From positions 10,643 to 74,642 of the forward strand of contig JAYZQJ010000191.1 of NCBI GenBank assembly GCA_036149055.1: a stretch of 64,000 nt of DNA, in the 5' to 3' direction. A program made the translations under genes and the position numbers. Source of the DNA: Myxococcota bacterium. Lineage in GTDB: Bacteria > Myxococcota_A > Polyangia > Polyangiales > Sandaracinaceae. Below, in pieces: positions 1 through 64,000 of this stretch (the stretch's first letter is position 1; every line of letters starts with the position of its first letter). The notes beneath the pieces are model-generated. The model did not search any database. It worked only from the letters and a program-made list of their open reading frames with translations, and was not told the DNA's origin.

Positions 1-2
1 GT

Positions 3-1202
3 GCGCGCTCCAAAGCGGGGCGGCAGCCACGCGCCGCCGACCATGAGGTCGCGCCGTCCGCCGCCGACGTCCTCCGACCAGACCACGACGTGGCCGCTGG
101 AGTCGACCGTCGGGCCGTCGCTCTCCACCGTCGACAGCGGGGTCTCGACGCCGGTCGAGAGATCGAACCGGAGGGCGCGCGAGGCGCTGCCGGCGCCGCG
201 GGTGTAGACCACGACGTCGCCCCCGAGGGTGGGCGGGCCCTCGTCCTCGGGGGTGGTGGTGAGCCGCGTCTTCAGGCCGGTGGCCAGATCGAAGACGAAG
301 ACGTCGGCGTTGCCGTGCTCGTTCGAGAGGTAGGCGACCCGGGAGCCCGACACCGACGGGGCTTGGAGATCCTCGGGGCCGGTGAGCAGCGGCGCGCCGC
401 CCGGGCAGCTCTCGTCGACGAAGCCGTCGCAGTCGTCGTCGAGGCCGTCGCATCGCCCGCCGCTCGCCTCGTCCTCGACGTAGTCGGCGCCGTACTCGTC
501 GTGGCCGCACGCCCCGAAGCCGAGGGCGCCGCGGCAGGTCGCGCGCGCGTCGCCGCAGACGCCGGCGGAGAGGGGGCAGACCGGGCCGACGAGCTCCTCG
601 TCCACCACGCCGTCGCAGTCCTCGTCGGTCCCGTCGCAGGTCTCGGTCTCGGGGTGGATGGCGCCCTCGCAGGCGCCCCACGCGCCGTCGAGGCAGCGCT
701 GCACGCCGCCTTCGCAGGCCCCGACCTCGAGGCCGCAGCGCTGCGAGGTCCCCTCCCGACAGGCGCAGGTCTCGTCGATGGCGCCGTCGCAGTCGTCGTC
801 CCGGCGGTTGCATACCTCGGCCGTCGGGCCGACCGCCCCGACGCACGCGCTCCACGCGCCGTCCCGGCAGCGCTCCACGCCGGGCAGACACTCGCCCATC
901 GCCTCGCCGCAGGGCCGCTCCTCCCCGTGCCGGCAACCGCAGCCCTCGTCGGTCTCCCCGTCGCAGTCGTTGTCGAGGCCGTCGCAGGCCGTCTCGACCG
1001 GCTGGTGGTCGCGGCCGTAGTCGCAGGTGGAGGCGCCTTCGACACAGCGAGGCACCGCGCCACGGCACACGCCCTCGTCGAGGCAGGCGGCCGGCGCGCA
1101 GCCGGCGTCCGGCTCGCCCGCGTCGGAGCCCGCGAATTCGTGGACGGAGTGGCACCCGGTCGCGAAGACGAGGGCGGCGAGGAGGGGGAGCGGTCGCGCC
1201 AT
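3..1202 (-). CDS. Cys-rich lipoprotein with MopE-like (CDGxDxDCDGxxDE) repeats followed by a TolB-like beta-propeller; runs off the left edge
   Basis: Manual translation from ATG 1202: MARPLPLLAALVFATGC (lipobox), four repeats such as CDGLDNDCDGETDE and CDGLDDDCDGFVDE, then VAYLSNEHGNADVFVFDL. No stop before position 1, so it is absent from the ORF track. Confidence 0.8.
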   Translation of the reverse strand, partial: MARPLPLLAALVFATGCHSVHEFAGSDAGEPDAGCAPAACLDEGVCRGAVPRCVEGASTCDYGRDHQPVETACDGLDNDCDGETDEGCGCRHGEERPCGEAMGECLPGVERCRDGAWSACVGAVGPTAEVCNRRDDDCDGAIDETCACREGTSQRCGLEVGACEGGVQRCLDGAWGACEGAIHPETETCDGTDEDCDGVVDEELVGPVCPLSAGVCGDARATCRGALGFGACGHDEYGADYVEDEASGGRCDGLDDDCDGFVDESCPGGAPLLTGPEDLQAPSVSGSRVAYLSNEHGNADVFVFDLATGLKTRLTTTPEDEGPPTLGGDVVVYTRGAGSASRALRFDLSTGVETPLSTVESDGPTVDSSGHVVVWSEDVGGGRRDLMVGGAWLPPRFGAR

Positions 1203-1314
1203 GACCGCTGCGCCGACGCAAGCTTCGTACCTGCATGGCAAGGAGGTTGTCGGCGTGACGGGTCTCGGCAGCGGGGCCGTTCACGGCGACCCTCGGCCCT
1301 GGTACCGTGGGCGG

Positions 1315-1584
1315 ATGAGCGCTCCGTTTCGCGCCACCGTGCGCCAGGTCTATCGGCTCAACGACACCCAGCTCGTCGTGCTGCGCGACGGCTACGAGGG
1401 CGACGTGGGGCCCGGGGACGAGATCGAGCTGCAGCTCCAGGAGGGCACGGCGAAGGCCAAGGTCGTCGACCTCGCGTGGGGGAGCGCGTTCCAGGCGACC
1501 GAGCCGCCGCTGACCCTGATCGTGAAAGGCCTCCCCGAGGGCGCGGAGCCCGCCGAGGAGGCCTGGGTCAAGACCTCGAGCTGA
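1315..1584 (+). CDS. small hypothetical protein (beta-barrel-like)
   Basis: ATG 1315 in frame with ORF 1027..1584; typical GC3-rich codons from MSAPFRATV onward. Confidence 0.65.
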   Translation: MSAPFRATVRQVYRLNDTQLVVLRDGYEGDVGPGDEIELQLQEGTAKAKVVDLAWGSAFQATEPPLTLIVKGLPEGAEPAEEAWVKTSS

Positions 1585-1592
1585 CGTCGGTC

Positions 1593-2189
1593 TTACTGGG
1601 CCGGGGGCTCCGGCAGGCTGCTCGGCATGACGCTGTTCAGCTCGGAGAAGCCGATGGTGTAGCCCTCGGTGTTGCCGGTGAAGGTGCCGACGTAGACCGC
1701 GTAGGTGCCCGCGTTGAACTGGCCGACGATGAGCGGGTCGAGGCCGGTGCCGTTGCCGTCGTCGTTGCAGCGCCAGGTGCCGTCCGGGCCGCGGATGGCG
1801 AGCGTGGTGTCGTGCGCCGAGTTCACCATCACGCGCAGGTTGTTGAAGTTGCTGGTCAGGGTGACGTTGTGCTGCGGCTGGGCCGGGATGCGGCCGGCGT
1901 TGCAGTTCTGATCGAAGCTGTTCGCCATGGTCGAGCCGCCCGCGGTGCCCTGGGCGGTCTGCGGGTCGGGCATGAAGCCCGGGGTGAGCGACACGTTCGG
2001 CGTGGCCGAGCCGGGCTGGGGGCCGGTGGCCGGCTGCGTCGGGGGAGGGGTCGGGGGCTGCACCGGCGCGGTGGGCGTCGGGGCCACCGGCGGGGCGTCG
2101 TCGTCGTCGTCACCACCACAAGCGATGATGGCGCCGAGGATCATCCAGGCCGCGGCGATGCGCAGACCCTTCGCTAGCTTCGTCTTCAT
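1593..2189 (-). CDS. lipoprotein with Pro-rich linker and PPC-like domain
   Basis: IIAC lipobox, P/T-rich linker, GFMPDP...DTTLAIRGPDGTWRCNDD...GTYAVYVG. Confidence 0.75.
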   Translation of the reverse strand: MKTKLAKGLRIAAAWMILGAIIACGGDDDDDAPPVAPTPTAPVQPPTPPPTQPATGPQPGSATPNVSLTPGFMPDPQTAQGTAGGSTMANSFDQNCNAGRIPAQPQHNVTLTSNFNNLRVMVNSAHDTTLAIRGPDGTWRCNDDGNGTGLDPLIVGQFNAGTYAVYVGTFTGNTEGYTIGFSELNSVMPSSLPEPPAQ

Positions 2190-2210
2190 CGGTACCTCGG
2201 GAGAATGAGA

Positions 2211-2226
2211 GGCGGGGATTGTGCCC
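2211..2226 (-). promoter_or_regulatory. possible sigma54 -24/-12 element
   Basis: GGGCACAATCCCCGCC (GG-N10-GC) upstream of the GAGG RBS and ATG 2189. Confidence 0.3.
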
Positions 2227-2253
2227 GACGGGGCTCCCCTCGTCTCCCGAATT

Positions 2254-3135
2254 TCACGGGGTGGTCGGAGCGGGGGCCGCGAGCTCGCCGTCCGTGATCC
2301 AGGTGGACGCGTCTCGCGGGTCCTCGCCGGGGCCCGGGCCGAAGGTGCCGCCGATCGAGAGGCTGACCGTCGGGTAGAGGAGGTAGGGCGCGTCGATCCA
2401 CATCCACTGTCCCTCGAGCGCGAGGCTCACCTCGTCGGTCATCTGGAGCCGCGCCTCGGCGCCCACCGCCACGACGAAGTGACCGAGGACCGACGTCGCC
2501 GGCTGGCCGAAGGCCGTGTCGAGGCTGGGCTGGCTGCGCACGCCCAGGGTGCCGGTCAGGCGGACCGCCTCGCCGAGCCAGCGCGAGGCCGAGAGGTTCG
2601 CGCCCACCAGGAAGTTCACCCGGAGCTCGTCGCTCTCCGGGCCGGAGCACGGGACGACCTCGCCGGAGGAGTCGGTGCAGTCGCTGAAGACGGCCTCCTC
2701 CCACCGGATCGGCAGGATCGCGAAGCCTCCCTCGAGGCCGGCGGCGAGCAGGGTGCGGCCGTGGTCCAGGGGGAGGGTGAGCGTCGGATCCGCGAGCCCG
2801 TACCAGCCGGCGAGGCCCGGCGGCCGATGCGGGTCGCGGCTGATCCGCAGGGCGCCGGCGTCGAGGAACGAGCCGTAGTGGACGCGCATCGTGAAGTGCT
2901 CGTGCAGCCGGATGCCGGCCGCGCCCTCGATCTGGGCGCGGGGCACGTAGACCGCGGCGCTGCCGGAGGCCGTCGACGGCTCGACGTCGGTCTGGACCAG
3001 GACCCGACCCCGGACCTCCACGCGACCGCGAGAGGGCGCCGGCGTGGGGTTGGCGGGGAGCGGCACGAGCTGCGATCGGAGGGTGCCGCAGCCGGACGCG
3101 AGGAGGAGCAAGGTGAAAGCCAAGTGAGCACGCAT
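2254..3135 (-). CDS. hypothetical lipoprotein, possible outer-membrane beta-barrel
   Basis: LLASGC lipobox; alternating beta-strand pattern in the C-terminal half. Confidence 0.7.
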   Translation of the reverse strand: MRAHLAFTLLLLASGCGTLRSQLVPLPANPTPAPSRGRVEVRGRVLVQTDVEPSTASGSAAVYVPRAQIEGAAGIRLHEHFTMRVHYGSFLDAGALRISRDPHRPPGLAGWYGLADPTLTLPLDHGRTLLAAGLEGGFAILPIRWEEAVFSDCTDSSGEVVPCSGPESDELRVNFLVGANLSASRWLGEAVRLTGTLGVRSQPSLDTAFGQPATSVLGHFVVAVGAEARLQMTDEVSLALEGQWMWIDAPYLLYPTVSLSIGGTFGPGPGEDPRDASTWITDGELAAPAPTTP

Positions 3136-3147
3136 GCCGGCGGCGAT

Positions 3148-3163
3148 TGCGAACCGCGTGCCG
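3148..3163 (-). promoter_or_regulatory. possible sigma54 -24/-12 element
   Basis: CGGCACGCGGTTCGCA (GG-N10-GC) just upstream of ATG 3135. Confidence 0.35.
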
Positions 3164-3227
3164 CGCCGGGAGCGTGCCGCTCGGCCGTGTCAGCCCGTGC
3201 CAGGGCCGGGGGCGGCGTGAAGCACGC

Positions 3228-4466
3228 TCACCCGGTCTGGGCTTCGTCGTCGTCGTCGCTCGTGATCAGCCGCAGCGCCTTCGTGCGCATGCCGCTGACC
3301 CGGCGGGCCGAGAAGGGGAGCTCGTCGGCGGTCGCGTAGCGCATCACCCGGCCCGGGTCGGTCTCGGCGCGGCCGAGGTACCAGCCCTGGAGGAGGTCGA
3401 CGCCGAGGCCGGCGGCGGCCTGCGACTCTCCGACCGTCTCGATGCCCTCCGCGACCACCTGGGCGCCGGTGGTGGAGGCGAAGCGGCAGAGCAGATCCAC
3501 CAACCGCTGCTTCCGGGGCTCGCGGTCGAGGTCGCGGGTGAGGCTCATGTCGAGCTTCACGATGTCGGGGTCGATGTCGGCGAGCGCGGCGAGGGAGCTC
3601 GCGCCGGCCCCGAGATCGTCGACCGCGATCCGGAAGCCCGCCTCGCGCAGGCGCCCCACCGAGGCCGCCCAGCCGGGGCGGCCGATGAGCGACGAGCGCT
3701 CGGTGATCTCGAGCACCACCCGGCGCGAGAACGCGCGCAGCGGACCCATGCGGATCATCAGCGCCTCCGCGTCGGTCAGCTCGTCCGGGTGGAGGTTGAG
3801 GAAGAGCTGGGTCGGCGCCGGGACCTGCGAGAGCCAGCGGGCCGCCGCGTGGGCGACCGCCCGACCGAGCGCGTGCACCGCGCCGTGGGCCTCGGCCGCC
3901 GCCAGCACCTGCTCGGGCCCGGTGAGCACGTCGCAGTCGCAGCGCAGCAGCGCCTCGAAGGCCACCGTGCGCCGGTCGCTGGCCCGCACGATCGGCTGGA
4001 GGCCCAGGGAGATTCCGTCCCGCGCGATCAGCGCCTCGAGCGCGCGCCCCTGCTCCCGGTGGGCGGCGTCGCGGGCCCGGGCCCAGCGGAGGCCGGCCCG
4101 CTCGGCGGTGTCGATCGCCTCGCGCACCGCGGACACCAGGTCCTTCGGGTGCACGGGTTTCTGAATGATCTTGGCGACTTCGCCGCGGTTGACCGCGTCG
4201 ACCATCACGTCGACGTCCAGCGCGCCCGAGACCAGCAGGCGCACCATCGAGGGCTGCACGTCCCGGAGCCGGGCGAGCACGCTCAGGCCGTCGAGCCCGG
4301 GCATCCGGTAGTCGACGAGGGCCACGCTGAGGGACTCGCTCTTGGCGATGCGGAGGGCCTCGACCCCGCTCGCGGCGCCGACGGTCTCGAAGCCGGCGCG
4401 ACGGAGCACCTGCTGGATCGTCCTTCGAACGAGATCGTCGTCGTCCACCACCAGGATCGAATGCAT
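3228..4466 (-). CDS. response regulator with REC and EAL (c-di-GMP phosphodiesterase) domains
   Basis: ILVVDDD...DYRMPGLDG...KP receiver; FEALLR, LEITE, DDLGAG, KLD, EGIET, QGW; GAGGAG RBS before ATG 4466. Confidence 0.9.
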   Translation of the reverse strand: MHSILVVDDDDLVRRTIQQVLRRAGFETVGAASGVEALRIAKSESLSVALVDYRMPGLDGLSVLARLRDVQPSMVRLLVSGALDVDVMVDAVNRGEVAKIIQKPVHPKDLVSAVREAIDTAERAGLRWARARDAAHREQGRALEALIARDGISLGLQPIVRASDRRTVAFEALLRCDCDVLTGPEQVLAAAEAHGAVHALGRAVAHAAARWLSQVPAPTQLFLNLHPDELTDAEALMIRMGPLRAFSRRVVLEITERSSLIGRPGWAASVGRLREAGFRIAVDDLGAGASSLAALADIDPDIVKLDMSLTRDLDREPRKQRLVDLLCRFASTTGAQVVAEGIETVGESQAAAGLGVDLLQGWYLGRAETDPGRVMRYATADELPFSARRVSGMRTKALRLITSDDDDEAQTG

Positions 4467-4779
4467 GGCTCTCCTCACATCGACGGAGGGGTGAAGAACT
4501 TGACCTCCCGCCATCGGGACGTCCCCGCTCCCTCACATCGAGCCTTCGCCCCGCTGGGGCGCCACACAAGTCCACTGGATCGGACGCGTCCGCGGCGTCG
4601 GGCTTTCCCTGGCACGTCGAGATCGTTTTCCATCGGGGTGCGTAGCCTTTTTCGCACTTTGAACTCTCACGTCGTCGCGTTGCGCGGAGCCCCCGTCTTC
4701 GGCTAGCGTCGCCGCCCAGTTCCGGGAGGGGTGAGGTGCGCGCACGCGCAGGCCCGCCCTTCTCCGAGGAGGCTTTCAC

Positions 4780-7293
<2,514 letters not shown>

Positions 7294-7296
7294 GCC

Positions 7297-8418
7297 ATGG
7301 CCGAGACGTACGACGCCGAGGTGGCGATCATCGGCGCCGGCCCGGCCGGCACCGCCGCGGCCGCGCACCTCGCGAGCCTCGGGATCGACGACGTGGTCCT
7401 CGTCGACCGCCACGACTTCCCGCGCGACAAGACCTGCGGCAGCGGCATCTCCCCCAAGGGGATCAAGGTGCTCAAGGAGCTCGGCATCTGGGAGGAGGTC
7501 GAGCCCCACGCCTACTGGATCCGCGGCATCCGCATCGTCACGCCGGGCGGCCGCGACAGCTGGCAGTCGGCCGGCGACGTCGCCGAGGCCGTGGTCTGCC
7601 ACCGCCGCACCCTCGATCACATCCTCTGGAAGAAGGCCGTCTCGGGCGGCGTGCGCTTCCTGCCCAACTTCGACGCCGCCGAGGCGATCGAGGAGGGCGG
7701 GCGCATGGTCGGCTTCAAGGCCCGCGACGGCCGCGAGGTCCGCGCCCGCTACACCCTGATCGCCGGCGGCAGCCACTGCCGCGTCGGCCTGCCGGAGCTC
7801 CGGCCGCGCCGCACCATCCAGGCGATCATGGGCTGGTGGGACGACGCGGACTTCAAGCCGCACCACGTCGAGATGATCTTCGACCGGATGATCGAGCCCT
7901 ACTACGGCTGGCTCTTCCCGGAGTCGGAGACGCGGGTGAACATCGGCATCACCTACGAGGATCCGCCCGGCGAGAAGAAGCACGCGCGGAAGCTCTTCCA
8001 GCAGTTCCTCGACAAGTACTACGGCGAGCGCCTCGCCAACGCGACGCAGGTCGGCGGCTGGAAGGGCCACCCGGTGGTCTGGAGCTACAAGATCGACAGC
8101 CTCACCGCGCCCGGCCGCGTCGCGATCGGGGAGTCCGGGCTGATGACCCACCCGGCGACCGCCGAGGGCATCTACCAGGGCATGCGCTCCGGCATGCTCG
8201 GCGCCGAGGCCGTTCACTCGATCCTCCGCCGCGGCGTGGCCGAGCAGGAGGCGGGCGCGATCTACGAGCGCGAGTGCAAGAAGGCGTTCCAGCTCTCCTT
8301 CTGGGGCGGCGGCGTCTTCCGCAAGATGGTGCGCACCGACGCGCTCGACTGGGCGGTCGCGATCGGCGAGCAGCCGATGGTGCAGTCGGTCACCGCGAAG
8401 CTGATGGCGGCCATGTGA
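7297..8418 (+). CDS. geranylgeranyl reductase-family FAD oxidoreductase
   Basis: GAGPAG, FPRDKTCGSGIS, YYGWLFP, NIGI, GESGLMTHPATAEGIY. Confidence 0.85.
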   Translation: MAETYDAEVAIIGAGPAGTAAAAHLASLGIDDVVLVDRHDFPRDKTCGSGISPKGIKVLKELGIWEEVEPHAYWIRGIRIVTPGGRDSWQSAGDVAEAVVCHRRTLDHILWKKAVSGGVRFLPNFDAAEAIEEGGRMVGFKARDGREVRARYTLIAGGSHCRVGLPELRPRRTIQAIMGWWDDADFKPHHVEMIFDRMIEPYYGWLFPESETRVNIGITYEDPPGEKKHARKLFQQFLDKYYGERLANATQVGGWKGHPVVWSYKIDSLTAPGRVAIGESGLMTHPATAEGIYQGMRSGMLGAEAVHSILRRGVAEQEAGAIYERECKKAFQLSFWGGGVFRKMVRTDALDWAVAIGEQPMVQSVTAKLMAAM

Positions 8419-11400
8419 TGACGCCGCGGTACGACGTCGGGATCGTCGGCGCGTCGGTCGCCGGGTGCACCACCGCGCTGGCGTGCGCGAAGGCGGGGGC
8501 GCGCGTGCTCCTGCTCGAGGCCGACCCGAACGAGGCGGCCGCGCAGCACGTCGGAGCGTGGCTCCACCCGGACGCGATGGACGCGCTCGAGGGCCTCGGC
8601 GTCGACCTCGTGCCCCCCGTGGGCTACCCGACCGGCAAGGGCTACGTGCTCTTCCCGGAGGACGGCACCGAGGCCGTGGTCCTGCCGTACTCGGTGGGCC
8701 GCTTCGGCTTCTCGCTCCCGCAGGGCCTCCTGGTCGAGACGCTGCGGCAGCACTGCGACGCCGACGAGGCGGTGACCCTCCGCTCGCCGGTCCGCGCGAG
8801 CCGCGTCGACGCGGGTACGCTCACCTGGCAGGAGCGCGGCCGCCCGCGCAGCGCCCGGGTCGAGCACGTCGTCTTCGCCGCCGGCGCGGACGTGCAGCCG
8901 ATCAAGCGCGGCGCCGGCTACGTCTTCGGCGCGATCGAGCGGCCGCCGACGCACCGCATCGCCAGCCTCGATCTGGTGGGCGCGACGCTGCCCTTCGAGG
9001 GCTTCCGACACGTCTTCGTCGGCGGCTGCGGCGTCGCGATCGCGCACCGCGTCGGCCCGGCCACCGTGCGCCTGGCGCTCGACGTGCCGCTCGGCTTCCG
9101 CGTGCCCCGCGAGGGCGGCGTGCAGCTGCTCGAGGCCTACGCGCCGTCGCTGCCGGAGGAGCTCGCCCTGCCCTTCGCCGAGGCGCTGCGCCGCGGGGCG
9201 CCGTCCTGGTCGCACGGCCGCATCCAGCCGCGCGGCAACATGATCCGCGGGGGCATCGCGCGGGTCGGCGACGCCGCCGGCAGCCTGCACCCGCTCACCG
9301 CGGCCGGCCCGAGCCTCGCGATCGCCGACGGCGTCGCCTTCGCCGAGTCCCGCTCGCCGGCCTCGTTCGCGCGCAAGCGCCGCCGCGACACCCGCCTCCC
9401 CGAGGCGATCGCGATCGGGCTCGCCGAGGTGCTGACCGACGAGGCGCCGGAGAGCGTCGCCATCCGCCGCGCGATGTACAACATGTGGCGCGACGATCCG
9501 GGCGAGCGGCTCCGCACGATGAGCTACATCGCCGGCGAGAACGAGGGGCTGCTGCGCTTCGGCGGCTCGTGTCTCCGGGTCATGCTCTCGAGCGCGGCCC
9601 GGGTGGCGAAGAGCGGCGCCCGCGGCGAGCTGCGCCACGCGCACCGGACCGGCTCGGCGCTGCTCGAGCGCATCGGCTGGATGGTCGGCGGCGCGCTCGG
9701 CTGGAGCGATCTCCTGCCCGACGCCTTCGCGGAGAAGCTCGAGGCGCGCGGCACCACGCGCTACCTCGGCGCGCTGCACCACACCGGCGAGGCCGAGGTC
9801 GTCGGGCTGCCCGCCCGGAGCGGCGGCGCGTCGTCGATCCAGACCGCGCTCGCGCGCGGCGCCCAGGCGCTGGTGAACGAGCAGGCCGAGGACGGCTCCT
9901 TCGAGGGGGAGGTCGTCTGGTGCCCGATGCTCGCCGCGCAGTACGTGCTCGCCTCGCACGTGATGGACCGGCCGATCGATCCCGAGCGTCGGCGGCTGCT
10001 CCTGCGTCACTTCGAGGACACGTTGCTGCCCGGCGGCGCGTGGGGCCTGCACGAGAAGAGCGAGCCCTACCTCTTCGTCACCACGCTCGTGTACGTCGCG
10101 GCCCGGCTCCTCGGGGTCGACAAGGACGACGCGCTCATCCGCGAGGCGAAGGCGTTCATCCGTCAGGAGGGCGGCGCGGTCGGCATCCCGAGCTGGGGCA
10201 AGCTCTGGCTCGCGCTCGTCGATCTCTACGCCTGGGAGGGCGTCAACCCGGTGGTGCCCGAGCTCTGGGCGACGCCGCGCTGGCTGCCGATGCACCCGAG
10301 CCGCTACTACTGCCACACCCGGCTCATCTACATGGGCATGGCCGCGCTCTACGGCGGGCGCGTGCGGCGCGAAGCGAACGCGACCATCCGCTGCGTGCGC
10401 GACGAGATCTTCCTCCAGCCGTACGGCGAGATCGACTTCGACGCCGCGCGCGAGACCCTCCGCGAGGGGGACGTGCACGACGCGCCGGGGCCGCTCCTGA
10501 AGCTGAGCTACCGGCTCCTCACCCGCTTCGAGCAGGCCAAGTCCGACGGCCTCCGGCAGAGGCTCCTCGGCGAGCTGCGCGACAAGATCCGCTACGAGCT
10601 CCGCTCGACGCACTACACCTGCATCTCGCCGGTCAGCGGCATGCTCGGCCTCCTCGCGCTCCACGCGAACGACCCGTCGGATCCCGACCTCGTGAAGGGG
10701 CTCGAGGGCTTCGAGGGCTGGATCTGGGAGGACGAGCAGGAGGGCGCGCGCATCGCCGGCGCCCGGAGCGCGACCTGGGACACCGCGTTCGCCGCCCAGG
10801 CGCTCGCGGCGGCCGCGGGTCACGTGGACGTCAGCGCGCCCCTCGAGCGCGCCGACGCCTTCCTCGCCAGCCAGCAGATCCGGCGCGGCACCGGCCTCGA
10901 GGGGCAGCACGACCGGCTCGACCCGACCGGCGGCTACTGCTTCGCCGGCGTCTGGCACGGCTGGCCGGTCAGCGACTGCACCGCCGAGGCGATGCTCGCG
11001 CGGCTCCACAACCCGGCCGCGAAGCCGAGCGCCCGCGCGATGGAGCAGGCGGCCGAGTTCGTGCTGCGCTGCCAGAACGCCGACGGCGGCTTCGGGAGCT
11101 ACGAGGCGCGGCGGCACGCGCGGCTCTCGATCGACTGGCTCAACCCGAGCGAGATGTTCGGCGCGTGCATGACCGAGCGCTCCTACGTCGAGTGCACCGC
11201 GTCGTGCGTGCAGGGCCTCGCCGCCTTCCGCGAGCGCTACCCGGACCGGCTCCGCGGGCGCGTCGACGCGGCGATCGAGGCCGGCGTCGCCCGCCTCCGC
11301 GCCGAGCAGCGCGCCGACGGCTCCTTCGAGGGCATGTGGGGCGTCAACTTCATCTACGGGACGCTCTTCGGGGTCCGCGGGCTGCTGGCCGGCGGCGTGC

Positions 11401-11813
11401 CCTGCACCGACCCGCAGATCCGCCGCGCCTGCGCGTGGCTGCTCGAGCGCCAGCGCCCCGACGGCGGCTGGGGCGAGCACTTCGCGAGCGTGCTCGAGGG
11501 CCGCTACGTGGAGCACGAGGAGGCGCAGGTCGTGCAGACCGCGTGGGCGCTGACCTGCCTGCTCGAGGCCGAGGAGCCGGACTTCGCGGCGCTCGAGCGC
11601 GCGGCCCGGCTGCTCGCCCGGACCCAGCGGTCCGACGGAACGTGGCCGAAGCAGGATCCCGAGGGGATCTTCTTCCACACCGCGCTCCTCGAGTACCGCC
11701 TCTACCGCGCATACTTCCCGCCCTGGGCGCTCGGGCTCTTCGCGAGCCGCGCCGAGGCCAGGGCCGCCTGGACCGAAGGGGGCCGCGCCGAGCGCCGCCC
11801 CGCCATCGTCTGA
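8418..11813 (+). CDS. osc: squalene epoxidase-like domain (degenerate) fused to oxidosqualene cyclase
   Basis: TGATG overlap start; N-terminal FAD monooxygenase fold; from ~9835 QW repeats, IPSWGKLWL, YCHTRLIY, HGWPVSDCTAE (DCTAE at 10974-10988), WGVNFIYGT. Confidence 0.92.
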   Translation: MTPRYDVGIVGASVAGCTTALACAKAGARVLLLEADPNEAAAQHVGAWLHPDAMDALEGLGVDLVPPVGYPTGKGYVLFPEDGTEAVVLPYSVGRFGFSLPQGLLVETLRQHCDADEAVTLRSPVRASRVDAGTLTWQERGRPRSARVEHVVFAAGADVQPIKRGAGYVFGAIERPPTHRIASLDLVGATLPFEGFRHVFVGGCGVAIAHRVGPATVRLALDVPLGFRVPREGGVQLLEAYAPSLPEELALPFAEALRRGAPSWSHGRIQPRGNMIRGGIARVGDAAGSLHPLTAAGPSLAIADGVAFAESRSPASFARKRRRDTRLPEAIAIGLAEVLTDEAPESVAIRRAMYNMWRDDPGERLRTMSYIAGENEGLLRFGGSCLRVMLSSAARVAKSGARGELRHAHRTGSALLERIGWMVGGALGWSDLLPDAFAEKLEARGTTRYLGALHHTGEAEVVGLPARSGGASSIQTALARGAQALVNEQAEDGSFEGEVVWCPMLAAQYVLASHVMDRPIDPERRRLLLRHFEDTLLPGGAWGLHEKSEPYLFVTTLVYVAARLLGVDKDDALIREAKAFIRQEGGAVGIPSWGKLWLALVDLYAWEGVNPVVPELWATPRWLPMHPSRYYCHTRLIYMGMAALYGGRVRREANATIRCVRDEIFLQPYGEIDFDAARETLREGDVHDAPGPLLKLSYRLLTRFEQAKSDGLRQRLLGELRDKIRYELRSTHYTCISPVSGMLGLLALHANDPSDPDLVKGLEGFEGWIWEDEQEGARIAGARSATWDTAFAAQALAAAAGHVDVSAPLERADAFLASQQIRRGTGLEGQHDRLDPTGGYCFAGVWHGWPVSDCTAEAMLARLHNPAAKPSARAMEQAAEFVLRCQNADGGFGSYEARRHARLSIDWLNPSEMFGACMTERSYVECTASCVQGLAAFRERYPDRLRGRVDAAIEAGVARLRAEQRADGSFEGMWGVNFIYGTLFGVRGLLAGGVPCTDPQIRRACAWLLERQRPDGGWGEHFASVLEGRYVEHEEAQVVQTAWALTCLLEAEEPDFAALERAARLLARTQRSDGTWPKQDPEGIFFHTALLEYRLYRAYFPPWALGLFASRAEARAAWTEGGRAERRPAIV

Positions 11814-11857
11814 GAATTCTGTCGTCGAGCCGTACCGATGCAGTCCAAGGAGCAGTC

Positions 11858-14800
11858 ATGAACCGCAGCAGCTACGACGTCGTCGTCGTCGGAGCCGGGC
11901 CCGCCGGGTGCGGCGCCGCGCTCGCTCACGCCCGCCGGGGCGCCTCCGTGCTCGTGGTCGAGGCCGACCCTCGCGCCGCGAAGCGCTTCGCCGGCGAGTG
12001 GCTCCACCCCACCGGCGTCGCCGTGCTCGACGCGCTCCGGGTCGGCCGCCTCGAGCAGGCGAGGGCCCGCGCGGGCTACGGCTTCGTCATCTTCCCCGAC
12101 GACGGCAGCGAGCCGATCGAGATGGCCTACACCGAGGGCGTCGCGCTGAGCGCCGAGCACCACGCGATCGTCGAGGCGATGCGCGACGCGCTCCGGGCCG
12201 AGGACCGGGTGGAGCTGCTCATCGGAGGCCGCGCGGTGCGGGTCGCCGACGGCGTCATCCGGATCGAGGACAAGAAGAGCGGCCGCGCGACCGACGTGCG
12301 CGCCGGACGGATCATCGGCGCCGACGGCCGCAAGTCGACGGTGCGCGAGAGCCTCGGCGTCCCGACCCAGAAGAGCGCGCCGCTGAGCTACATGGCCTCG
12401 GTCGAGCTGCGCGACGTGGAGCTGCCCTTCGAGGGCTTCGGTCACCTCGTCCTCGGCGGACCCGGCCCGGCGCTCTTCTACCGCATCGGCGACGGGCTCA
12501 TCCGCGGCTGCCTCGACGTGCCGATCGCGCTCGGCCCGAACGCGCGCTCGCTCGAGGCGCTCTGGGACGGCTTCGGCCCGGTGATGCCGGAGTCGATGCG
12601 CCCCGCGCTCCGCGCCGCCCTCGAGCGCGGCCCGAGCGGCTGGGCGATCAACCAGTTCCGCCCCCGCGCGCTCTTCGGCGCCGGCGACGTGCGGCTGGTC
12701 GGCGACGCGGTCGGCCACGTGCACCCGATGACGGCCACCGGCATGACGCTCGGCCTGCTCGACGCCAAGGCCCTCGCCGAGAGCGACAGCCTGGAGTCCT
12801 ACGCCAAGGCGCGCCGGAGCTACGTGCCGGAGCTGCTGTCGAACGCGCTCTACCACTGCTTCCGCCGTGACGACCCGAGCGCGACCGCGATCCGCCGCGC
12901 GATGTTCGAGACGCTCCGCAAGGAGCCCCGCGAGCGCCGCCGCACGATGGACATCCTCGCCGGCACCGATCAGAGCCGGCGCAGCTTCGGCTCGGCCTTC
13001 CTCCGCATCGCCGCCCGCGCGGTCGGCGGCTCCCTCGAGAGCGAGCGCCCGCTGTCGCGCCTCATGAGCTTCGGCGAGTGGATGCAGTGGCCCGCCGCGC
13101 TGGTGGTGCCGAGCGGCCTCGACGCGAGCGTGCGCGCCCAGAGCAGCACGACGCACCCGATCCCGCAGCTGGCCAAGCTCACGCCGACCGCGGCCCCCGT
13201 GGCCCCGCCCGAGACGCCCGGCGGGAAGGCGCCGGCGCTCGACGTGCCGCTCACCCCGGCCCTCGAGCGCGGCACCGCGGCGCTCCTCCGGGAGCTCGAG
13301 CGGCTCGCGATGCAGTTCGGCGAGGTGCCCGACGCGACCCTGGCCGGCCCGGCGCTCTCCTGCATCCGCGCGATCACCGCGACCCGGATGCGCCTCGGCA
13401 TGGCCGCGCGCATGACGCTCGGGCGTCGCCGCCTCGCCACCGAGGGCTTCCCCCGCCTCCTCGACGCCGAGCCGCACGCGCGGCACCTGGCGGAGCTCTG
13501 CCTGGTGCTCCTCGACGGCGCGCCGTGGGACGAGCAGCCGATCGCGAGCCTCGACGAGGGCGTGCGCGCGCTGCTCGACTGCCAGACCGAGAGCGGCGGC
13601 TTCGCGCGCTCCCGGGGCGTCGCCTCCTCGCCCGGCGCGGCCGGAGAGCTCGAGCTGACCGCGCTCGCGTGTCGGGCGCTCGAGGTGGTCGCGCGCAAGG
13701 GCAAGAGCGACGCCGACCTCGGCCGCGCGCTCGAGCGGGCCGCCGACTGGGTCGTCTCGCTGCAGGGCGACGACGGCGACTTCGGCGGCGACGTCTCGCG
13801 CACCGCCTGGGCGATCGAGGCCCTCATCGCGGCCGGCGTGCACCCCGGCGATCCGGCGGCGCGTCGCGCGGTCCGCTGGCTCTCGGTGGCGCTCGACCCG
13901 AGCGGCGATCCGGTCGAGGCGGCGCGCGCCGTCCGGGCGCTCCTCGCCGCCGGCGTCTCCTCCAACGAGGCGATCGTCTCCGCGGCCCGCGGCCTCGCGT
14001 CGCTCGAGGAGACCGACTGGCGCGTGGCGCGCGAGGTGGTCGAGGCGCTCGCCGCCTGTGAGGTCCGCCGGGCCGAGCGGCCGCAGAAGCGCGCCCGTCG
14101 CCGCAAGCGCGGCAGCGACAAGTCGCCGATCGGGCCCGAGCTGAAGGCGGACTGGAAGTTCTGCCGCCAGGCGCTCGGCGAGGTCTCGCGCACCTTCGCG
14201 CGGCCGATCGAGATGCTCCCGCCGAAGCTCGAGGTCGCCGTCTCGCTCGGCTACCTCCTCTGCCGCATCGCCGACACCGTCGAGGACCACGTCGCGGTGC
14301 CCTTCGAGGTGAAGGACGATCTGTTCGCGAAGCTCTGCGCGGTGCTCGAGCACGGCGCGGATCCGGCGCCCTTCGCCGAGGCGTTCACCCACATCGAGGG
14401 CGACGACGCGGAGCTGTCCCTGGCCCGCGAGCTGCCGCGCGTGATGCGGGTCTACGACGCGCAGGACGAGGCGACGAAGAAGGCGTGCACGCGCTGGGTC
14501 ACCGAGATGGCCCGCGGCATGAGCCTCTACACGCACCGCAAGCCCGAGGCCGACGGCGTCGCGGCGCTGCACACGATCCCGGACCTCGAGCGCTACTGCT
14601 ACTACGTGGCGGGCACGGTCGGGCACCTCCTGACCGACCTCTTCGTCGACGCGATCGGCGAGGACCCCGAGGGCGCGCTCGCGATCGCGATGCGGGACCA
14701 CGCGGAGGGCTTCGCGACCGGCCTGCAGCTCACGAACATCCTGAAGGACGTGACCGACGACCTCGCGCGCGGGGTCTCGTTCATCCCGCGCACCGAGTGC

Positions 14801-15178
14801 GCGCGGCAGGGCTTCTCGGTCGCCGATCTCGCCGACCCGAAGGTGCGCGACCGGGCCCACGCCGCCGTCTCGCCGGTCTTCGACATCGCCAAGGAGCGGC
14901 TCGACGCGGCGCTCGAGTACTCGCTGCTCATCCCGTCCGAGCACCGCCAGATCCGGCTCTTCTGCCTGCTGCCGCTCTGGATGGCCGGCCGCACCCTGGC
15001 GCTCGGCCGCGGCAACGACGCGATGTTCGAGCCCGACCTGCCGGTCAAGATCACCCGGAGCGAGGTCGAGTCGCTGATCGCCGAGTGCATGACGCTCGCC
15101 GAGGACGACGACGCGCTGCGCGCTCGCTACGCGCGCCTGTTCGAGCCGGCCCAGGGCCAGCGGCGGGAGATGCGATGA
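11858..15178 (+). CDS. squalene epoxidase :: degenerate terpene-cyclase repeat domain :: squalene synthase fusion
   Basis: AAGGAG RBS; GAGPAG, GEWLHP, GADG, GDAVGHVHPMTATGM; central QW-like remnants; C-terminal SRTF, CRIADTVED, YCYYVAGTVG, GLQLTNILKD. Confidence 0.9.
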   Translation: MNRSSYDVVVVGAGPAGCGAALAHARRGASVLVVEADPRAAKRFAGEWLHPTGVAVLDALRVGRLEQARARAGYGFVIFPDDGSEPIEMAYTEGVALSAEHHAIVEAMRDALRAEDRVELLIGGRAVRVADGVIRIEDKKSGRATDVRAGRIIGADGRKSTVRESLGVPTQKSAPLSYMASVELRDVELPFEGFGHLVLGGPGPALFYRIGDGLIRGCLDVPIALGPNARSLEALWDGFGPVMPESMRPALRAALERGPSGWAINQFRPRALFGAGDVRLVGDAVGHVHPMTATGMTLGLLDAKALAESDSLESYAKARRSYVPELLSNALYHCFRRDDPSATAIRRAMFETLRKEPRERRRTMDILAGTDQSRRSFGSAFLRIAARAVGGSLESERPLSRLMSFGEWMQWPAALVVPSGLDASVRAQSSTTHPIPQLAKLTPTAAPVAPPETPGGKAPALDVPLTPALERGTAALLRELERLAMQFGEVPDATLAGPALSCIRAITATRMRLGMAARMTLGRRRLATEGFPRLLDAEPHARHLAELCLVLLDGAPWDEQPIASLDEGVRALLDCQTESGGFARSRGVASSPGAAGELELTALACRALEVVARKGKSDADLGRALERAADWVVSLQGDDGDFGGDVSRTAWAIEALIAAGVHPGDPAARRAVRWLSVALDPSGDPVEAARAVRALLAAGVSSNEAIVSAARGLASLEETDWRVAREVVEALAACEVRRAERPQKRARRRKRGSDKSPIGPELKADWKFCRQALGEVSRTFARPIEMLPPKLEVAVSLGYLLCRIADTVEDHVAVPFEVKDDLFAKLCAVLEHGADPAPFAEAFTHIEGDDAELSLARELPRVMRVYDAQDEATKKACTRWVTEMARGMSLYTHRKPEADGVAALHTIPDLERYCYYVAGTVGHLLTDLFVDAIGEDPEGALAIAMRDHAEGFATGLQLTNILKDVTDDLARGVSFIPRTECARQGFSVADLADPKVRDRAHAAVSPVFDIAKERLDAALEYSLLIPSEHRQIRLFCLLPLWMAGRTLALGRGNDAMFEPDLPVKITRSEVESLIAECMTLAEDDDALRARYARLFEPAQGQRREMR

Positions 15179-15882
15179 TGGGCTTCGAGCTTCCGATGAT
15201 GGACAACCTCTGGTTCCACGTCGCGATCGGCATCACGCTCTTCGTCGACGCGGTCCTCCTGGTGTTCCTCAGCTGGGCCTACCGCTCGCCGCGCTTCGCG
15301 AAGTACCACATTCGCAAGCCGATGGAGATGCGGGTCAGCAAGTCGAATTACCGCTGGACGGTGGGCGTCATCGGCCTGCTGTCGAGCAGCTCGACGGTGG
15401 TGCTCATCTACGGGCTCGCCCCGCTGACCATCAGCGAGACGACGACCACGCCCTGGTGGCTCATCGCGCTGCAGTTCTTCGGCGTGCTCTTCGTCTACGA
15501 CTTCGCCTACTACTTCATGCATCGGACGATGCATCACCGGAAGCTCATGCCGCTGGTGCACGAGATCCATCACCGCGTCCGCGTGCCGAGCGCGCTCGAG
15601 AGCCTCTACCTCTCGCCGGTCGAGATGCTCGCGGGCCTGCTGCTGCTGATGGCGGTGACGTGGGCGCTCGGCCCGGTGCACTGGATCGCCTTCGTGGCGG
15701 TCTTCTTCCTCTACTCGACGCTGCACATCGTCATCCACTCGGGGATGACCTTCCCGCACCCGGTCTTCCGCGTGATGAACCACCTCACGATGAAGCACCA
15801 CAAGCACCACCTGAACAAGCACGGTCACAACTTCGCGTCCGTGACCCCGCTGCCGGACATCGTGTTCGGCACCTCTGTCTGA
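15175..15882 (+). CDS. sterol desaturase / fatty acid hydroxylase superfamily membrane di-iron enzyme
   Basis: ATGA overlap; His boxes HRTMH, HEIHH, HSG, HHKHH; hydrophobic segments. Confidence 0.88.
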   Translation: MMGFELPMMDNLWFHVAIGITLFVDAVLLVFLSWAYRSPRFAKYHIRKPMEMRVSKSNYRWTVGVIGLLSSSSTVVLIYGLAPLTISETTTTPWWLIALQFFGVLFVYDFAYYFMHRTMHHRKLMPLVHEIHHRVRVPSALESLYLSPVEMLAGLLLLMAVTWALGPVHWIAFVAVFFLYSTLHIVIHSGMTFPHPVFRVMNHLTMKHHKHHLNKHGHNFASVTPLPDIVFGTSV

Positions 15883-15889
15883 GGCAGTC

Positions 15890-17560
15890 ATGTTCCTTCG
15901 CAGACCCGAAGTCCCGGAAGGGCTCAAGCCCGCGCCGGAGCTGTCCGGCGGGCTCCCGCTCGTCGGTCACACCGTCGAGTTCGTGCGCGACACGATCGGC
16001 ATGCTCGAGCGCGCCCACCACGAGCTCGGCGAGGTCGCCGCGGTGCGCGTCGCCGGCCGCCGCATGGTCGCCCTCTTCGGCCCCGAGGCCCACGAGGCGG
16101 TCTTCCGCGCGAAGGACCAGGTCCTCGACCCGCGCGAGGCCTACAAGATCATGACCCCCGTCTTCGGCGAGGGCATGGTCTACGACGCCTCGCCCGAGAA
16201 GATGAACGAGCAGTTCAAGATGCTGCTCCCGGCGCTCAAGGACCGCCGCATGCGCACCTACGGGGAGACCATCCTCGACGAGGTCGAGCGCAGCGTCGCG
16301 GACTGGGGGGACGAGGGCGAGATCGACATCGTCGACTACTGCCGCGTCCTGACGAACTTCACCTCCTCGCGCTGCCTCATCGGCGAGGAGTTCCGCGAGC
16401 GCATGACCGACGAGTTCGCGCGCATCTACCACGACCTCGAGCGCGGCGTGACGCCCCTCGCCTACATCGACGCGAACCTCCCGATCCCGAGCTTCAAGAA
16501 GCGGGACGCGGCCCGGGTCCGGCTCGTGAAGCTGATCGGCGCGATCATCGACGAGCGCGCCCGGACCGGCCGGACCGGTGAGGACTTCCTCCAGACCCTG
16601 ATGGAGGCCCGCTACCAGGACGGCGCGGCGCTCACCCACGACGAGATCACCGGGATGCTGCTCGCGGCGATGTTCGCCGGGCACCACACCAGCTCGGTCA
16701 CCACCGCGTGGGCCCTCATCGAGCTCTGCAAGAACCCCGCGTACATGCGGCGCGTGGTCGCGGAGCTCGACGAGACCTACGGCGAGAGCGGCCAGACCGA
16801 CTACCAGTCGCTCCGCAACATCCCGGTCACCGAGCACGCGGTGAAGGAGACCCTGCGGCTCTACCCGCCGCTCTTCCTGCTCATCCGGGTGGTGCAGAAG
16901 GACTGGACCTTCAAGGGGCACCACCTGCCGAAGGGCACCTGGATCCTCGTGTCACCGACCGTCTCGCAGCGCGACCGCGAGGTCTTCACCCACCCTTACA
17001 CCTTCGACCCCGACCGCTTCGCCGAGCCGCGCAACGAGGGCAAGAAGGACTGGGCGTTCATCGCCTTCGGCGGCGGCCGCCACAAGTGCCTGGGCAACGC
17101 GTTCGCGCTCCTCCAGGTCAAGGCGATCCTCGGCACGCTCCTGCGGCGCTACGAGTTCGAGCTGGTCGACCCGAAGGTGAAGCCGGACTTCCACGGCCTC
17201 GTCATCGGCCCCTCCGAGCCCTGCCGGCTGCGCTACCGCCGCCGCGAGGAGAAGGTCGCCGCCCGCCCGGCCCCGAAGGTCGAGGAGGCGCCGAAGCCGG
17301 CGCCGAAGAAGAAGGAGGAGCGAGTCCAGCTCCGGATCGCGCTCGACCTCGATCTCTGCCAGGGCCACGCGGTCTGCGTGAACGAGGCGCCGGGCGTCTT
17401 CTACGTCTCGGACGAGACCGGCAAGGTCGCCCTCCACACCGATCGCCCCGACCCGAGCCAGAACGACGCCGTGCGCGCCGCGGCCGACTACTGCCCGCAG
17501 CGCGTCATCCAGGTCCACGAAGAAGACGAAGCGCCCCTCACCTGCCCCGTGGCGCACTGA
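15890..17560 (+). CDS. cyp51: sterol 14alpha-demethylase CYP51 fused to a 3Fe-4S ferredoxin
   Basis: YKIMTPVFGEGMVYD, MFAGHHTS, ETLR, FGGGRHKCLG; P/K-rich linker; CQGHAVC...CP. Confidence 0.93.
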   Translation: MFLRRPEVPEGLKPAPELSGGLPLVGHTVEFVRDTIGMLERAHHELGEVAAVRVAGRRMVALFGPEAHEAVFRAKDQVLDPREAYKIMTPVFGEGMVYDASPEKMNEQFKMLLPALKDRRMRTYGETILDEVERSVADWGDEGEIDIVDYCRVLTNFTSSRCLIGEEFRERMTDEFARIYHDLERGVTPLAYIDANLPIPSFKKRDAARVRLVKLIGAIIDERARTGRTGEDFLQTLMEARYQDGAALTHDEITGMLLAAMFAGHHTSSVTTAWALIELCKNPAYMRRVVAELDETYGESGQTDYQSLRNIPVTEHAVKETLRLYPPLFLLIRVVQKDWTFKGHHLPKGTWILVSPTVSQRDREVFTHPYTFDPDRFAEPRNEGKKDWAFIAFGGGRHKCLGNAFALLQVKAILGTLLRRYEFELVDPKVKPDFHGLVIGPSEPCRLRYRRREEKVAARPAPKVEEAPKPAPKKKEERVQLRIALDLDLCQGHAVCVNEAPGVFYVSDETGKVALHTDRPDPSQNDAVRAAADYCPQRVIQVHEEDEAPLTCPVAH

Positions 17561-17574
17561 AGAGAGAGCAGCAC

Positions 17575-19149
17575 ATGCAGAACGTCGCCATCGAGCTCGA
17601 GAGCACCCCCGAGGTCATCGACTGCCGCGAGCCGGCCACCCACGCGCCCCTCGGCAAGGTGCCGGTGGACGGGCCGGACGTGGTCCGCGCCAAGGTCGCG
17701 CGGGCGCGCGTCGCGCAGAAGAGCTGGGGGGAGAGCACCTTCTCGGAGCGCCGCCGCCTCCTCAAGACCATCCTCGCCCACGTGCTCGACCACGCGGACG
17801 AGCTCTGCGAGGTCGTGGTCCGCGACGCCGGCAAGACCCGCGAGAACGCGGTGATGGGCGAGATCTGGCCGGTCTGCGAGAAGCTCCGCTGGACGATCGC
17901 GAACGGCGAGAAGCACCTCCGCCCCGAGCGCATGTCGAGCGGCCTGTTCCTGCACAAGAAGGCCACCGTCCTCTACCAGCCGCTCGGCGTCATCGGCGTG
18001 ATCTGCCCGTGGAACTACCCGCTGCAGAACGTGCTCGGGCCGACCATCCCGGCGCTCTTCGCGGGCAACGCGGTGGTGGTGAAGGTCTCCGAGCAGGTCG
18101 CGTGGTCGTCGGCGCGCATGCAGCGCATCTTCGACGAGGCGTTCGACGCGCTCGGCTACCCGAAGGACACCGTGCAGATCGTCAACGGCTACGGCGAGAC
18201 CGGCGCCGCGCTGGTCCGCTCGGGCGTCGACAAGGTGATCTTCACCGGCTCGGTCCCGAACGGCCGGAGGATCATCGAGGGCAGCGTCGAGAACATCACG
18301 CCCGTCATCCTCGAGCTCGGCGGCAAGGACGCGTTCATCGTCTGCGAGGACGCCCACATGGAGCAGGCGGTGCACGCCGCGCTCACCGGCGTGTTCATCG
18401 CGGCCGGCCAGAACTGCATGGCCGCCGAGCGCGTGCTCGTGCACGCGAAGGTCTACGACGACTTCGTCGGCCGCCTCGTGAGCGAGGTGAAGAAGCTCCG
18501 CGTGGGCGACGCGCCGCAGGGCGCGGTCGACGTGGGCGCGCTCGTCTCGCCGCAGCAGGTCGAGATCGTCGAGCGGCTCGTGAACGACGCGGTCGAGAGC
18601 GGCGCGCGGGTCCTCGTCGGCGGCAAGCGCGGCGATCGCCCGGGCCAGTTCTTCGAGCCCACCGTGCTCGTCGACGTCACCCCGGACATGGCGATCATGA
18701 ACGAGGAGGTCTTCGGCCCGGTGATGTGCGTGCACCGCTACGAGACCGACGACGAGGCGATCGAGATCGCCAACGGCACCCGCTTCGGCCTCGGCTCCAC
18801 CGTGATGAGCCGCTCGGGCACGCGCGCCCGCCGCCTCGCCGAGCGCCTCCGCGTCGGCTCCTGCACCATCAACGACTTCGGCTTCACCTACATGGCGCAG
18901 GACCTGCCCTTCGGCGGCGTGGACGCCAGCGGCTTCGGTCGGCTCAACGGCCGCGAGGGCCTGCGAGGCTGCACCAACCAGAAGGCCATCCTCGAGGATC
19001 GGCTGCCGCTGCACATGCCGGCCAAGCTCTACCCGGTGAAGCCCGAGGTCTACCCGCTCGTGCGCGGGGTGCTCCGGACGCTCTACCAGCCGACCCTGAC
19101 CGGCCGCGCCAAGGCGGTGGTCGAGCTCGCCAAGAACCTCCGCCGATGA
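17575..19149 (+). CDS. aldehyde dehydrogenase (ALDH22/Msc7-like)
   Basis: PWNYP, FTGS, LELGGKD, GQNC, EEVFGP, LPFGG. Confidence 0.9.
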   Translation: MQNVAIELESTPEVIDCREPATHAPLGKVPVDGPDVVRAKVARARVAQKSWGESTFSERRRLLKTILAHVLDHADELCEVVVRDAGKTRENAVMGEIWPVCEKLRWTIANGEKHLRPERMSSGLFLHKKATVLYQPLGVIGVICPWNYPLQNVLGPTIPALFAGNAVVVKVSEQVAWSSARMQRIFDEAFDALGYPKDTVQIVNGYGETGAALVRSGVDKVIFTGSVPNGRRIIEGSVENITPVILELGGKDAFIVCEDAHMEQAVHAALTGVFIAAGQNCMAAERVLVHAKVYDDFVGRLVSEVKKLRVGDAPQGAVDVGALVSPQQVEIVERLVNDAVESGARVLVGGKRGDRPGQFFEPTVLVDVTPDMAIMNEEVFGPVMCVHRYETDDEAIEIANGTRFGLGSTVMSRSGTRARRLAERLRVGSCTINDFGFTYMAQDLPFGGVDASGFGRLNGREGLRGCTNQKAILEDRLPLHMPAKLYPVKPEVYPLVRGVLRTLYQPTLTGRAKAVVELAKNLRR

Positions 19150-20750
19150 TCGAGACGTTCGACTACGTCGTGGTCGGCGGGGGCTCCGCCGGCTGCATCG
19201 TCGCGGCCGAGCTGAGCGAGGATCCGCGCGTCCGGGTGCTGCTCCTCGAGCGCGGGGACGACGCGCAGGAGCACCCCGAGACGCTCCGCGCCGACGGCTA
19301 CAAGGACGCGTTCGCGAACGACGCGCTCGTGCTCGAGCGCTTCAGCGTGCACGCCGATCGCTGGGGTGACCGCCGGCTCTTCATGGGCTCGGGGCACGGC
19401 CTCGGCGGCAGCGGCAACATTAACGGCATGGTCTACACCCGCGGCGCAAAGGTCGACTACGACGCCTTCCCCGAGGGCTGGCGCTGGGCCGACGTGGTGC
19501 CCGACTTCGAGCGCATCGAGGCGCAGCTCCGCCCGCGCCCCCGCGCGGCGACGGCCTTCACCGAGGTCTGCCTCGACGCGGCCGAGGAGGCGGGCTTCGC
19601 GCGCTCGAAGGACCTGAACGACGGCGACCTCGGCGGGGTGCTCGGCTACGAGCACATGAACTACGAGGGTGACGACCGGCGCAGCAGCTACGTCGCCTTC
19701 CTCCTGCCCGCGCTCGACCGCGGCAACCTCGTGGTCCGCACCAACGCGAAGGTCGAGCGCCTCACCGTCGACGAGCGGGGCGTCACCGGCGTGCGCTACG
19801 CCTGGGACGGCGGCGACCACGAGGCGCGGGCGGTCCGCGAGGTGGCGATGTGCGCCGGCGCCCTCGAGACGCCGCGCCTGCTGATGCTCTCGGGCATCGG
19901 GCCGAGCGGCGCGCTCCGGCACGTGGGCCTGCCCGCGGTGCACGAGGTGCCCGGGGTGGGCGAGAACCTCCACGACCACCCGAACGTGAGCCTCTTCTTC
20001 CGCGGTCAGCGCGAGGTCGACTGCAACTACCCGCAGCTCTACGGCTTCCACCGCGCGAACGAGGCGACCGACCTGCCCGAGGGCGCGAGCGACACCTGCT
20101 ACGTCTTCTACCCGGCCCGCAGCTCGCTCAAGGAAGCGATGATGCGCATGCTGCCGACGCTGGTGCTGCCGGAGCCGCTCTACGATCTGCCCGCGATGCC
20201 CAAGCTGGTGCGCGGCGGCGTGCGCCTCGCCTTCGGGCCGCGCGCGATGCGAGAGGCGGTCAAGCGCGTCTACGGCATCGTCGTCATCCTCGGCAAGCCC
20301 AAGAGCCGCGGCCGGCTCCGGCTCACCGCCTCGAGCCCGAGCGCCCCGGCGGCGATCGACCCGGGCTACTTCGCCGACCCCGAGGACATGGAGACGATGA
20401 TCCGCGGCGTCGAGCGCGCCCGCCGCATCGCCCGCGCGCAGCCGCTCCGGTCGTGGGGCAACACGGAGCTCTTCCCCGGCCTGCTCGGGCGCTCGCGCGA
20501 CGCGATCGAGGGCTGGATCCGGCAGAACGTGATGACCACGTATCACTACGCCGGCACCTGCGCGATGGGCGACAACGGCGCGAGCGTGTGCGATCCGCGC
20601 CTCCGGGTGCGGGGCGTGCGCGGCCTCCGGATCGCCGACGCCTCGGCCATCCCGTTCACGCCGGTCTCGGCCCTCAACGCCCCCTCCATGCTGGTCGGCC
20701 ACCGCGCCGCCCGCTTCATGCGCGAAGAGTCCCCAAGCGTGGACGCCTGA
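19146..20750 (+). CDS. GMC family oxidoreductase
   Basis: ATGA overlap; DYVVVGGGSAG, GLGGSGNINGMVY, GENLHDH, YHYAGTC, LNAP. Confidence 0.92.
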   Translation: MIETFDYVVVGGGSAGCIVAAELSEDPRVRVLLLERGDDAQEHPETLRADGYKDAFANDALVLERFSVHADRWGDRRLFMGSGHGLGGSGNINGMVYTRGAKVDYDAFPEGWRWADVVPDFERIEAQLRPRPRAATAFTEVCLDAAEEAGFARSKDLNDGDLGGVLGYEHMNYEGDDRRSSYVAFLLPALDRGNLVVRTNAKVERLTVDERGVTGVRYAWDGGDHEARAVREVAMCAGALETPRLLMLSGIGPSGALRHVGLPAVHEVPGVGENLHDHPNVSLFFRGQREVDCNYPQLYGFHRANEATDLPEGASDTCYVFYPARSSLKEAMMRMLPTLVLPEPLYDLPAMPKLVRGGVRLAFGPRAMREAVKRVYGIVVILGKPKSRGRLRLTASSPSAPAAIDPGYFADPEDMETMIRGVERARRIARAQPLRSWGNTELFPGLLGRSRDAIEGWIRQNVMTTYHYAGTCAMGDNGASVCDPRLRVRGVRGLRIADASAIPFTPVSALNAPSMLVGHRAARFMREESPSVDA

Positions 20751-20768
20751 AACCGCACCATCGGGCCT

Positions 20769-22460
20769 ATGCTCCCAGTACGGGGAGAGGCCGTGGGGGT
20801 AGAGGACGGAGTCGCGACATCCTGGAGAGAGCCCGCCCTTCGGCGCGCGATCGACTGGGTGCTCGCGCTCGGCTCGCTCGTCGCGCTGATGACGGCGGGC
20901 CTCGTCTGGGCTCAGGACCCGGCGGGGCTGCTCGCGCCTCCGTACCTCGCGATGATGCTCGCGTTCGGTGGCGTGCTGCTCGCGCGTCTCGGGCGCCTCT
21001 CGTTCTCCGCTCGGGCCCGGGTCTTCTCCGCGTCCATCGTGCTGATGGGCGGGCTGGCGCTGCTCAACTTCGGCCTCGCGCCGGGGCCCTTCGTGGCCCT
21101 GGCCCTGGCCTCGGTCACCGCGGGCGCCTTCCTCGGGAGGCTCGCGCTCGGGGTGACGCTCGCCGGCGGGACCCTCTCGGTGATCGCGGCGGGCTGGCTC
21201 GTCACCCGCGGGCACGTCGCGCCGGTCAGCGCCTCGTTCGTCGCGGGCGACATGCAGCACTGGGTCCGGGCCGCGGTCGAGTACGCGCTCTTCGGCGGCA
21301 GCGTCGCCGCGGTCCTCATGCAGCTCGTCGTGCAGCTCGAGCGGCGCGAGGTCGCCAAGGCGCGCGCGCAGCGGCTCGAGGCTCTCGGGCGATTGGCCGG
21401 CGGGGTCGCCCACGACTTCAACAACGCGCTCCAGGTGATCTTCGTCTGGCGCGAGCTGCTCGCCGAGCACGACGACGACGAGGTGCGGGAGGCGATGGAG
21501 GAGATCCACGCCTCGGCCGAGCAGGCGAGCCGCCTCACCGCGCAGCTCCTCGCCTTCGGCCGTCGCGACGTGTGGACGCCCCGCGCGCTGACGCTCGCCG
21601 AGGAGGTCTCGCGCTGGAGCGGCTCGGTGCGGCGGCTGCTCCCCGAGGACGTCGCGCTGGAGGTCCGGACCACGGCCTCCCCGACCGTGATGTGCGACCC
21701 CGGGCAGCTCGAGCAGATCCTGCTCAACCTCGTGGTCAACGCCCGTGACGCGATGCGGGGCGGCGGACGCGTCCTCATCGCGCTCGACGAGGTGGACGCC
21801 GACGAGGTCCCGGGGCGCGCGCTGCCGGCGGCGCGGATCGCGCGGCTGAGGGTCGAAGACGACGGCCCCGGCATGCCCGAGGACGTGCGTCAGCGGGTGT
21901 TCGAGCCGTTCTTCACCACCAAGGACGAGCTGGGCACCGGGCTCGGCCTGTCGATCGTCTACGCGGCGGTGCAGCGCGCGGGCGGCGCGGTGAGCGTCAG
22001 CTCCACGCCGGGCGAGGGGACGACCTTCTCGGTGTTCCTCCCGTGCGTCGCCGCGGAGGTGAGCGAGGAGGCGGAGAGGGCCTCGCGCCCGGCGCCGCAC
22101 ACGCACGAGGGCGTCGTCCTGCTCGCCGAGGACGAGGCCAACATTCGCAGGAGCCTCGCCGGCTGTCTGCGCGACGCCGGCTACACGGTGCTCGAGGCGG
22201 AGGACGGCGACCGCGCGATGGCCCAGGTGGAGTCGCACGACGGGCCGATCGACGTGCTCTGCACCGACGGCGTGATGCCCGGCGTGTCCACCCACAGCGT
22301 CATCCACCGCTACCTGGAGCTGCACCCGGAGGGGCGCGTCCTGATCTGCTCCGGACACGTCGACGAGGAGCTGGTCCGGCGGGATCTCGACGGGGATCAC
22401 CTCGAGCTGCTCCCCAAGCCCTTCGCGCCCAGCGAGCTCTTGAGGCGGCTGCGCGGTTGA
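20769..22460 (+). CDS. membrane hybrid sensor histidine kinase with C-terminal REC
   Basis: TM helices, AHDFNN, NLVVNARDAM, DDGPG, FFTTK, GTGLGL, LLAEDE...D...KP. Confidence 0.9.
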   Translation: MLPVRGEAVGVEDGVATSWREPALRRAIDWVLALGSLVALMTAGLVWAQDPAGLLAPPYLAMMLAFGGVLLARLGRLSFSARARVFSASIVLMGGLALLNFGLAPGPFVALALASVTAGAFLGRLALGVTLAGGTLSVIAAGWLVTRGHVAPVSASFVAGDMQHWVRAAVEYALFGGSVAAVLMQLVVQLERREVAKARAQRLEALGRLAGGVAHDFNNALQVIFVWRELLAEHDDDEVREAMEEIHASAEQASRLTAQLLAFGRRDVWTPRALTLAEEVSRWSGSVRRLLPEDVALEVRTTASPTVMCDPGQLEQILLNLVVNARDAMRGGGRVLIALDEVDADEVPGRALPAARIARLRVEDDGPGMPEDVRQRVFEPFFTTKDELGTGLGLSIVYAAVQRAGGAVSVSSTPGEGTTFSVFLPCVAAEVSEEAERASRPAPHTHEGVVLLAEDEANIRRSLAGCLRDAGYTVLEAEDGDRAMAQVESHDGPIDVLCTDGVMPGVSTHSVIHRYLELHPEGRVLICSGHVDEELVRRDLDGDHLELLPKPFAPSELLRRLRG

Positions 22461-22463
22461 TCG

Positions 22464-23906
22464 ATGCTCCGGGCGCCCGTGCGCATCGTCTGCATCGCCC
22501 TCCTGCTCGTCGCCTGTGGACCCTCGCGACCTCCGCTGACCCCGGAGACGCGCGCCGCCTATCACGACCTGCGCGTGTCCCCCGAGCGCTGCCGCGAGCC
22601 GGCGACCCCGGTGACCCGCGCCCAGGCGGTGCGCGACCTCGGGGTGCTCGAGCGGGTGCTGACCCGCGGCTACGCGGGCTACGGCCTCCACCCGCCCGAG
22701 CGGGTCGGCCGCGCCATCGCCGAGGCGCGCGCGTCGCTCCCCGACCAGACCCTGCCGCCGCGCGCCTTCCGGGAGCACGTGTTCCGTCACGTCGCCTTCC
22801 TCGACGACAACCACGTCGGGCTCTGGTTCTACGACGACGAGGGCCGTCACTTCCGGGCCACCAGCGAGCACCGGCAGGCCTACGTCGCCGACGCCCGGCT
22901 CACCCGGACCGACGCAGGCTTCGTCGACGCCGAGGGCCGGCGCCTCCTCGGCTGCGGAGACCACGCGCCCGCCTCGATCCTCCGCCCGGTCGCCGCGCCC
23001 CCCGCGATCACCTGGGCGCCGATCCTGCTCTCGCCGCTGCCGATCGAGTCGATCTCGTGCGCTCTCTCGGGCGACGTCGAGGTGACCTACCCGCTGCGCC
23101 GGCTCTCGCTCGGCCGCGGCGGCGGCGCGCCCTACGAGCGCCTCGAGGCCCCGTTCCCGTGGCTGCGCGTGCGCACGCTGGCCTACAGCCGGCGAGGCGC
23201 GCTCGAGGAGTTCGTCGCCAGCGCGACCGAGGTGCGCGACGCCCCGGTCGTCGTGCTCGATCTCCGCCGGGCGGGCGGCGGCAGCGATCGTTTCCTCGTG
23301 CGCTGGTTCCGCGACCTGACCTCGGCGGACCTCTCGTACTGGGCGGTCGAGGACGTGCGGAGCGAGGTCAACCTCCAGGGCGCGCTCAACTTCTGGGGCT
23401 GCGTGCGCTCCTTCAGCGGGGCGGACGCGGGCGGCCGCGAGTGGCTCGACGCGCGGGTCGGGCGGGCCGAGCGCGAGCTCGACGAGGCGATGCGCCAGCG
23501 CGGCCCCTTCCGCGACGTCCTGCCGGATCGCGTGACCCTCGACGGCCGGGCGCCGGGCCCGTTCGGCGGCCGGCTCATCGTGCTCGTCGACCGCGGCTGC
23601 GCGAGCGCCTGCGAGACCAGCGTGATGCTCGCCCGCCAGATCCCCGGCGCGATCGTCGTCGGCGAGAACACCGAGGGCACGATGAAGGTCGGCGAGCTCC
23701 GCTGGTACCGCCTGCCCGAGAGCGGCCTCTGGCTCAGCGCCGGCACCCGCGTCCACCGCGACCCCAACCCGAACGGCGGCTTCGCCGAGGGCCGCGGCTT
23801 CCTCCCCGATCTCTGGCTCGACGGCCGCGACGTCGACGGCACCGTGCGCGCCCTCGCCGAGTGCCTGACCGGGCCCGAGCCCGAGGCCTGCGTCCCGGCC
23901 CGATGA
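22464..23906 (+). CDS. S41-family peptidase lipoprotein
   Basis: LVAC lipobox; DLRRAGGG, CASACE, VVGENT, G..PD. Confidence 0.8.
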   Translation: MLRAPVRIVCIALLLVACGPSRPPLTPETRAAYHDLRVSPERCREPATPVTRAQAVRDLGVLERVLTRGYAGYGLHPPERVGRAIAEARASLPDQTLPPRAFREHVFRHVAFLDDNHVGLWFYDDEGRHFRATSEHRQAYVADARLTRTDAGFVDAEGRRLLGCGDHAPASILRPVAAPPAITWAPILLSPLPIESISCALSGDVEVTYPLRRLSLGRGGGAPYERLEAPFPWLRVRTLAYSRRGALEEFVASATEVRDAPVVVLDLRRAGGGSDRFLVRWFRDLTSADLSYWAVEDVRSEVNLQGALNFWGCVRSFSGADAGGREWLDARVGRAERELDEAMRQRGPFRDVLPDRVTLDGRAPGPFGGRLIVLVDRGCASACETSVMLARQIPGAIVVGENTEGTMKVGELRWYRLPESGLWLSAGTRVHRDPNPNGGFAEGRGFLPDLWLDGRDVDGTVRALAECLTGPEPEACVPAR

Positions 23907-23909
23907 GCG

Positions 23910-24875
23910 TCAGCGCCGGGCGTCGACCGCGAGGGTGGCGCCCGGGTCGGGACGCGCGCGTCCGGAGGCCCAAGGGGACGGGGTCACCATTCGGCGCAGC
24001 GCCTCCTCGATGACCGGGTTCCAGCTGATCCAGGAGTGGTTCCCGTCGTACTCGAGGTGCTCGTGCGGGACCTCGTTCTCCTCGAGGTGCGCGACGAAGC
24101 GCCGGGAGGTGTCCGCGATCGGGCCGCGGTCGGCGTCGCCCCAGGCGACCATCAGGCGCATGCCCTCGAGCGCGTCCGCGTCGCTCCAGCGGAGGAACGG
24201 GTCGTCGGCGCGCACCCGCGCGCGGGCCTCCTCGCCGTGGGTCGGGCCGAAGATGCGGTCCATCGGGATCATCGGTTGGAAGAGCGGGTTGCGCGCGAGG
24301 TTGATCATCTGCTCGGTGTCGAGCACCGGGGCGCTGATCATCGTCGCGCTCGCCCAGTCGTGGTGCAGCGCGAAGCGGATGGTGCCGGAGCCGCCCATCG
24401 AGACGCCCATGACGTGACACCAGTCCGGGCAGGGCAGGGTCTCGTAGTCGAAGGCGACGCGCGGCACGACCTCCCGCATGACCCAGTCCTCGTAGCCCGC
24501 GGACCCGTCGTACCAGTTCGCCCAGAAGCCGAGCTCGCCCTGCGGCATGACCATCACCACCCGAGGGATGCGCCCCGCGCGCGTGGCCTCGTCGAGCCGG
24601 GCGCTGAGCCCGTGGCGATCGAAGCTCGCCTCGTCGTCGCCCCCGCCGTGCAGGAAGACCACCAGCGGCAGCCGCTCGCCCCGCACGTAGCCGGGCGGCG
24701 TGTAGACCGCGTAGCGCATCGCGCGGCCGTTCATCGCTCGGCTCGAGAGCTCTCCATACGAAAGGCGCCGCTCGAAGCCCTGCCCACCGCAGGCCATCAG
24801 GAGCGCGAGCGCCAGCCCGACTCGAATGACGTTCCCCACAGGGGCCAGGTAGATCCAGGAGCCCCGGGCCGCCAA
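23910..24875 (-). CDS. alpha/beta-hydrolase esterase (start uncertain)
   Basis: VYTPPGY, FLHGGG, GVSMGG nucleophile elbow, GNHSW. Confidence 0.85.
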   Translation of the reverse strand: MAARGSWIYLAPVGNVIRVGLALALLMACGGQGFERRLSYGELSSRAMNGRAMRYAVYTPPGYVRGERLPLVVFLHGGGDDEASFDRHGLSARLDEATRAGRIPRVVMVMPQGELGFWANWYDGSAGYEDWVMREVVPRVAFDYETLPCPDWCHVMGVSMGGSGTIRFALHHDWASATMISAPVLDTEQMINLARNPLFQPMIPMDRIFGPTHGEEARARVRADDPFLRWSDADALEGMRLMVAWGDADRGPIADTSRRFVAHLEENEVPHEHLEYDGNHSWISWNPVIEEALRRMVTPSPWASGRARPDPGATLAVDARR

Positions 24876-24899
24876 TCGGTCGGGGCTCCCGGGGCGCGG

Positions 24900-25187
24900 T
24901 CAGAGCCAGCCCTGCTCCTGGCTCGTGATCGCGAACGTGACCTCCACGTCGCGGCCCTCTTCGTTCCGGAAGCGCACGGCCACCGTCTCGGCGTCCGCGT
25001 CGACCTCGACCTCGAGGTCGCCGTCCACCGCCTCGCCGCCGAAGGCCGCCACCGCCGCGCTCGAGACGTAGGTGTTCGAGCGCAGGGTCACGGGGCCGTC
25101 ATCGCAGGCCCCCTGCGTGATGCAGCCCGTCGCGCCGATCACGCCGCCGGTCAGCAGCCCGAGGATCACTCCGGTCCAGCGCCTCAT
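24900..25187 (-). CDS. small hypothetical lipoprotein
   Basis: ATGC lipobox; overlaps the upstream gene by 4 nt. Confidence 0.6.
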   Translation of the reverse strand: MRRWTGVILGLLTGGVIGATGCITQGACDDGPVTLRSNTYVSSAAVAAFGGEAVDGDLEVEVDADAETVAVRFRNEEGRDVEVTFAITSQEQGWL

Positions 25188-25462
25188 CGCGCCACCTCCT
25201 CGATCCAGATGTCGTCGAGCGCATCGTCGGCGTCCGGGTCGAGCGCCGCCTGGCCGTAGTCGGCCTGCCGCAGCACCGGAGCCGCGGGGGCGACGGCCTC
25301 GGGATCCTCCGCCCGCACGTTGCCGTCGTAGATCACCGAGACCACCTCGAGCGAGGCGTTGACGGAGGGAGGCCTGCAGGAGAGCGCGTCGGCGACGCCG
25401 GCGGCACCCATTGGCACGCCGAGCAAGGCTGAAAACACGAACAAAACGAGATGTCTAGGCAT
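25184..25462 (-). CDS. small secreted hypothetical protein
   Basis: MPRHLVLFVFSALLG signal peptide, ADALSC; GGAG RBS. Confidence 0.6.
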   Translation of the reverse strand: MPRHLVLFVFSALLGVPMGAAGVADALSCRPPSVNASLEVVSVIYDGNVRAEDPEAVAPAAPVLRQADYGQAALDPDADDALDDIWIEEVAR

Positions 25463-25475
25463 GGTCGTCTCCGCT

Positions 25476-25491
25476 TGCAGAGATCGGGCCA
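25476..25491 (-). promoter_or_regulatory. possible sigma54 -24/-12 element
   Basis: TGGCCCGATCTCTGCA (GG-N10-GC) upstream of ATG 25462. Confidence 0.3.
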
Positions 25492-25518
25492 TGCCGGGAG
25501 GCCGCGTCCGCTCGCTCG

Positions 25519-27156
25519 CTACCGGGCGGTCTCGGCCAGCCGCTGCTTCTCGGCCGCGCGGATGAAGCCGGCGAAGAAGAGGGCGATGAGCGGGCCGGCG
25601 AGGGTGGTCGCGAAGACGATCGTCCAGAGCAGCTCGGTGTTCTTCGGGCCGCTCTCCGGGCAGTAGGCGCCGATGAGGAAGCCGCTCATGACGCCGACGA
25701 GCGGCTTGGCCGCGAACATCGGGAGCTGGGTGAGGCCCATGTAGCTGGCCTCGCGGCCGGGGGGCGCCATCACCGCGACGTACTCGTAGAGCCGTGGTGA
25801 CCAGAGCGCCTCGCCGAAGCTCAGGACCACGATGAAGGCGATCGGGCCCGCCACCCGGTAGTCCACGCCGTCGCCGAGGAGAGGGCCGAGCCACGCCTCC
25901 GCCAGGCCTTCGATGGGGTGCTGCACGACCATGCAGAGGACCGACGCGGCGGTGATGAAGGAGCCGGTCATGATCACCGACCACGCGCTGTAGCGGCTCG
26001 TCATCGAGCCGATGATCGGCGTGATGGTCATGATCAGGAGCGGGTTGAGGGACCAGTAGGCGGCCTGAGGCGTGTCCTCGCCGAACTCGCGGATCATGTA
26101 GGTCGGCCAGGTGGAGTGGGCGTGCACGAAGATGGCGCGCACCAGGACGAGCACGCAGATGAACAGGAGGTAGGCCCAGAAGGTCTTCTCCTTGAAGAGC
26201 CCGACGCCGATCTTGGCCGCCTGGTTCAGCACCGCCCGGGCGCCGGTGCCGCCGCCGGGGAGCGCCGGCTTGGTCTCGGTGCGGAGCGTGCGCAGGAGGA
26301 GCAGCGAGATCACCGCGAGCCCGGCGGCGACCGCGAAGATCATCTCGTAGCCGCTCAGCCCGAAGGGGGCCGCGGGGAGCGCGCGCCCGGCGGCCTCGGC
26401 TTCGGCGGCGGCGCGGATGAGCTCGAGGTCGGCCTCGGTCCAGTGATCGAAGCTCCGGCCGCCGGTGATCATGCGCCCGAACGCGCGCACCGCGCCGTCG
26501 ACCTGCTCGACCTCGGGGCCGGCGGGGAACTGGGGCGTGAGCGACTCGGTGAGGGCGGCGCGCGCCGTCTCGGGGGCCGGGCCGACGCCGCCGTCCATCA
26601 GCTCGCCCGGACGGATCACCCGGCCGAGGAGCGAGATGCGCAGCCAGCTCACCACGTGGTTGGCGATGAAGGCGCCGAGGTTCATGACCACGTAGAAGAT
26701 CGAGTAGGCGAAGGCGCGGATCTTGGTGGGCGCGTGGGTCTTGATGGCGGCCGTCATGACCGGCTTCATCGAGGCCACCGCCCAGGCGCTGATGATCAGC
26801 CCGGCGAGCGGGATCGCCGCGACCTCGGAGCCCAGCAGCATCGCGCGGCCGATCACGGCGGTGAGCGCGGCGATGATGAGGGCCTTCCGCTGGCCCATCG
26901 CGTCGGCGACGAAGCCGGCGAGGAAGGTCAGGAGCGAGACCACCGTGCCCCAGGTCCCGAAGATGAGGCCGCTCACCTCGTCGGAGAACCGGAGGTCGTC
27001 GTGGAGGTAGAGGATCAGGACCGCGAGGACCGCGAAGTAGGAGATGCTCTCCAGGAGCTTCACCGCGTAGATGATCCAGAGGTCGCGGGGCGCGCCGAGC
27101 AGCCCGCGGAAGTCCTCGGCCATCCCTCGCATCAGGGGACGCTTCGCTTCGGCCAT
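25519..27156 (-). CDS. MFS transporter (POT/peptide-like)
   Basis: About 12 TM helices; GFVADAMG motif A, FYVVMNLG, SFGEALWSP, APPGREASYMG. Confidence 0.85.
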   Translation of the reverse strand: MAEAKRPLMRGMAEDFRGLLGAPRDLWIIYAVKLLESISYFAVLAVLILYLHDDLRFSDEVSGLIFGTWGTVVSLLTFLAGFVADAMGQRKALIIAALTAVIGRAMLLGSEVAAIPLAGLIISAWAVASMKPVMTAAIKTHAPTKIRAFAYSIFYVVMNLGAFIANHVVSWLRISLLGRVIRPGELMDGGVGPAPETARAALTESLTPQFPAGPEVEQVDGAVRAFGRMITGGRSFDHWTEADLELIRAAAEAEAAGRALPAAPFGLSGYEMIFAVAAGLAVISLLLLRTLRTETKPALPGGGTGARAVLNQAAKIGVGLFKEKTFWAYLLFICVLVLVRAIFVHAHSTWPTYMIREFGEDTPQAAYWSLNPLLIMTITPIIGSMTSRYSAWSVIMTGSFITAASVLCMVVQHPIEGLAEAWLGPLLGDGVDYRVAGPIAFIVVLSFGEALWSPRLYEYVAVMAPPGREASYMGLTQLPMFAAKPLVGVMSGFLIGAYCPESGPKNTELLWTIVFATTLAGPLIALFFAGFIRAAEKQRLAETAR

Positions 27157-27205
27157 GCGCGCGGGACCATAGTGCGCGCGGGGAGGGCGATCTACCCTCC
27201 GCCCG

Positions 27206-27685
27206 ATGACCAAGGCGGAGATCGTGGCCGCGGCGAGGGCGCAGATCCAGCGGGATCTCGGCCGGATGCGCGGCTGGGCGGAGGAGACCCGGCGAGCGGC
27301 GACCCACGAGGAGGCGCGGCCCGAGAACGACAAGGACACCCGGGGCCTCGAGCAGAGCTACCTCGCGCGCGGCCAGGCCATGCGCGCCGAGGAGCTGGCC
27401 GAGGCCGACGAGCGCCTCCGCTTCCTGACGCTGCGGAGCTACCGCCCCGACGACCCCATCGGCCTCGCCGCGCTGGTGAAGGTGGAGGTCGACGAGGAGC
27501 CTCGCACCTACTTCCTCGCGCCGGTCGGCGGCGGCATCGAGGTCGAGCTCGACGGTGAGCGCGTGCAGCTCGTCACCCCCGCCTCCCCCCTCGGCCGCGC
27601 CCTGGTCGACAAACACGTCGACGACGAGTTCGAGCTCCGCCTCGCCGGCCGCGTCCGCGAGGTGATCGTCACCGATCTCGAATAG
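27206..27685 (+). CDS. GreA/GreB-family elongation factor-like protein
   Basis: N-terminal coiled coil ENDKDTRGLEQSYLARGQ; C-terminal VTPASPLGRAL. Confidence 0.8.
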   Translation: MTKAEIVAAARAQIQRDLGRMRGWAEETRRAATHEEARPENDKDTRGLEQSYLARGQAMRAEELAEADERLRFLTLRSYRPDDPIGLAALVKVEVDEEPRTYFLAPVGGGIEVELDGERVQLVTPASPLGRALVDKHVDDEFELRLAGRVREVIVTDLE

Positions 27686-27704
27686 CCGGTCTCCATTCGG
27701 GGGC

Positions 27705-28376
27705 TCAGAGGGGGCAGATGATGTCTTCGCTGCGCCAGGCTCCGTCGGTGCAGGTGAGGCTCGCCTGGGTGCCGATCGAGCAGGTTCCGTAGTCGCAGAC
27801 GAGGCCTTCGTCGCCGCACGCGGCGCCGGCGTTCGGGGTCTCGCGGGGGCAGCGCTCGTCGGCGGGGGCGGTCGTGCAGTCCCACATCGGGGTGCCGCCG
27901 CAGGGGCCGCCGAAGCAGTTGGTGCAGCCGCAGGCGCTGTCTCCGTACTCGCAGTACGTGCCCTCCATGCCTTCGCAGCCATCCACCGCGCCGGGCATCT
28001 CGGCCGGGCATCCGCTCCGCTCGAGCGGCGCGCAGTCCGGCATCTCCGCCGTCCAGCTCCCGTCGGTGCACGTCGCGCGGTCCCGGCAGGAGAGGCGCGG
28101 GTCGTCCCCGTAGCTGCACACCAGCCCGGGCTCGTCGCACGATCCGCCGCTCGGGAGCGACGCCGGGCAGGGGCCGCTCGGGCCCGCGTCGGTCACCACC
28201 CCGCCGTCGTCGGCGCTCCCGCCGTCCTCCGGCTCGCCCGCGTCCTCGCCGACGGTGCCCGCGTCTCGCCCGGCGTCCATCTCGGCGACGCCGCCGTCCG
28301 TCCCCGCGTCGGCCGGCGGGCTCTCACCGTCGCACCCCAACGTCAGCAGCAGCACCAGACACGCCCAAGCTCTCAT
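27705..28376 (-). CDS. Cys-rich lipoprotein with DAG linker and three short Cys repeats
   Basis: LTLGC lipobox; DAG repeats; three CP...G..C....C.YG units. Confidence 0.75.
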   Translation of the reverse strand: MRAWACLVLLLTLGCDGESPPADAGTDGGVAEMDAGRDAGTVGEDAGEPEDGGSADDGGVVTDAGPSGPCPASLPSGGSCDEPGLVCSYGDDPRLSCRDRATCTDGSWTAEMPDCAPLERSGCPAEMPGAVDGCEGMEGTYCEYGDSACGCTNCFGGPCGGTPMWDCTTAPADERCPRETPNAGAACGDEGLVCDYGTCSIGTQASLTCTDGAWRSEDIICPL

Positions 28377-28452
28377 GGGGACAGGGTGCGCAATCCTCCG
28401 CTCTCGATGCAAGAGAGGCGCGGCCGTTGTACCGCGGCGCGCGCCGCACTAC

Positions 28453-29691
28453 ATGAGCCTGGTGACCGACCGACCCTTCGACGTCGTCCTCTGGGGCGCC
28501 ACCGGCTTCACCGGCCAGCTCGTCGCCGAGTACCTGGTGAAGCACCACCTCGCCGACGGGCTGAAGCTCGCCCTCGCCGGCCGCAACGAGGCCAAGCTCG
28601 CCGAGGTCCGCGCCGGGCTCGGGCCCGCGGCGAAGGACCTGCCGCTGCTGCTCGGCGACAGCTTCGACGAGGAGGCGCTCTCGTCGATCGCGCAGCGCGC
28701 GAAGGTCGTCTGCACCACCGTCGGCCCCTACGCGAAGTACGGCGAGGCGCTCGTCGACGCCTGCGTGCGCCACGGGACGCACTACTGCGACCTCACCGGC
28801 GAGACGCCCTTCATCCGCCGCATGATCGACCGCCACCACGAGGCGGCGAAGAAGTCCGGCGCGCGCATCGTGCACTGCTGCGGCTTCGACTCGATCCCGA
28901 GCGACCTCGGCACCTGGATGATGCAGGAGGGCATGAAGGAGCGGCACGGCGTCTACGCCAAGGAGGTCCGCTTCTACGCCGGCGAGAGCAAGGGCGGCTT
29001 CAGCGGCGGCACGCTCGCCAGCATGATGAACCTGATGAAGGAGGCGCGCCGCGATCCTTCGGTCCGCAAGATCCTCGGCCACCCCTACGCGCTCAACCCC
29101 GAGGGCGAGCGGAAGGGCCCCGACGGCTCCGACCCGATGGGCGTCGCCAAGGACCCCTACCTCGAGCTCTGGACCGGGCCGTTCGTCATGGCCTCGATCA
29201 ACACCCGGGTCGTGCGCCGCTCCCACGCGCTCCGCGGCTATCCCTGGGGCGAGGACTTCCGCTACTCCGAGCGCATGACCTTCGGCAAGGGCGCCAAGGG
29301 GCGCGTCGCCGCCACCGCGGTCGCCGGAGGCCTGGCCGCGTTCGTCGGCGCGGCGACCCTCGACGTCGGTCGCAAGGCGCTCGAGAAGATCCTCCCCTCG
29401 CCCGGCGAGGGCCCGGACGCTCAGGCGCGGCAGGAGGGCTACTTCAAGATCCGCTTCGTCGCGCTCGCGGACACGGATCGCGGCGAGGTGGAGCTGCGAG
29501 GCCTGGTCGTCGGGCAGAACGACCCCGGCTACGGCGAGACCTCCAAGATGCTCGGCGAGAGCGCGATGTGCCTCGCCAAGGACGAGCTCGACAGCGAGCC
29601 CGGGGTGACCACCCCGTCGGTGGCCATGGGCCCGCAGCTCATCCAGCGGCTCCGCCGCGCCGGCATGACCTTCGAGGTCAGCGAGTCTTGA
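28453..29691 (+). CDS. saccharopine dehydrogenase-like / trans-acting enoyl reductase
   Basis: GATGFTG, AGR, VGPY, YCDLTGE, GFDSIPSDLG, DPGY. Confidence 0.88.
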   Translation: MSLVTDRPFDVVLWGATGFTGQLVAEYLVKHHLADGLKLALAGRNEAKLAEVRAGLGPAAKDLPLLLGDSFDEEALSSIAQRAKVVCTTVGPYAKYGEALVDACVRHGTHYCDLTGETPFIRRMIDRHHEAAKKSGARIVHCCGFDSIPSDLGTWMMQEGMKERHGVYAKEVRFYAGESKGGFSGGTLASMMNLMKEARRDPSVRKILGHPYALNPEGERKGPDGSDPMGVAKDPYLELWTGPFVMASINTRVVRRSHALRGYPWGEDFRYSERMTFGKGAKGRVAATAVAGGLAAFVGAATLDVGRKALEKILPSPGEGPDAQARQEGYFKIRFVALADTDRGEVELRGLVVGQNDPGYGETSKMLGESAMCLAKDELDSEPGVTTPSVAMGPQLIQRLRRAGMTFEVSES

Positions 29692-30673
29692 TGACGATCT
29701 TGCCGCGGGCCCGGCCGGTCTCGCTGTAGGCGTGGGCCTCGGCGATCTCGTCGAGCTCGAACACCCGGTCCACCACCGGGCGGATCGCGCCGGCCTCGAT
29801 GCGGCGCGTGATCTGCGCGAGGAGCGCCCCGCTGCTCTCGCGGAGCACGTGGTGCACGCCCACCCCGCGCAGCCAGCCGCGCAGGGTGATGCTCGCGAGC
29901 TGCCCGACCGCGATCGGCGCCCCGAGCACCACGCCGTACTTCTTCGTCGCCGCGGGGAAGCCGCCGATCATCGTGCTGAGGTGCCCGCCCCGCTTCAGCA
30001 CCTTCAGCGAGCGGTCGCGGGTCTCGCCGCCGAGCGCGTCGAGCACGAAGTCTTGCTTCTCCAGCACCTCCTCGAAGCGCTCCTCGCGGTAGTCGACGTG
30101 GCGGTCGGCGCCGAGCGAGAGCACGAGCTGTCGGTTCCTGGCGCTGCAGGTCGTCGCGACCTCGGCCCCGAGCTCCTTCGCGAGCTGGATCGCGAAGGTC
30201 CCCACACCGCCCGAGCCCGCGTGCACGAGCGCGCGATCGCCGCGCTTGAGCCGCCCCTTCACCACCAGCGCGTCCCAGGCGGTGAGCCCCACGAGCGGGA
30301 TCGACGCCGCCTCCTCGTGGGTCAGCCCGCGCGGCTTGCGCGCCACCACCCGCTCGTCGACCGCGAGCTGCTCGGCGTAGCAGCCGGGGCGCCGGTGCGT
30401 GGGTGAGCCGTAGACCGCGTCGCCCACCCGGAAGACGGTCACGTCCCGGCCCACCGCGGTCACCACGCCGCTGAAGTCCAGCCCCAGCGTCCAGGGGAGC
30501 CGGTAGTGGATGAGCGCGCGCTGGCCGCCGCTCCGGATCTTCACGTCGACCGGGTTCACGCTCGAGGCGTGCACGTCGACGAGGAGATCGCGCGGCCCGG
30601 GCGTCGGCGCGGGGACGTCGTCGACCTGGAGGACCTCGGGCGGTCCGTAGCGATGGATGCGAGCCGCGCGCAT
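29678..30673 (-). CDS. NADP-dependent MDR (quinone oxidoreductase-like)
   Basis: SVNPVD, LGLDFSG, AGSGGVG, RARGKIVI. Confidence 0.9.
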   Translation of the reverse strand: MRAARIHRYGPPEVLQVDDVPAPTPGPRDLLVDVHASSVNPVDVKIRSGGQRALIHYRLPWTLGLDFSGVVTAVGRDVTVFRVGDAVYGSPTHRRPGCYAEQLAVDERVVARKPRGLTHEEAASIPLVGLTAWDALVVKGRLKRGDRALVHAGSGGVGTFAIQLAKELGAEVATTCSARNRQLVLSLGADRHVDYREERFEEVLEKQDFVLDALGGETRDRSLKVLKRGGHLSTMIGGFPAATKKYGVVLGAPIAVGQLASITLRGWLRGVGVHHVLRESSGALLAQITRRIEAGAIRPVVDRVFELDEIAEAHAYSETGRARGKIVIKTR

Positions 30674-30765
30674 GCGGGCCGAGCCTACTCAGCGCCGCCG
30701 CCCCTCACCACGAAGAAAGCGCGTAACGGACCCGGCGGCCCCGCATACGGCACGTCGGAGACCCC

Positions 30766-31326
30766 ATGCACCTCGAGGATCGCAGCGACGAAGCGCTGAT
30801 GGCGGCCTACCTGGCGGGCGACCAGGCCGCGCACCGGGCCCTCTTCGACCGGCTGGCCCCGGTCCTGACCGCGCTCATCCGCCGGCAGCTCCGGGACGAG
30901 GCCGAGGCGGAGGACGTGCTCCAGCGGACCTTCCTGGCGATGCACCGGGCCCGCCACGACTTCCGCCCCGGCGCCAGGGTGCGGCCCTGGGTCTTCACCA
31001 TCGCGATGAACCTGGTCCGGGACACCTTCCGCCGCCGCAAGCGACGCCGGGAGAGCCCCCTCGAGCTCGACGGTCGCCACGATCCGGTGGTCTGGTCCCA
31101 CAGCGGGCTCGAGCGGGCCGAGGAGGCGGCGCTGGTGCGCCGGGCGATCGCGAGCCTGCCCCGGGATCAGCGCCGGGCGGTCGAGCTGCACTGGCTCGAG
31201 GAGCGGCCCTTCGCCGAGATCGCCGAGCTGGTCGGCGCGAGCGTGAGCGCGGTGAAGGTGCGCGCCCACCGCGGATACAAGAAGATGAAGCGCTGGCTCG
31301 AAACCGAGACCGAGCTGCGGGCGTAG
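30766..31326 (+). CDS. ECF RNA polymerase sigma factor
   Basis: AEDVLQ, WVFTIAMN, EIAE...SAVKVRAHRG. Confidence 0.92.
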   Translation: MHLEDRSDEALMAAYLAGDQAAHRALFDRLAPVLTALIRRQLRDEAEAEDVLQRTFLAMHRARHDFRPGARVRPWVFTIAMNLVRDTFRRRKRRRESPLELDGRHDPVVWSHSGLERAEEAALVRRAIASLPRDQRRAVELHWLEERPFAEIAELVGASVSAVKVRAHRGYKKMKRWLETETELRA

Positions 31327-31366
31327 GGAGGCCTGCGCTCCCGGCGACCGTCCGAGCGCCCACGCC

Positions 31367-31996
31367 GTGCCCGACCCCCGAGACGATCTCTACGAGCGGA
31401 TTCGCGAGGACATCGCGAGCGAGCGTGGCGCGCTCGCCTGGATCCGCGCGCGGCCGACGCCGTTGCGCGCGGCGCTGCTCGGCGCGCTCGGCTTCGGGGG
31501 CGCGGTCGCCCTCATCGCGGCCATGCGGCCGGAGTCCTTCACCCGGCCGCGCACCCTGGGCTGGGCGATCGGGCTCACCGGCGCGATCGCGATGACCGCG
31601 GTGGCGATGGCCGCGCTGCTCCGGCCGGTGCACGCCGACGGCTGGTCCCCGCTCCGCCGCCGCCTGGTCGCCGCCGCGATCGCGCTCGGCGCGCTCGGCG
31701 CGCTCACCCTCGCGGGCGACGGAAGCCTCGGCGCGCTCGGGACCGGGCACTGCCTGATGATGGGCGCGGTGGCGTCGCTCCCGACCTTCGTCGCGGCGCT
31801 CCTGCTCGATCGCCACCCTCGACGCGGCGCGCTCTTCGCCGCGCTCTCCGCCACCCTCGTCGGGGCCCTGACCCTCCAGGTGATGTGCCGCGGACGCAGC
31901 CTGCTGCACCTCGTCACCGAGCACTTCGGCGTGGTGCTCGCCGGCGGCCTCTTCTACTTCTCGGTGGCCGCGCTGCTCGCCCGCGTCCGGCGCTGA
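31367..31996 (+). CDS. membrane anti-sigma factor (NrsF-like)
   Basis: Directly after the ECF gene; multiple TM helices with Cys/His residues. Confidence 0.7.
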   Translation: MPDPRDDLYERIREDIASERGALAWIRARPTPLRAALLGALGFGGAVALIAAMRPESFTRPRTLGWAIGLTGAIAMTAVAMAALLRPVHADGWSPLRRRLVAAAIALGALGALTLAGDGSLGALGTGHCLMMGAVASLPTFVAALLLDRHPRRGALFAALSATLVGALTLQVMCRGRSLLHLVTEHFGVVLAGGLFYFSVAALLARVRR

Positions 31997-32853
31997 TCGC
32001 GCCAGCTCCCCGACGCGATGACGGGGCCGTCTCCCAGGTACCGGTAGGTCCACGCGAGCCGGGTCCCGCCCGGGGCGCGGACGCGGGTGACGATGCGGCG
32101 ATACATCGATCCCTCGCGCCCGTAGCCGAGGAAGTCCTCGACCTCGTCGAGCTCGCGCAGCGCGCGCGCGGGATCGGCCAGGGTGATCAGCTCGCCGTGG
32201 ACCTCGCCGGCGTCGCCCGGCACGAGGCCGGGGTAGGGCCCCAGGTCGACGAGGCGCCCGCGAGCCCGGGCCTCCTCCCAGGCGAGCGGCCCGTGGCGCA
32301 GGGCGATCGGCTCGCGCAGCTCCCCGCGCATGAGCGTGCCGTACACGAACACCGCGCTCGGCAGGGCCGGGGCGTCGAGGCCGCGCGCGGCGGCGAGGAG
32401 GGGGGCCTCGGGGAGGCGATGAGCCCGCAGCCCGCGCAGCACCGTCTCCACGTAGGCGTCGGTGGGCGCCACGTGCGCCGTCTCGCGCCGGGCCGGCACG
32501 ACCTCGTAGGTGACGGCGCGCCGCTCGTCGCCGCCCTCGGTGATCGCGGTGACCTCCACCCGCGCGTAGAACCGGGGCGCGCCTTCCTTGTCGTCGAGCG
32601 CCGCCCAGCCCGCGTCGTCGACCTCGTAGAGCACGCCGGGCACCGACGCGCCGAGCCGCGGGCGCACGCTCAGGGCGCCGCCGCGACGCGCGGCCGAGCG
32701 GTAGTGGAAGACCAGCTCGTGGTCGGGGAGCCACGCCGCCTCGATCGCGCGGATCCCCTCGTGGCGGTGGCCGCGCTCGGCGCACCAGCGGGCGAGGTCG
32801 CGCGCGCAGAGGTTCGAGCCGTATCCGAAGTAGAGCACTCCGAAGCATGACAC
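31954..32853 (-). CDS. protein with two gamma-glutamylcyclotransferase domains
   Basis: YFGYGSNL...LDDKEG and VFVYGTL...LDEVE. Confidence 0.85.
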   Translation of the reverse strand: MSCFGVLYFGYGSNLCARDLARWCAERGHRHEGIRAIEAAWLPDHELVFHYRSAARRGGALSVRPRLGASVPGVLYEVDDAGWAALDDKEGAPRFYARVEVTAITEGGDERRAVTYEVVPARRETAHVAPTDAYVETVLRGLRAHRLPEAPLLAAARGLDAPALPSAVFVYGTLMRGELREPIALRHGPLAWEEARARGRLVDLGPYPGLVPGDAGEVHGELITLADPARALRELDEVEDFLGYGREGSMYRRIVTRVRAPGGTRLAWTYRYLGDGPVIASGSWRDQRRTRASSAATEK

Positions 32854-32887
32854 GACCCGCGCGCCGTCACGGTGCTATGACTCTGCC

Positions 32888-34048
32888 GTGAACCGCGCGC
32901 ACCCCGCTGTCCTCCTGCTCCGGCTCGCGTCCCTCACCGCGCTGGCCTTCAGCGTCACGCTCGCGATCGACTACTACGGGCCGCGCTCCACCTTCTGCGG
33001 GCCGAGCGGCGGCTGCGCCGAGGTCCGCGCGTCGGACATCGGGATCCTGCTCGGCGACTACCTGCCGGCGCTCGGGCTGCTCGTCTACACCTCTCTCTTC
33101 GTCGGCAGCCTCTTCTCGAGCCGCGAGGCGCTCCGGGCGGTCGGCGCGCTCGCCGCCCTGGGCGGGGTTGGCGCGGCCGCGTTCCTCGGGCTGCAGGCCC
33201 TCGTGATCGAGGCGTGGTGCCCGTTCTGCGTCGGCGTCGACGTGGCCGCCCTCCTCGCCGCGGCCGCCGGCGGCTGGATCCTCGGCGCGAAGGTCGGCGA
33301 GCCCGGCGCCAGGAGCACCCTCGCCAGCCCCTGGTGGGGCCTCTTCGCGGTCGCGGTGGCCGGCCCGCTCGTCTGGGTCTTCGCGCTGCCCGACCCGGAT
33401 CTCCCCGCCCCGATCGTCGAGCGCTGGGACCGCACCGCCGACGTCAACATCGTCGAGATGGCCGACTTCGAGTGCCCCTACTGCCGCGCGCTCGACCCGG
33501 TCCTGCACGAGGCGATGGAGGAGAGCGGACGGGACGTGCACCTCGCGCGCATCATGGTGCCGCTCCCCTTCCACGAGCACGCGCGCGGCGCGGCGGCGGC
33601 GTACCTCTGCGCGGAGCGGCAGGGGGAGGGCGACGCGATGGCGGGCCGCCTCTTCGAGAGTGAAGACCTCACGCGCCCGGCGCAGGTGGCGATCGCGGGG
33701 GCGCTGTCGCTCGACGTGGAGGCGTTCGAGGGGTGCCTCGACGACGACGCCATCGACGACGCGATCGACGCCGACATGGAGGACGCCCGTCGCGCCGGCA
33801 TGCAGGGCCTGCCCACCGTCTGGGTCGGGGAGCGCGCGCTCGTCGGCTTCGACGCCCGCAACGGCGCCGCGCCCTACGCCGAGGCGATCCGGGACGCGGC
33901 GGAGGGGCGCGGCCGCCGGGTGCGGTGGTGGCTCTTCGTCGCGCTCGCGATCCTCGCCGGGCTGATCGCCGGCGCCGGCCGCCGCCTGGCGATCCGGGCC
34001 GCCGAGAAGAGGGCAGCGGAGAAGAAGCCCGGCCGCAAGAAGCCCTGA
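32888..34048 (+). CDS. VKOR fused to a DsbA/thioredoxin domain
   Basis: FCGPSGGC loop, WCPFC, then DFECPYC and GLPT; C-terminal TM. Confidence 0.88.
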   Translation: MNRAHPAVLLLRLASLTALAFSVTLAIDYYGPRSTFCGPSGGCAEVRASDIGILLGDYLPALGLLVYTSLFVGSLFSSREALRAVGALAALGGVGAAAFLGLQALVIEAWCPFCVGVDVAALLAAAAGGWILGAKVGEPGARSTLASPWWGLFAVAVAGPLVWVFALPDPDLPAPIVERWDRTADVNIVEMADFECPYCRALDPVLHEAMEESGRDVHLARIMVPLPFHEHARGAAAAYLCAERQGEGDAMAGRLFESEDLTRPAQVAIAGALSLDVEAFEGCLDDDAIDDAIDADMEDARRAGMQGLPTVWVGERALVGFDARNGAAPYAEAIRDAAEGRGRRVRWWLFVALAILAGLIAGAGRRLAIRAAEKRAAEKKPGRKKP

Positions 34049-34050
34049 CG

Positions 34051-34854
34051 TCACTCCACCGCGATCACGCTCGGGAGCTGGCCCGCGCCGAGCTCGGGCA
34101 TGTCGAGCTGGAAGCTCTCCGGCTCACGCACCCCCTCGGGCCGGCGGAGGCCGACCTCCAGCAGGGAGCCGCGGCCGAGGCGCTCGATGCCGTCCTCCTC
34201 GGCGATGATCTCCAGGGCGCCCGGCCGGGGCCGCAGGCCCTCGAGGTGTCCGACGTAGTGATGCGCCTCGGGATCCCAGCGCAGCGACAGCGGGTGCAGG
34301 TGGCCGTCGTCCCCGGGGAAGCTGAGCGTCAGGTCGATGTCGAGGCGGGCGTCGGGCGCGTCGAGCACGTAGACGTGCGCGTGGCCGTCCGGCTCGACCG
34401 CGACCTCCATGACGTGGTCGCCCACCGCGACGACCGAGCCCTCGTGCGCGCCGCGGGGCAGGATCTCGGCGACCTCCACCGACGCGCGGCGCCGATGCCC
34501 CTCGTGCACCACCAGCACCTGCGCCTCGCCCGCCCGCGGCGTGGACTCCATCTCGCCGACGAAGCCCTGCACCTCGTCGGTCCACCGCAGCGCCACCGCG
34601 TGGGCCTCGCCCGCCTCGTCCTCGAGCGTCACCGTGACGCCGGCGTCCGCGAGATCGTGCTCGGAGCGCACGTGGAAGTGCAGCTCCCCGGTGGCGTGCA
34701 CCACCAGCTCGCCGACCACCCCCTCGAGAGGCACGAGCACCCCGCCGTGCCGCGCCGTCAGCAGGGGCGCCTCGGCCTCGGCCGCGGGCTCCGAGGGAGC
34801 CTCCTGGCCGCAGGAGGCGAGGACGATCGACGAGGCGAGGAGGAGGCCGCGCAC
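34051..34854 (-). CDS. His-rich lipoprotein with two internal repeats (start may be 34890)
   Basis: LASC lipobox; repeats RHGG...LRW and AHEG...LRW. Confidence 0.7.
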   Translation of the reverse strand: MRGLLLASSIVLASCGQEAPSEPAAEAEAPLLTARHGGVLVPLEGVVGELVVHATGELHFHVRSEHDLADAGVTVTLEDEAGEAHAVALRWTDEVQGFVGEMESTPRAGEAQVLVVHEGHRRRASVEVAEILPRGAHEGSVVAVGDHVMEVAVEPDGHAHVYVLDAPDARLDIDLTLSFPGDDGHLHPLSLRWDPEAHHYVGHLEGLRPRPGALEIIAEEDGIERLGRGSLLEVGLRRPEGVREPESFQLDMPELGAGQLPSVIAVE

Positions 34855-34896
34855 CGCCCGACGATACGTCGCGCCGGGCCCTGATACCATCGGGGA

Positions 34897-36450
34897 GTGA
34901 GCGCCGAGCGGGATCTCATGCGTGATCGCGCCCTCTGCCTCGTGGCGGCCGCCGTCGTCATGGGCTTCCACGTGCTCACGCGCCGCAACGAGCCCGACTC
35001 GATCGATCCGCTGACGCATCGCCTGGTGCTGGCCGGGGCGTTCGTGGCCCTGGCCGCGGCGAGCTTCGTGATCCCGATCGCCCGCCGGCAGCTGACGCCG
35101 GCGTTCCACGGGCTCGCGGGCGCGTATGGCGTGTGGACCGTGTGGACGGTGCACGTGAACCACTTCGCGGCCGACAAGGTGATGGCGCTCTTCGCCCTGG
35201 TGCTCGGCACGAGCCTCGTGTTCCGCAGCGTGCGGCCGCTCGCCGTCTACCTCGTCGCGGTGGGTCTCGCCGTGCTCGGCGCGGTGGCGCTGGCGACCCG
35301 CCCCGAGACCCCGCCGGTGATGTTCCTCGCGCGCTTCGTGGCGCTGTCGATCGCGATCCTGGTGCTGGTGGGCTGGCGTGATCGGGCGCTCCGGCGAGCG
35401 AGCGAGGAGCGCGAGCGCTACCGGCGGCTCTTCGACTCCAACCCGGTGGCGATCGTGGTGCACGTGGACGAGCGGGTCATCGACGCGAACACCGCCGCCC
35501 TCCGGCTGGTCCGCGGCGACTCGGTCGACGACGTCCGCGGCCGCCCGATCTCCGACTTCATCTCGCCGCCCGAGGCGCCGCGGGTGCTGCAGCGGATCCG
35601 CTCTCGCACGCCCGAGGAGGCGGGCGCGCCCCTGGAGCTGATGGCCCGGCGGCTCGACGGGACCTACGTCGAGTGCGAGGTCCGAGGGAGCCCCACCGTG
35701 CACGACGGGCGGGCGGCGACGCAGGTCGTCATCGTCGACATCTCCGAGCGCCGGCGGGTCGAGCGAATGCAAGAGGACTTCGTCAGCGCGGTGAGCCACG
35801 AGCTGCGCACCCCGCTCACGTCGATCCACGGCTCCCTGTCCTTGCTCGAGGCGAGCGTCGGTGGGCCGCTCAGCACGAAGTCGCAGGAGCTGGTCGGGCT
35901 GGCCAAGCGCAACACCGACCGGCTGCGCGGCCTGATCGACGACCTGCTCGACCTGCGCAAGATCGAGGCGGGCAAGCTCAGCTTCCAGTTCGAAGACGTC
36001 GATCTGGTGTCGCTGGTCGCCCACCAGATCGAGGACCTGCGAGCGCTCGCCGAGCAGCGCGGCCTCTCGCTGTCCTACGAGACGGAGGTCGAGGAGGCGC
36101 CGGTGTCGGTCGACGTCGGGCGCCTCGAGCAGGTGCTCACCAACCTGGCGTCCAACGCCTTCAAGCACGCGCCCGAGGGCACGGCGGTGGAGGTCACCGT
36201 GCGCGAGGCCGAGGGCGGCTTCGCGCTGACGGTGCGAGATCGCGGGCCCGGCGTGCCGCCCGAGTTCGTGGAGCGCCTCTTCGAGAAGTTCACCCAGGCC
36301 GACGGCGACGACTCGCGGCGGAGCCAGGGGACCGGCCTCGGCCTCTCGATCGCGAGGGAGATCGTCTTGCAGCACGACGGCGAGATCACCTACGCGGACG
36401 CGGACGACGGCGGCGCGACCTTCTCGGTCTGGCTCCCCGCGTCTCGTTGA
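34897..36450 (+). CDS. membrane PAS sensor histidine kinase
   Basis: TM helices, PAS domain, SHELRTPL, NAFK, DRGPG, GTGLGL. Confidence 0.92.
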   Translation: MSAERDLMRDRALCLVAAAVVMGFHVLTRRNEPDSIDPLTHRLVLAGAFVALAAASFVIPIARRQLTPAFHGLAGAYGVWTVWTVHVNHFAADKVMALFALVLGTSLVFRSVRPLAVYLVAVGLAVLGAVALATRPETPPVMFLARFVALSIAILVLVGWRDRALRRASEERERYRRLFDSNPVAIVVHVDERVIDANTAALRLVRGDSVDDVRGRPISDFISPPEAPRVLQRIRSRTPEEAGAPLELMARRLDGTYVECEVRGSPTVHDGRAATQVVIVDISERRRVERMQEDFVSAVSHELRTPLTSIHGSLSLLEASVGGPLSTKSQELVGLAKRNTDRLRGLIDDLLDLRKIEAGKLSFQFEDVDLVSLVAHQIEDLRALAEQRGLSLSYETEVEEAPVSVDVGRLEQVLTNLASNAFKHAPEGTAVEVTVREAEGGFALTVRDRGPGVPPEFVERLFEKFTQADGDDSRRSQGTGLGLSIAREIVLQHDGEITYADADDGGATFSVWLPASR

Positions 36451-36655
36451 GGCCGCGTCGCGCGGGCCTAGCTTCGAGAGTGAACCCGGGCCGGAGCCGC
36501 CTCTCCCCACGGGACCAGACGCGTTCGGCATCGTCAGCACGTTCGTCGTCCGGCGACGTCGAGGCGGCCCCGTCCCGGGTCCTGCTTTCCGCGGTCGTCG
36601 CCGACCCGCCACATGGTCCATTGCCCCGTGGCGCGCGTCGCCGCAGGGTCGGGGC

Positions 36656-37432
36656 ATGGGCATCGAGATCCATCAGGTCGACGCGTTCGCGCGCGAACCG
36701 TTCACCGGCAACCCCGCCGCCGTGTGTCTCCCGGGCGCCGCGCGGGACGACGTCTGGCTGCAGAAGGTCGCGGCGGAGATGAACCTCTCCGAGACCGCGT
36801 TCCTCTGGGCCGAGGAGGGCGCGTGGAGACTCCGCTGGCTCACGCCGACCACGGAGGTGGACCTGTGCGGGCACGCCACGCTCGCGAGCGCGCACGTGCT
36901 CTGGGAGACCGGCCGCGCGGAGGGCGCGATCCGCTTCATCACCCGGAGCGGCGTGCTCGAGGCGACGCGGGAGGGCGAGGCGATCGCGCTCGACTTCCCG
37001 TCCACCGCGCCCGCGCCCTGCGCGCCGCCGGCCGGCCTGTTCGACGCGCTCGGCGCGGAGGGCGAGTGCCACCGCAGCCGCTTCGACGTGCTCGTGCGCC
37101 TCTCCAGCGAGGCCGCGGTGCGGGCGCTCCGACCCGACCTGCGCGCGCTCGCGGCGATCGGCGCGCGGGGCGTGATCGTGACCGCCGAGGGCGACGCGCA
37201 CGACTTCGTGAGCCGCTTCTTCGCCCCGGCCGCGGGCGTCGACGAGGACCCGGTGACGGGCAGCGCCCACTGCGCGCTCGCCCCCTTCTGGACCGAGCGC
37301 CTCGGTCGATCCCGCCTGCGCGCCTACCAGGCGAGCGCCCGCGGCGGGGAGCTGGAGGTCGAGGTGGCGGGCGACCGCGTCCGGCTCTTCGGCCACGCGA
37401 TCACGGTGCTCTCGGGCCAGCTGAAGGTTTGA
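36656..37432 (+). CDS. PhzF-family epimerase/isomerase
   Basis: VDAF...GNPAAV, NLSETAF, EVDLCGHAT, EDPVTGSAH. Confidence 0.92.
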   Translation: MGIEIHQVDAFAREPFTGNPAAVCLPGAARDDVWLQKVAAEMNLSETAFLWAEEGAWRLRWLTPTTEVDLCGHATLASAHVLWETGRAEGAIRFITRSGVLEATREGEAIALDFPSTAPAPCAPPAGLFDALGAEGECHRSRFDVLVRLSSEAAVRALRPDLRALAAIGARGVIVTAEGDAHDFVSRFFAPAAGVDEDPVTGSAHCALAPFWTERLGRSRLRAYQASARGGELEVEVAGDRVRLFGHAITVLSGQLKV

Positions 37433-37445
37433 GGGCGCTTCTGGC

Positions 37446-37473
37446 TTGACACCGGCCGCCGCTCGGCTAACTT
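37446..37473 (+). promoter_or_regulatory. sigma70-type promoter of tRNA-Phe
   Basis: TTGACA (37446-37451), 16 nt spacer, TAACTT (37468-37473), then a GC-rich discriminator. Confidence 0.65.
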
Positions 37474-37486
37474 CGCCGCTCCCGAC

Positions 37487-37559
37487 GCCCAGATAGCTCA
37501 GTTGGTAGAGCAGGGCATTGAAAATGCCCGTGTCGGCAGTTCGATTCTGTCTCTGGGCA
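37487..37559 (+). tRNA. tRNA-Phe (GAA); CCA not encoded
   Basis: GCCCAGA/TCTGGGC acceptor stem, AGCTCAGTTGGTAGAGC D arm, GGGCA-TTGAAAA-TGCCC anticodon arm, GTTCGATT T loop. Confidence 0.97.
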
Positions 37560-37571
37560 CTGCTCTCGCGG

Positions 37572-37602
37572 GGAGCGGGCTTTCGAGCCCCTCCTCCTTC
37601 TT
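37572..37602 (+). terminator. hairpin downstream of the tRNA, possible intrinsic terminator
   Basis: GGGCT-TTCG-AGCCC stem extended by GGAG/CTCC, followed by a pyrimidine run. Confidence 0.45.
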
Positions 37603-37675
37603 CGAAACCACGGGCCGACCTCCGGACCGGGCGCTCTGCGCCCCAGGAGGCCGGCCTGACTGGTTCCCTCTCCTC

Positions 37676-38803
37676 CTACGAGGCGAGGCGAATGGGGGCG
37701 GCCTCCAGGCTACGCTCGTCGAGGCGCTGCTCGAGGTAGGCGAGGACGGCGGCCTCCTCGGGGCGCAGGGTGGCGAGCTCATCACGGAGCTTGGCCTGGG
37801 CTCGGTCCCGGACGGCGGCGGCGACGGTGGCGATGTCTTCTTCGCTCTGCCCGAGCACCTGCGGGTGGATGTAGCAGGAGCGGCAGACGGCGACGGTGTT
37901 GCCCAGCTCCTTGGCGACGCGCTCCACCGCCCGGAGGAGGCGGCGATCCTGGCGGGCCTCGTCGTCCACCCGCTCGAGCTCCTCGAGGGCGACCGCCGCG
38001 AGCACCGTGCCGGCCCAGGTGCGGAAGTCCTTGGCGGTGACCCTCGCCTGCGCAGCCTCGCGGAGGTAGGCGTTGACGTCCTCGCTGGTGACGTCGCGCT
38101 TGCGGCCGTCGTCGTCGAGGTACTTGAAGAGCTCGTAGCCCGGGGTCTCGAGGCACTCGACGATGACCTCGACGAGCGCCGGGTCGTCGACCTCGACGCG
38201 CCAGTCCTTGCCGGACTTGGCCTTGAAGTCGAGCACGATGTCGGCGCCGTCGCCGCGCACGACGTGCTTCTTGCGGATGGTCGTCAGCCCGTAGCTCTCG
38301 TTCTTGCGGGCGTACTCGTCGTTGCCGATGCGGATCAGGGTGGTCTCGAGCAGCCGGACGACCGAGGCGAGGACCCGGCGGCGGGTCAGCCCTTCGGTCT
38401 CCATGTCCCGCTCGACGCGGCGACGGATGCTGGGCAGCACCTTGCCGAAGGCGATGACGCGGTCGTACTTGTGCCGGTCGCGGACCCGGCGCCAGGCGGG
38501 GTGGTAGATGTACTGCTTGCGGCCGGCGTCGTCGCGACCGGTCGCCTGGATGTGTCCGCGCGGATCGCGGCAGATCCAGACGTCTCTCCAGGCCGGCGGG
38601 ATGACGAGGCGATCGAAGCGGCCGCGCAGGCGATCGCTGCGCACCGTCTCGCCGCGGGCGTCGAAGTAGGTGAAGCCGCGGCCGCACTTGCGTCGGCCGT
38701 AGCCGGGCTCGTCACCGTCGACGTAGCGGAGCCGAGCTTCCTCGGCGGAGGCGTGGGGATCGTCGTCCAGGATGCGGCGGGCCCACGAGAGGTCGTGTTT
38801 CAC
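37676..38803 (-). CDS. bacterial DNA topoisomerase IB
   Basis: IPPAW, GRKQYIYH, IRIGN, GLTT, KDFRTW, LGNT...CRSCYIHP; GTG start inferred. Confidence 0.92.
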   Translation of the reverse strand: MKHDLSWARRILDDDPHASAEEARLRYVDGDEPGYGRRKCGRGFTYFDARGETVRSDRLRGRFDRLVIPPAWRDVWICRDPRGHIQATGRDDAGRKQYIYHPAWRRVRDRHKYDRVIAFGKVLPSIRRRVERDMETEGLTRRRVLASVVRLLETTLIRIGNDEYARKNESYGLTTIRKKHVVRGDGADIVLDFKAKSGKDWRVEVDDPALVEVIVECLETPGYELFKYLDDDGRKRDVTSEDVNAYLREAAQARVTAKDFRTWAGTVLAAVALEELERVDDEARQDRRLLRAVERVAKELGNTVAVCRSCYIHPQVLGQSEEDIATVAAAVRDRAQAKLRDELATLRPEEAAVLAYLEQRLDERSLEAAPIRLAS

Positions 38804-38956
38804 ACCCTGGAACACAGCAACCGACGTGCCCACTCCAGGGCCGGCGGCGAAAGCGGCGCTCGCTCCGGGGCGCGCTGCCACGCCGCCACGTGCGGCCACC
38901 CCCGGCGGGGAGCGCGCCCGATCGGATCGGGACCCCCGCGGTCAGCTCGAAGCCGC

Positions 38957-38973
38957 TTGGCACGGGAGGTGAT
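38957..38973 (+). promoter_or_regulatory. possible sigma54-like element upstream of hpf
   Basis: TTGGCACG-GGAGG-TGAT: perfect -24 box, but -12 is GA instead of GC. Confidence 0.25.
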
Positions 38974-38997
38974 CCCCTCTTCGGGGCGGAGGTACAT

Positions 38998-39570
38998 TTG
39001 GACCATCTAGAGCTGAGAATCGACGAAGACGTCCCGGGCCGGGACCGCGCCGAGGCCTTGGTACGAGAGCAAGCGGCCAAGCTCGAGCGCCACACCGACA
39101 ACGTCACGAGCTGCCACGTCGCGATCGAGCGACCGCACGCGCACCCGCAGAGCGGCTCGGACTATCGCGTCCGGGTGGAGGTCCGGCTCGCCGGGCAGCG
39201 CCCGTTCACCGTGCGGCGCGAGCCGGGTGACGGCGAGATCCACGACGACCTGAGCGTCGCGATCCACGACGCCTTCGCGTCCGCCGACCGCAAGGCCCGA
39301 GAGCTGCACCGCCAGCAGCAGGACCACCGCCCCTCGGCCGGTCAGCAGCAGGTGGGGGTCGTGCGCGACGTCGAGGACGACTTCGCCACGCTCCTGACCC
39401 CCGACGGCCGACAGGTCTTCGTCCCGCTCGTCGCCTCGGGCGGCGACGCGGCTCTCGAGCCCGGCATGGCCGTGGCGTTCCAGGACGCGGGTCACCGGGA
39501 CGGCCAGCCCTGGGGAGACCAGCTCAGCGTCCTGGACGCGCGCACCGAGCCCCCTTTCGGAGAGGAATGA
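38998..39570 (+). CDS. HPF/RaiA ribosome hibernation factor with a C-terminal cold-shock-like domain
   Basis: GGAGGT RBS and TTG 38998; KLER...SCHVAIE, AIHDAF; C-terminal TPDGRQVF OB-like segment. Confidence 0.8.
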   Translation: MDHLELRIDEDVPGRDRAEALVREQAAKLERHTDNVTSCHVAIERPHAHPQSGSDYRVRVEVRLAGQRPFTVRREPGDGEIHDDLSVAIHDAFASADRKARELHRQQQDHRPSAGQQQVGVVRDVEDDFATLLTPDGRQVFVPLVASGGDAALEPGMAVAFQDAGHRDGQPWGDQLSVLDARTEPPFGEE

Positions 39571-39574
39571 TCTG

Positions 39575-40738
39575 ATGTTCACCATGCTCAGCCGAGCCAA
39601 GCTCGAAGCCCTCGTGAAGGCCGACGAAGGCCCCTGGGTCACCCTGTCGACGCCGCTCCACGGCGGCGGCCCGTTCACCAAGGAGGACACGCTGCGCTTC
39701 CGTCACCTCGTCGACCGCGCGCGCGAGCAGCTCGAGGCGCGCGCCGACGTCAACGGAGAGGCGCAGGTCATCGTGGAGGAGCTCGAGGACATCCTGAACG
39801 ACCGCGGCGTCTTCACCGCGGGCGCGCGCGGCCTCATCGTGCTGGCGAGCCCGATGCGGGCCGAGCTGTGGCACGTGCCCGAAGAGGTGGAGGAGCGGGC
39901 CATCGTCGACGCCCGGCCCCACGTCGAGACGCTGCTCCCGCTGACCGCGAGCTCGTCGCATTTCTACGCCGTGAGCCTGACCCTTCACGGGACCCGGCTC
40001 TTCAGCTGCGACCGCCACGAGGCGCGCGAGCTGCCGCTGCCCGACGACGCGCCGAGCCGCCTCGAGGACGCGGCCGGCTGGGAGACCGAGCCGCAGCACC
40101 TGCAGTACCACCCCACGACCCCCATCGGCGGCTCGCCGCGCAACGGCGTGCCCATCTACCACGGGCAGGGCGGCGGCATCGACGACCGCGACGTCGACAT
40201 CGTCAAGTACCTGCGCGCCATCGACGCCGCGCTCTGGGAGGCGATCCCCCACCGCGACGCGCCGATCGTGCTGATGGCGACCGAGAAGGTGGAGGGCCTC
40301 TTCCGCGGCGTGACCCGGCTCCCCCGGCTGTGCGACGCGTTCGTGCACGGGAGCTTCGGCGCCGCGGAGCCCGCGGAGATCCACGCCCGCGCGTGGCCGG
40401 TCGTGGAGCCGCTCTTCGCCCACCGCCTGATGAACGACGTGCAGCGCCTGCGGGACGCGCGCGGGACCGGGCTGGCCCTCGAGCGGCTCGACGAGGTGGT
40501 GCTCGCGGCCTGGGACGGCCGGGTCGACACCCTCTTCGTCCGCCGACGCGGCGCCTGCGCCGGGGTGCTCGACGAAGAGCGGCGCAAGGTCATCCTCGGC
40601 GACGACGTGCCCGGGCAGGTCACCGACCTGTGCGATCGTGCGGCGGCCGACGCGTTCGCCAAGGGCGCCGTGGTCCACGTGGTCGACGAGCTCCACATGC
40701 CCTTCGAGGGCCCGGTGGCGGCCATCCTACGCTGGTGA
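39575..40738 (+). CDS. bacterial archaeo-eukaryotic release factor (baeRF)-like protein, Balon-like
   Basis: VTLSTP, YHGQG, YLRAID, GRVDTLFV, C-terminal AAILRW; 4 nt after hpf. Confidence 0.8.
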   Translation: MFTMLSRAKLEALVKADEGPWVTLSTPLHGGGPFTKEDTLRFRHLVDRAREQLEARADVNGEAQVIVEELEDILNDRGVFTAGARGLIVLASPMRAELWHVPEEVEERAIVDARPHVETLLPLTASSSHFYAVSLTLHGTRLFSCDRHEARELPLPDDAPSRLEDAAGWETEPQHLQYHPTTPIGGSPRNGVPIYHGQGGGIDDRDVDIVKYLRAIDAALWEAIPHRDAPIVLMATEKVEGLFRGVTRLPRLCDAFVHGSFGAAEPAEIHARAWPVVEPLFAHRLMNDVQRLRDARGTGLALERLDEVVLAAWDGRVDTLFVRRRGACAGVLDEERRKVILGDDVPGQVTDLCDRAAADAFAKGAVVHVVDELHMPFEGPVAAILRW

Positions 40739-40852
40739 CCTCTCGCCGGCCGACCCTCGCAGCGACGTGTACATGGTGCACGTCGCTTTTTCATGCGTTG
40801 CGGCTGCACGCTCCTACACTGTGTGCTAGATGCCGCCCCCGAGGGGGTCGAG

Positions 40853-42583
40853 ATGACCGAAGAGTTCGACGAGGCGGCCGCGATCAAGGGGACGGGCGCC
40901 GGCAAGGCGATGCTGGGGGTGGGCCTGGTGGTCCTGCTGCTCGGGGGCGGCGGGGCCGCGGCCTGGTGGCTGACGAGCGAGCCGAACCGTGACCCGACGC
41001 GGGTCCTGGTGGTGCGCGACGGCGCGGTGCACGAGCACTTCGACGAGCCCTTCGCGCGGGCCTTCGGGCGGAAGCTCGAGGACCACGGCTTCGACGTCGT
41101 GGAGAGCGAGGCGCCGCTCACCGCGGAGGGCGACGCCGCGATCGCGGAGGCGCGGGCGCGGGCCACCGAGGTCGAGGCGGCCACGGCGGTGATCCTCCGC
41201 TTCGGCGTGGACGACGAGCGGGCCGGGGTGCTCGAGGGCCAGCGCCTCTACCGGCCGCACCTCGAGGCGGTGGTGGTCCCCTACGAGGGCGAGACGATCG
41301 CGCACTCGGGGGAGTTCGCGTACGAAGGCGTCAGCGCGCTCGAGGTCGCCAGCAACGTGCAGGCCACCTGGCTCGACACGGTCGCGCCCGACACCATCGA
41401 CGCCCTCTACCGGACCGCGCCGGTCCGCGAGATCCTCGACGGCCGCGACCTGGCGATGGACCGCATGCAGCACGTGGTCTCGCTGCGCGACAAGCAGGCG
41501 ATGGTCGAGCGGCGCCAGGAGCAGCTCGCCTCGTTCCGGCAGGAGTGCCAGCTGGCGCGGCAGCGCATGATCGACACCGCGAGCGGCGAAGACGGGGTCA
41601 CCTGCCTCGGCGACCCGTGCCGGCCCTGGAGCACGGTGGGCGTCAGCCCGGACGGGCAGACCGCCTACGTGCACGAGAGCTACCGCGAGCCGATCGTCGA
41701 GCACGTCGACAGCGGCCGGATGCGCTGGACCGAGCCGCCCGAGGGGGTCTACGCCCTGCCGCTCGCCGAGGGTGGGGAGCCGCGCCCGCTGCTCCGGGTC
41801 GGCCACTTCTACAGCCTCGCCACGATGCGCGCGGACGGCAGCGCGCTGTCGGCCGCCTTCTTCGCCGACGGGACGCCGGCCGTCGTCACGCTCGACCCGG
41901 CGACCGGCGAGTGGCCGGGGCGCTGGCTCCTCGAGGCCAACGAGCGCGTGCTCCGCAAGGAGCCCTCCGCTGACCGGCGCCACGCGCTGGTGTACCGGCG
42001 CCGCGAGGGCTGGGCGCTGCTCGGCGAAGGCGAGCCGGTGGTGATGCCGACCTTCGAGGACGCCAAGCTGGTCGACTTCCCCGACGGCGAGACGCGGGTG
42101 GTCGGCGTGCTCGAGTCGGGCGAGCTGATGGTGGTCGGGCTCGACGCGGCGCCGGGCGAGCAGCGCTTCCCGATCGAAGGGCGGGTGACGATGCTCGACC
42201 CGCACGAGGGCCGCATCGACATCATGACCCGGGTCGGTCGGCAGTGTTCGATCGTCCGCTTCGATCTGGCCGAGCGCACCCTGTCCGAGCCGACGCCGCT
42301 GCCGATCTGCATGGGCGACGTGACGAGCCTCGCCGACGGTCGCCTGGTCGGCGGCGCGCGTCACACCGTCCCGGGCGACGCCCCCGGCGACTGGGAGATC
42401 CTGGTGGTGAACCCCGAGGACCAGAGCGTCACCCAGCTCACGCGCAACGGCGAGACCGACGAGATCCCGCACGTGAGCGCCGACGGCTCGCGCGTGGTGT
42501 GGTCGCGCCGCATCGGCGACTGGCCGGAGGGCTGGGACATGCGGCTGTACCGCCGCGTGGTCTGCTACGCGGACATGCCCTAG
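40853..42583 (+). CDS. membrane-anchored protein with a TolB-like beta-propeller
   Basis: N-terminal TM; SPDG, QLTRN...PHVSADGSRVVW. Confidence 0.75.
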   Translation: MTEEFDEAAAIKGTGAGKAMLGVGLVVLLLGGGGAAAWWLTSEPNRDPTRVLVVRDGAVHEHFDEPFARAFGRKLEDHGFDVVESEAPLTAEGDAAIAEARARATEVEAATAVILRFGVDDERAGVLEGQRLYRPHLEAVVVPYEGETIAHSGEFAYEGVSALEVASNVQATWLDTVAPDTIDALYRTAPVREILDGRDLAMDRMQHVVSLRDKQAMVERRQEQLASFRQECQLARQRMIDTASGEDGVTCLGDPCRPWSTVGVSPDGQTAYVHESYREPIVEHVDSGRMRWTEPPEGVYALPLAEGGEPRPLLRVGHFYSLATMRADGSALSAAFFADGTPAVVTLDPATGEWPGRWLLEANERVLRKEPSADRRHALVYRRREGWALLGEGEPVVMPTFEDAKLVDFPDGETRVVGVLESGELMVVGLDAAPGEQRFPIEGRVTMLDPHEGRIDIMTRVGRQCSIVRFDLAERTLSEPTPLPICMGDVTSLADGRLVGGARHTVPGDAPGDWEILVVNPEDQSVTQLTRNGETDEIPHVSADGSRVVWSRRIGDWPEGWDMRLYRRVVCYADMP

Positions 42584-42589
42584 GGAGGC

Positions 42590-43219
42590 CTAGTTGAGGT
42601 GGATCGTCTCGCCGTTGACGACCACGTCGTCGCTGGCCTTGATCCGCGCCTGACCGCGCTTGGCCTCGAGCTCGATGGACTGGGCGCGGACCCGCATCTT
42701 GCCGGGGAGGTCGAGGTCGACGTCGTCGGTGAGGATGCGGATCACCGGCTTGCCCTCCTCCTCGAAGACCTCGATCAGATCCTCGCCGCCCGCGGTCTGC
42801 ACGCGGACCGCCTCGTCGCGCTTCAGCTCGAGCGCCGCCTTCGTCTCCCGCGGCGCCTCGGGCCGCGCGGCGAAGCCGTCGATCACGCCGGTGACGACGT
42901 ACTCGGGCCAGTTGGTCGCGCGGGTCATCAGCACGCGGTCGGATACGCGGACCGGGAGGCTCTGCAGGGTCGGGAGCCACTTCTCGAAGGTCTGGCCCTC
43001 GAGGTCCTGCCAGCGCACCCGCACGCGCCCGCGGAGAGAGGGGTGACGGTCGTCGACGACCTCGCCGACGAGGCTCTCGGTGGCGCCCGCCGGCTGGAGG
43101 ATGCGCTGCGGCGCGGGGGCGCTGGCGCTCTCGAGCATCTCGTCGAGCGCGCTCTTCTCCTCGGCCTCGGTCGACTCTTCTTCGGCCTGTCGGTTCTTCA
43201 TCGGCTGCTCCATCGTCAT
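42590..43219 (-). CDS. T6SS-associated protein with a gp5-like OB fold (DUF6484-like)
   Basis: HPSLRGRVRVRW, VVTGVI, short beta-repeat C-terminus GETIHLN. Confidence 0.7.
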   Translation of the reverse strand: MTMEQPMKNRQAEEESTEAEEKSALDEMLESASAPAPQRILQPAGATESLVGEVVDDRHPSLRGRVRVRWQDLEGQTFEKWLPTLQSLPVRVSDRVLMTRATNWPEYVVTGVIDGFAARPEAPRETKAALELKRDEAVRVQTAGGEDLIEVFEEEGKPVIRILTDDVDLDLPGKMRVRAQSIELEAKRGQARIKASDDVVVNGETIHLN

Positions 43220-43226
43220 GCGCGCG

Positions 43227-46200
43227 TCATCGCCGGGTCAGCCCGCAGGTTGCGGGCAGCGCGGTGAATCGAGTGGGGGAGGGCGGGAGGAGGCGCGACG
43301 GGCGCCAGCGCTCCCACGGCCCCCAGAAGAGGGCCTCGGGGTCGGGCAGCGTGATCTTCGCTGCCTCCGGATCGAAGCGCGCGCGGGGACCGGCGCCGCC
43401 GTCGCCCCGGTCGAGCGCGGTGACGAAGCGCTCGAGCAGCTCCGCCTCGAGCCGCTCGCTCGACAGCTCGCCGAGGAAGGCGTCGTAGCCGCGTCCCAGC
43501 CCGAGCGGGCTCGCCTCCGAGAACGGGTCGAGCACGTAGCCGTAGAGGTCGGTCCCCCCGGCGACGCCGAGCGGGCTCGCGCTCAGGTAGCTGCCGGTCT
43601 CGGGGTCGTAGACCCGGAGCCACGCGTGCTGGAGCCTGGTGTCGGGGTCCTCGAAGTGGCCGGGGAAGCGCCACGGGCAGCGCACCTGCTCCACGTCGAG
43701 CGACATGGTGCCGAACACGTCGAGCTCGCCCTTCCAGGCGACGTTGCCCTTCGCGTCGGTCAGCTCGGTGGGCACGCCGATCGGGTCGGTCAGCACGGCG
43801 TGGGCGGAGCCGGGGCCGAGGCGTCCGACGAGCTGGCCGGCCTCCCAGATCCAGCTCACCACCGCGCCGTCCTCGATCTCGTGCAGCAGCGTGAGCCCGT
43901 CCCAGACGTACTCGGTGGTGCTCACCGGCTCCCACACCGGCTCGTCGAGGCCCTCGATCTCGACCCGCGTCTCGCGGCGGCGCGCGACCCTCCGGCCCAG
44001 GCCGTCGTAGTCGTAGGTGACGCGCTCGTCGTCCGACAGCCACACGCTCGTGAGGCGGCCGGCCCCGTCCCAGCGGTAGCGGGTCTCGTCGCCGATCGCC
44101 GTCTTCTTGGAGACGCGCCGGCCCTCCGCGTCCCAGCCGTACTCGTTGCCGTAGCTCTCGGCGACGCGGAGGCCGTCGTAGCGCACGTCGTCCCGGCCCT
44201 CGGCGCGGAACACCCGGCCGACCTCGTCGAGCGCCCGCACCAGGGGGCCGACCTGCACGAGCCGTCCGCGCGCGTCGTGACGATGGGTGGCGCCGCCGCG
44301 GCGCACGAGCGTCGCCTCGCCGTGCCAGGCGAAGTCCATCGACGCGAGCGACCGCTCGCCGAACCTCACCTCGCGCCGGACCGCGCGGCCGAGCCCGTCG
44401 CGCTCCCAGCGGAGCGACAGCCCGCCCGGCAGCTGCCGCACGCGCTCACGCCCCCGCGCGTCCCGGTCGAAGCGGAGCTCGAGGGTCTGCTCCCCCTGGG
44501 TCGCGACCAGCTTCGTCGCCGCGCCGAGCGCGTCCCGCTCGATCCGGACCTGCAGCCCGAGGCTGGAGTCGTAGGCCACGCGATCACCGCGCGGGTCGTA
44601 GGTGGAGCGCACCTCATGCTGCTCGAAGCGCTCGCTCGTGGGCCGGCCCTCGCCGTCGTGCTCGAGCGTGAGCACCCGGTCGGCGTCCTGCGCCCGCGCG
44701 AGCTTCCCGCCCGGCGTCCACGCGAAGCGCTGGAAGCTCCCGTCGCCGTGCTGGAGCTCCACCGGCCGCCCGGCGCGATCGCGCTCCACCTCGGTGCGCG
44801 AGGCGCCCCGCATCGCGCGCCTCACGAGGCCGCGGTGGTCGCGGAGCGCGTGGCGCTTCTCCTCGGAGAAGCCGCTCTCCTCGGTCACCCGCCCGGCCGC
44901 GTCGCGCACCAGCTCCCAGAAGTCGAAGGCCTCGGACTCGACCATCTTCACGCGGCCCTCCGCGTCGTGGTGGAGCCGGGCCCCCTCGCCGCCCTGGGCC
45001 ACCTGGGTGAGCCGCCCGAGATCGTCGCGCTCGAGGCGCAGATCGCGCGCCCCGTCGTGCAGCCGCGTGACCCGGCCCTCGGTGTCGTTCTCGTAGGTGC
45101 GGCGCACCGACTCGGGCAGGTGGAGATCGGCGACCCGTCCATCCGGCGCGTAGCGGACCGTCGTGATCTGCCCGAGCTCGTCGGTGAGATCGGTGGGCCG
45201 CCCGAGCGCGTCCCGCGACGCGTGCCGCGCGCCCGCGGCCCCGATGATCGACGTCGCGGCGCCCGACGCGTCGCGCTCGATGGCGAGGCGCGTCTCTCCC
45301 GGCAGTAGCAGCGACCGGAGCGGTCCCTCGCCCTCGTAGTCGAAGACCACGCTCCCGCCGCAGCGATCCACCGCCGCGCCGAGCCGACCGAGGTGATCCC
45401 ACGAGCGCTTGCGCGCCTGCCCGTCGGCGTCGGTCTCCTTCGTCATCCTCCCGGCCGGGTCGTGCTCGAGCGCGATCGAGCCGGCGTCGGGCCCGCTCAC
45501 GTCGGCCAGGTGGTAGGCGGCGTCGTAGAGGAAGGTGGTCTCCCCGTCGACGGTGGTCTGCGAGGCGAGGAGCCCGGAGCTCTCGTCGAAGACCCGCGCG
45601 GTCTCGTTCGCGAAGCGGTCGAGCACCCGGTCGACCTGGTAGGCGGGCGTGGCGCGCGCCGAGAAGGAGCTGCCGTTCGCGTCGACGATGCCGATCACGC
45701 GATCGTCTTCGCTCCACAGGTACTCGCGCTGCTTCTCGTCCTCGCCCCACCGCTCGCCGACGCAGCGGGCGCGCGCCCCCTGCCCGTCGTAGGTGAAGCG
45801 CCGGACGAGCCCGTTCGGCAGCTGCTGCTCGGTGAGCAGGCGCGCCTGGTAGCGATAGCGCGTCGCGCGGCTCCGCCCGTCGACGGCCTCGCGGAGCTGG
45901 CCCGAGACGTCGATCTCGTAGCGCGCCGCGACCGTGTGATCGGCGCCGTCGCGGGTCGGCGCGAAGACGCGGGTGAGCCGGCCGCGCTCGTCGTGCTCGA
46001 AGCGGACGTGCCGGCCGCCGGGCAAGACGAGGCGGTCGAGCCGCCCGTGCGTGTCGTAGCGCACGTCGAGCGCGCTCCCGTCGGCGGCCCAGATGCGGGT
46101 CAGCTTCGCGCGCGCGGCGCCGACCGAGACGCTCTCCGCGATCGACGTGAAGCCGAAGCGCTGGCCGGCGGCCGTCCGCACCTCGTAGGCGTCCGACGCG

Positions 46201-47801
46201 ACCCGGAGCAGCGTCACGCCGACGTTCGGGTGGTGCACGCTCGCGCCGAGCCCGAGCTCGCCCCCCGGGAGCGGCACGCCGATCTCGCGGCCGTCCTCCA
46301 TGCGATGGAGGATCCAGCCGTCCTGCACCCACACCGCCTGCTCCAGGCAGTGCGACCAGCCGAGCCCCAGCGCGCCGGCTCGCCACGCCATCGACGAGGA
46401 GTAGAAGCGCCGGAACGCGAAGCCCGCCGGCCCCGCGAGCTCCCAGTCCGTCTCGGTGAGCAGCAGCCGCCCCGCGATCGGGTCGACGTCGCCCAGCCCC
46501 ACCGCGTCTTCGTGCGCGACCTGATCTCGCTCACGCCGGGGCCGATCCTCGGGGAGGAGCGCGCCCATGATCTCGACGTAGCCGGGCTCGCCCGGTCGCC
46601 GCCGCTGCGGCCGCACGTCGAGCTTCCCCTCCGCCTCGAGCTGCTTGATCTTCGGATAGATCGGCTCGGGCGTCTCGAACGGGATCGGGTGGCCGTCGAC
46701 CCAGAGGGTGATCGGGATCTCGCCGTGGATGCCCGGGAAGAACGCGCGCGGCATGTCCTCGCGGATCCCGGCCCACGTGATCTCCACCTTCTCCTCGTGC
46801 GGCGTGATCACGACGTGGAGGATCTTGGCCTCGACGAGCTGCCGGTCCCCCTCGACCTCGATCTCCATCTTCGGGAAGCGCGGGATCGTGAACGTCATCC
46901 GCTCGCGCTCGGGGTGCATGCCCACTACCTCGATCGGCGTGCCCTCCTTCAGGTCGGAGAACGTCATCCCGAGCGAGGCCTCCTGGTAGTAGACCGGCGG
47001 GATCGCCTTCCCGGTGGTGATGTCCCCCGCGAGCTCCCGCCAGCGCTCCGGCGCGAGCCCCCGGCGCACCTCCTCCAGCAGCTCGCCGTCCGGCACCGGG
47101 AACCACGGCTTCGCGCCCACGTAGTAGCCCCGCGGGAACATCGCCGGGTAATGCCAGTCGAGAAACCAGGGCAGCGGCTGCCGATACCAGAGCGCCGGAT
47201 CCTTCACGATCAGGTTCTCGGCCGTCAGCAGATGGTCCGGATCCTCGAGGTTCGGCAGCTCCACCCCGTCGATGGGCGAGTCGACGACGAGGTAGCCCTT
47301 ACCGGACTGATTGCGGGGATACATGCCTGGATGGTCAGCCTTGAGGCGCAACAACTCCCAGAAGCTCTGCGGAGACGGCACCGGTACCCGTTCATCCACG
47401 CCGCCGTATGAGTTTCTGTAGCTCAGCTCGATCTCGGAGAACTCGTCCGGCTGGCTCAGACGTGGCTGGCCGTCGGTCCACTCCACCCACCTGTCGCCGA
47501 AAACCGCCACCCTCTTCTTCGAGCGACCTATCCGAACCTCGACCTGATGCCGACGAACCAGTCGGCCAGCGGGGGCGAAGGCTTTACCCTGGACCACGAC
47601 ATCCGCGGTGGCCTTGAAGGGCCAGTAATCCGAGCCCGGCGGCCAACTCGAGGTGTCCTCGGCATTGCGAACGTCTCGCGCCAGCCGGGTGTCGAGTCTC
47701 CTACCGTCCGCGCTGACCGCTCTCTTGCAGGTCGCCCAACATCGCTGAGGCGCGCCCATGGCGGGCGACAGCCAGACCACTCCATCCGTCTCGGTGTTCA
47801 T
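43227..47801 (-). CDS. DUF2169 :: DUF6531 :: Rhs/YD-repeat protein with a degenerate cleavage motif
   Basis: ATG 47801 overlaps the upstream TGA; FKATADVVVQG, VFGDR, YGG, LPNLED (DUF2169); FRRFYSS, LGLGWSH; YD repeats; RFPGH...RVYDP. Confidence 0.88.
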   Translation of the reverse strand: MNTETDGVVWLSPAMGAPQRCWATCKRAVSADGRRLDTRLARDVRNAEDTSSWPPGSDYWPFKATADVVVQGKAFAPAGRLVRRHQVEVRIGRSKKRVAVFGDRWVEWTDGQPRLSQPDEFSEIELSYRNSYGGVDERVPVPSPQSFWELLRLKADHPGMYPRNQSGKGYLVVDSPIDGVELPNLEDPDHLLTAENLIVKDPALWYRQPLPWFLDWHYPAMFPRGYYVGAKPWFPVPDGELLEEVRRGLAPERWRELAGDITTGKAIPPVYYQEASLGMTFSDLKEGTPIEVVGMHPERERMTFTIPRFPKMEIEVEGDRQLVEAKILHVVITPHEEKVEITWAGIREDMPRAFFPGIHGEIPITLWVDGHPIPFETPEPIYPKIKQLEAEGKLDVRPQRRRPGEPGYVEIMGALLPEDRPRRERDQVAHEDAVGLGDVDPIAGRLLLTETDWELAGPAGFAFRRFYSSSMAWRAGALGLGWSHCLEQAVWVQDGWILHRMEDGREIGVPLPGGELGLGASVHHPNVGVTLLRVASDAYEVRTAAGQRFGFTSIAESVSVGAARAKLTRIWAADGSALDVRYDTHGRLDRLVLPGGRHVRFEHDERGRLTRVFAPTRDGADHTVAARYEIDVSGQLREAVDGRSRATRYRYQARLLTEQQLPNGLVRRFTYDGQGARARCVGERWGEDEKQREYLWSEDDRVIGIVDANGSSFSARATPAYQVDRVLDRFANETARVFDESSGLLASQTTVDGETTFLYDAAYHLADVSGPDAGSIALEHDPAGRMTKETDADGQARKRSWDHLGRLGAAVDRCGGSVVFDYEGEGPLRSLLLPGETRLAIERDASGAATSIIGAAGARHASRDALGRPTDLTDELGQITTVRYAPDGRVADLHLPESVRRTYENDTEGRVTRLHDGARDLRLERDDLGRLTQVAQGGEGARLHHDAEGRVKMVESEAFDFWELVRDAAGRVTEESGFSEEKRHALRDHRGLVRRAMRGASRTEVERDRAGRPVELQHGDGSFQRFAWTPGGKLARAQDADRVLTLEHDGEGRPTSERFEQHEVRSTYDPRGDRVAYDSSLGLQVRIERDALGAATKLVATQGEQTLELRFDRDARGRERVRQLPGGLSLRWERDGLGRAVRREVRFGERSLASMDFAWHGEATLVRRGGATHRHDARGRLVQVGPLVRALDEVGRVFRAEGRDDVRYDGLRVAESYGNEYGWDAEGRRVSKKTAIGDETRYRWDGAGRLTSVWLSDDERVTYDYDGLGRRVARRRETRVEIEGLDEPVWEPVSTTEYVWDGLTLLHEIEDGAVVSWIWEAGQLVGRLGPGSAHAVLTDPIGVPTELTDAKGNVAWKGELDVFGTMSLDVEQVRCPWRFPGHFEDPDTRLQHAWLRVYDPETGSYLSASPLGVAGGTDLYGYVLDPFSEASPLGLGRGYDAFLGELSSERLEAELLERFVTALDRGDGGAGPRARFDPEAAKITLPDPEALFWGPWERWRPSRLLPPSPTRFTALPATCGLTRR

Positions 47802-48853
47802 AGCAGCGGTAGGTCCTCCCACCCGGTACCTTCGGAGACGGGGTTCGACCATCCTCCCGCATCCCCCTGCAGGTCTGCCGGTCGCTCCCCGCCACGTGCG
47901 ACCCCGTCAGCGTGCGCCCCGTAAGAGCCCACCCCCGCGGAACCGTCCATGGTCCAGTGACCTGGTCTCCCGTCGCGACCGGGATGCCACGTTCCGCCAG
48001 CCTGCCCATGCACATTGCCAGCGTCGGGCCCGATTCGTCCTCCCGCAGAGCCTCGGACCTCGCGTGAGTCCCCGTCCCGGCTGATGCCGACGCCAACTTC
48101 CCCGAGATGGCCGCCGACAGGCTTGTACTCGAACCCGACGTCTCCTCGGTATCCTCCGAGATCCTGGAACGCGATTCCCACGAGCGCAGCGGCGAGCGCT
48201 CCGAAGTCGGGGATGGGCGACACATCGAGCAGCCCGTACGACCCAGGGTCGAAGTTCACGGCGTCCTTTCCGCCAGCAGCTGCTCTGAGGGCGGAGAGCA
48301 CCATCGTGACGAGCGTATCCACCCAGCCCATGACCAGGTCGGCTGTGTGCATCCCCACCATGAGGCTGTTGAGCCAGAACGCCGAACCCGTCCCGCTCGT
48401 GGGTGATGGGATATCTCCGCATACAAGCAGCGGCGTGGGCACGACCGCCCAGTCCACCATCGTCATGCAGGCCACGGCCGCACCGTTGGCTTTCACCTCT
48501 CCGGCCCTGAACTTGGCTTTTCGGGAGGAGCTGAGAAGGTGGATCGGCATCAACAGATCGACGGGAGGGTCGATGGAGAGATGGAAAATGAGAGGGCCGC
48601 AATCATGCTTCTCGAGCCCGAACCAGACATGGTTATGGTAGACGGTGCTAGTTAGCTTGTTTGCGCCGAGCAAGAATCCTGGCGGCCACAGTACTGGGAC
48701 CGGCGCTTCCACGGATAGCGACAGTGGCTTCGGCACGAAGAACGGTGGTGCGGCCGTCAAGAGAAGGTGGTTGTGAACCGAAGGCTGGGCACCGATGTAG
48801 TCGAGAAACGCGGTGAGGTCCCAAACGACCGAGACATGGTTGGGAAATCTCAT
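47798..48853 (-). CDS. divergent PAAR-like protein with a Gly-rich C-terminal extension
   Basis: Lies between DUF2169 genes; TVYHN...HDCG, VKANGAAVAC, VCGD resemble PAAR-type repeats and metal ligands. Confidence 0.55.
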   Translation of the reverse strand: MRFPNHVSVVWDLTAFLDYIGAQPSVHNHLLLTAAPPFFVPKPLSLSVEAPVPVLWPPGFLLGANKLTSTVYHNHVWFGLEKHDCGPLIFHLSIDPPVDLLMPIHLLSSSRKAKFRAGEVKANGAAVACMTMVDWAVVPTPLLVCGDIPSPTSGTGSAFWLNSLMVGMHTADLVMGWVDTLVTMVLSALRAAAGGKDAVNFDPGSYGLLDVSPIPDFGALAAALVGIAFQDLGGYRGDVGFEYKPVGGHLGEVGVGISRDGDSREVRGSAGGRIGPDAGNVHGQAGGTWHPGRDGRPGHWTMDGSAGVGSYGAHADGVARGGERPADLQGDAGGWSNPVSEGTGWEDLPLL

Positions 48854-48856
48854 GTG

Positions 48857-49942
48857 TCATCCCCCGTCCGTAAATCGCAGCCTCGTGCTGCGGGCCCACG
48901 ATTCGTCTTCCACGACGAAGCGAGCCCAGTGGCGATACGTGATCGTGAAGACCGATTCTTCTGGAAAGATGGTCAACAGTTGAGGTCGTAGCTGTCCGCT
49001 CCCGGTCCGTGGTCCTATTTCGTAGTCGAACTCCGGCGCCGCGGCGGGAATCTGGAACCGGAGTACGCCGGAGGGGGAGCAGCCTCGCAGAGTGCACTGC
49101 TGGCCCACCATGCTCGCGGGAAAACGGAGCGCTGGGTGCGCGAACCAGAGGCCCTCCCCGGAGGGCGCCGGTTCGCGAGGAAACGACCTCTCCGGCGGCT
49201 CGTCGTCGATCCGCACTCCGCGAGCCTCCGCCGCCCACTTCATTCGCAGCCCCAGTTGAAGGGGCATCGGCGCCCAACATTCAGGCTCCACCCCCGCGCG
49301 GGGATCGTATGTTGGGACGTCTGTCGACTCGACATTGGGCAGCGTTCTGTCGAGCACGACGCGGGGAAATCCGGCTGCACATCCCGTTCTCTCGGCCAGG
49401 CCACGTACGCTCTCGGTGGGGTCGAAGCCGCGCCCCTCCGCGTTGAGCTGGTACTCGACCGGCACGGAGGTCTTCGCATCCAGGTACACCTCGGCGCGAC
49501 CTCCGAATGCGCGAGACCAGGTCAGTTCCATGCGTGAGAACGAAGCGGGTGGTGATACGGCTAGATCTCCCTCCGGTCCCCGTTGCCATTGCCGGTCGCC
49601 GATGACTCGCAGGGTTCGAGACGCGTCTCCGACAGTCAGTGAGATGGTCATCTCCGTCGTCACGCCACCGTGGGGAGCGTGGGCACACCCAAGCAGGCAG
49701 ACTTCGAGCCCGTCGGCGCGAGGTGGGATGACGTCGCGTGGGATCAGGCCGAGCCGGGTGGGCTCCTCATCTCGCAGGATTGGGCGGGGGGCATCTGTTT
49801 CGAGGCGGACGCGGTCCCCCTCGAGGCGGAACGTCGCTTTCGCCACGAGGGCGAGAGAGCGTCGAGCATGTCCCTCAGATGTCAGGCCGTGGTCGGATAC
49901 GATGGCTTCGGCGGCGAGCTCGGTTGTGTTGACTAGCTGCAT
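48857..49942 (-). CDS. DUF2169 T6SS adaptor
   Basis: VAKATF, LRVIGDR, WSRAFGG, LPNVE. Confidence 0.85.
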   Translation of the reverse strand: MQLVNTTELAAEAIVSDHGLTSEGHARRSLALVAKATFRLEGDRVRLETDAPRPILRDEEPTRLGLIPRDVIPPRADGLEVCLLGCAHAPHGGVTTEMTISLTVGDASRTLRVIGDRQWQRGPEGDLAVSPPASFSRMELTWSRAFGGRAEVYLDAKTSVPVEYQLNAEGRGFDPTESVRGLAERTGCAAGFPRVVLDRTLPNVESTDVPTYDPRAGVEPECWAPMPLQLGLRMKWAAEARGVRIDDEPPERSFPREPAPSGEGLWFAHPALRFPASMVGQQCTLRGCSPSGVLRFQIPAAAPEFDYEIGPRTGSGQLRPQLLTIFPEESVFTITYRHWARFVVEDESWARSTRLRFTDGG

Positions 49943-49946
49943 GTCG

Positions 49947-52703
49947 CTAACACTTGATCTTGACTTGGCTGGCCGCGTCGATCTCCGTGACCCCGGACGT
50001 CGCCGCGATCTTGACCGTGCCGCCGGCGATCTCGATGCCATCGGGCTTGATGCGGATGCTCGAGGACCCGACGGTGAGCTTGATCTCGTTCTCGGCGGTG
50101 ATCTCGATCTTGTTTCCCGCCTGGATCGCCACCGAGTCATCGGCGATCTGCAGAAGCTTCTTCAGCGTGTGGACGCGGATGTTGTCCTCCGCCCGAATCT
50201 GAAGGTTCCCGTCGTCTTTGGCGTCGTACCAGACCTTGCCGTCGCCCGACTTGATCTGAACTCGCCCCTGCGTGTGCAGGTAGCCGAAGTCGTTCAGCTC
50301 GAAGTGGGTGCCGTCGCCCTGCTTCACCATGAACCGCTTCTTGGTGTCGATGTCCCACTTGCCCTTGGCGACGGACGTGGTCTTGTTGCCCGCGGTGACG
50401 AGCAGGTCGTCTTTGCTCCCGTCGATCTGGGTTTCCCGGTTCTCGATGACCCAGAGCTTGTCGTTGCCGCCCTCCGGTCCGATCTGCGTCGTCCGATTGC
50501 CCTTGATCGTGTTCGTCTCGTCGACGTCGACCGTCTTCTCGCGGTTGTTGTGGACCGTGAGCTTCTGGTCGTTGCCGATGGTCTCGGTGTGGTCGTGGTC
50601 GACGGTGTTCGTCTGGTCGACCTTCACGTGGGTCGTGTGGCAGTGCTCGACGACCTCGTTGAAGTCCTTCTCGGCGTGGAGATAGATCTCCTCCTCGCCC
50701 TGCTTGTCCTCGACCTTGAGCTCGTTCGAGCCGCGCTGGCTCTCGTCGGCGCGGTTGGACGAGCTGTTCGTCTTCCATCCGCTGACGGTCTTGTTGTCGG
50801 GTAGCGTCCAGGGGACGCCGTTGTCGCCGTTGTAGAGGCAGCCGGTGATGATCGGGCGGTCGGGGTCGCCGCCGAGGAAGCTGACGATCACCTCCATGCC
50901 GACGCGGGGGATCCACATGGCGCCCCAGCCGGCGCCGGCCCACTGCTGCATCACGCGGATCCAGGCGCTCGAGCGCTCGTCGCCCGCGCTGAGGCGGTCC
51001 CAGTGGAAGCGCACCTTCACCCGGCCGTACTGGTCCGTGTAGATCTCCTCGTTGCCCTCGCCGACGACCGTCGCCGTCTCGGGCCCGGGCATGGTCGGGC
51101 GCGTGGGCGCCGGCGGGCGGTAGGGCATGTCCGCCGGGACCAGCTCGAGCGTCGCGTGGAAGCCGCCGCCGGCGCCCCCGGGCTGGCCGCTGCCGCTCAC
51201 GCGCGTGATCAGGTACCGGCCGTCGTGCGTGTCGGCGCCGACCAGCTCGAAGATGTGGCCCGGCTTCGCCTCGATGACGGTGGTCTGGATGGACCAGTGG
51301 GCGCGGCTCAGGTCGAGGCGCTCGGTCTGGTGCTGGGCGTGGCGCTGCGCCGTGTGCTCTCGGTAGCGGCCGACGCCGTCGTCGTACCCGTGGTGCCGCA
51401 CGTTGTGGAAGTGCTCGTGCACCTCGAGCGCCGGGCCCGCGTGGTCCCCGCGGCCGTCGTGTCGCTGCTCTACCGGGGCGTTCGGGCGGGTCCAGTCGTA
51501 GCCCGTGCTGTGCACGTCGGTCGGGCCCATCCAGCGCTGTCGCTGGATGTGGAACGCCGCCTCGCGCCCGACGGCGGCGTTCTCCTGCTGCGTGTAGTGC
51601 ATCCGCCCCTCCGCGTGCTCCAGGATGCGCGGGCGGTTGTCGTTCGTGTCGCAGAGGACGAGGACCTCGTGCTCCTCCGAGTCGTGGTCGAAGTACCACC
51701 AGATGCCCTCCTCATCCATCAGGCGAGAGAGGAAGCCCCAGTGCGTCTCGCGGTGCTGCACCAGGTACTCGTGCACGGGGTACTGCTCGGTGAGCTCGAC
51801 CCGCAGCTCCCGCTGTCGGTCGCCGACCAGCTCGTGCAGCACCTCCTTCACGAGGCGCGGCACGTTCATGTCCTGGTAGATCCGCGAGTCCTGGCCCTGC
51901 GTCATCATCCAGGCCGCGGGCACGATCTCGAGGTGGATCAGCTGCTCGTCGCGGCCGTGGTCGACCGACGCGCGGCGGATGATGCCGCGCAGGTTCCGCT
52001 GGTGCTCCTCGCGCTCGATGCTCACGTGCGCGTCCTTGGCGAAGAGCTCCGTCTCCTCCAGGAAGCTGTCGCGATCCACCGCCGCCTCGACGCTGATCAC
52101 CGGGAGCTCGCCGATCGCGTCCTCGTAGTGCAGGGACCGCACGTTCCAGGTCACGTCGCTGCCGTCGACGTGCAGGTGGTAGCGCACCGTGTGGGCCTCG
52201 CCGAAGAGGCCCTCCACCATGTCGATGGCGCCCTCGACGAGCTGTCCCGCGCCGCGCGCGATCTGGCCGACGCCGGCCATGACCGCCTGCGCCTCGCCTT
52301 CGGGGACCACGTAGCGCGCCGCGTCCGCGAGCCCGCCCGCGCCGCTGCCGATGTCCGAGATGTCGCCGTTGCGGATGCCTTTGGCGAGGCCGTCGAGGCC
52401 CTTGGCGCCCTTCGCCACCGACTCGCCGACGTGCGCGGCGGTCTCGAGCCCCTCGCGCCAGTCTTCGGCGGTGTGGTCTTCGGGCTCGCCGTGCTCGTCG
52501 TCGCCGTGCTCCTCGCCCTCGCAGTGCTCCTCTTCCTCTTCGGGGATCATGCCGGCGATGCCCTCGGCGATGCCGGCGAAGCCCTCGCCCATCTCCTCCA
52601 CCGAGTGAGCCGGGCCGTGCTCGTCGTCCCCGTGCCCGCTGCGGTCGTGCCCGCCGCCTCCGCCATGGCCGCCGCCACCGCCGTGTCCACCGTGGTCCGT
52701 CAT
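49947..52703 (-). CDS. vgrG: type VI secretion tip protein VgrG with an N-terminal extension
   Basis: VQHRET...RLMDEEGIW, GPETATVVG, DQYGRVKVRFHWD, PRVGMEV, GDPDRP, HAEKD, gp5 C-terminal repeats. Confidence 0.95.
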   Translation of the reverse strand: MTDHGGHGGGGGHGGGGGHDRSGHGDDEHGPAHSVEEMGEGFAGIAEGIAGMIPEEEEEHCEGEEHGDDEHGEPEDHTAEDWREGLETAAHVGESVAKGAKGLDGLAKGIRNGDISDIGSGAGGLADAARYVVPEGEAQAVMAGVGQIARGAGQLVEGAIDMVEGLFGEAHTVRYHLHVDGSDVTWNVRSLHYEDAIGELPVISVEAAVDRDSFLEETELFAKDAHVSIEREEHQRNLRGIIRRASVDHGRDEQLIHLEIVPAAWMMTQGQDSRIYQDMNVPRLVKEVLHELVGDRQRELRVELTEQYPVHEYLVQHRETHWGFLSRLMDEEGIWWYFDHDSEEHEVLVLCDTNDNRPRILEHAEGRMHYTQQENAAVGREAAFHIQRQRWMGPTDVHSTGYDWTRPNAPVEQRHDGRGDHAGPALEVHEHFHNVRHHGYDDGVGRYREHTAQRHAQHQTERLDLSRAHWSIQTTVIEAKPGHIFELVGADTHDGRYLITRVSGSGQPGGAGGGFHATLELVPADMPYRPPAPTRPTMPGPETATVVGEGNEEIYTDQYGRVKVRFHWDRLSAGDERSSAWIRVMQQWAGAGWGAMWIPRVGMEVIVSFLGGDPDRPIITGCLYNGDNGVPWTLPDNKTVSGWKTNSSSNRADESQRGSNELKVEDKQGEEEIYLHAEKDFNEVVEHCHTTHVKVDQTNTVDHDHTETIGNDQKLTVHNNREKTVDVDETNTIKGNRTTQIGPEGGNDKLWVIENRETQIDGSKDDLLVTAGNKTTSVAKGKWDIDTKKRFMVKQGDGTHFELNDFGYLHTQGRVQIKSGDGKVWYDAKDDGNLQIRAEDNIRVHTLKKLLQIADDSVAIQAGNKIEITAENEIKLTVGSSSIRIKPDGIEIAGGTVKIAATSGVTEIDAASQVKIKC

Positions 52704-52718
52704 CGTCGCTCCCCGTGC

Positions 52719-52734
52719 TGCGCTCCGAATGCCA
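52719..52734 (-). promoter_or_regulatory. possible sigma54 element upstream of vgrG
   Basis: TGGCATTCGGAGCGCA (GG-N10-GC). Confidence 0.25.
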
Positions 52735-52791
52735 GCACGCCACCCGCTTCGGCCCCCCTCGACCGCGGTTGCGTGCCCCGGCGCATTTTTC

Positions 52792-53850
52792 TCACAAACC
52801 GTCGGCCCGGTTCCAGCGTCGCCGGAAAGACAGCGTGATCTCCACGCCCGAGAGCTCGCGCGCGGAGAGCTCCAGCCGGCTCAGCGACGCCCTCACGCAC
52901 TGCTCCATGTCCGGATGGTCGAGAGTCGACCGGCCGCTGAGCACCGACTGGACGCCCGTCGGCTGCAGAAGGAGCTGAACCACCAGCGAGCCGGCGTCGG
53001 GAGGCGCGGGCGCGCGCGCGTGGCAGTCGGCGAGCGCCGCGAGCCGACGGGAGATGGCCTCACGCACCCCCTCGAGCTCACCGAAGAGCTCGATGCGATC
53101 GATGATGACCTCGGCCTCGAACGCGGGCGCGCGATCTTCGTAGCTCGTGGGACGCTCGGGGAGCGCGGAGGAGGGAGGCGCGAGCCCCGAGAGACCGACG
53201 CGGCTCAGATCCGGCAGAGGCGCCACCGACTCGAGGCGGCGGGGGGCGATGAGCCACGGCTGATCGAAGCCCGCCTCGGCGGCCACCTGGATGGCCCGGG
53301 CCCAGCTGCGGACGTCGGCCTCGGGGCCGAGCTCGAACGCCAGCCGCCTCCGTCGCGGCCACATGTCGCGCTGCGCGGCGAGTCGCGCCGACAGGGAACG
53401 CCAGACGTCATCGCCCTCGACGGGCACCGACGCGCCTTCGCTGTCGCGAACGAGGAGCTGTCCTCCGTCGAGCACCAGCCAGAGGTGCACGTCGAGGGCG
53501 GACGGCCGCGCGACGTCGGAGACGAAGGGAGGGAGGGCGGCCTCTCGTCCGCCCGCCGAGACGGCCAGGCGGACGGCGCTCCCGTCCCGCGACAGACGAC
53601 GCGCCAGGCGGAGCACGCGCCGGGCGCGGAGCCCGGGTGGGGCCAGGAGGAGGTACGCCTCGCGCGTCGGGGCGGAGGGCTGGGGCGCCCGGTCTCCCGC
53701 CGATACGCAGACACGCTCACCCGACGGGGCGCCCTCGGCCGTCAGCGTCGGGAGCTTGGGCGAGGTCGGGCACGCGATGTGCGTTTCGTTGGGTGACGGC
53801 GACCCGCACGAGATCGCGGACAGCGCCGCCAGCCAGATCGAGGCCCTCAT
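52792..53850 (-). CDS. hypothetical lipoprotein, possible AgmX/PglI-like C-terminus
   Basis: AISC lipobox; C-terminal ALADC...G...STLDHPDMEQCV. Confidence 0.6.
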   Translation of the reverse strand: MRASIWLAALSAISCGSPSPNETHIACPTSPKLPTLTAEGAPSGERVCVSAGDRAPQPSAPTREAYLLLAPPGLRARRVLRLARRLSRDGSAVRLAVSAGGREAALPPFVSDVARPSALDVHLWLVLDGGQLLVRDSEGASVPVEGDDVWRSLSARLAAQRDMWPRRRRLAFELGPEADVRSWARAIQVAAEAGFDQPWLIAPRRLESVAPLPDLSRVGLSGLAPPSSALPERPTSYEDRAPAFEAEVIIDRIELFGELEGVREAISRRLAALADCHARAPAPPDAGSLVVQLLLQPTGVQSVLSGRSTLDHPDMEQCVRASLSRLELSARELSGVEITLSFRRRWNRADGL

Positions 53851-53923
53851 GACGCCACCGTATCGACGGCGTAAGCGCGGTGTCATGTGGAGCAGACCGA
53901 GCGGGTGGCGATAGCGTCACGGC

Positions 53924-56464
53924 ATGAAGCGTTGGCTCTTCGTGCTCCTCGCGCTCACCGCCTGCGACCCGACGTCGGTCGCCGAGGACGCTTCGGGCCA
54001 GGACGCCTCGGCGGATGCGGGCGTGGTCGAGCCGGAGCCGCTCTCGACCGCGCACTGCACCTACGCGCCGCTCCCGGCGACGGCGGGCGCGGGAGGGCGG
54101 GTGGAGGCGGGGCCGGTCACGGCCGGCGTGGCGGAGGTCGAGCTGGGGCTTCCGGTGGGCGCGGCGCTCGGGGGGAACACGTCGCGGGCGGCGCCGCTCG
54201 ACAACCAGGGCGACGTGGACGGAAGAGAGGTGCCGCTCTCGGGGACGTTCACGCCGAGCGTCGGGGTCGAGACGATCCCGAAGGTGAAGGCGCTCGCGAT
54301 CACCGCGGGGGGCGAGACGGTGCTGCTCCTGCGGAGCGACACGATCTTCAGCGACGACACGGTGACGCACGAGGTGACCGAGGCGCTCGGGCCGGAGCTG
54401 GCCGGGAAGGTGATCTGGCTGTCGAGTCACACCCACACCGCGCCCGAGCAGTACTCCGCCGACACGAAGTTCCAGGTGGGCGGCGGCCCGGTGCGCGCGA
54501 GCGTGCGCGCGGCCTTGATCGAGCGGCTGATCGAGGCGGGGCGGGCGGCGCTCGACGCGCGGGTCCCGGCGCGGATCGGGGTCGCCAGCGATCACGACTT
54601 CGACCCGGAGGATCGCGTCAGCTACGACCGCCGGCCCGAGAACGACGACCTCTATCACGGCGGCGAGGCCCGCAAGGACACGCACCTGGCGGTGATCCGG
54701 GTGGACACCCTCGATGGGGCGCCGATGGCGATCCTCCCGGTGTTCGGCGCGCACTCCGCGATCCTCGATGACGACGTCGCCGTGTTCAGCACCGATCTCT
54801 CGGGCATGATCGAGCGCACCCTCGAGGAGCAGTTCGACGCGCCGGTCATGGTGATGCACCTGCAGGGCGCCGCCGGAGACGTGCTGGGGGCGAGCCACGG
54901 GCACCTCGAGTACGAGGAGGGGCAGCTCCGCTGGGACTTCGCGCGCAACGAGGAGAACGGGCGCTGGGCGCTGCCCCAGATCCTGCCGGTCTGGGAGGCG
55001 GCGGGCGAGGTGATGCAGGACCGCGTCGCGATGGAGGTGGTGACCCGCTCGGTGCCGATGGGGCCCGACTGGCGGACCTTCACGGTGCGGGACGGCGCGC
55101 TCGCCTACGCCCCCTGGGACGGGCGGCGACCGGCGGACCGAGAGGTCTGGCGGGACGGCGCGATCGTCTCGCCGATCGACGAGTTCAACGCGCCGGGCGG
55201 CGCCTCGCTCTGCGGCGAGGACACGGCGCTCCTCGACATCGCCCAGCTGCCCAACGTCGACGGGCTCACCGCCTACCACTCGTGCGCGAGCCTGGAGCGC
55301 GCGACGATGATCCTGGGCATTCTGCTCGACTTCGAGTTCGAGCCGACCCCGCTCTGCGTCTCGACCCGCACGACGATCACCGCCTGGCGCCTCGGAGACC
55401 ACCTGTTCGCCACCGCGCCGGGCGAGCCGCTGGTGCCGTGGGCGGAGTACGTGCGGGAGCGCTCGCCGCTCGGCGCGGAGAACACGTTCGTGCTCGGCTA
55501 CGCGCAGGGACACAACGGCTACCTGCTCCGGCCGGAGGACTGGCTGCAGGGCGGGTTCGAGCCGACCATCAACTCCTGGGGGCCGCTGGAGGGGGAGTAC
55601 CTCGCCGAGCGGCTCGCCGAGCTGATGGCGCTCGCGGTGACCGACGCGCGAGAGGACGCCGCGGCGGGCGGCGTGGACCGCGTGGTGGCGATGACCTTCG
55701 ACGACGGGATCACGCCGACCCCGGACGTCGCGCCGGACGCGGGCACGGTGCCCGACGCCGTCCCGGGCGAGGTCTTCTTCCGCGGCGGCTACGCGGTGTC
55801 GAGCGCCCAGCCGGCGGCGACGGTCGAGCGGGTGAACGAGGTCGCGCGCTTCGTCTGGCTCGGCGAGGACTCGCTGGTCGGCACGCCGCGCGTGACCCTG
55901 CAGCGCGAGGTCGATGGCGTGTTCGAGGCGGTGACCCGGCGGAGCGGCCGGCCGGTGGAGGACCTCGATCTGATCGTGGTGTGGACCCCGCAGCCGCTGA
56001 CCTGGGAGCCCGGGGAGACGCGCACACACTACTGGACGGTGGAGTGGCAGCCGGTGAGCTGGCGGCTCGAGGCGCCCCTCGACGAGCGGGCGGGCGTGCC
56101 GCTCGGGCGGTACCGCTTCCACGTCGAGGGGAGCGGCTACGCGCTCGACAGCGAGCCGTTCGAGGTGGTCCCGGCCACGCTCGACGTCCGGACGAGGACC
56201 GAGGGCGAGGCGCTGGTGGTCGAGGCGCTCTTTCAGCCGCGCGAGGGCTGGCGGCTGATGGACATGACCGGCCGCGCCAACCGCGACGTGGGGGATCGCG
56301 CCGGGCCGTTCGAGGTCGAGGTGCGCGGGGAGGGCGGCGCGTCGGAGACGTTCACGGGCGTCGAGCCCGAGGCGCCCGGCGTGGTGCGGGTCACGCCGAG
56401 CTTCCCGGTCACGTCGGTCCGGGTGCGGGACCGGTTCGAGAACGCGGGCGAGGTCAGCGGGTAG
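53924..56464 (+). CDS. neutral/alkaline ceramidase-like lipoprotein
   Basis: LTAC lipobox; SHTHTAP, QGAAGD, PGE, GYAQGHNGY. Confidence 0.75.
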   Translation: MKRWLFVLLALTACDPTSVAEDASGQDASADAGVVEPEPLSTAHCTYAPLPATAGAGGRVEAGPVTAGVAEVELGLPVGAALGGNTSRAAPLDNQGDVDGREVPLSGTFTPSVGVETIPKVKALAITAGGETVLLLRSDTIFSDDTVTHEVTEALGPELAGKVIWLSSHTHTAPEQYSADTKFQVGGGPVRASVRAALIERLIEAGRAALDARVPARIGVASDHDFDPEDRVSYDRRPENDDLYHGGEARKDTHLAVIRVDTLDGAPMAILPVFGAHSAILDDDVAVFSTDLSGMIERTLEEQFDAPVMVMHLQGAAGDVLGASHGHLEYEEGQLRWDFARNEENGRWALPQILPVWEAAGEVMQDRVAMEVVTRSVPMGPDWRTFTVRDGALAYAPWDGRRPADREVWRDGAIVSPIDEFNAPGGASLCGEDTALLDIAQLPNVDGLTAYHSCASLERATMILGILLDFEFEPTPLCVSTRTTITAWRLGDHLFATAPGEPLVPWAEYVRERSPLGAENTFVLGYAQGHNGYLLRPEDWLQGGFEPTINSWGPLEGEYLAERLAELMALAVTDAREDAAAGGVDRVVAMTFDDGITPTPDVAPDAGTVPDAVPGEVFFRGGYAVSSAQPAATVERVNEVARFVWLGEDSLVGTPRVTLQREVDGVFEAVTRRSGRPVEDLDLIVVWTPQPLTWEPGETRTHYWTVEWQPVSWRLEAPLDERAGVPLGRYRFHVEGSGYALDSEPFEVVPATLDVRTRTEGEALVVEALFQPREGWRLMDMTGRANRDVGDRAGPFEVEVRGEGGASETFTGVEPEAPGVVRVTPSFPVTSVRVRDRFENAGEVSG

Positions 56465-57926
56465 CGGCGGGATCGGAGGCGAGCACGCGTCCGTCGGGCA
56501 TCAGCGTGCCCGGGAGCTCCAGGCCCCGAGCGAGCGCGACGAGCCCGTCGTGCAGCTCGCTGCGATCGACCTGGAGGCGCGCGACGGTCATGCGGCGGCG
56601 CTCGCGGGTGAGGCGGACGCGGACGGCGCGCGCGGTCTCCCGGGCGAGGCGCACGTAGCGGAGCGCGATGGCGCCGCCGAGGAACGACAGGCTCGTGACC
56701 AGCAGGCCCGCGGCGATCGGGGTGTCCGGGATGCCGCCGTACATCTCGTGCGCCATCGCGTGCCCCACCCCGGCCGCGACCCCGAGGCCGATCCAGGTCA
56801 ACGGGAAGAGCACCGCGCCGACGAGCACCTTGATCGAGGCCTCGTCCTTCTTGCGCTTGGCGGCGGCGCGGGTGACGAGCCAGAGCGCGAGCGCGGGCGG
56901 CGCGTTCACGATCACGCCGAAGACGAGGATCGGCGGGAGGAGGAAGTAGACGAGCAGCACCTGCAGGCCGAGCAGGACGGCGATCCACGGGTTGAGGATC
57001 GGCGGACCCCGGTCGAGCTCGTGGTCCTCCATCTCGAGCGCGCGCAGGTCGCGGTCGTACTCGCGGACGCGCGCCTTCAGCGCGGCCACCTCCTCGGGGT
57101 GCGACTCCAGGCGTTGGTAGTAGCCGGCCCAGATCCGCGAGAAGGCCCGCATCTTCTCTTCCATCGTCGGCTTCTCGAGCTCGCTGTCGGTGCGGCTCGC
57201 CCGCTCGGCCCGGACGATCTTGCGCGCGCGGTGCATCAGCCGGTGGATGTCCCAGCTCTCGGTGGCGTGGACGACCTCGCGCAGCACGTGATCGATCGCG
57301 TCGGTCAGCAGGCGTTGGCGCTCGCGCGTCGTCTCCTCCGGCTCCTCGGGATCCGGGGTGACGTCGAGGCCGGGGGGGAGCTCCATCGGCGGGTGATAGG
57401 TGACGAGCACGCTCGATCGGAAGAGGCGCTTCTCGTCGTAGTGCAGCCCGACCGGGATGATCACGGGCGGCGGCGCGCCGTCCTTCATCAGCTCGCGCGA
57501 GCGATAGTAGAAGCGGGCCACGCCCGTCTTGAGCGCGAGGAGGTGCGGCTCGTCGTGGCTGTCGCCCTCCGGGAAGAGGCAGCTGAAGGAGCCCTGCGCG
57601 ACCCGCTCGGCCAGGGCGTCGAGGCTCCTGGCGTTGGCGGCGCGTCGGGCGCGCTCGTCGAGCTTCTTCGCGTCCATCGCGCGGAAGATCGGGACGGTCC
57701 CGATGGCGCGCATCAGGTGCCCGAGCACGGGGACCCGGAAGAGCCCGTGGCGCGCGCCGAAGACGACCTGACGCGGGAAGGTCTCGAAGATCAGCGCGGG
57801 GTCGATCATCCCGTTCGGGTGCCAGCTCACGAGGATGCCGCCGCCGTCCCGCGGGATGTGCTCGGTCCCGGTCACCTCCACCTGCCGGAAGAAGAAGCGC
57901 AGCAGGAGGTGGGCGAGCTTGACCAC
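56454..57926 (-). CDS. lysophospholipid/glycerol acyltransferase
   Basis: HPNGMID (HX4D), FPEG, IIPVGL; C-terminal TMs; GTG start inferred. Confidence 0.85.
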   Translation of the reverse strand: MVKLAHLLLRFFFRQVEVTGTEHIPRDGGGILVSWHPNGMIDPALIFETFPRQVVFGARHGLFRVPVLGHLMRAIGTVPIFRAMDAKKLDERARRAANARSLDALAERVAQGSFSCLFPEGDSHDEPHLLALKTGVARFYYRSRELMKDGAPPPVIIPVGLHYDEKRLFRSSVLVTYHPPMELPPGLDVTPDPEEPEETTRERQRLLTDAIDHVLREVVHATESWDIHRLMHRARKIVRAERASRTDSELEKPTMEEKMRAFSRIWAGYYQRLESHPEEVAALKARVREYDRDLRALEMEDHELDRGPPILNPWIAVLLGLQVLLVYFLLPPILVFGVIVNAPPALALWLVTRAAAKRKKDEASIKVLVGAVLFPLTWIGLGVAAGVGHAMAHEMYGGIPDTPIAAGLLVTSLSFLGGAIALRYVRLARETARAVRVRLTRERRRMTVARLQVDRSELHDGLVALARGLELPGTLMPDGRVLASDPAATR

Positions 57927-57996
57927 CCAGTCGTAGGCGCGCGGACGCACGCGCCCGAGTATCGCCGCTAACCTTCGGGCGCGTCGAGCGATGAGG

Positions 57997-59316
57997 TCAG
58001 CGGCGCGGGCTGCGCCGACCGCGGCGATTGCCGCTGCCACGGCCACCGCCACCGCCACCGCCACCACCGCCGCCGCCACCGCCGCCGCGTCGACCGCCGC
58101 CGCCTCTGCGCGACCGGCCACCGCCGCCGCCGCCGCCACCGCCGCCTCCGCGGCGCGCGTTCAGATCGGTCACGGGGGGAGGCGGCTCGGTCGCCGGGTA
58201 GCGGTGCTCTTCGACGCGCTCGAGGTGCTGCCCGATGAGCCGCTCGATGTCGACCAGGTAGGGCCGCTCCTCGTGCTCGCAGAACGAGAGCGCGATGCCC
58301 GACGCGCCGGCGCGCGCGGTCCGCCCGATGCGGTGCACGTAGGTCTCCGGCACGTTGGGCAGATCGAAGTTGATCACGTGGGTGATGCCCTCGACGTCGA
58401 TGCCGCGGGCGGCGATGTCGGTCGCGACGAGCACGTTGAGGTCACCGGAGCGGAAGCCGTCCAGCGCTCGGGTGCGCGCGCCCTGCGACTTGTTCCCGTG
58501 GATCGCGGCCGCGCGGATGCCGGCCTTGTCGAGCTGCTTCACCACGCGGTTGGCGCCGTGCTTGGTGCGCGTGAACACGAGGGTGTGCTCGACCCGCTCC
58601 TGGCGGAGGAGATCGACGAGGAGACGGCGCTTGTCCGCCTTGTCCACGAAGTAGACGTGCTGCGCGACCTTCTCCGCGGTCGAGGAGACCGGCGCGACGG
58701 CCACGCTGACCGGGTCGTGCAGGAGCTCCTCGGTCAGGGCGCGGATGGGCGGCGGCATCGTGGCCGAGAAGAAGAGCGTCTGGCGCTTCTTCGGCAGCTT
58801 GGCGATGACCCGCTTCACGTCGGGGAGGAAGCCCATGTCGAGCATGCGGTCCGCCTCGTCGAGGACGAAGATCTCGATGTCCTCGAGGTCGACGTAGCCG
58901 CGGCCCATCAGGTCGAGCAGGCGGCCGGGCGTGGCCACGAGCGCGTCGACGCCGCGCTTCAGCTCGGCGATCTGCGGCTTCTCGTTCACGCCCCCGAAGA
59001 TGACGGTGTGCCAGAGCTCGAGGTACTTGCCGTAGGTCTCGAGGCTCTCGGCGATCTGGGCGGCGAGCTCGCGCGTCGGGGTGAGGATCAGCGCCCGGAG
59101 GGCGGTCTCGTCGTCCGCCACCGCGTCGAGGCGCTGGAGCAGGGGGAGACCGAACGCGGCGGTCTTGCCGGTCCCGGTCTGGGCGCAGCCGAGCACGTCG
59201 CGGCCTGCGAGGGCCGGCGGGATGGCTTCGCGCTGGATGGGGGTGGGCTCCTCGTAGCCCGTCTTCTTCAGGGCGCGGAGCAGAGGCGGGCTGAGCCCGA
59301 GGTCGTCGAACGTCAC
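57997..59316 (-). CDS. rhlE: DEAD-box RNA helicase (RhlE-like) with a Gly/Arg tail (start may be 59331)
   Basis: [34 protein letters not shown]. Confidence 0.92.
58035..58150. repeat. low-complexity GGC/GGT repeat encoding the poly-Gly/RGG tail of the helicase
   Basis: (gccacc)n/(gcc)n runs on the plus strand. Confidence 0.8.
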
Positions 59317-59419
59317 GCCGCTAGTTCGCACGATCTACGCCAAGCGCAAGCTTTTCGGTCGGGAGGGGGGCGCGGTTGTGCTGGCCAAGGGACGGTCGAC
59401 CGCGTATCTCTGGTTCTGC

Positions 59420-60496
59420 ATGTCGGTCCGGCGGAGTGACACCTACTTGCTGGACCGCGGGGGGCAGGTCCTCGCGGGGCGGTATCGCGTGACCGAGCTG
59501 CTCGGGGTGGGCGCGATGGGCTCGGTCTGGATCGCCGAGCAGCTGGCGCTCAAGCGGCAGGTCGTCGTGAAGTTCCACGAGGAGGGCTTCGTCGGGAACA
59601 ACTCCGACGTGGCCTACGAGCGCTTCCGCCGGGAGGCGCGCACCCTGGCCTCCGTCCACCACCGGAACGTCACCGAGCTCTTCGAGGCGGGCAAGACCCC
59701 GGAGGGCGAGCCCTACCTCATCATGGAGCGGCTGCGCGGGAAGACCCTGGCGGCGCGAATGCGGAACGAGCGCATCCTCCCGATCCAGGACGCCATCGAG
59801 GTCGCCGTGGAGATCGCGAGCGGGCTGCAGGCGGTGCACGCCGCCGGCGTCCTCCACCGCGACATCAAGCCCGAGAACATCTACCTGCACGACGCGGGCG
59901 AGGACGGGATCATCCCCAAGCTCATCGACTTCGGCCTCGCGCGGCCGGAGACCGGCAAGCGCCTGACCATGGGGAACAAGGCGGTCGGCACGCCGGGCTA
60001 CATGGCGCCGGAGCAGGCGCGCGGCTCGAAGACGCTCGACGGCCGCGTCGACCTCTACGCGCTCGGGGTCACCCTCTACGAGATGCTGACCGGGAACCTT
60101 CCGTCCGAGGGCGAGACCATGGTCGACCTGATGATCTGGACGGCCACCGAGGAGCCCATCCCGATCACCGACTACCGCCCCGACCTGTCCGGTCCGGTCG
60201 CCAACGTGATCATGCGCTGCATCGCGCGGGACCTCGACGAGCGCTACCCCGACGCGAAGACGATGCGGCTCGCGCTCCAGGCGGTGCTGGCCAGCCACGA
60301 CGAGCCGGGGGTCGCCGACACGCTCCCCGGGCAGGGTGACCGAGACCGGCGCGCGCGCGCCGAGACCGAAGAGCACGACTCGGTGAGCCCGAGGGCCGCG
60401 CGGGAGACCGAGCCCCAGGAGCTCTCCGACGCCGACCTCCAGTCGATCAGACCGCCGCCGATTCCGCGCGGGATCCTTCCGCCGAAGAAAGAGTGA
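59420..60496 (+). CDS. Ser/Thr protein kinase
   Basis: LGVGAMG, VVVK, HRDIKPEN, DFG, GTPGYMAPE, DLYALG. Confidence 0.93.
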   Translation: MSVRRSDTYLLDRGGQVLAGRYRVTELLGVGAMGSVWIAEQLALKRQVVVKFHEEGFVGNNSDVAYERFRREARTLASVHHRNVTELFEAGKTPEGEPYLIMERLRGKTLAARMRNERILPIQDAIEVAVEIASGLQAVHAAGVLHRDIKPENIYLHDAGEDGIIPKLIDFGLARPETGKRLTMGNKAVGTPGYMAPEQARGSKTLDGRVDLYALGVTLYEMLTGNLPSEGETMVDLMIWTATEEPIPITDYRPDLSGPVANVIMRCIARDLDERYPDAKTMRLALQAVLASHDEPGVADTLPGQGDRDRRARAETEEHDSVSPRAARETEPQELSDADLQSIRPPPIPRGILPPKKE

Positions 60497-62333
60497 GCGC
60501 CCGGCGGTAGCGCGCGAGCGCCTCGAGCGGGGTCTGCCGGACCGCGCCGCCGTAGAAGTAGAAGCCGCTCGGGGGGATGTTGGTCGCGAGGTAGCCGTCG
60601 TTCGGCCAGGTGCCGTCGGGGGACTGGCGCTCGAGCAGATGGGCGGCGGCGCGGCGGGCGGCGGGCGTGTCGTGCAGGCCCACGTCGACCAGCGCCGAGA
60701 GCACGAGCCCGGTGCAAGGCGGCGTGCTCGGTCCCACGCCGGCGCGGCGCAGGTCCGCGTAGCTCTCGACGCCTTCGCCGAAGCCGCCGTCGTCGTTCTG
60801 GCAGCCGAGGACCCAGTCGATCGCCTTCGCGATCCAGGGCTCGCTCGGATCGAGCCCGAGCTCCGCGAGGGCGCTCAGGACGTAGGCGGTGCAGGGGAGG
60901 TAGTTGCAGACCCAGCGCCCCCACCAGCCGCCGAAGTCGGTCTGCGTGGCGCGGAGGAAGCGCAGGCCGCCCTGGACGTCGGGGTCGTCGGGGGTGGCGC
61001 CGAACGAGGCCAGGCCATGGAGCACCCGCGCCGTCAGGTCCTCGGTGCTCGGGTCGCCCAGCTCGGCGGGAGGGCGGAGGAAGGCGCCGAGCGCCCGCCA
61101 CGGATCGTCGGGCGGCAGCCGCGGGGGCGGGTCGAACGGGGTGCCCGGCGGACGGTGTCCGGGCACGTCCCAGACGAACGCCGCCCACCCGCCGTCGGGG
61201 TTCTGCATGTCGCGCAGCCAGTGCCTCGCGTGGGTCACGCTCCGCTGCACCCGGTCGTGCAACCGGGGGGGCAAGCCCGCGTCGGCGGCCACCCCGAACG
61301 CGCTGAGCACGATGCCCGCGTCGTCGCAGTCGGCCATCGTCTCGTTGCCGGTCTGGAAGGGCCAGCCGCCGGTGCGGAGCGCGCCTGGGCGGCGGTTGTT
61401 GGGGAGGGGCTGCGGCGTCTGGAGCTGCCGATCGAGGAGCCACTCGACGCCGCGGGTGAGGCGCGGATCGTCTGCGGGCGCGCCGGCGAGGACCAGCCCG
61501 CGGACGGCGAAGGCGGTCGACCAGACGTCGCTCGAGAAGACGTCGAACCAGACCCCGTCCTCGTCCTCCACCCGCCGGGAGGCCAGCCAGCGCGCGGCGC
61601 GAGCGACCCGGGGATCCTCCGGGTCCAGCCCGGCGCCGAGCAAGGCGGGGATCGCCATCGCCGTCTGCACGGTGTTCGAGTTCCAGCTGCCGTCGGCGTT
61701 CTGGAAGAGCGTCATCCGGTCCACCGCGCGACGGGCGGCGCGGCGATCGAGCCAGCCGAGGGGCTCGCCGCGGAGGCGCCTCGCGATCAGCGAGAGCTGC
61801 AGGGCGCCGATGACCACGCCGAAGTGGAAGCGCGACGCGATGGCGTCGACGACCGCGTCGGAGAGGCACCAGGCCAGGGGTGGGCAGGGCAGGCGACCGG
61901 CGGGGAGCAGGCCGGCCAGCGCGAGGAACACGGCGCCGACGTCGCCGACGGCCATCTCGTCGAGCACGCCGTCGACGCCGCCGTGATCCTCGAGCCAGCC
62001 CAGCGCACGGCGGGCGGCGGCCCGGTCCTCGTCCGCTCCGAGCGAGAGCGCCGCGGCGCACTGCGCGGTCACCGACGCGCCGCCGGCGGGCGCGAACGGG
62101 TAGGGGGCGAAGGAGCCGTCCCCGCGCTGCTGGGCGCGCAGCCAGCGACACCCCGCGGCCCGGTCCGTGGCATCGAGCAGCCCGGCGTGATCGAGCGCCA
62201 CCAGGACGTTGGCCGTGCTCGACGGACCGACGTCGCTGCGATCGTCCCAGGACCCGTCGGCGCGCTGCGAGTCCCACAAGACCTGCGAGGCCCGCGCGAT
62301 GGCGTCGCTCGCGTCCAGATGTCCGTCCCCCAT
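60447..62333 (-). CDS. squalene-hopene cyclase-family class II terpene cyclase, divergent
   Basis: About eight QW repeats, GGWPF...ADCDDA (DXDD), DPSTEDLTAR, GRW. Confidence 0.88.
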   Translation of the reverse strand: MGDGHLDASDAIARASQVLWDSQRADGSWDDRSDVGPSSTANVLVALDHAGLLDATDRAAGCRWLRAQQRGDGSFAPYPFAPAGGASVTAQCAAALSLGADEDRAAARRALGWLEDHGGVDGVLDEMAVGDVGAVFLALAGLLPAGRLPCPPLAWCLSDAVVDAIASRFHFGVVIGALQLSLIARRLRGEPLGWLDRRAARRAVDRMTLFQNADGSWNSNTVQTAMAIPALLGAGLDPEDPRVARAARWLASRRVEDEDGVWFDVFSSDVWSTAFAVRGLVLAGAPADDPRLTRGVEWLLDRQLQTPQPLPNNRRPGALRTGGWPFQTGNETMADCDDAGIVLSAFGVAADAGLPPRLHDRVQRSVTHARHWLRDMQNPDGGWAAFVWDVPGHRPPGTPFDPPPRLPPDDPWRALGAFLRPPAELGDPSTEDLTARVLHGLASFGATPDDPDVQGGLRFLRATQTDFGGWWGRWVCNYLPCTAYVLSALAELGLDPSEPWIAKAIDWVLGCQNDDGGFGEGVESYADLRRAGVGPSTPPCTGLVLSALVDVGLHDTPAARRAAAHLLERQSPDGTWPNDGYLATNIPPSGFYFYGGAVRQTPLEALARYRRALTLSSAEGSRAESAAV

Positions 62334-62386
62334 GGAGACGTTCTCGGTGATCGGCGGGCGGCTTGTAAAGCGCGGCGCGCCCCCGT

Positions 62387-62818
62387 ATGGATCGCCCGGG
62401 GGGAGGCGACGTGCCGCGCGACACGCTCGAGACCGACGACAGCGCCTGGCCGATCGTGGTGCACCGGACCGTGGGCATCCCGAGCGAGGCGCAGGTCGAC
62501 CTGTTCATCGCCCGCGCGTCGGAGCACCTCTCGCGCGGGGAGCGGTACGTCGTGATCTTCGACAACGCCCAGGCGGGCCGCGCCACCGCCTACATGCGGA
62601 CCCGCGCGACCGAGTGGCTCGAGGAGAACGGCGAGCCGCTCGGCCGGAGCTGCCTGGGCACCGCCCTGGTCTTCCGGAACGCGGCGCTCCGGTTCGTGAT
62701 GAGCGCGGTGATGCTCGTCGTCCGCCACCCGGTGCCGATCCGGGTGTGCAAGTCGATGGACGAGGCGTGGGCCTGGGCGGAGGAGCAGCTCGCGGCCGAG
62801 CGGCGGATGGTCGTCTGA
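62387..62818 (+). CDS. hypothetical protein (STAS/SEC14-like)
   Basis: WPIVV...VVIFD...ALV...WA pattern typical of small myxobacterial proteins. Confidence 0.65.
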   Translation: MDRPGGGDVPRDTLETDDSAWPIVVHRTVGIPSEAQVDLFIARASEHLSRGERYVVIFDNAQAGRATAYMRTRATEWLEENGEPLGRSCLGTALVFRNAALRFVMSAVMLVVRHPVPIRVCKSMDEAWAWAEEQLAAERRMVV

Positions 62819-63154
62819 TCAGCCCTCTTCCGGGGCCTCGTCCGGCTCGTCGTGGACGGGCCCGGTGGCGCCTCCCTCGCGCGCCAGCTCGATCAGCTCG
62901 CCCATCGTCTTGTGCAGGATGACCTTGTCGCTCACCCCGCTGACGAACCCGGTCGACACCTTGAGGATCTGGGTGCCGAACATCGGCTTCTTCATGTGGA
63001 AGTCCTCGAGCAGATCGCGCTCGAGCTTCACGATCAGCGCCTGCAGCTGCCACGTCTCGTGATCCACCACGAGATCGTCGACCTCGCCGAGCTCGCGTCC
63101 GTCCTGCGACAGCACGCCCTTGCCGTGGAGCTCGGTGTACCTGATGACCGTCAT
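62819..63154 (-). CDS. PRC-barrel domain protein
   Basis: ELHGKGVLSQDGRELGEVDDLVVD; GGAGG RBS. Confidence 0.8.
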   Translation of the reverse strand: MTVIRYTELHGKGVLSQDGRELGEVDDLVVDHETWQLQALIVKLERDLLEDFHMKKPMFGTQILKVSTGFVSGVSDKVILHKTMGELIELAREGGATGPVHDEPDEAPEEG

Positions 63155-63239
63155 GTGCCCTCCGAAGCTGCGATGGTGTAGCAGCTTCCGGCGGCGCGCA
63201 GAAGCGTCAGTCCGATCGTTCGCGCTCCGTCCGTTCGGC

Positions 63240-63539
63240 ATGGAGATCTGGTGTCTCGGGGCCATCGCGACCGGGGCCGCGGGGGTCGTGTGGTCCTGGG
63301 TCGGCCTCGCGCTCTTCCGGCGAGAGTGGGCCCGGATCGCCATCGACCACGCGCGGCGCCCGGACGTCGACCTGTGCTTCGGGCCGCTGTGGGTCGTGCT
63401 CTGGAGGACCGCGCTCTTCGTGTGCCGACATCCCCGTACCCTCCGGCTCGGGGCGGTGTACGGCCTGCACCTGCTGGTCGGTGTCGACCTGCTGCGGTGG
63501 CTCGACGAGGAGGAGGTGCGGCGGACGTCGGGGCGGTGA
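63240..63539 (+). CDS. small hypothetical membrane protein
   Basis: ATG 63240; two or three hydrophobic segments. Confidence 0.45.
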   Translation: MEIWCLGAIATGAAGVVWSWVGLALFRREWARIAIDHARRPDVDLCFGPLWVVLWRTALFVCRHPRTLRLGAVYGLHLLVGVDLLRWLDEEEVRRTSGR

Positions 63540-63665
63540 GCCTCGGACCCCCCTCGCGGCCGGCGTCCGCCACCCCTCGGCCCGCCACCCCCGCCAATTC
63601 GTCGCCGCAAGTGTCCGAGATCACGTCGCGGCGGGTCGGTACGGCGGGTGCGGTGGGTGGGCGGC

Positions 63666-64000
63666 GTGCCCACGCCTCCCCGCTACATCGAGCCGAAGTC
63701 CGTCTACTTCGTCACCCGTCGCGTCGAAGGGCGGCGCTTCCTGCTGCGGCCGGACGACCGGCTGAGCTCGCTGATGAAGTACATGCTCGCGCACTACGCG
63801 AAGAAGCACGGCGTGCAGGTCCACGTCTTCGTGGTGATGAGCACGCACTTTCATCTGGTGGTGAGCGTCGAGCACGGCAACGTGAGTGACTTCATGCACG
63901 ACCTCGACCTGCTGCTGTCGAAGGAGGTGAAGGCGTTGCGGTCGGCGGCGCGGGGCGTGACGTGGGAGCCGGGCGAGCTGTCGGTCGTGCAGCTGCTGGA
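63666..64000 (+). mobile_element. HUH tyrosine transposase (RAYT / IS200-like Y1), truncated by the window edge
   Basis: Manual translation: MPTPPRYIEPKSVYFVTRR...FLLRP...VFVVMSTHFHLVV...SDFM; absent from the ORF track because it has no stop. Confidence 0.8.

Follow-up and report, generated by a model that had tools for sequence, protein, structure and literature searches.

A predicted squalene synthase and squalene epoxidase joined through a cyclase β barrel, beside a mirror-image epoxidase :: cyclase fusion, in a myxobacterial gene cluster

The window, the whole 64,000-nucleotide stretch of Myxococcota DNA analysed here, carries a same-strand run of genes on its forward strand. The cluster opens with a fusion of HMG-CoA reductase to an SdmB/3β-HSD-like SDR (4780..7293). 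This is followed by a geranylgeranyl-reductase-family flavoprotein (7297..8418), which from its family and position is likely the C-24 sterol reductase Bsr, and whose stop overlaps the start of gene A. Gene A (8418..11813) encodes an epoxidase :: oxidosqualene cyclase fusion of 1131 amino acids, a predicted lanosterol synthase. Gene B (11858..15178) encodes 1106 amino acids, consisting of a squalene epoxidase, a cyclase β barrel, and a squalene synthase. Its stop overlaps the start of a fatty-acid-hydroxylase/sterol-desaturase family gene (15178..15882). A P450 :: ferredoxin fusion (15890..17560), likely CYP51 given its architecture and context, comes next, and an aldehyde dehydrogenase and a GMC oxidoreductase (17575..20750) end the run. 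An earlier, sequence-only reading described gene B and overlooked gene A, its mirror-image partner upstream.

Gene B starts with an ATG at 11858, preceded by AAGGAG at 11847-11852, and ends with a TGA at 15178, without internal stops. Third-position GC lies at 0.95-1.00 in one frame only over the full length of the gene. Pfam places SE at residues 153-399 (E 9e-19), FAD_binding_3 at 6-307, and SQS_PSY at 775-1067 (E 2e-42), accompanied by a weak SQHop_cyclase match below cut-off at 623-683. The single frame, GC profile, and domains bear out the claim of the sequence-only reading that one polypeptide holds three domains. Contigs (not raw reads) from three public runs of three other studies span the gene entirely with no gaps. 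The substitutions listed within the gene number 16 (15 silent, one missense, no stops); another 42 differences along the 10.5-kb stretch lie outside this listing. The locus is also found among contigs from an RNA library, although contigs cannot show transcription. Among the 14 loci compared, one has the gene frameshifted, and in one assembly of C. fuscus it is split. Taken together, the frame, GC profile, homologous loci, and contigs rule out an assembly artefact or frameshift as the source of gene B.

The N-terminal squalene epoxidase domain (residues 1-416, 11858..13105) matches human SQLE in sequence and fold. SQLE 6c6n is its best PDB match by sequence (E 1e-22) and its top fold match among flavin monooxygenases (Z 35.5, rmsd 2.8, 407 residues aligned), and the domain scores 68 bits on PF08491 against a cut-off of 20.1. 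Its sequence contains GxGxxG, R43/G46/E47, Y91 (human Y195), GADG..S..R, Y208 (human Y335), and GDA..HP..G. All FAD motifs (GxGxxG, DG, GD) and the equivalents of Y195, Y335, and E165 are kept; the function of the two tyrosines in SQLE is treated in PMC6327030. Where SQLE has Q168, the domain has a histidine, a difference shared by nearly all of the bacterial homologues compared. The Y335 equivalent and the GD-motif aspartate are present in 116/116 gene B-type proteins, and the DG-motif acid in 115 of them. A proline-rich linker (13106..13252) of low model confidence follows, with pLDDT below 50 for residues 392-462.

The C-terminal squalene synthase domain (14135..15178) features SRTF (777-780), DTVED (806-810), Y913, DVTDD (964-968), and FC..P (1035-1039). 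Every motif quoted in the sequence-only reading can be found; the second Asp-rich one reads DVTDD and begins at the D of the NILKD quoted there. D806 and D810 of the first Asp motif are conserved in 126/126 fusion proteins. D964, D968, Y913, and F1035-C1036 are conserved in 125, the one exception being a frameshifted record. Structurally, the domain is nearest to fungal and human squalene synthase (Z 34.3 and 33.6, compared to 26.4 for CrtM), and the eukaryotic enzymes outscore CrtM and HpnC by both sequence and fold. On TIGR01559 it reaches 119.8 bits, below the curated cut-off of 286.75, while HpnD (57), HpnC (46), and CrtB (46 bits) score far lower still. The domain thus falls outside the TIGR01559 equivalog, though it is predicted to be a squalene synthase.

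That sub-threshold score, and the variety of products among enzymes of this fold, would also be consistent with formation of presqualene diphosphate, dehydrosqualene, or phytoene instead. We consider this very unlikely, as sequence and fold are both nearest to eukaryotic squalene synthase, and the genome encodes a separate CrtB-like protein and no other squalene source that we found. The genome, 96% complete, has two PF00494 genes, gene B and the CrtB-like gene beside a desaturase, and likewise two PF08491 matches, gene B and gene A. Gene B is the only squalene synthase and the only intact epoxidase found there. Each of the two outer domains retains the residues that an active enzyme should have, which lends good support to the prediction that gene B produces squalene and also epoxidises it. 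The C-terminal synthase would condense two farnesyl diphosphates to squalene and the N-terminal flavin domain would convert it to the epoxide, so that gene B likely yields oxidosqualene from farnesyl diphosphate.

Between the two outer domains lies a 12-helix α6/α6 barrel (residues 466-740, 13253..14077), corresponding to a cyclase β domain without the γ domain. It contains a conserved basic helix (513-535, 13394-13462), and a poorly conserved basic linker with nine K/R in residues 741-760 (14078..14134) connects it to the synthase. The barrel carries QW repeats, is collinear with oxidosqualene cyclase, and aligns to cyclase positions 335-644 (hhalign, 99.8%). Modelled alone, it reaches a pLDDT of 89.6 and a pTM of 0.88, and its fold matches SHC (Z 24.2) and human OSC 70..725 (Z 23.9). 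The sequence-only reading termed this region a cyclase remnant. A cyclase origin holds, but hhalign, the model, and the fold search reveal a complete cyclase β barrel rather than a decayed scrap. Cyclases of epoxidase :: cyclase fusions give the highest scores with the barrel profile (median 107 bits, n=92), followed by stand-alone cyclases (77 bits, n=18) and SHC-like proteins (52, n=6). These scores disfavour squalene-hopene cyclase as the source of the barrel, though the Z-scores to SHC and OSC tie.

Compared to ~645 residues in a cyclase, the barrel comprises ~275, and by profile and structure it aligns only to the first helix and the C-terminal half. The γ domain is absent. The loops bearing the active-site aromatics appear as gaps in the profile alignment with cyclases. 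The DCTAE motif is missing, DCT[AG] occurs in 0/116 barrels, and His543 takes the place of the catalytic aspartate in gene B. By these comparisons, the barrel is an oxidosqualene cyclase β domain that has lost its γ domain, active-site loops, and DCTAE motif, and it is predicted to be non-catalytic. One-domain class II cyclases (MstE 6SBB and the myxobacterial 8PAJ and 8PAK) likewise consist of a β barrel alone, and share its fold (Z 21.6 to 8PAJ, 18.8 to MstE). An active one-domain cyclase of this kind would also fit the aspartate found at the catalytic position in 51/116 homologues. However, MstE, 8PAJ, and 8PAK keep catalytic acids and cavity loops, whereas the window's protein has a histidine and its family neither an invariant acid nor an aromatic cage. 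The barrel is also ~70 residues shorter than these enzymes because its loops are gone. Catalysis by the barrel is therefore the least probable of the readings weighed here.

What a non-catalytic barrel might do was considered from several sides. Eukaryotic squalene synthase has a transmembrane helix. None is predicted in gene B (19-residue hydropathy maximum 1.3), and the conserved arginines R518, R523, R524, and R533 map to a single barrel helix or its immediate vicinity. Together with descent from a triterpene-binding enzyme, this would suit a barrel that anchors the protein in the membrane, or one that binds squalene and feeds it to the epoxidase of the same chain. Yet the aromatic cavity loops are deleted and the barrel has more acidic than basic residues (40 D/E against 32 K/R). 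Domain packing lacks support, as the full-length model has a pTM of only 0.45 and a low-confidence linker. Overall, such an anchor or pocket seems unlikely. We would rather regard the barrel as a folded spacer or scaffold, which may have been kept to pack against neighbouring domains or the membrane. Ten fusions have no barrel at all, and it is eroded in others.

Gene A combines an intact cyclase domain (9828-11762) with a decaying epoxidase domain (8418-9707). The cyclase keeps both domains, VSDCTAE with D853 at 10974, a valine at human position 453 (lanosterol type), and H232. It matches human lanosterol synthase with an E of 7e-127, and gene A lies over the TIGR01787 cut-off and under that of TIGR03463 (713 against 851). 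In its epoxidase, 8/16 scored sites are changed, including the E165 and Y335 equivalents. In the gene A clade, 43/44 proteins show a change at one or more of 12 conserved sites, compared to 5/59 other epoxidase :: cyclase fusions, and then 5/120 and 0/18; the choice of the 12 sites drew on columns invariant in the gene B type and on the human structure, and sequences related by descent are non-independent. A missing DG-motif aspartate was dropped as a criterion for a dead epoxidase, since it is also absent from the only epoxidase matched in two genomes, G307 and G395, and from five stand-alone epoxidases.

An active or re-purposed gene A epoxidase, supplying reduced flavin for example, would make the pair redundant or specialised rather than complementary. 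The domain remains full length and retains W48-H50-P51, Y91, GD, and HP. Its dN/dS is low, and the S. amylolyticus copy is near-intact, with all 12 sites besides the DG-motif aspartate kept, and may be active still. The window's gene A, on the other hand, has lost G14, R43, E47, the DG motif, Y208, and Y332. Different sub-lineages of its clade have lost different conserved residues, and the clade is longer-branched than its sister by a factor of ~2.6 (1.17 compared to 0.45, with n=3 for the sister). We thus hold activity or re-purposing to be rather improbable, and the gene A epoxidase is likely dead.

A and B, mirrored in layout, are not tandem duplicates of one epoxidase :: cyclase gene; this scenario is rejected by trees and by an AU test that covered 34 of 71 tree rows (p ~1e-50). 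Gene A nests among lone epoxidase :: cyclase fusions, and gene B groups with other synthase-linked epoxidases. A midpoint-rooted tree placed the origin of gene B inside the epoxidase :: cyclase clade; this was not upheld, as the addition of nine outgroup rows makes the two groups sisters. We postulate that an epoxidase :: cyclase fusion gained a C-terminal squalene synthase and lost the cyclase γ domain, giving rise to gene B. Gene B would later have come to lie beside a distantly related epoxidase :: cyclase gene, the ancestor of A, whose epoxidase, then redundant, would have lost conserved residues lineage by lineage. An intact epoxidase :: cyclase :: synthase ancestor was found neither among the best 150 homologues nor among 120 listed in another search, and the 12 long homologues scanned for domains were of other fusion types.

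In our preferred reading, which we hold with good confidence, gene B is intact and likely acts as synthase and epoxidase around a predicted non-catalytic barrel, and gene A is likely a lanosterol cyclase with a likely dead epoxidase. The gene A cyclase would turn the product of gene B into lanosterol, with squalene and oxidosqualene moving between sites via the membrane. Alternatively, the leftover halves may be docking modules, each gripping its partner in an A-B complex that takes farnesyl diphosphate to lanosterol. Both halves are under purifying selection (dN/dS 0.18 for the A epoxidase and 0.16 for the barrel, with 0.10-0.26 for active domains, in the one unsaturated pair; distant pairs are unusable because dS saturates at such GC content). 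Still, any domain kept folded and in frame also gives a dN/dS below 1. In 13/14 loci, A is found next to B or close by. All 17 aligned A-adjacent barrels carry the basic ARM...RR helix unchanged, and it is absent in 12/12 tested B loci where no A-type neighbour was seen. The motif, however, tracks B phylogeny and is carried by 109/116 proteins, including that of C. fuscus, where the cyclase is stand-alone and two genes away. The fusions with an eroded or missing barrel argue in the same direction. On balance, docking seems rather unlikely. Slightly more doubtful is a two-subunit machine that converts farnesyl diphosphate to lanosterol without releasing its hydrophobic intermediates, joined by two pseudo-enzyme domains, the dead epoxidase of the cyclase subunit and the dead barrel of the epoxidase-synthase subunit. 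If true, it would represent a natural bacterial sterol metabolon made by combining two unrelated gene fusions, and the plant-like β-α terpene-synthase layout would have arisen independently.

The fusion is common in myxobacteria, including cultured sterol makers, with the three-domain architecture seen in 116 of 228 classified homologues. In a phylum-wide sample of 401 genomes, full-length barrel-plus-synthase matches were confined to the source bacterium's own family, so this sample is uninformative on the context of Cystobacter- or Polyangiales-type genes. Cystobacter fuscus DSM 2262 D187_003106 (EPX59202.1, 1163 amino acids) and Sandaracinus amylolyticus AKF09140.1 (1146 amino acids) share the architecture of gene B, a cluster mate of each being 51% and 58% identical to it, and both are annotated under one activity only. 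Unlike the window, C. fuscus has a stand-alone cyclase and no A-type partner. Table 4 of Wei 2016 lists D187_003106 simply as the epoxidase of a strain producing squalene and cycloartenol, and sterol production by S. amylolyticus is covered in bioRxiv 2024.11.01.621555. Hoshino and Gaucher 2021 place each accession in two separate sequence sets of their supplement, where a text search for 'fusion' gave no hits.

MsbE and other epoxidase :: cyclase fusions (PMC7074536) share with gene B the N-terminal epoxidase and the junction into the first cyclase helix; in PMC10070321 such fusions were trimmed out, according to its methods section. Gene A shares the MsbE-type architecture and differs by its decaying epoxidase, while gene B is without the γ domain and the catalytic motif and has an additional squalene synthase. 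The best matches to gene B, human SQLE (6C6N) and fungal and human squalene synthase (7WGH/7WGI, 3VJ8, 3WC9), have their catalytic residues kept in it. In eukaryotes these two enzymes are separate proteins; in gene B they form one chain without a predicted transmembrane helix. In plant β-α terpene synthases, a class II β-γ cyclase was joined to a class I α-fold enzyme and γ was then lost, as described in PMC9945934 and PMC12414744. The barrel and synthase of gene B follow the same domain order and apparently the same history, but with an independent sterol-cyclase origin, a squalene synthase as α domain, and an epoxidase in front. No two-domain (β-α) match appeared among the rows of the gene B fold search, and the full-length model has the low pTM noted above.

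The sequence-only reading overlooked that this architecture is widespread and present in cultured species. A literature search, with figures, subscription papers, and bioRxiv supplements outside it, found no paper describing the fusion as such. Term look-ups met no description in PMC8237579 and PMC7306690 (text and supplement each), nor in PMC10202945, PMC4919349, PMC13277303, PMC12414744, and bioRxiv 2024.11.01.621555; the S. amylolyticus cluster drawing in Fig. 2a of the latter may label it. The fusion proteins entered published trees domain by domain, the fusion itself undiscussed in searchable text, and no study seems to have addressed it in its own right.

Chemically, nothing here is unusual. 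Two consecutive sterol steps, those of squalene synthase and squalene epoxidase, are connected by a water-insoluble intermediate. A natural fusion of the two enzymes in culturable bacteria offers a direct test of whether tethering raises flux, as well as a ready part for triterpene production. The A/B pair would show two enzymes on their way to pseudo-enzymes, in a series of stages that begins near-intact in S. amylolyticus and reaches strong alteration in the window. Myxobacterial sterol genes, to which both fusions belong, are central to the debate on the source of eukaryotic sterol synthesis.

Gene B (11858-15178, + strand) translates into 1106 residues free of stops, with AAGGAG 5 bases upstream of its start and a stop that overlaps the start codon of the next gene. 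Third-position GC stays at 0.95-1.00 along the frame, including both linkers, and Pfam recognizes a squalene epoxidase domain and a squalene/phytoene synthase domain, separated by sub-threshold cyclase matches. Contigs (not raw reads) from three public runs (4 compared of 24 listed), which represent three studies, none the possible source, cover the whole gene gaplessly, and the 16 listed substitutions within it introduce no stop. The single unbroken three-part polypeptide proposed by the sequence-only reading is thus borne out by frame, third-position GC, Pfam and contigs, with no stop or frameshift across either linker. Elsewhere, the synthase part of a related MAG locus (L001:9971-13994) lies across three frames, either an assembly error or a true break, and one C. 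fuscus assembly splits the gene, whole in several others, into proteins of 529 and 650 aa (P0236 and P0244).

Human SQLE is the best match of the N-terminal domain, both in sequence (E 1e-22; second match 5e-8) and in fold. Equivalents of SQLE R161, G164, E165, Y195, Y335, D408 and P415 are present and are kept in 115-116 of 116 three-domain homologues; Y195 and Y335 have been linked to activity (PMC6327030). The C-terminal domain is nearest to fungal and human squalene synthase by sequence and fold (Z 34.3 and 33.6, versus 26.4 for CrtM) and scores below the TIGR01559 cut-off. Its flap, both Asp motifs, catalytic Tyr and FC..P are retained in 125-126 of 126 fusions. The only further PF00494 gene in the same genome (96% complete) is CrtB-like and adjoins a desaturase, and PF08491 matches one gene besides B, namely A. 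That leaves gene B as the one candidate identified for both squalene synthesis and epoxidation. Gene B is real and conserved and, judged from its sequence, probably a bifunctional synthase and epoxidase. Its synthase subfamily fuses readily (proteins P0328, P0357, P0355, P0395, P0388, P0335, P0274, P0281 and P0302), also as HMG-CoA reductase::polyprenyl synthase::synthase, reductase::synthase, polyprenyl synthase::synthase::SDR, synthase::SDR and a tandem double synthase.

Modelled alone, the middle region forms a confident 12-helix barrel (pLDDT 89.6, pTM 0.88) that matches SHC (Z 24.2, rmsd 3.1, 257 aligned) and human OSC (Z 23.9, rmsd 3.0, 268 aligned, chain range 70..725). A profile of 116 such middles is collinear with cyclase positions 335-644 (99.8%, E 3e-30), and in A and B alike the BLAST alignment continues without interruption past the epoxidase and into the first helix of the cyclase. 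The middle is a cyclase beta domain minus the inserted gamma domain. None of the 116 barrels carries the DCT[AG] motif; the catalytic position holds His in the window protein and Asp in 51 of 116, and the cavity-lining loops of cyclases fall in alignment gaps. Since the barrel profile scores cyclases of epoxidase::cyclase fusions above stand-alone cyclases and SHC-like proteins, its sequence points to derivation from such a fusion. A novel conserved basic helix, ARM...RR (residues 513-535), occurs in 109 of 116 barrels. Most likely, the barrel serves as a folded scaffold. That it docks B to A is a tentative alternative, and binding to membrane or lipid is slightly less probable still; the full-length model (pTM 0.45) does not resolve domain packing. 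At four loci (L010, L011, L012, L014), the barrel-synthase linker has grown by short tandem peptide repeats and the second half of the barrel is eroded.

Homologue searches, one contributing 120 of its 256 matches, were pooled into 228 classified proteins: 116 epoxidase-barrel-synthase, 95 epoxidase::cyclase, 10 barrel-less epoxidase::synthase and 7 other. Named carriers include Sandaracinaceae and Polyangiales MAGs, S. amylolyticus and Cystobacter. C. fuscus D187_003106, two genes away from the strain's cyclase gene, is the epoxidase listed in Table 4 of Wei 2016, and the strain produces squalene and cycloartenol. In S. amylolyticus, AKF09140 is of the B type and AKF09142 of the A type (homologues of genes B and A), and one gene cluster leads to cholesterol (bioRxiv 2024.11.01.621555). 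Related genomes also hold epoxidase and synthase as separate neighbours, direct epoxidase-synthase fusions, an eroded barrel next to a stand-alone cyclase, and a lone epoxidase::cyclase with a separate synthase.

Gene A (8418-11813, + strand) contains a complete cyclase with VSDCTAE, Val at human position 453 and His232, and is therefore a predicted lanosterol synthase; in its N-terminal epoxidase domain, 8 of 16 scored sites are altered. In three locus sets, B has an A-type gene next to it or close by at 13 of 14 loci, 3 of 20 loci and one locus. A-type genes form a single clade (support 0.999 and 99 in two trees), in which 43 of 44 members, with neighbours known for only part of them, show at least one change at 12 conserved sites (DG motif excluded). 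Changes at these sites, picked from B and human SQLE, occur in 5 of 59 other epoxidase::cyclase proteins, 5 of 120 B proteins and none of 18 epoxidases that stand alone or are fused directly to a synthase; 9 duplicate rows were removed before counting, and related sequences do not count as independent. The residues lost differ between A sub-lineages, and the S. amylolyticus A copy keeps all 12 sites. The DG-motif Asp is usually regarded as a hallmark of this flavoprotein class. Its loss is older and harmless in single-epoxidase genomes, which counts against reading the A epoxidase as decayed, as do the S. amylolyticus copy, the choice of sites and the kinship of the sequences. Sole epoxidases lacking this Asp were seen at L025, L034, L026-L029 and L031.

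The epoxidase parts of A and B are 33% identical, and a sister relationship was ruled out by trees and a topology test, so that two old lineages appear to have come to lie side by side. Across 13 paired loci, the leftovers (the epoxidase domain of A and the barrel of B) diverge faster than the active domains, with mean identities of 0.52 and 0.49 versus 0.65-0.70. Leftover dN/dS in a same-genus pair is 0.18 and 0.16.

In the proposed pathway, the cluster HMG-CoA reductase would supply the mevalonate route, B would convert two farnesyl diphosphates into squalene and its epoxide, and A would cyclise this to lanosterol, with tailoring by P450::ferredoxin, SDR, hydroxylase-family and GGR-family gene products. 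The reductase at 4780-7293 (+) is fused to an SdmB/3beta-HSD-like SDR, an arrangement kept in most related loci; the SDR part is degraded or separated in L003, L006 and L007. About 45 kb from the sterol cluster lies another gene (60447-62504, -), which resembles squalene-hopene cyclases and carries a DCDD motif. A DUF2169-DUF6531-Rhs gene and a VgrG-like gene occupy 43227-52880 (-), where GC drops to 0.64-0.67 at 48000-52000.

Squalene epoxidase::cyclase fusions have already been published (MsbE, PMC7074536; also PMC10070321). Plant terpene synthases lost gamma, kept the beta domain before the class I alpha domain and retained degraded domains after division of labour (PMC9945934, PMC12414744); the beta-alpha layout recurs independently in gene B. 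Literature searches and text look-ups found no description of the three-domain fusion; figures and bioRxiv supplements could hold one, and in the PMC8237579 supplement each of two cultured accessions appears in two sequence sets. The chemistry is ordinary and the architecture seems unstudied. Together with its mirror-image partner A, gene B provides a clear example of reciprocal domain decay that lends itself to testing.
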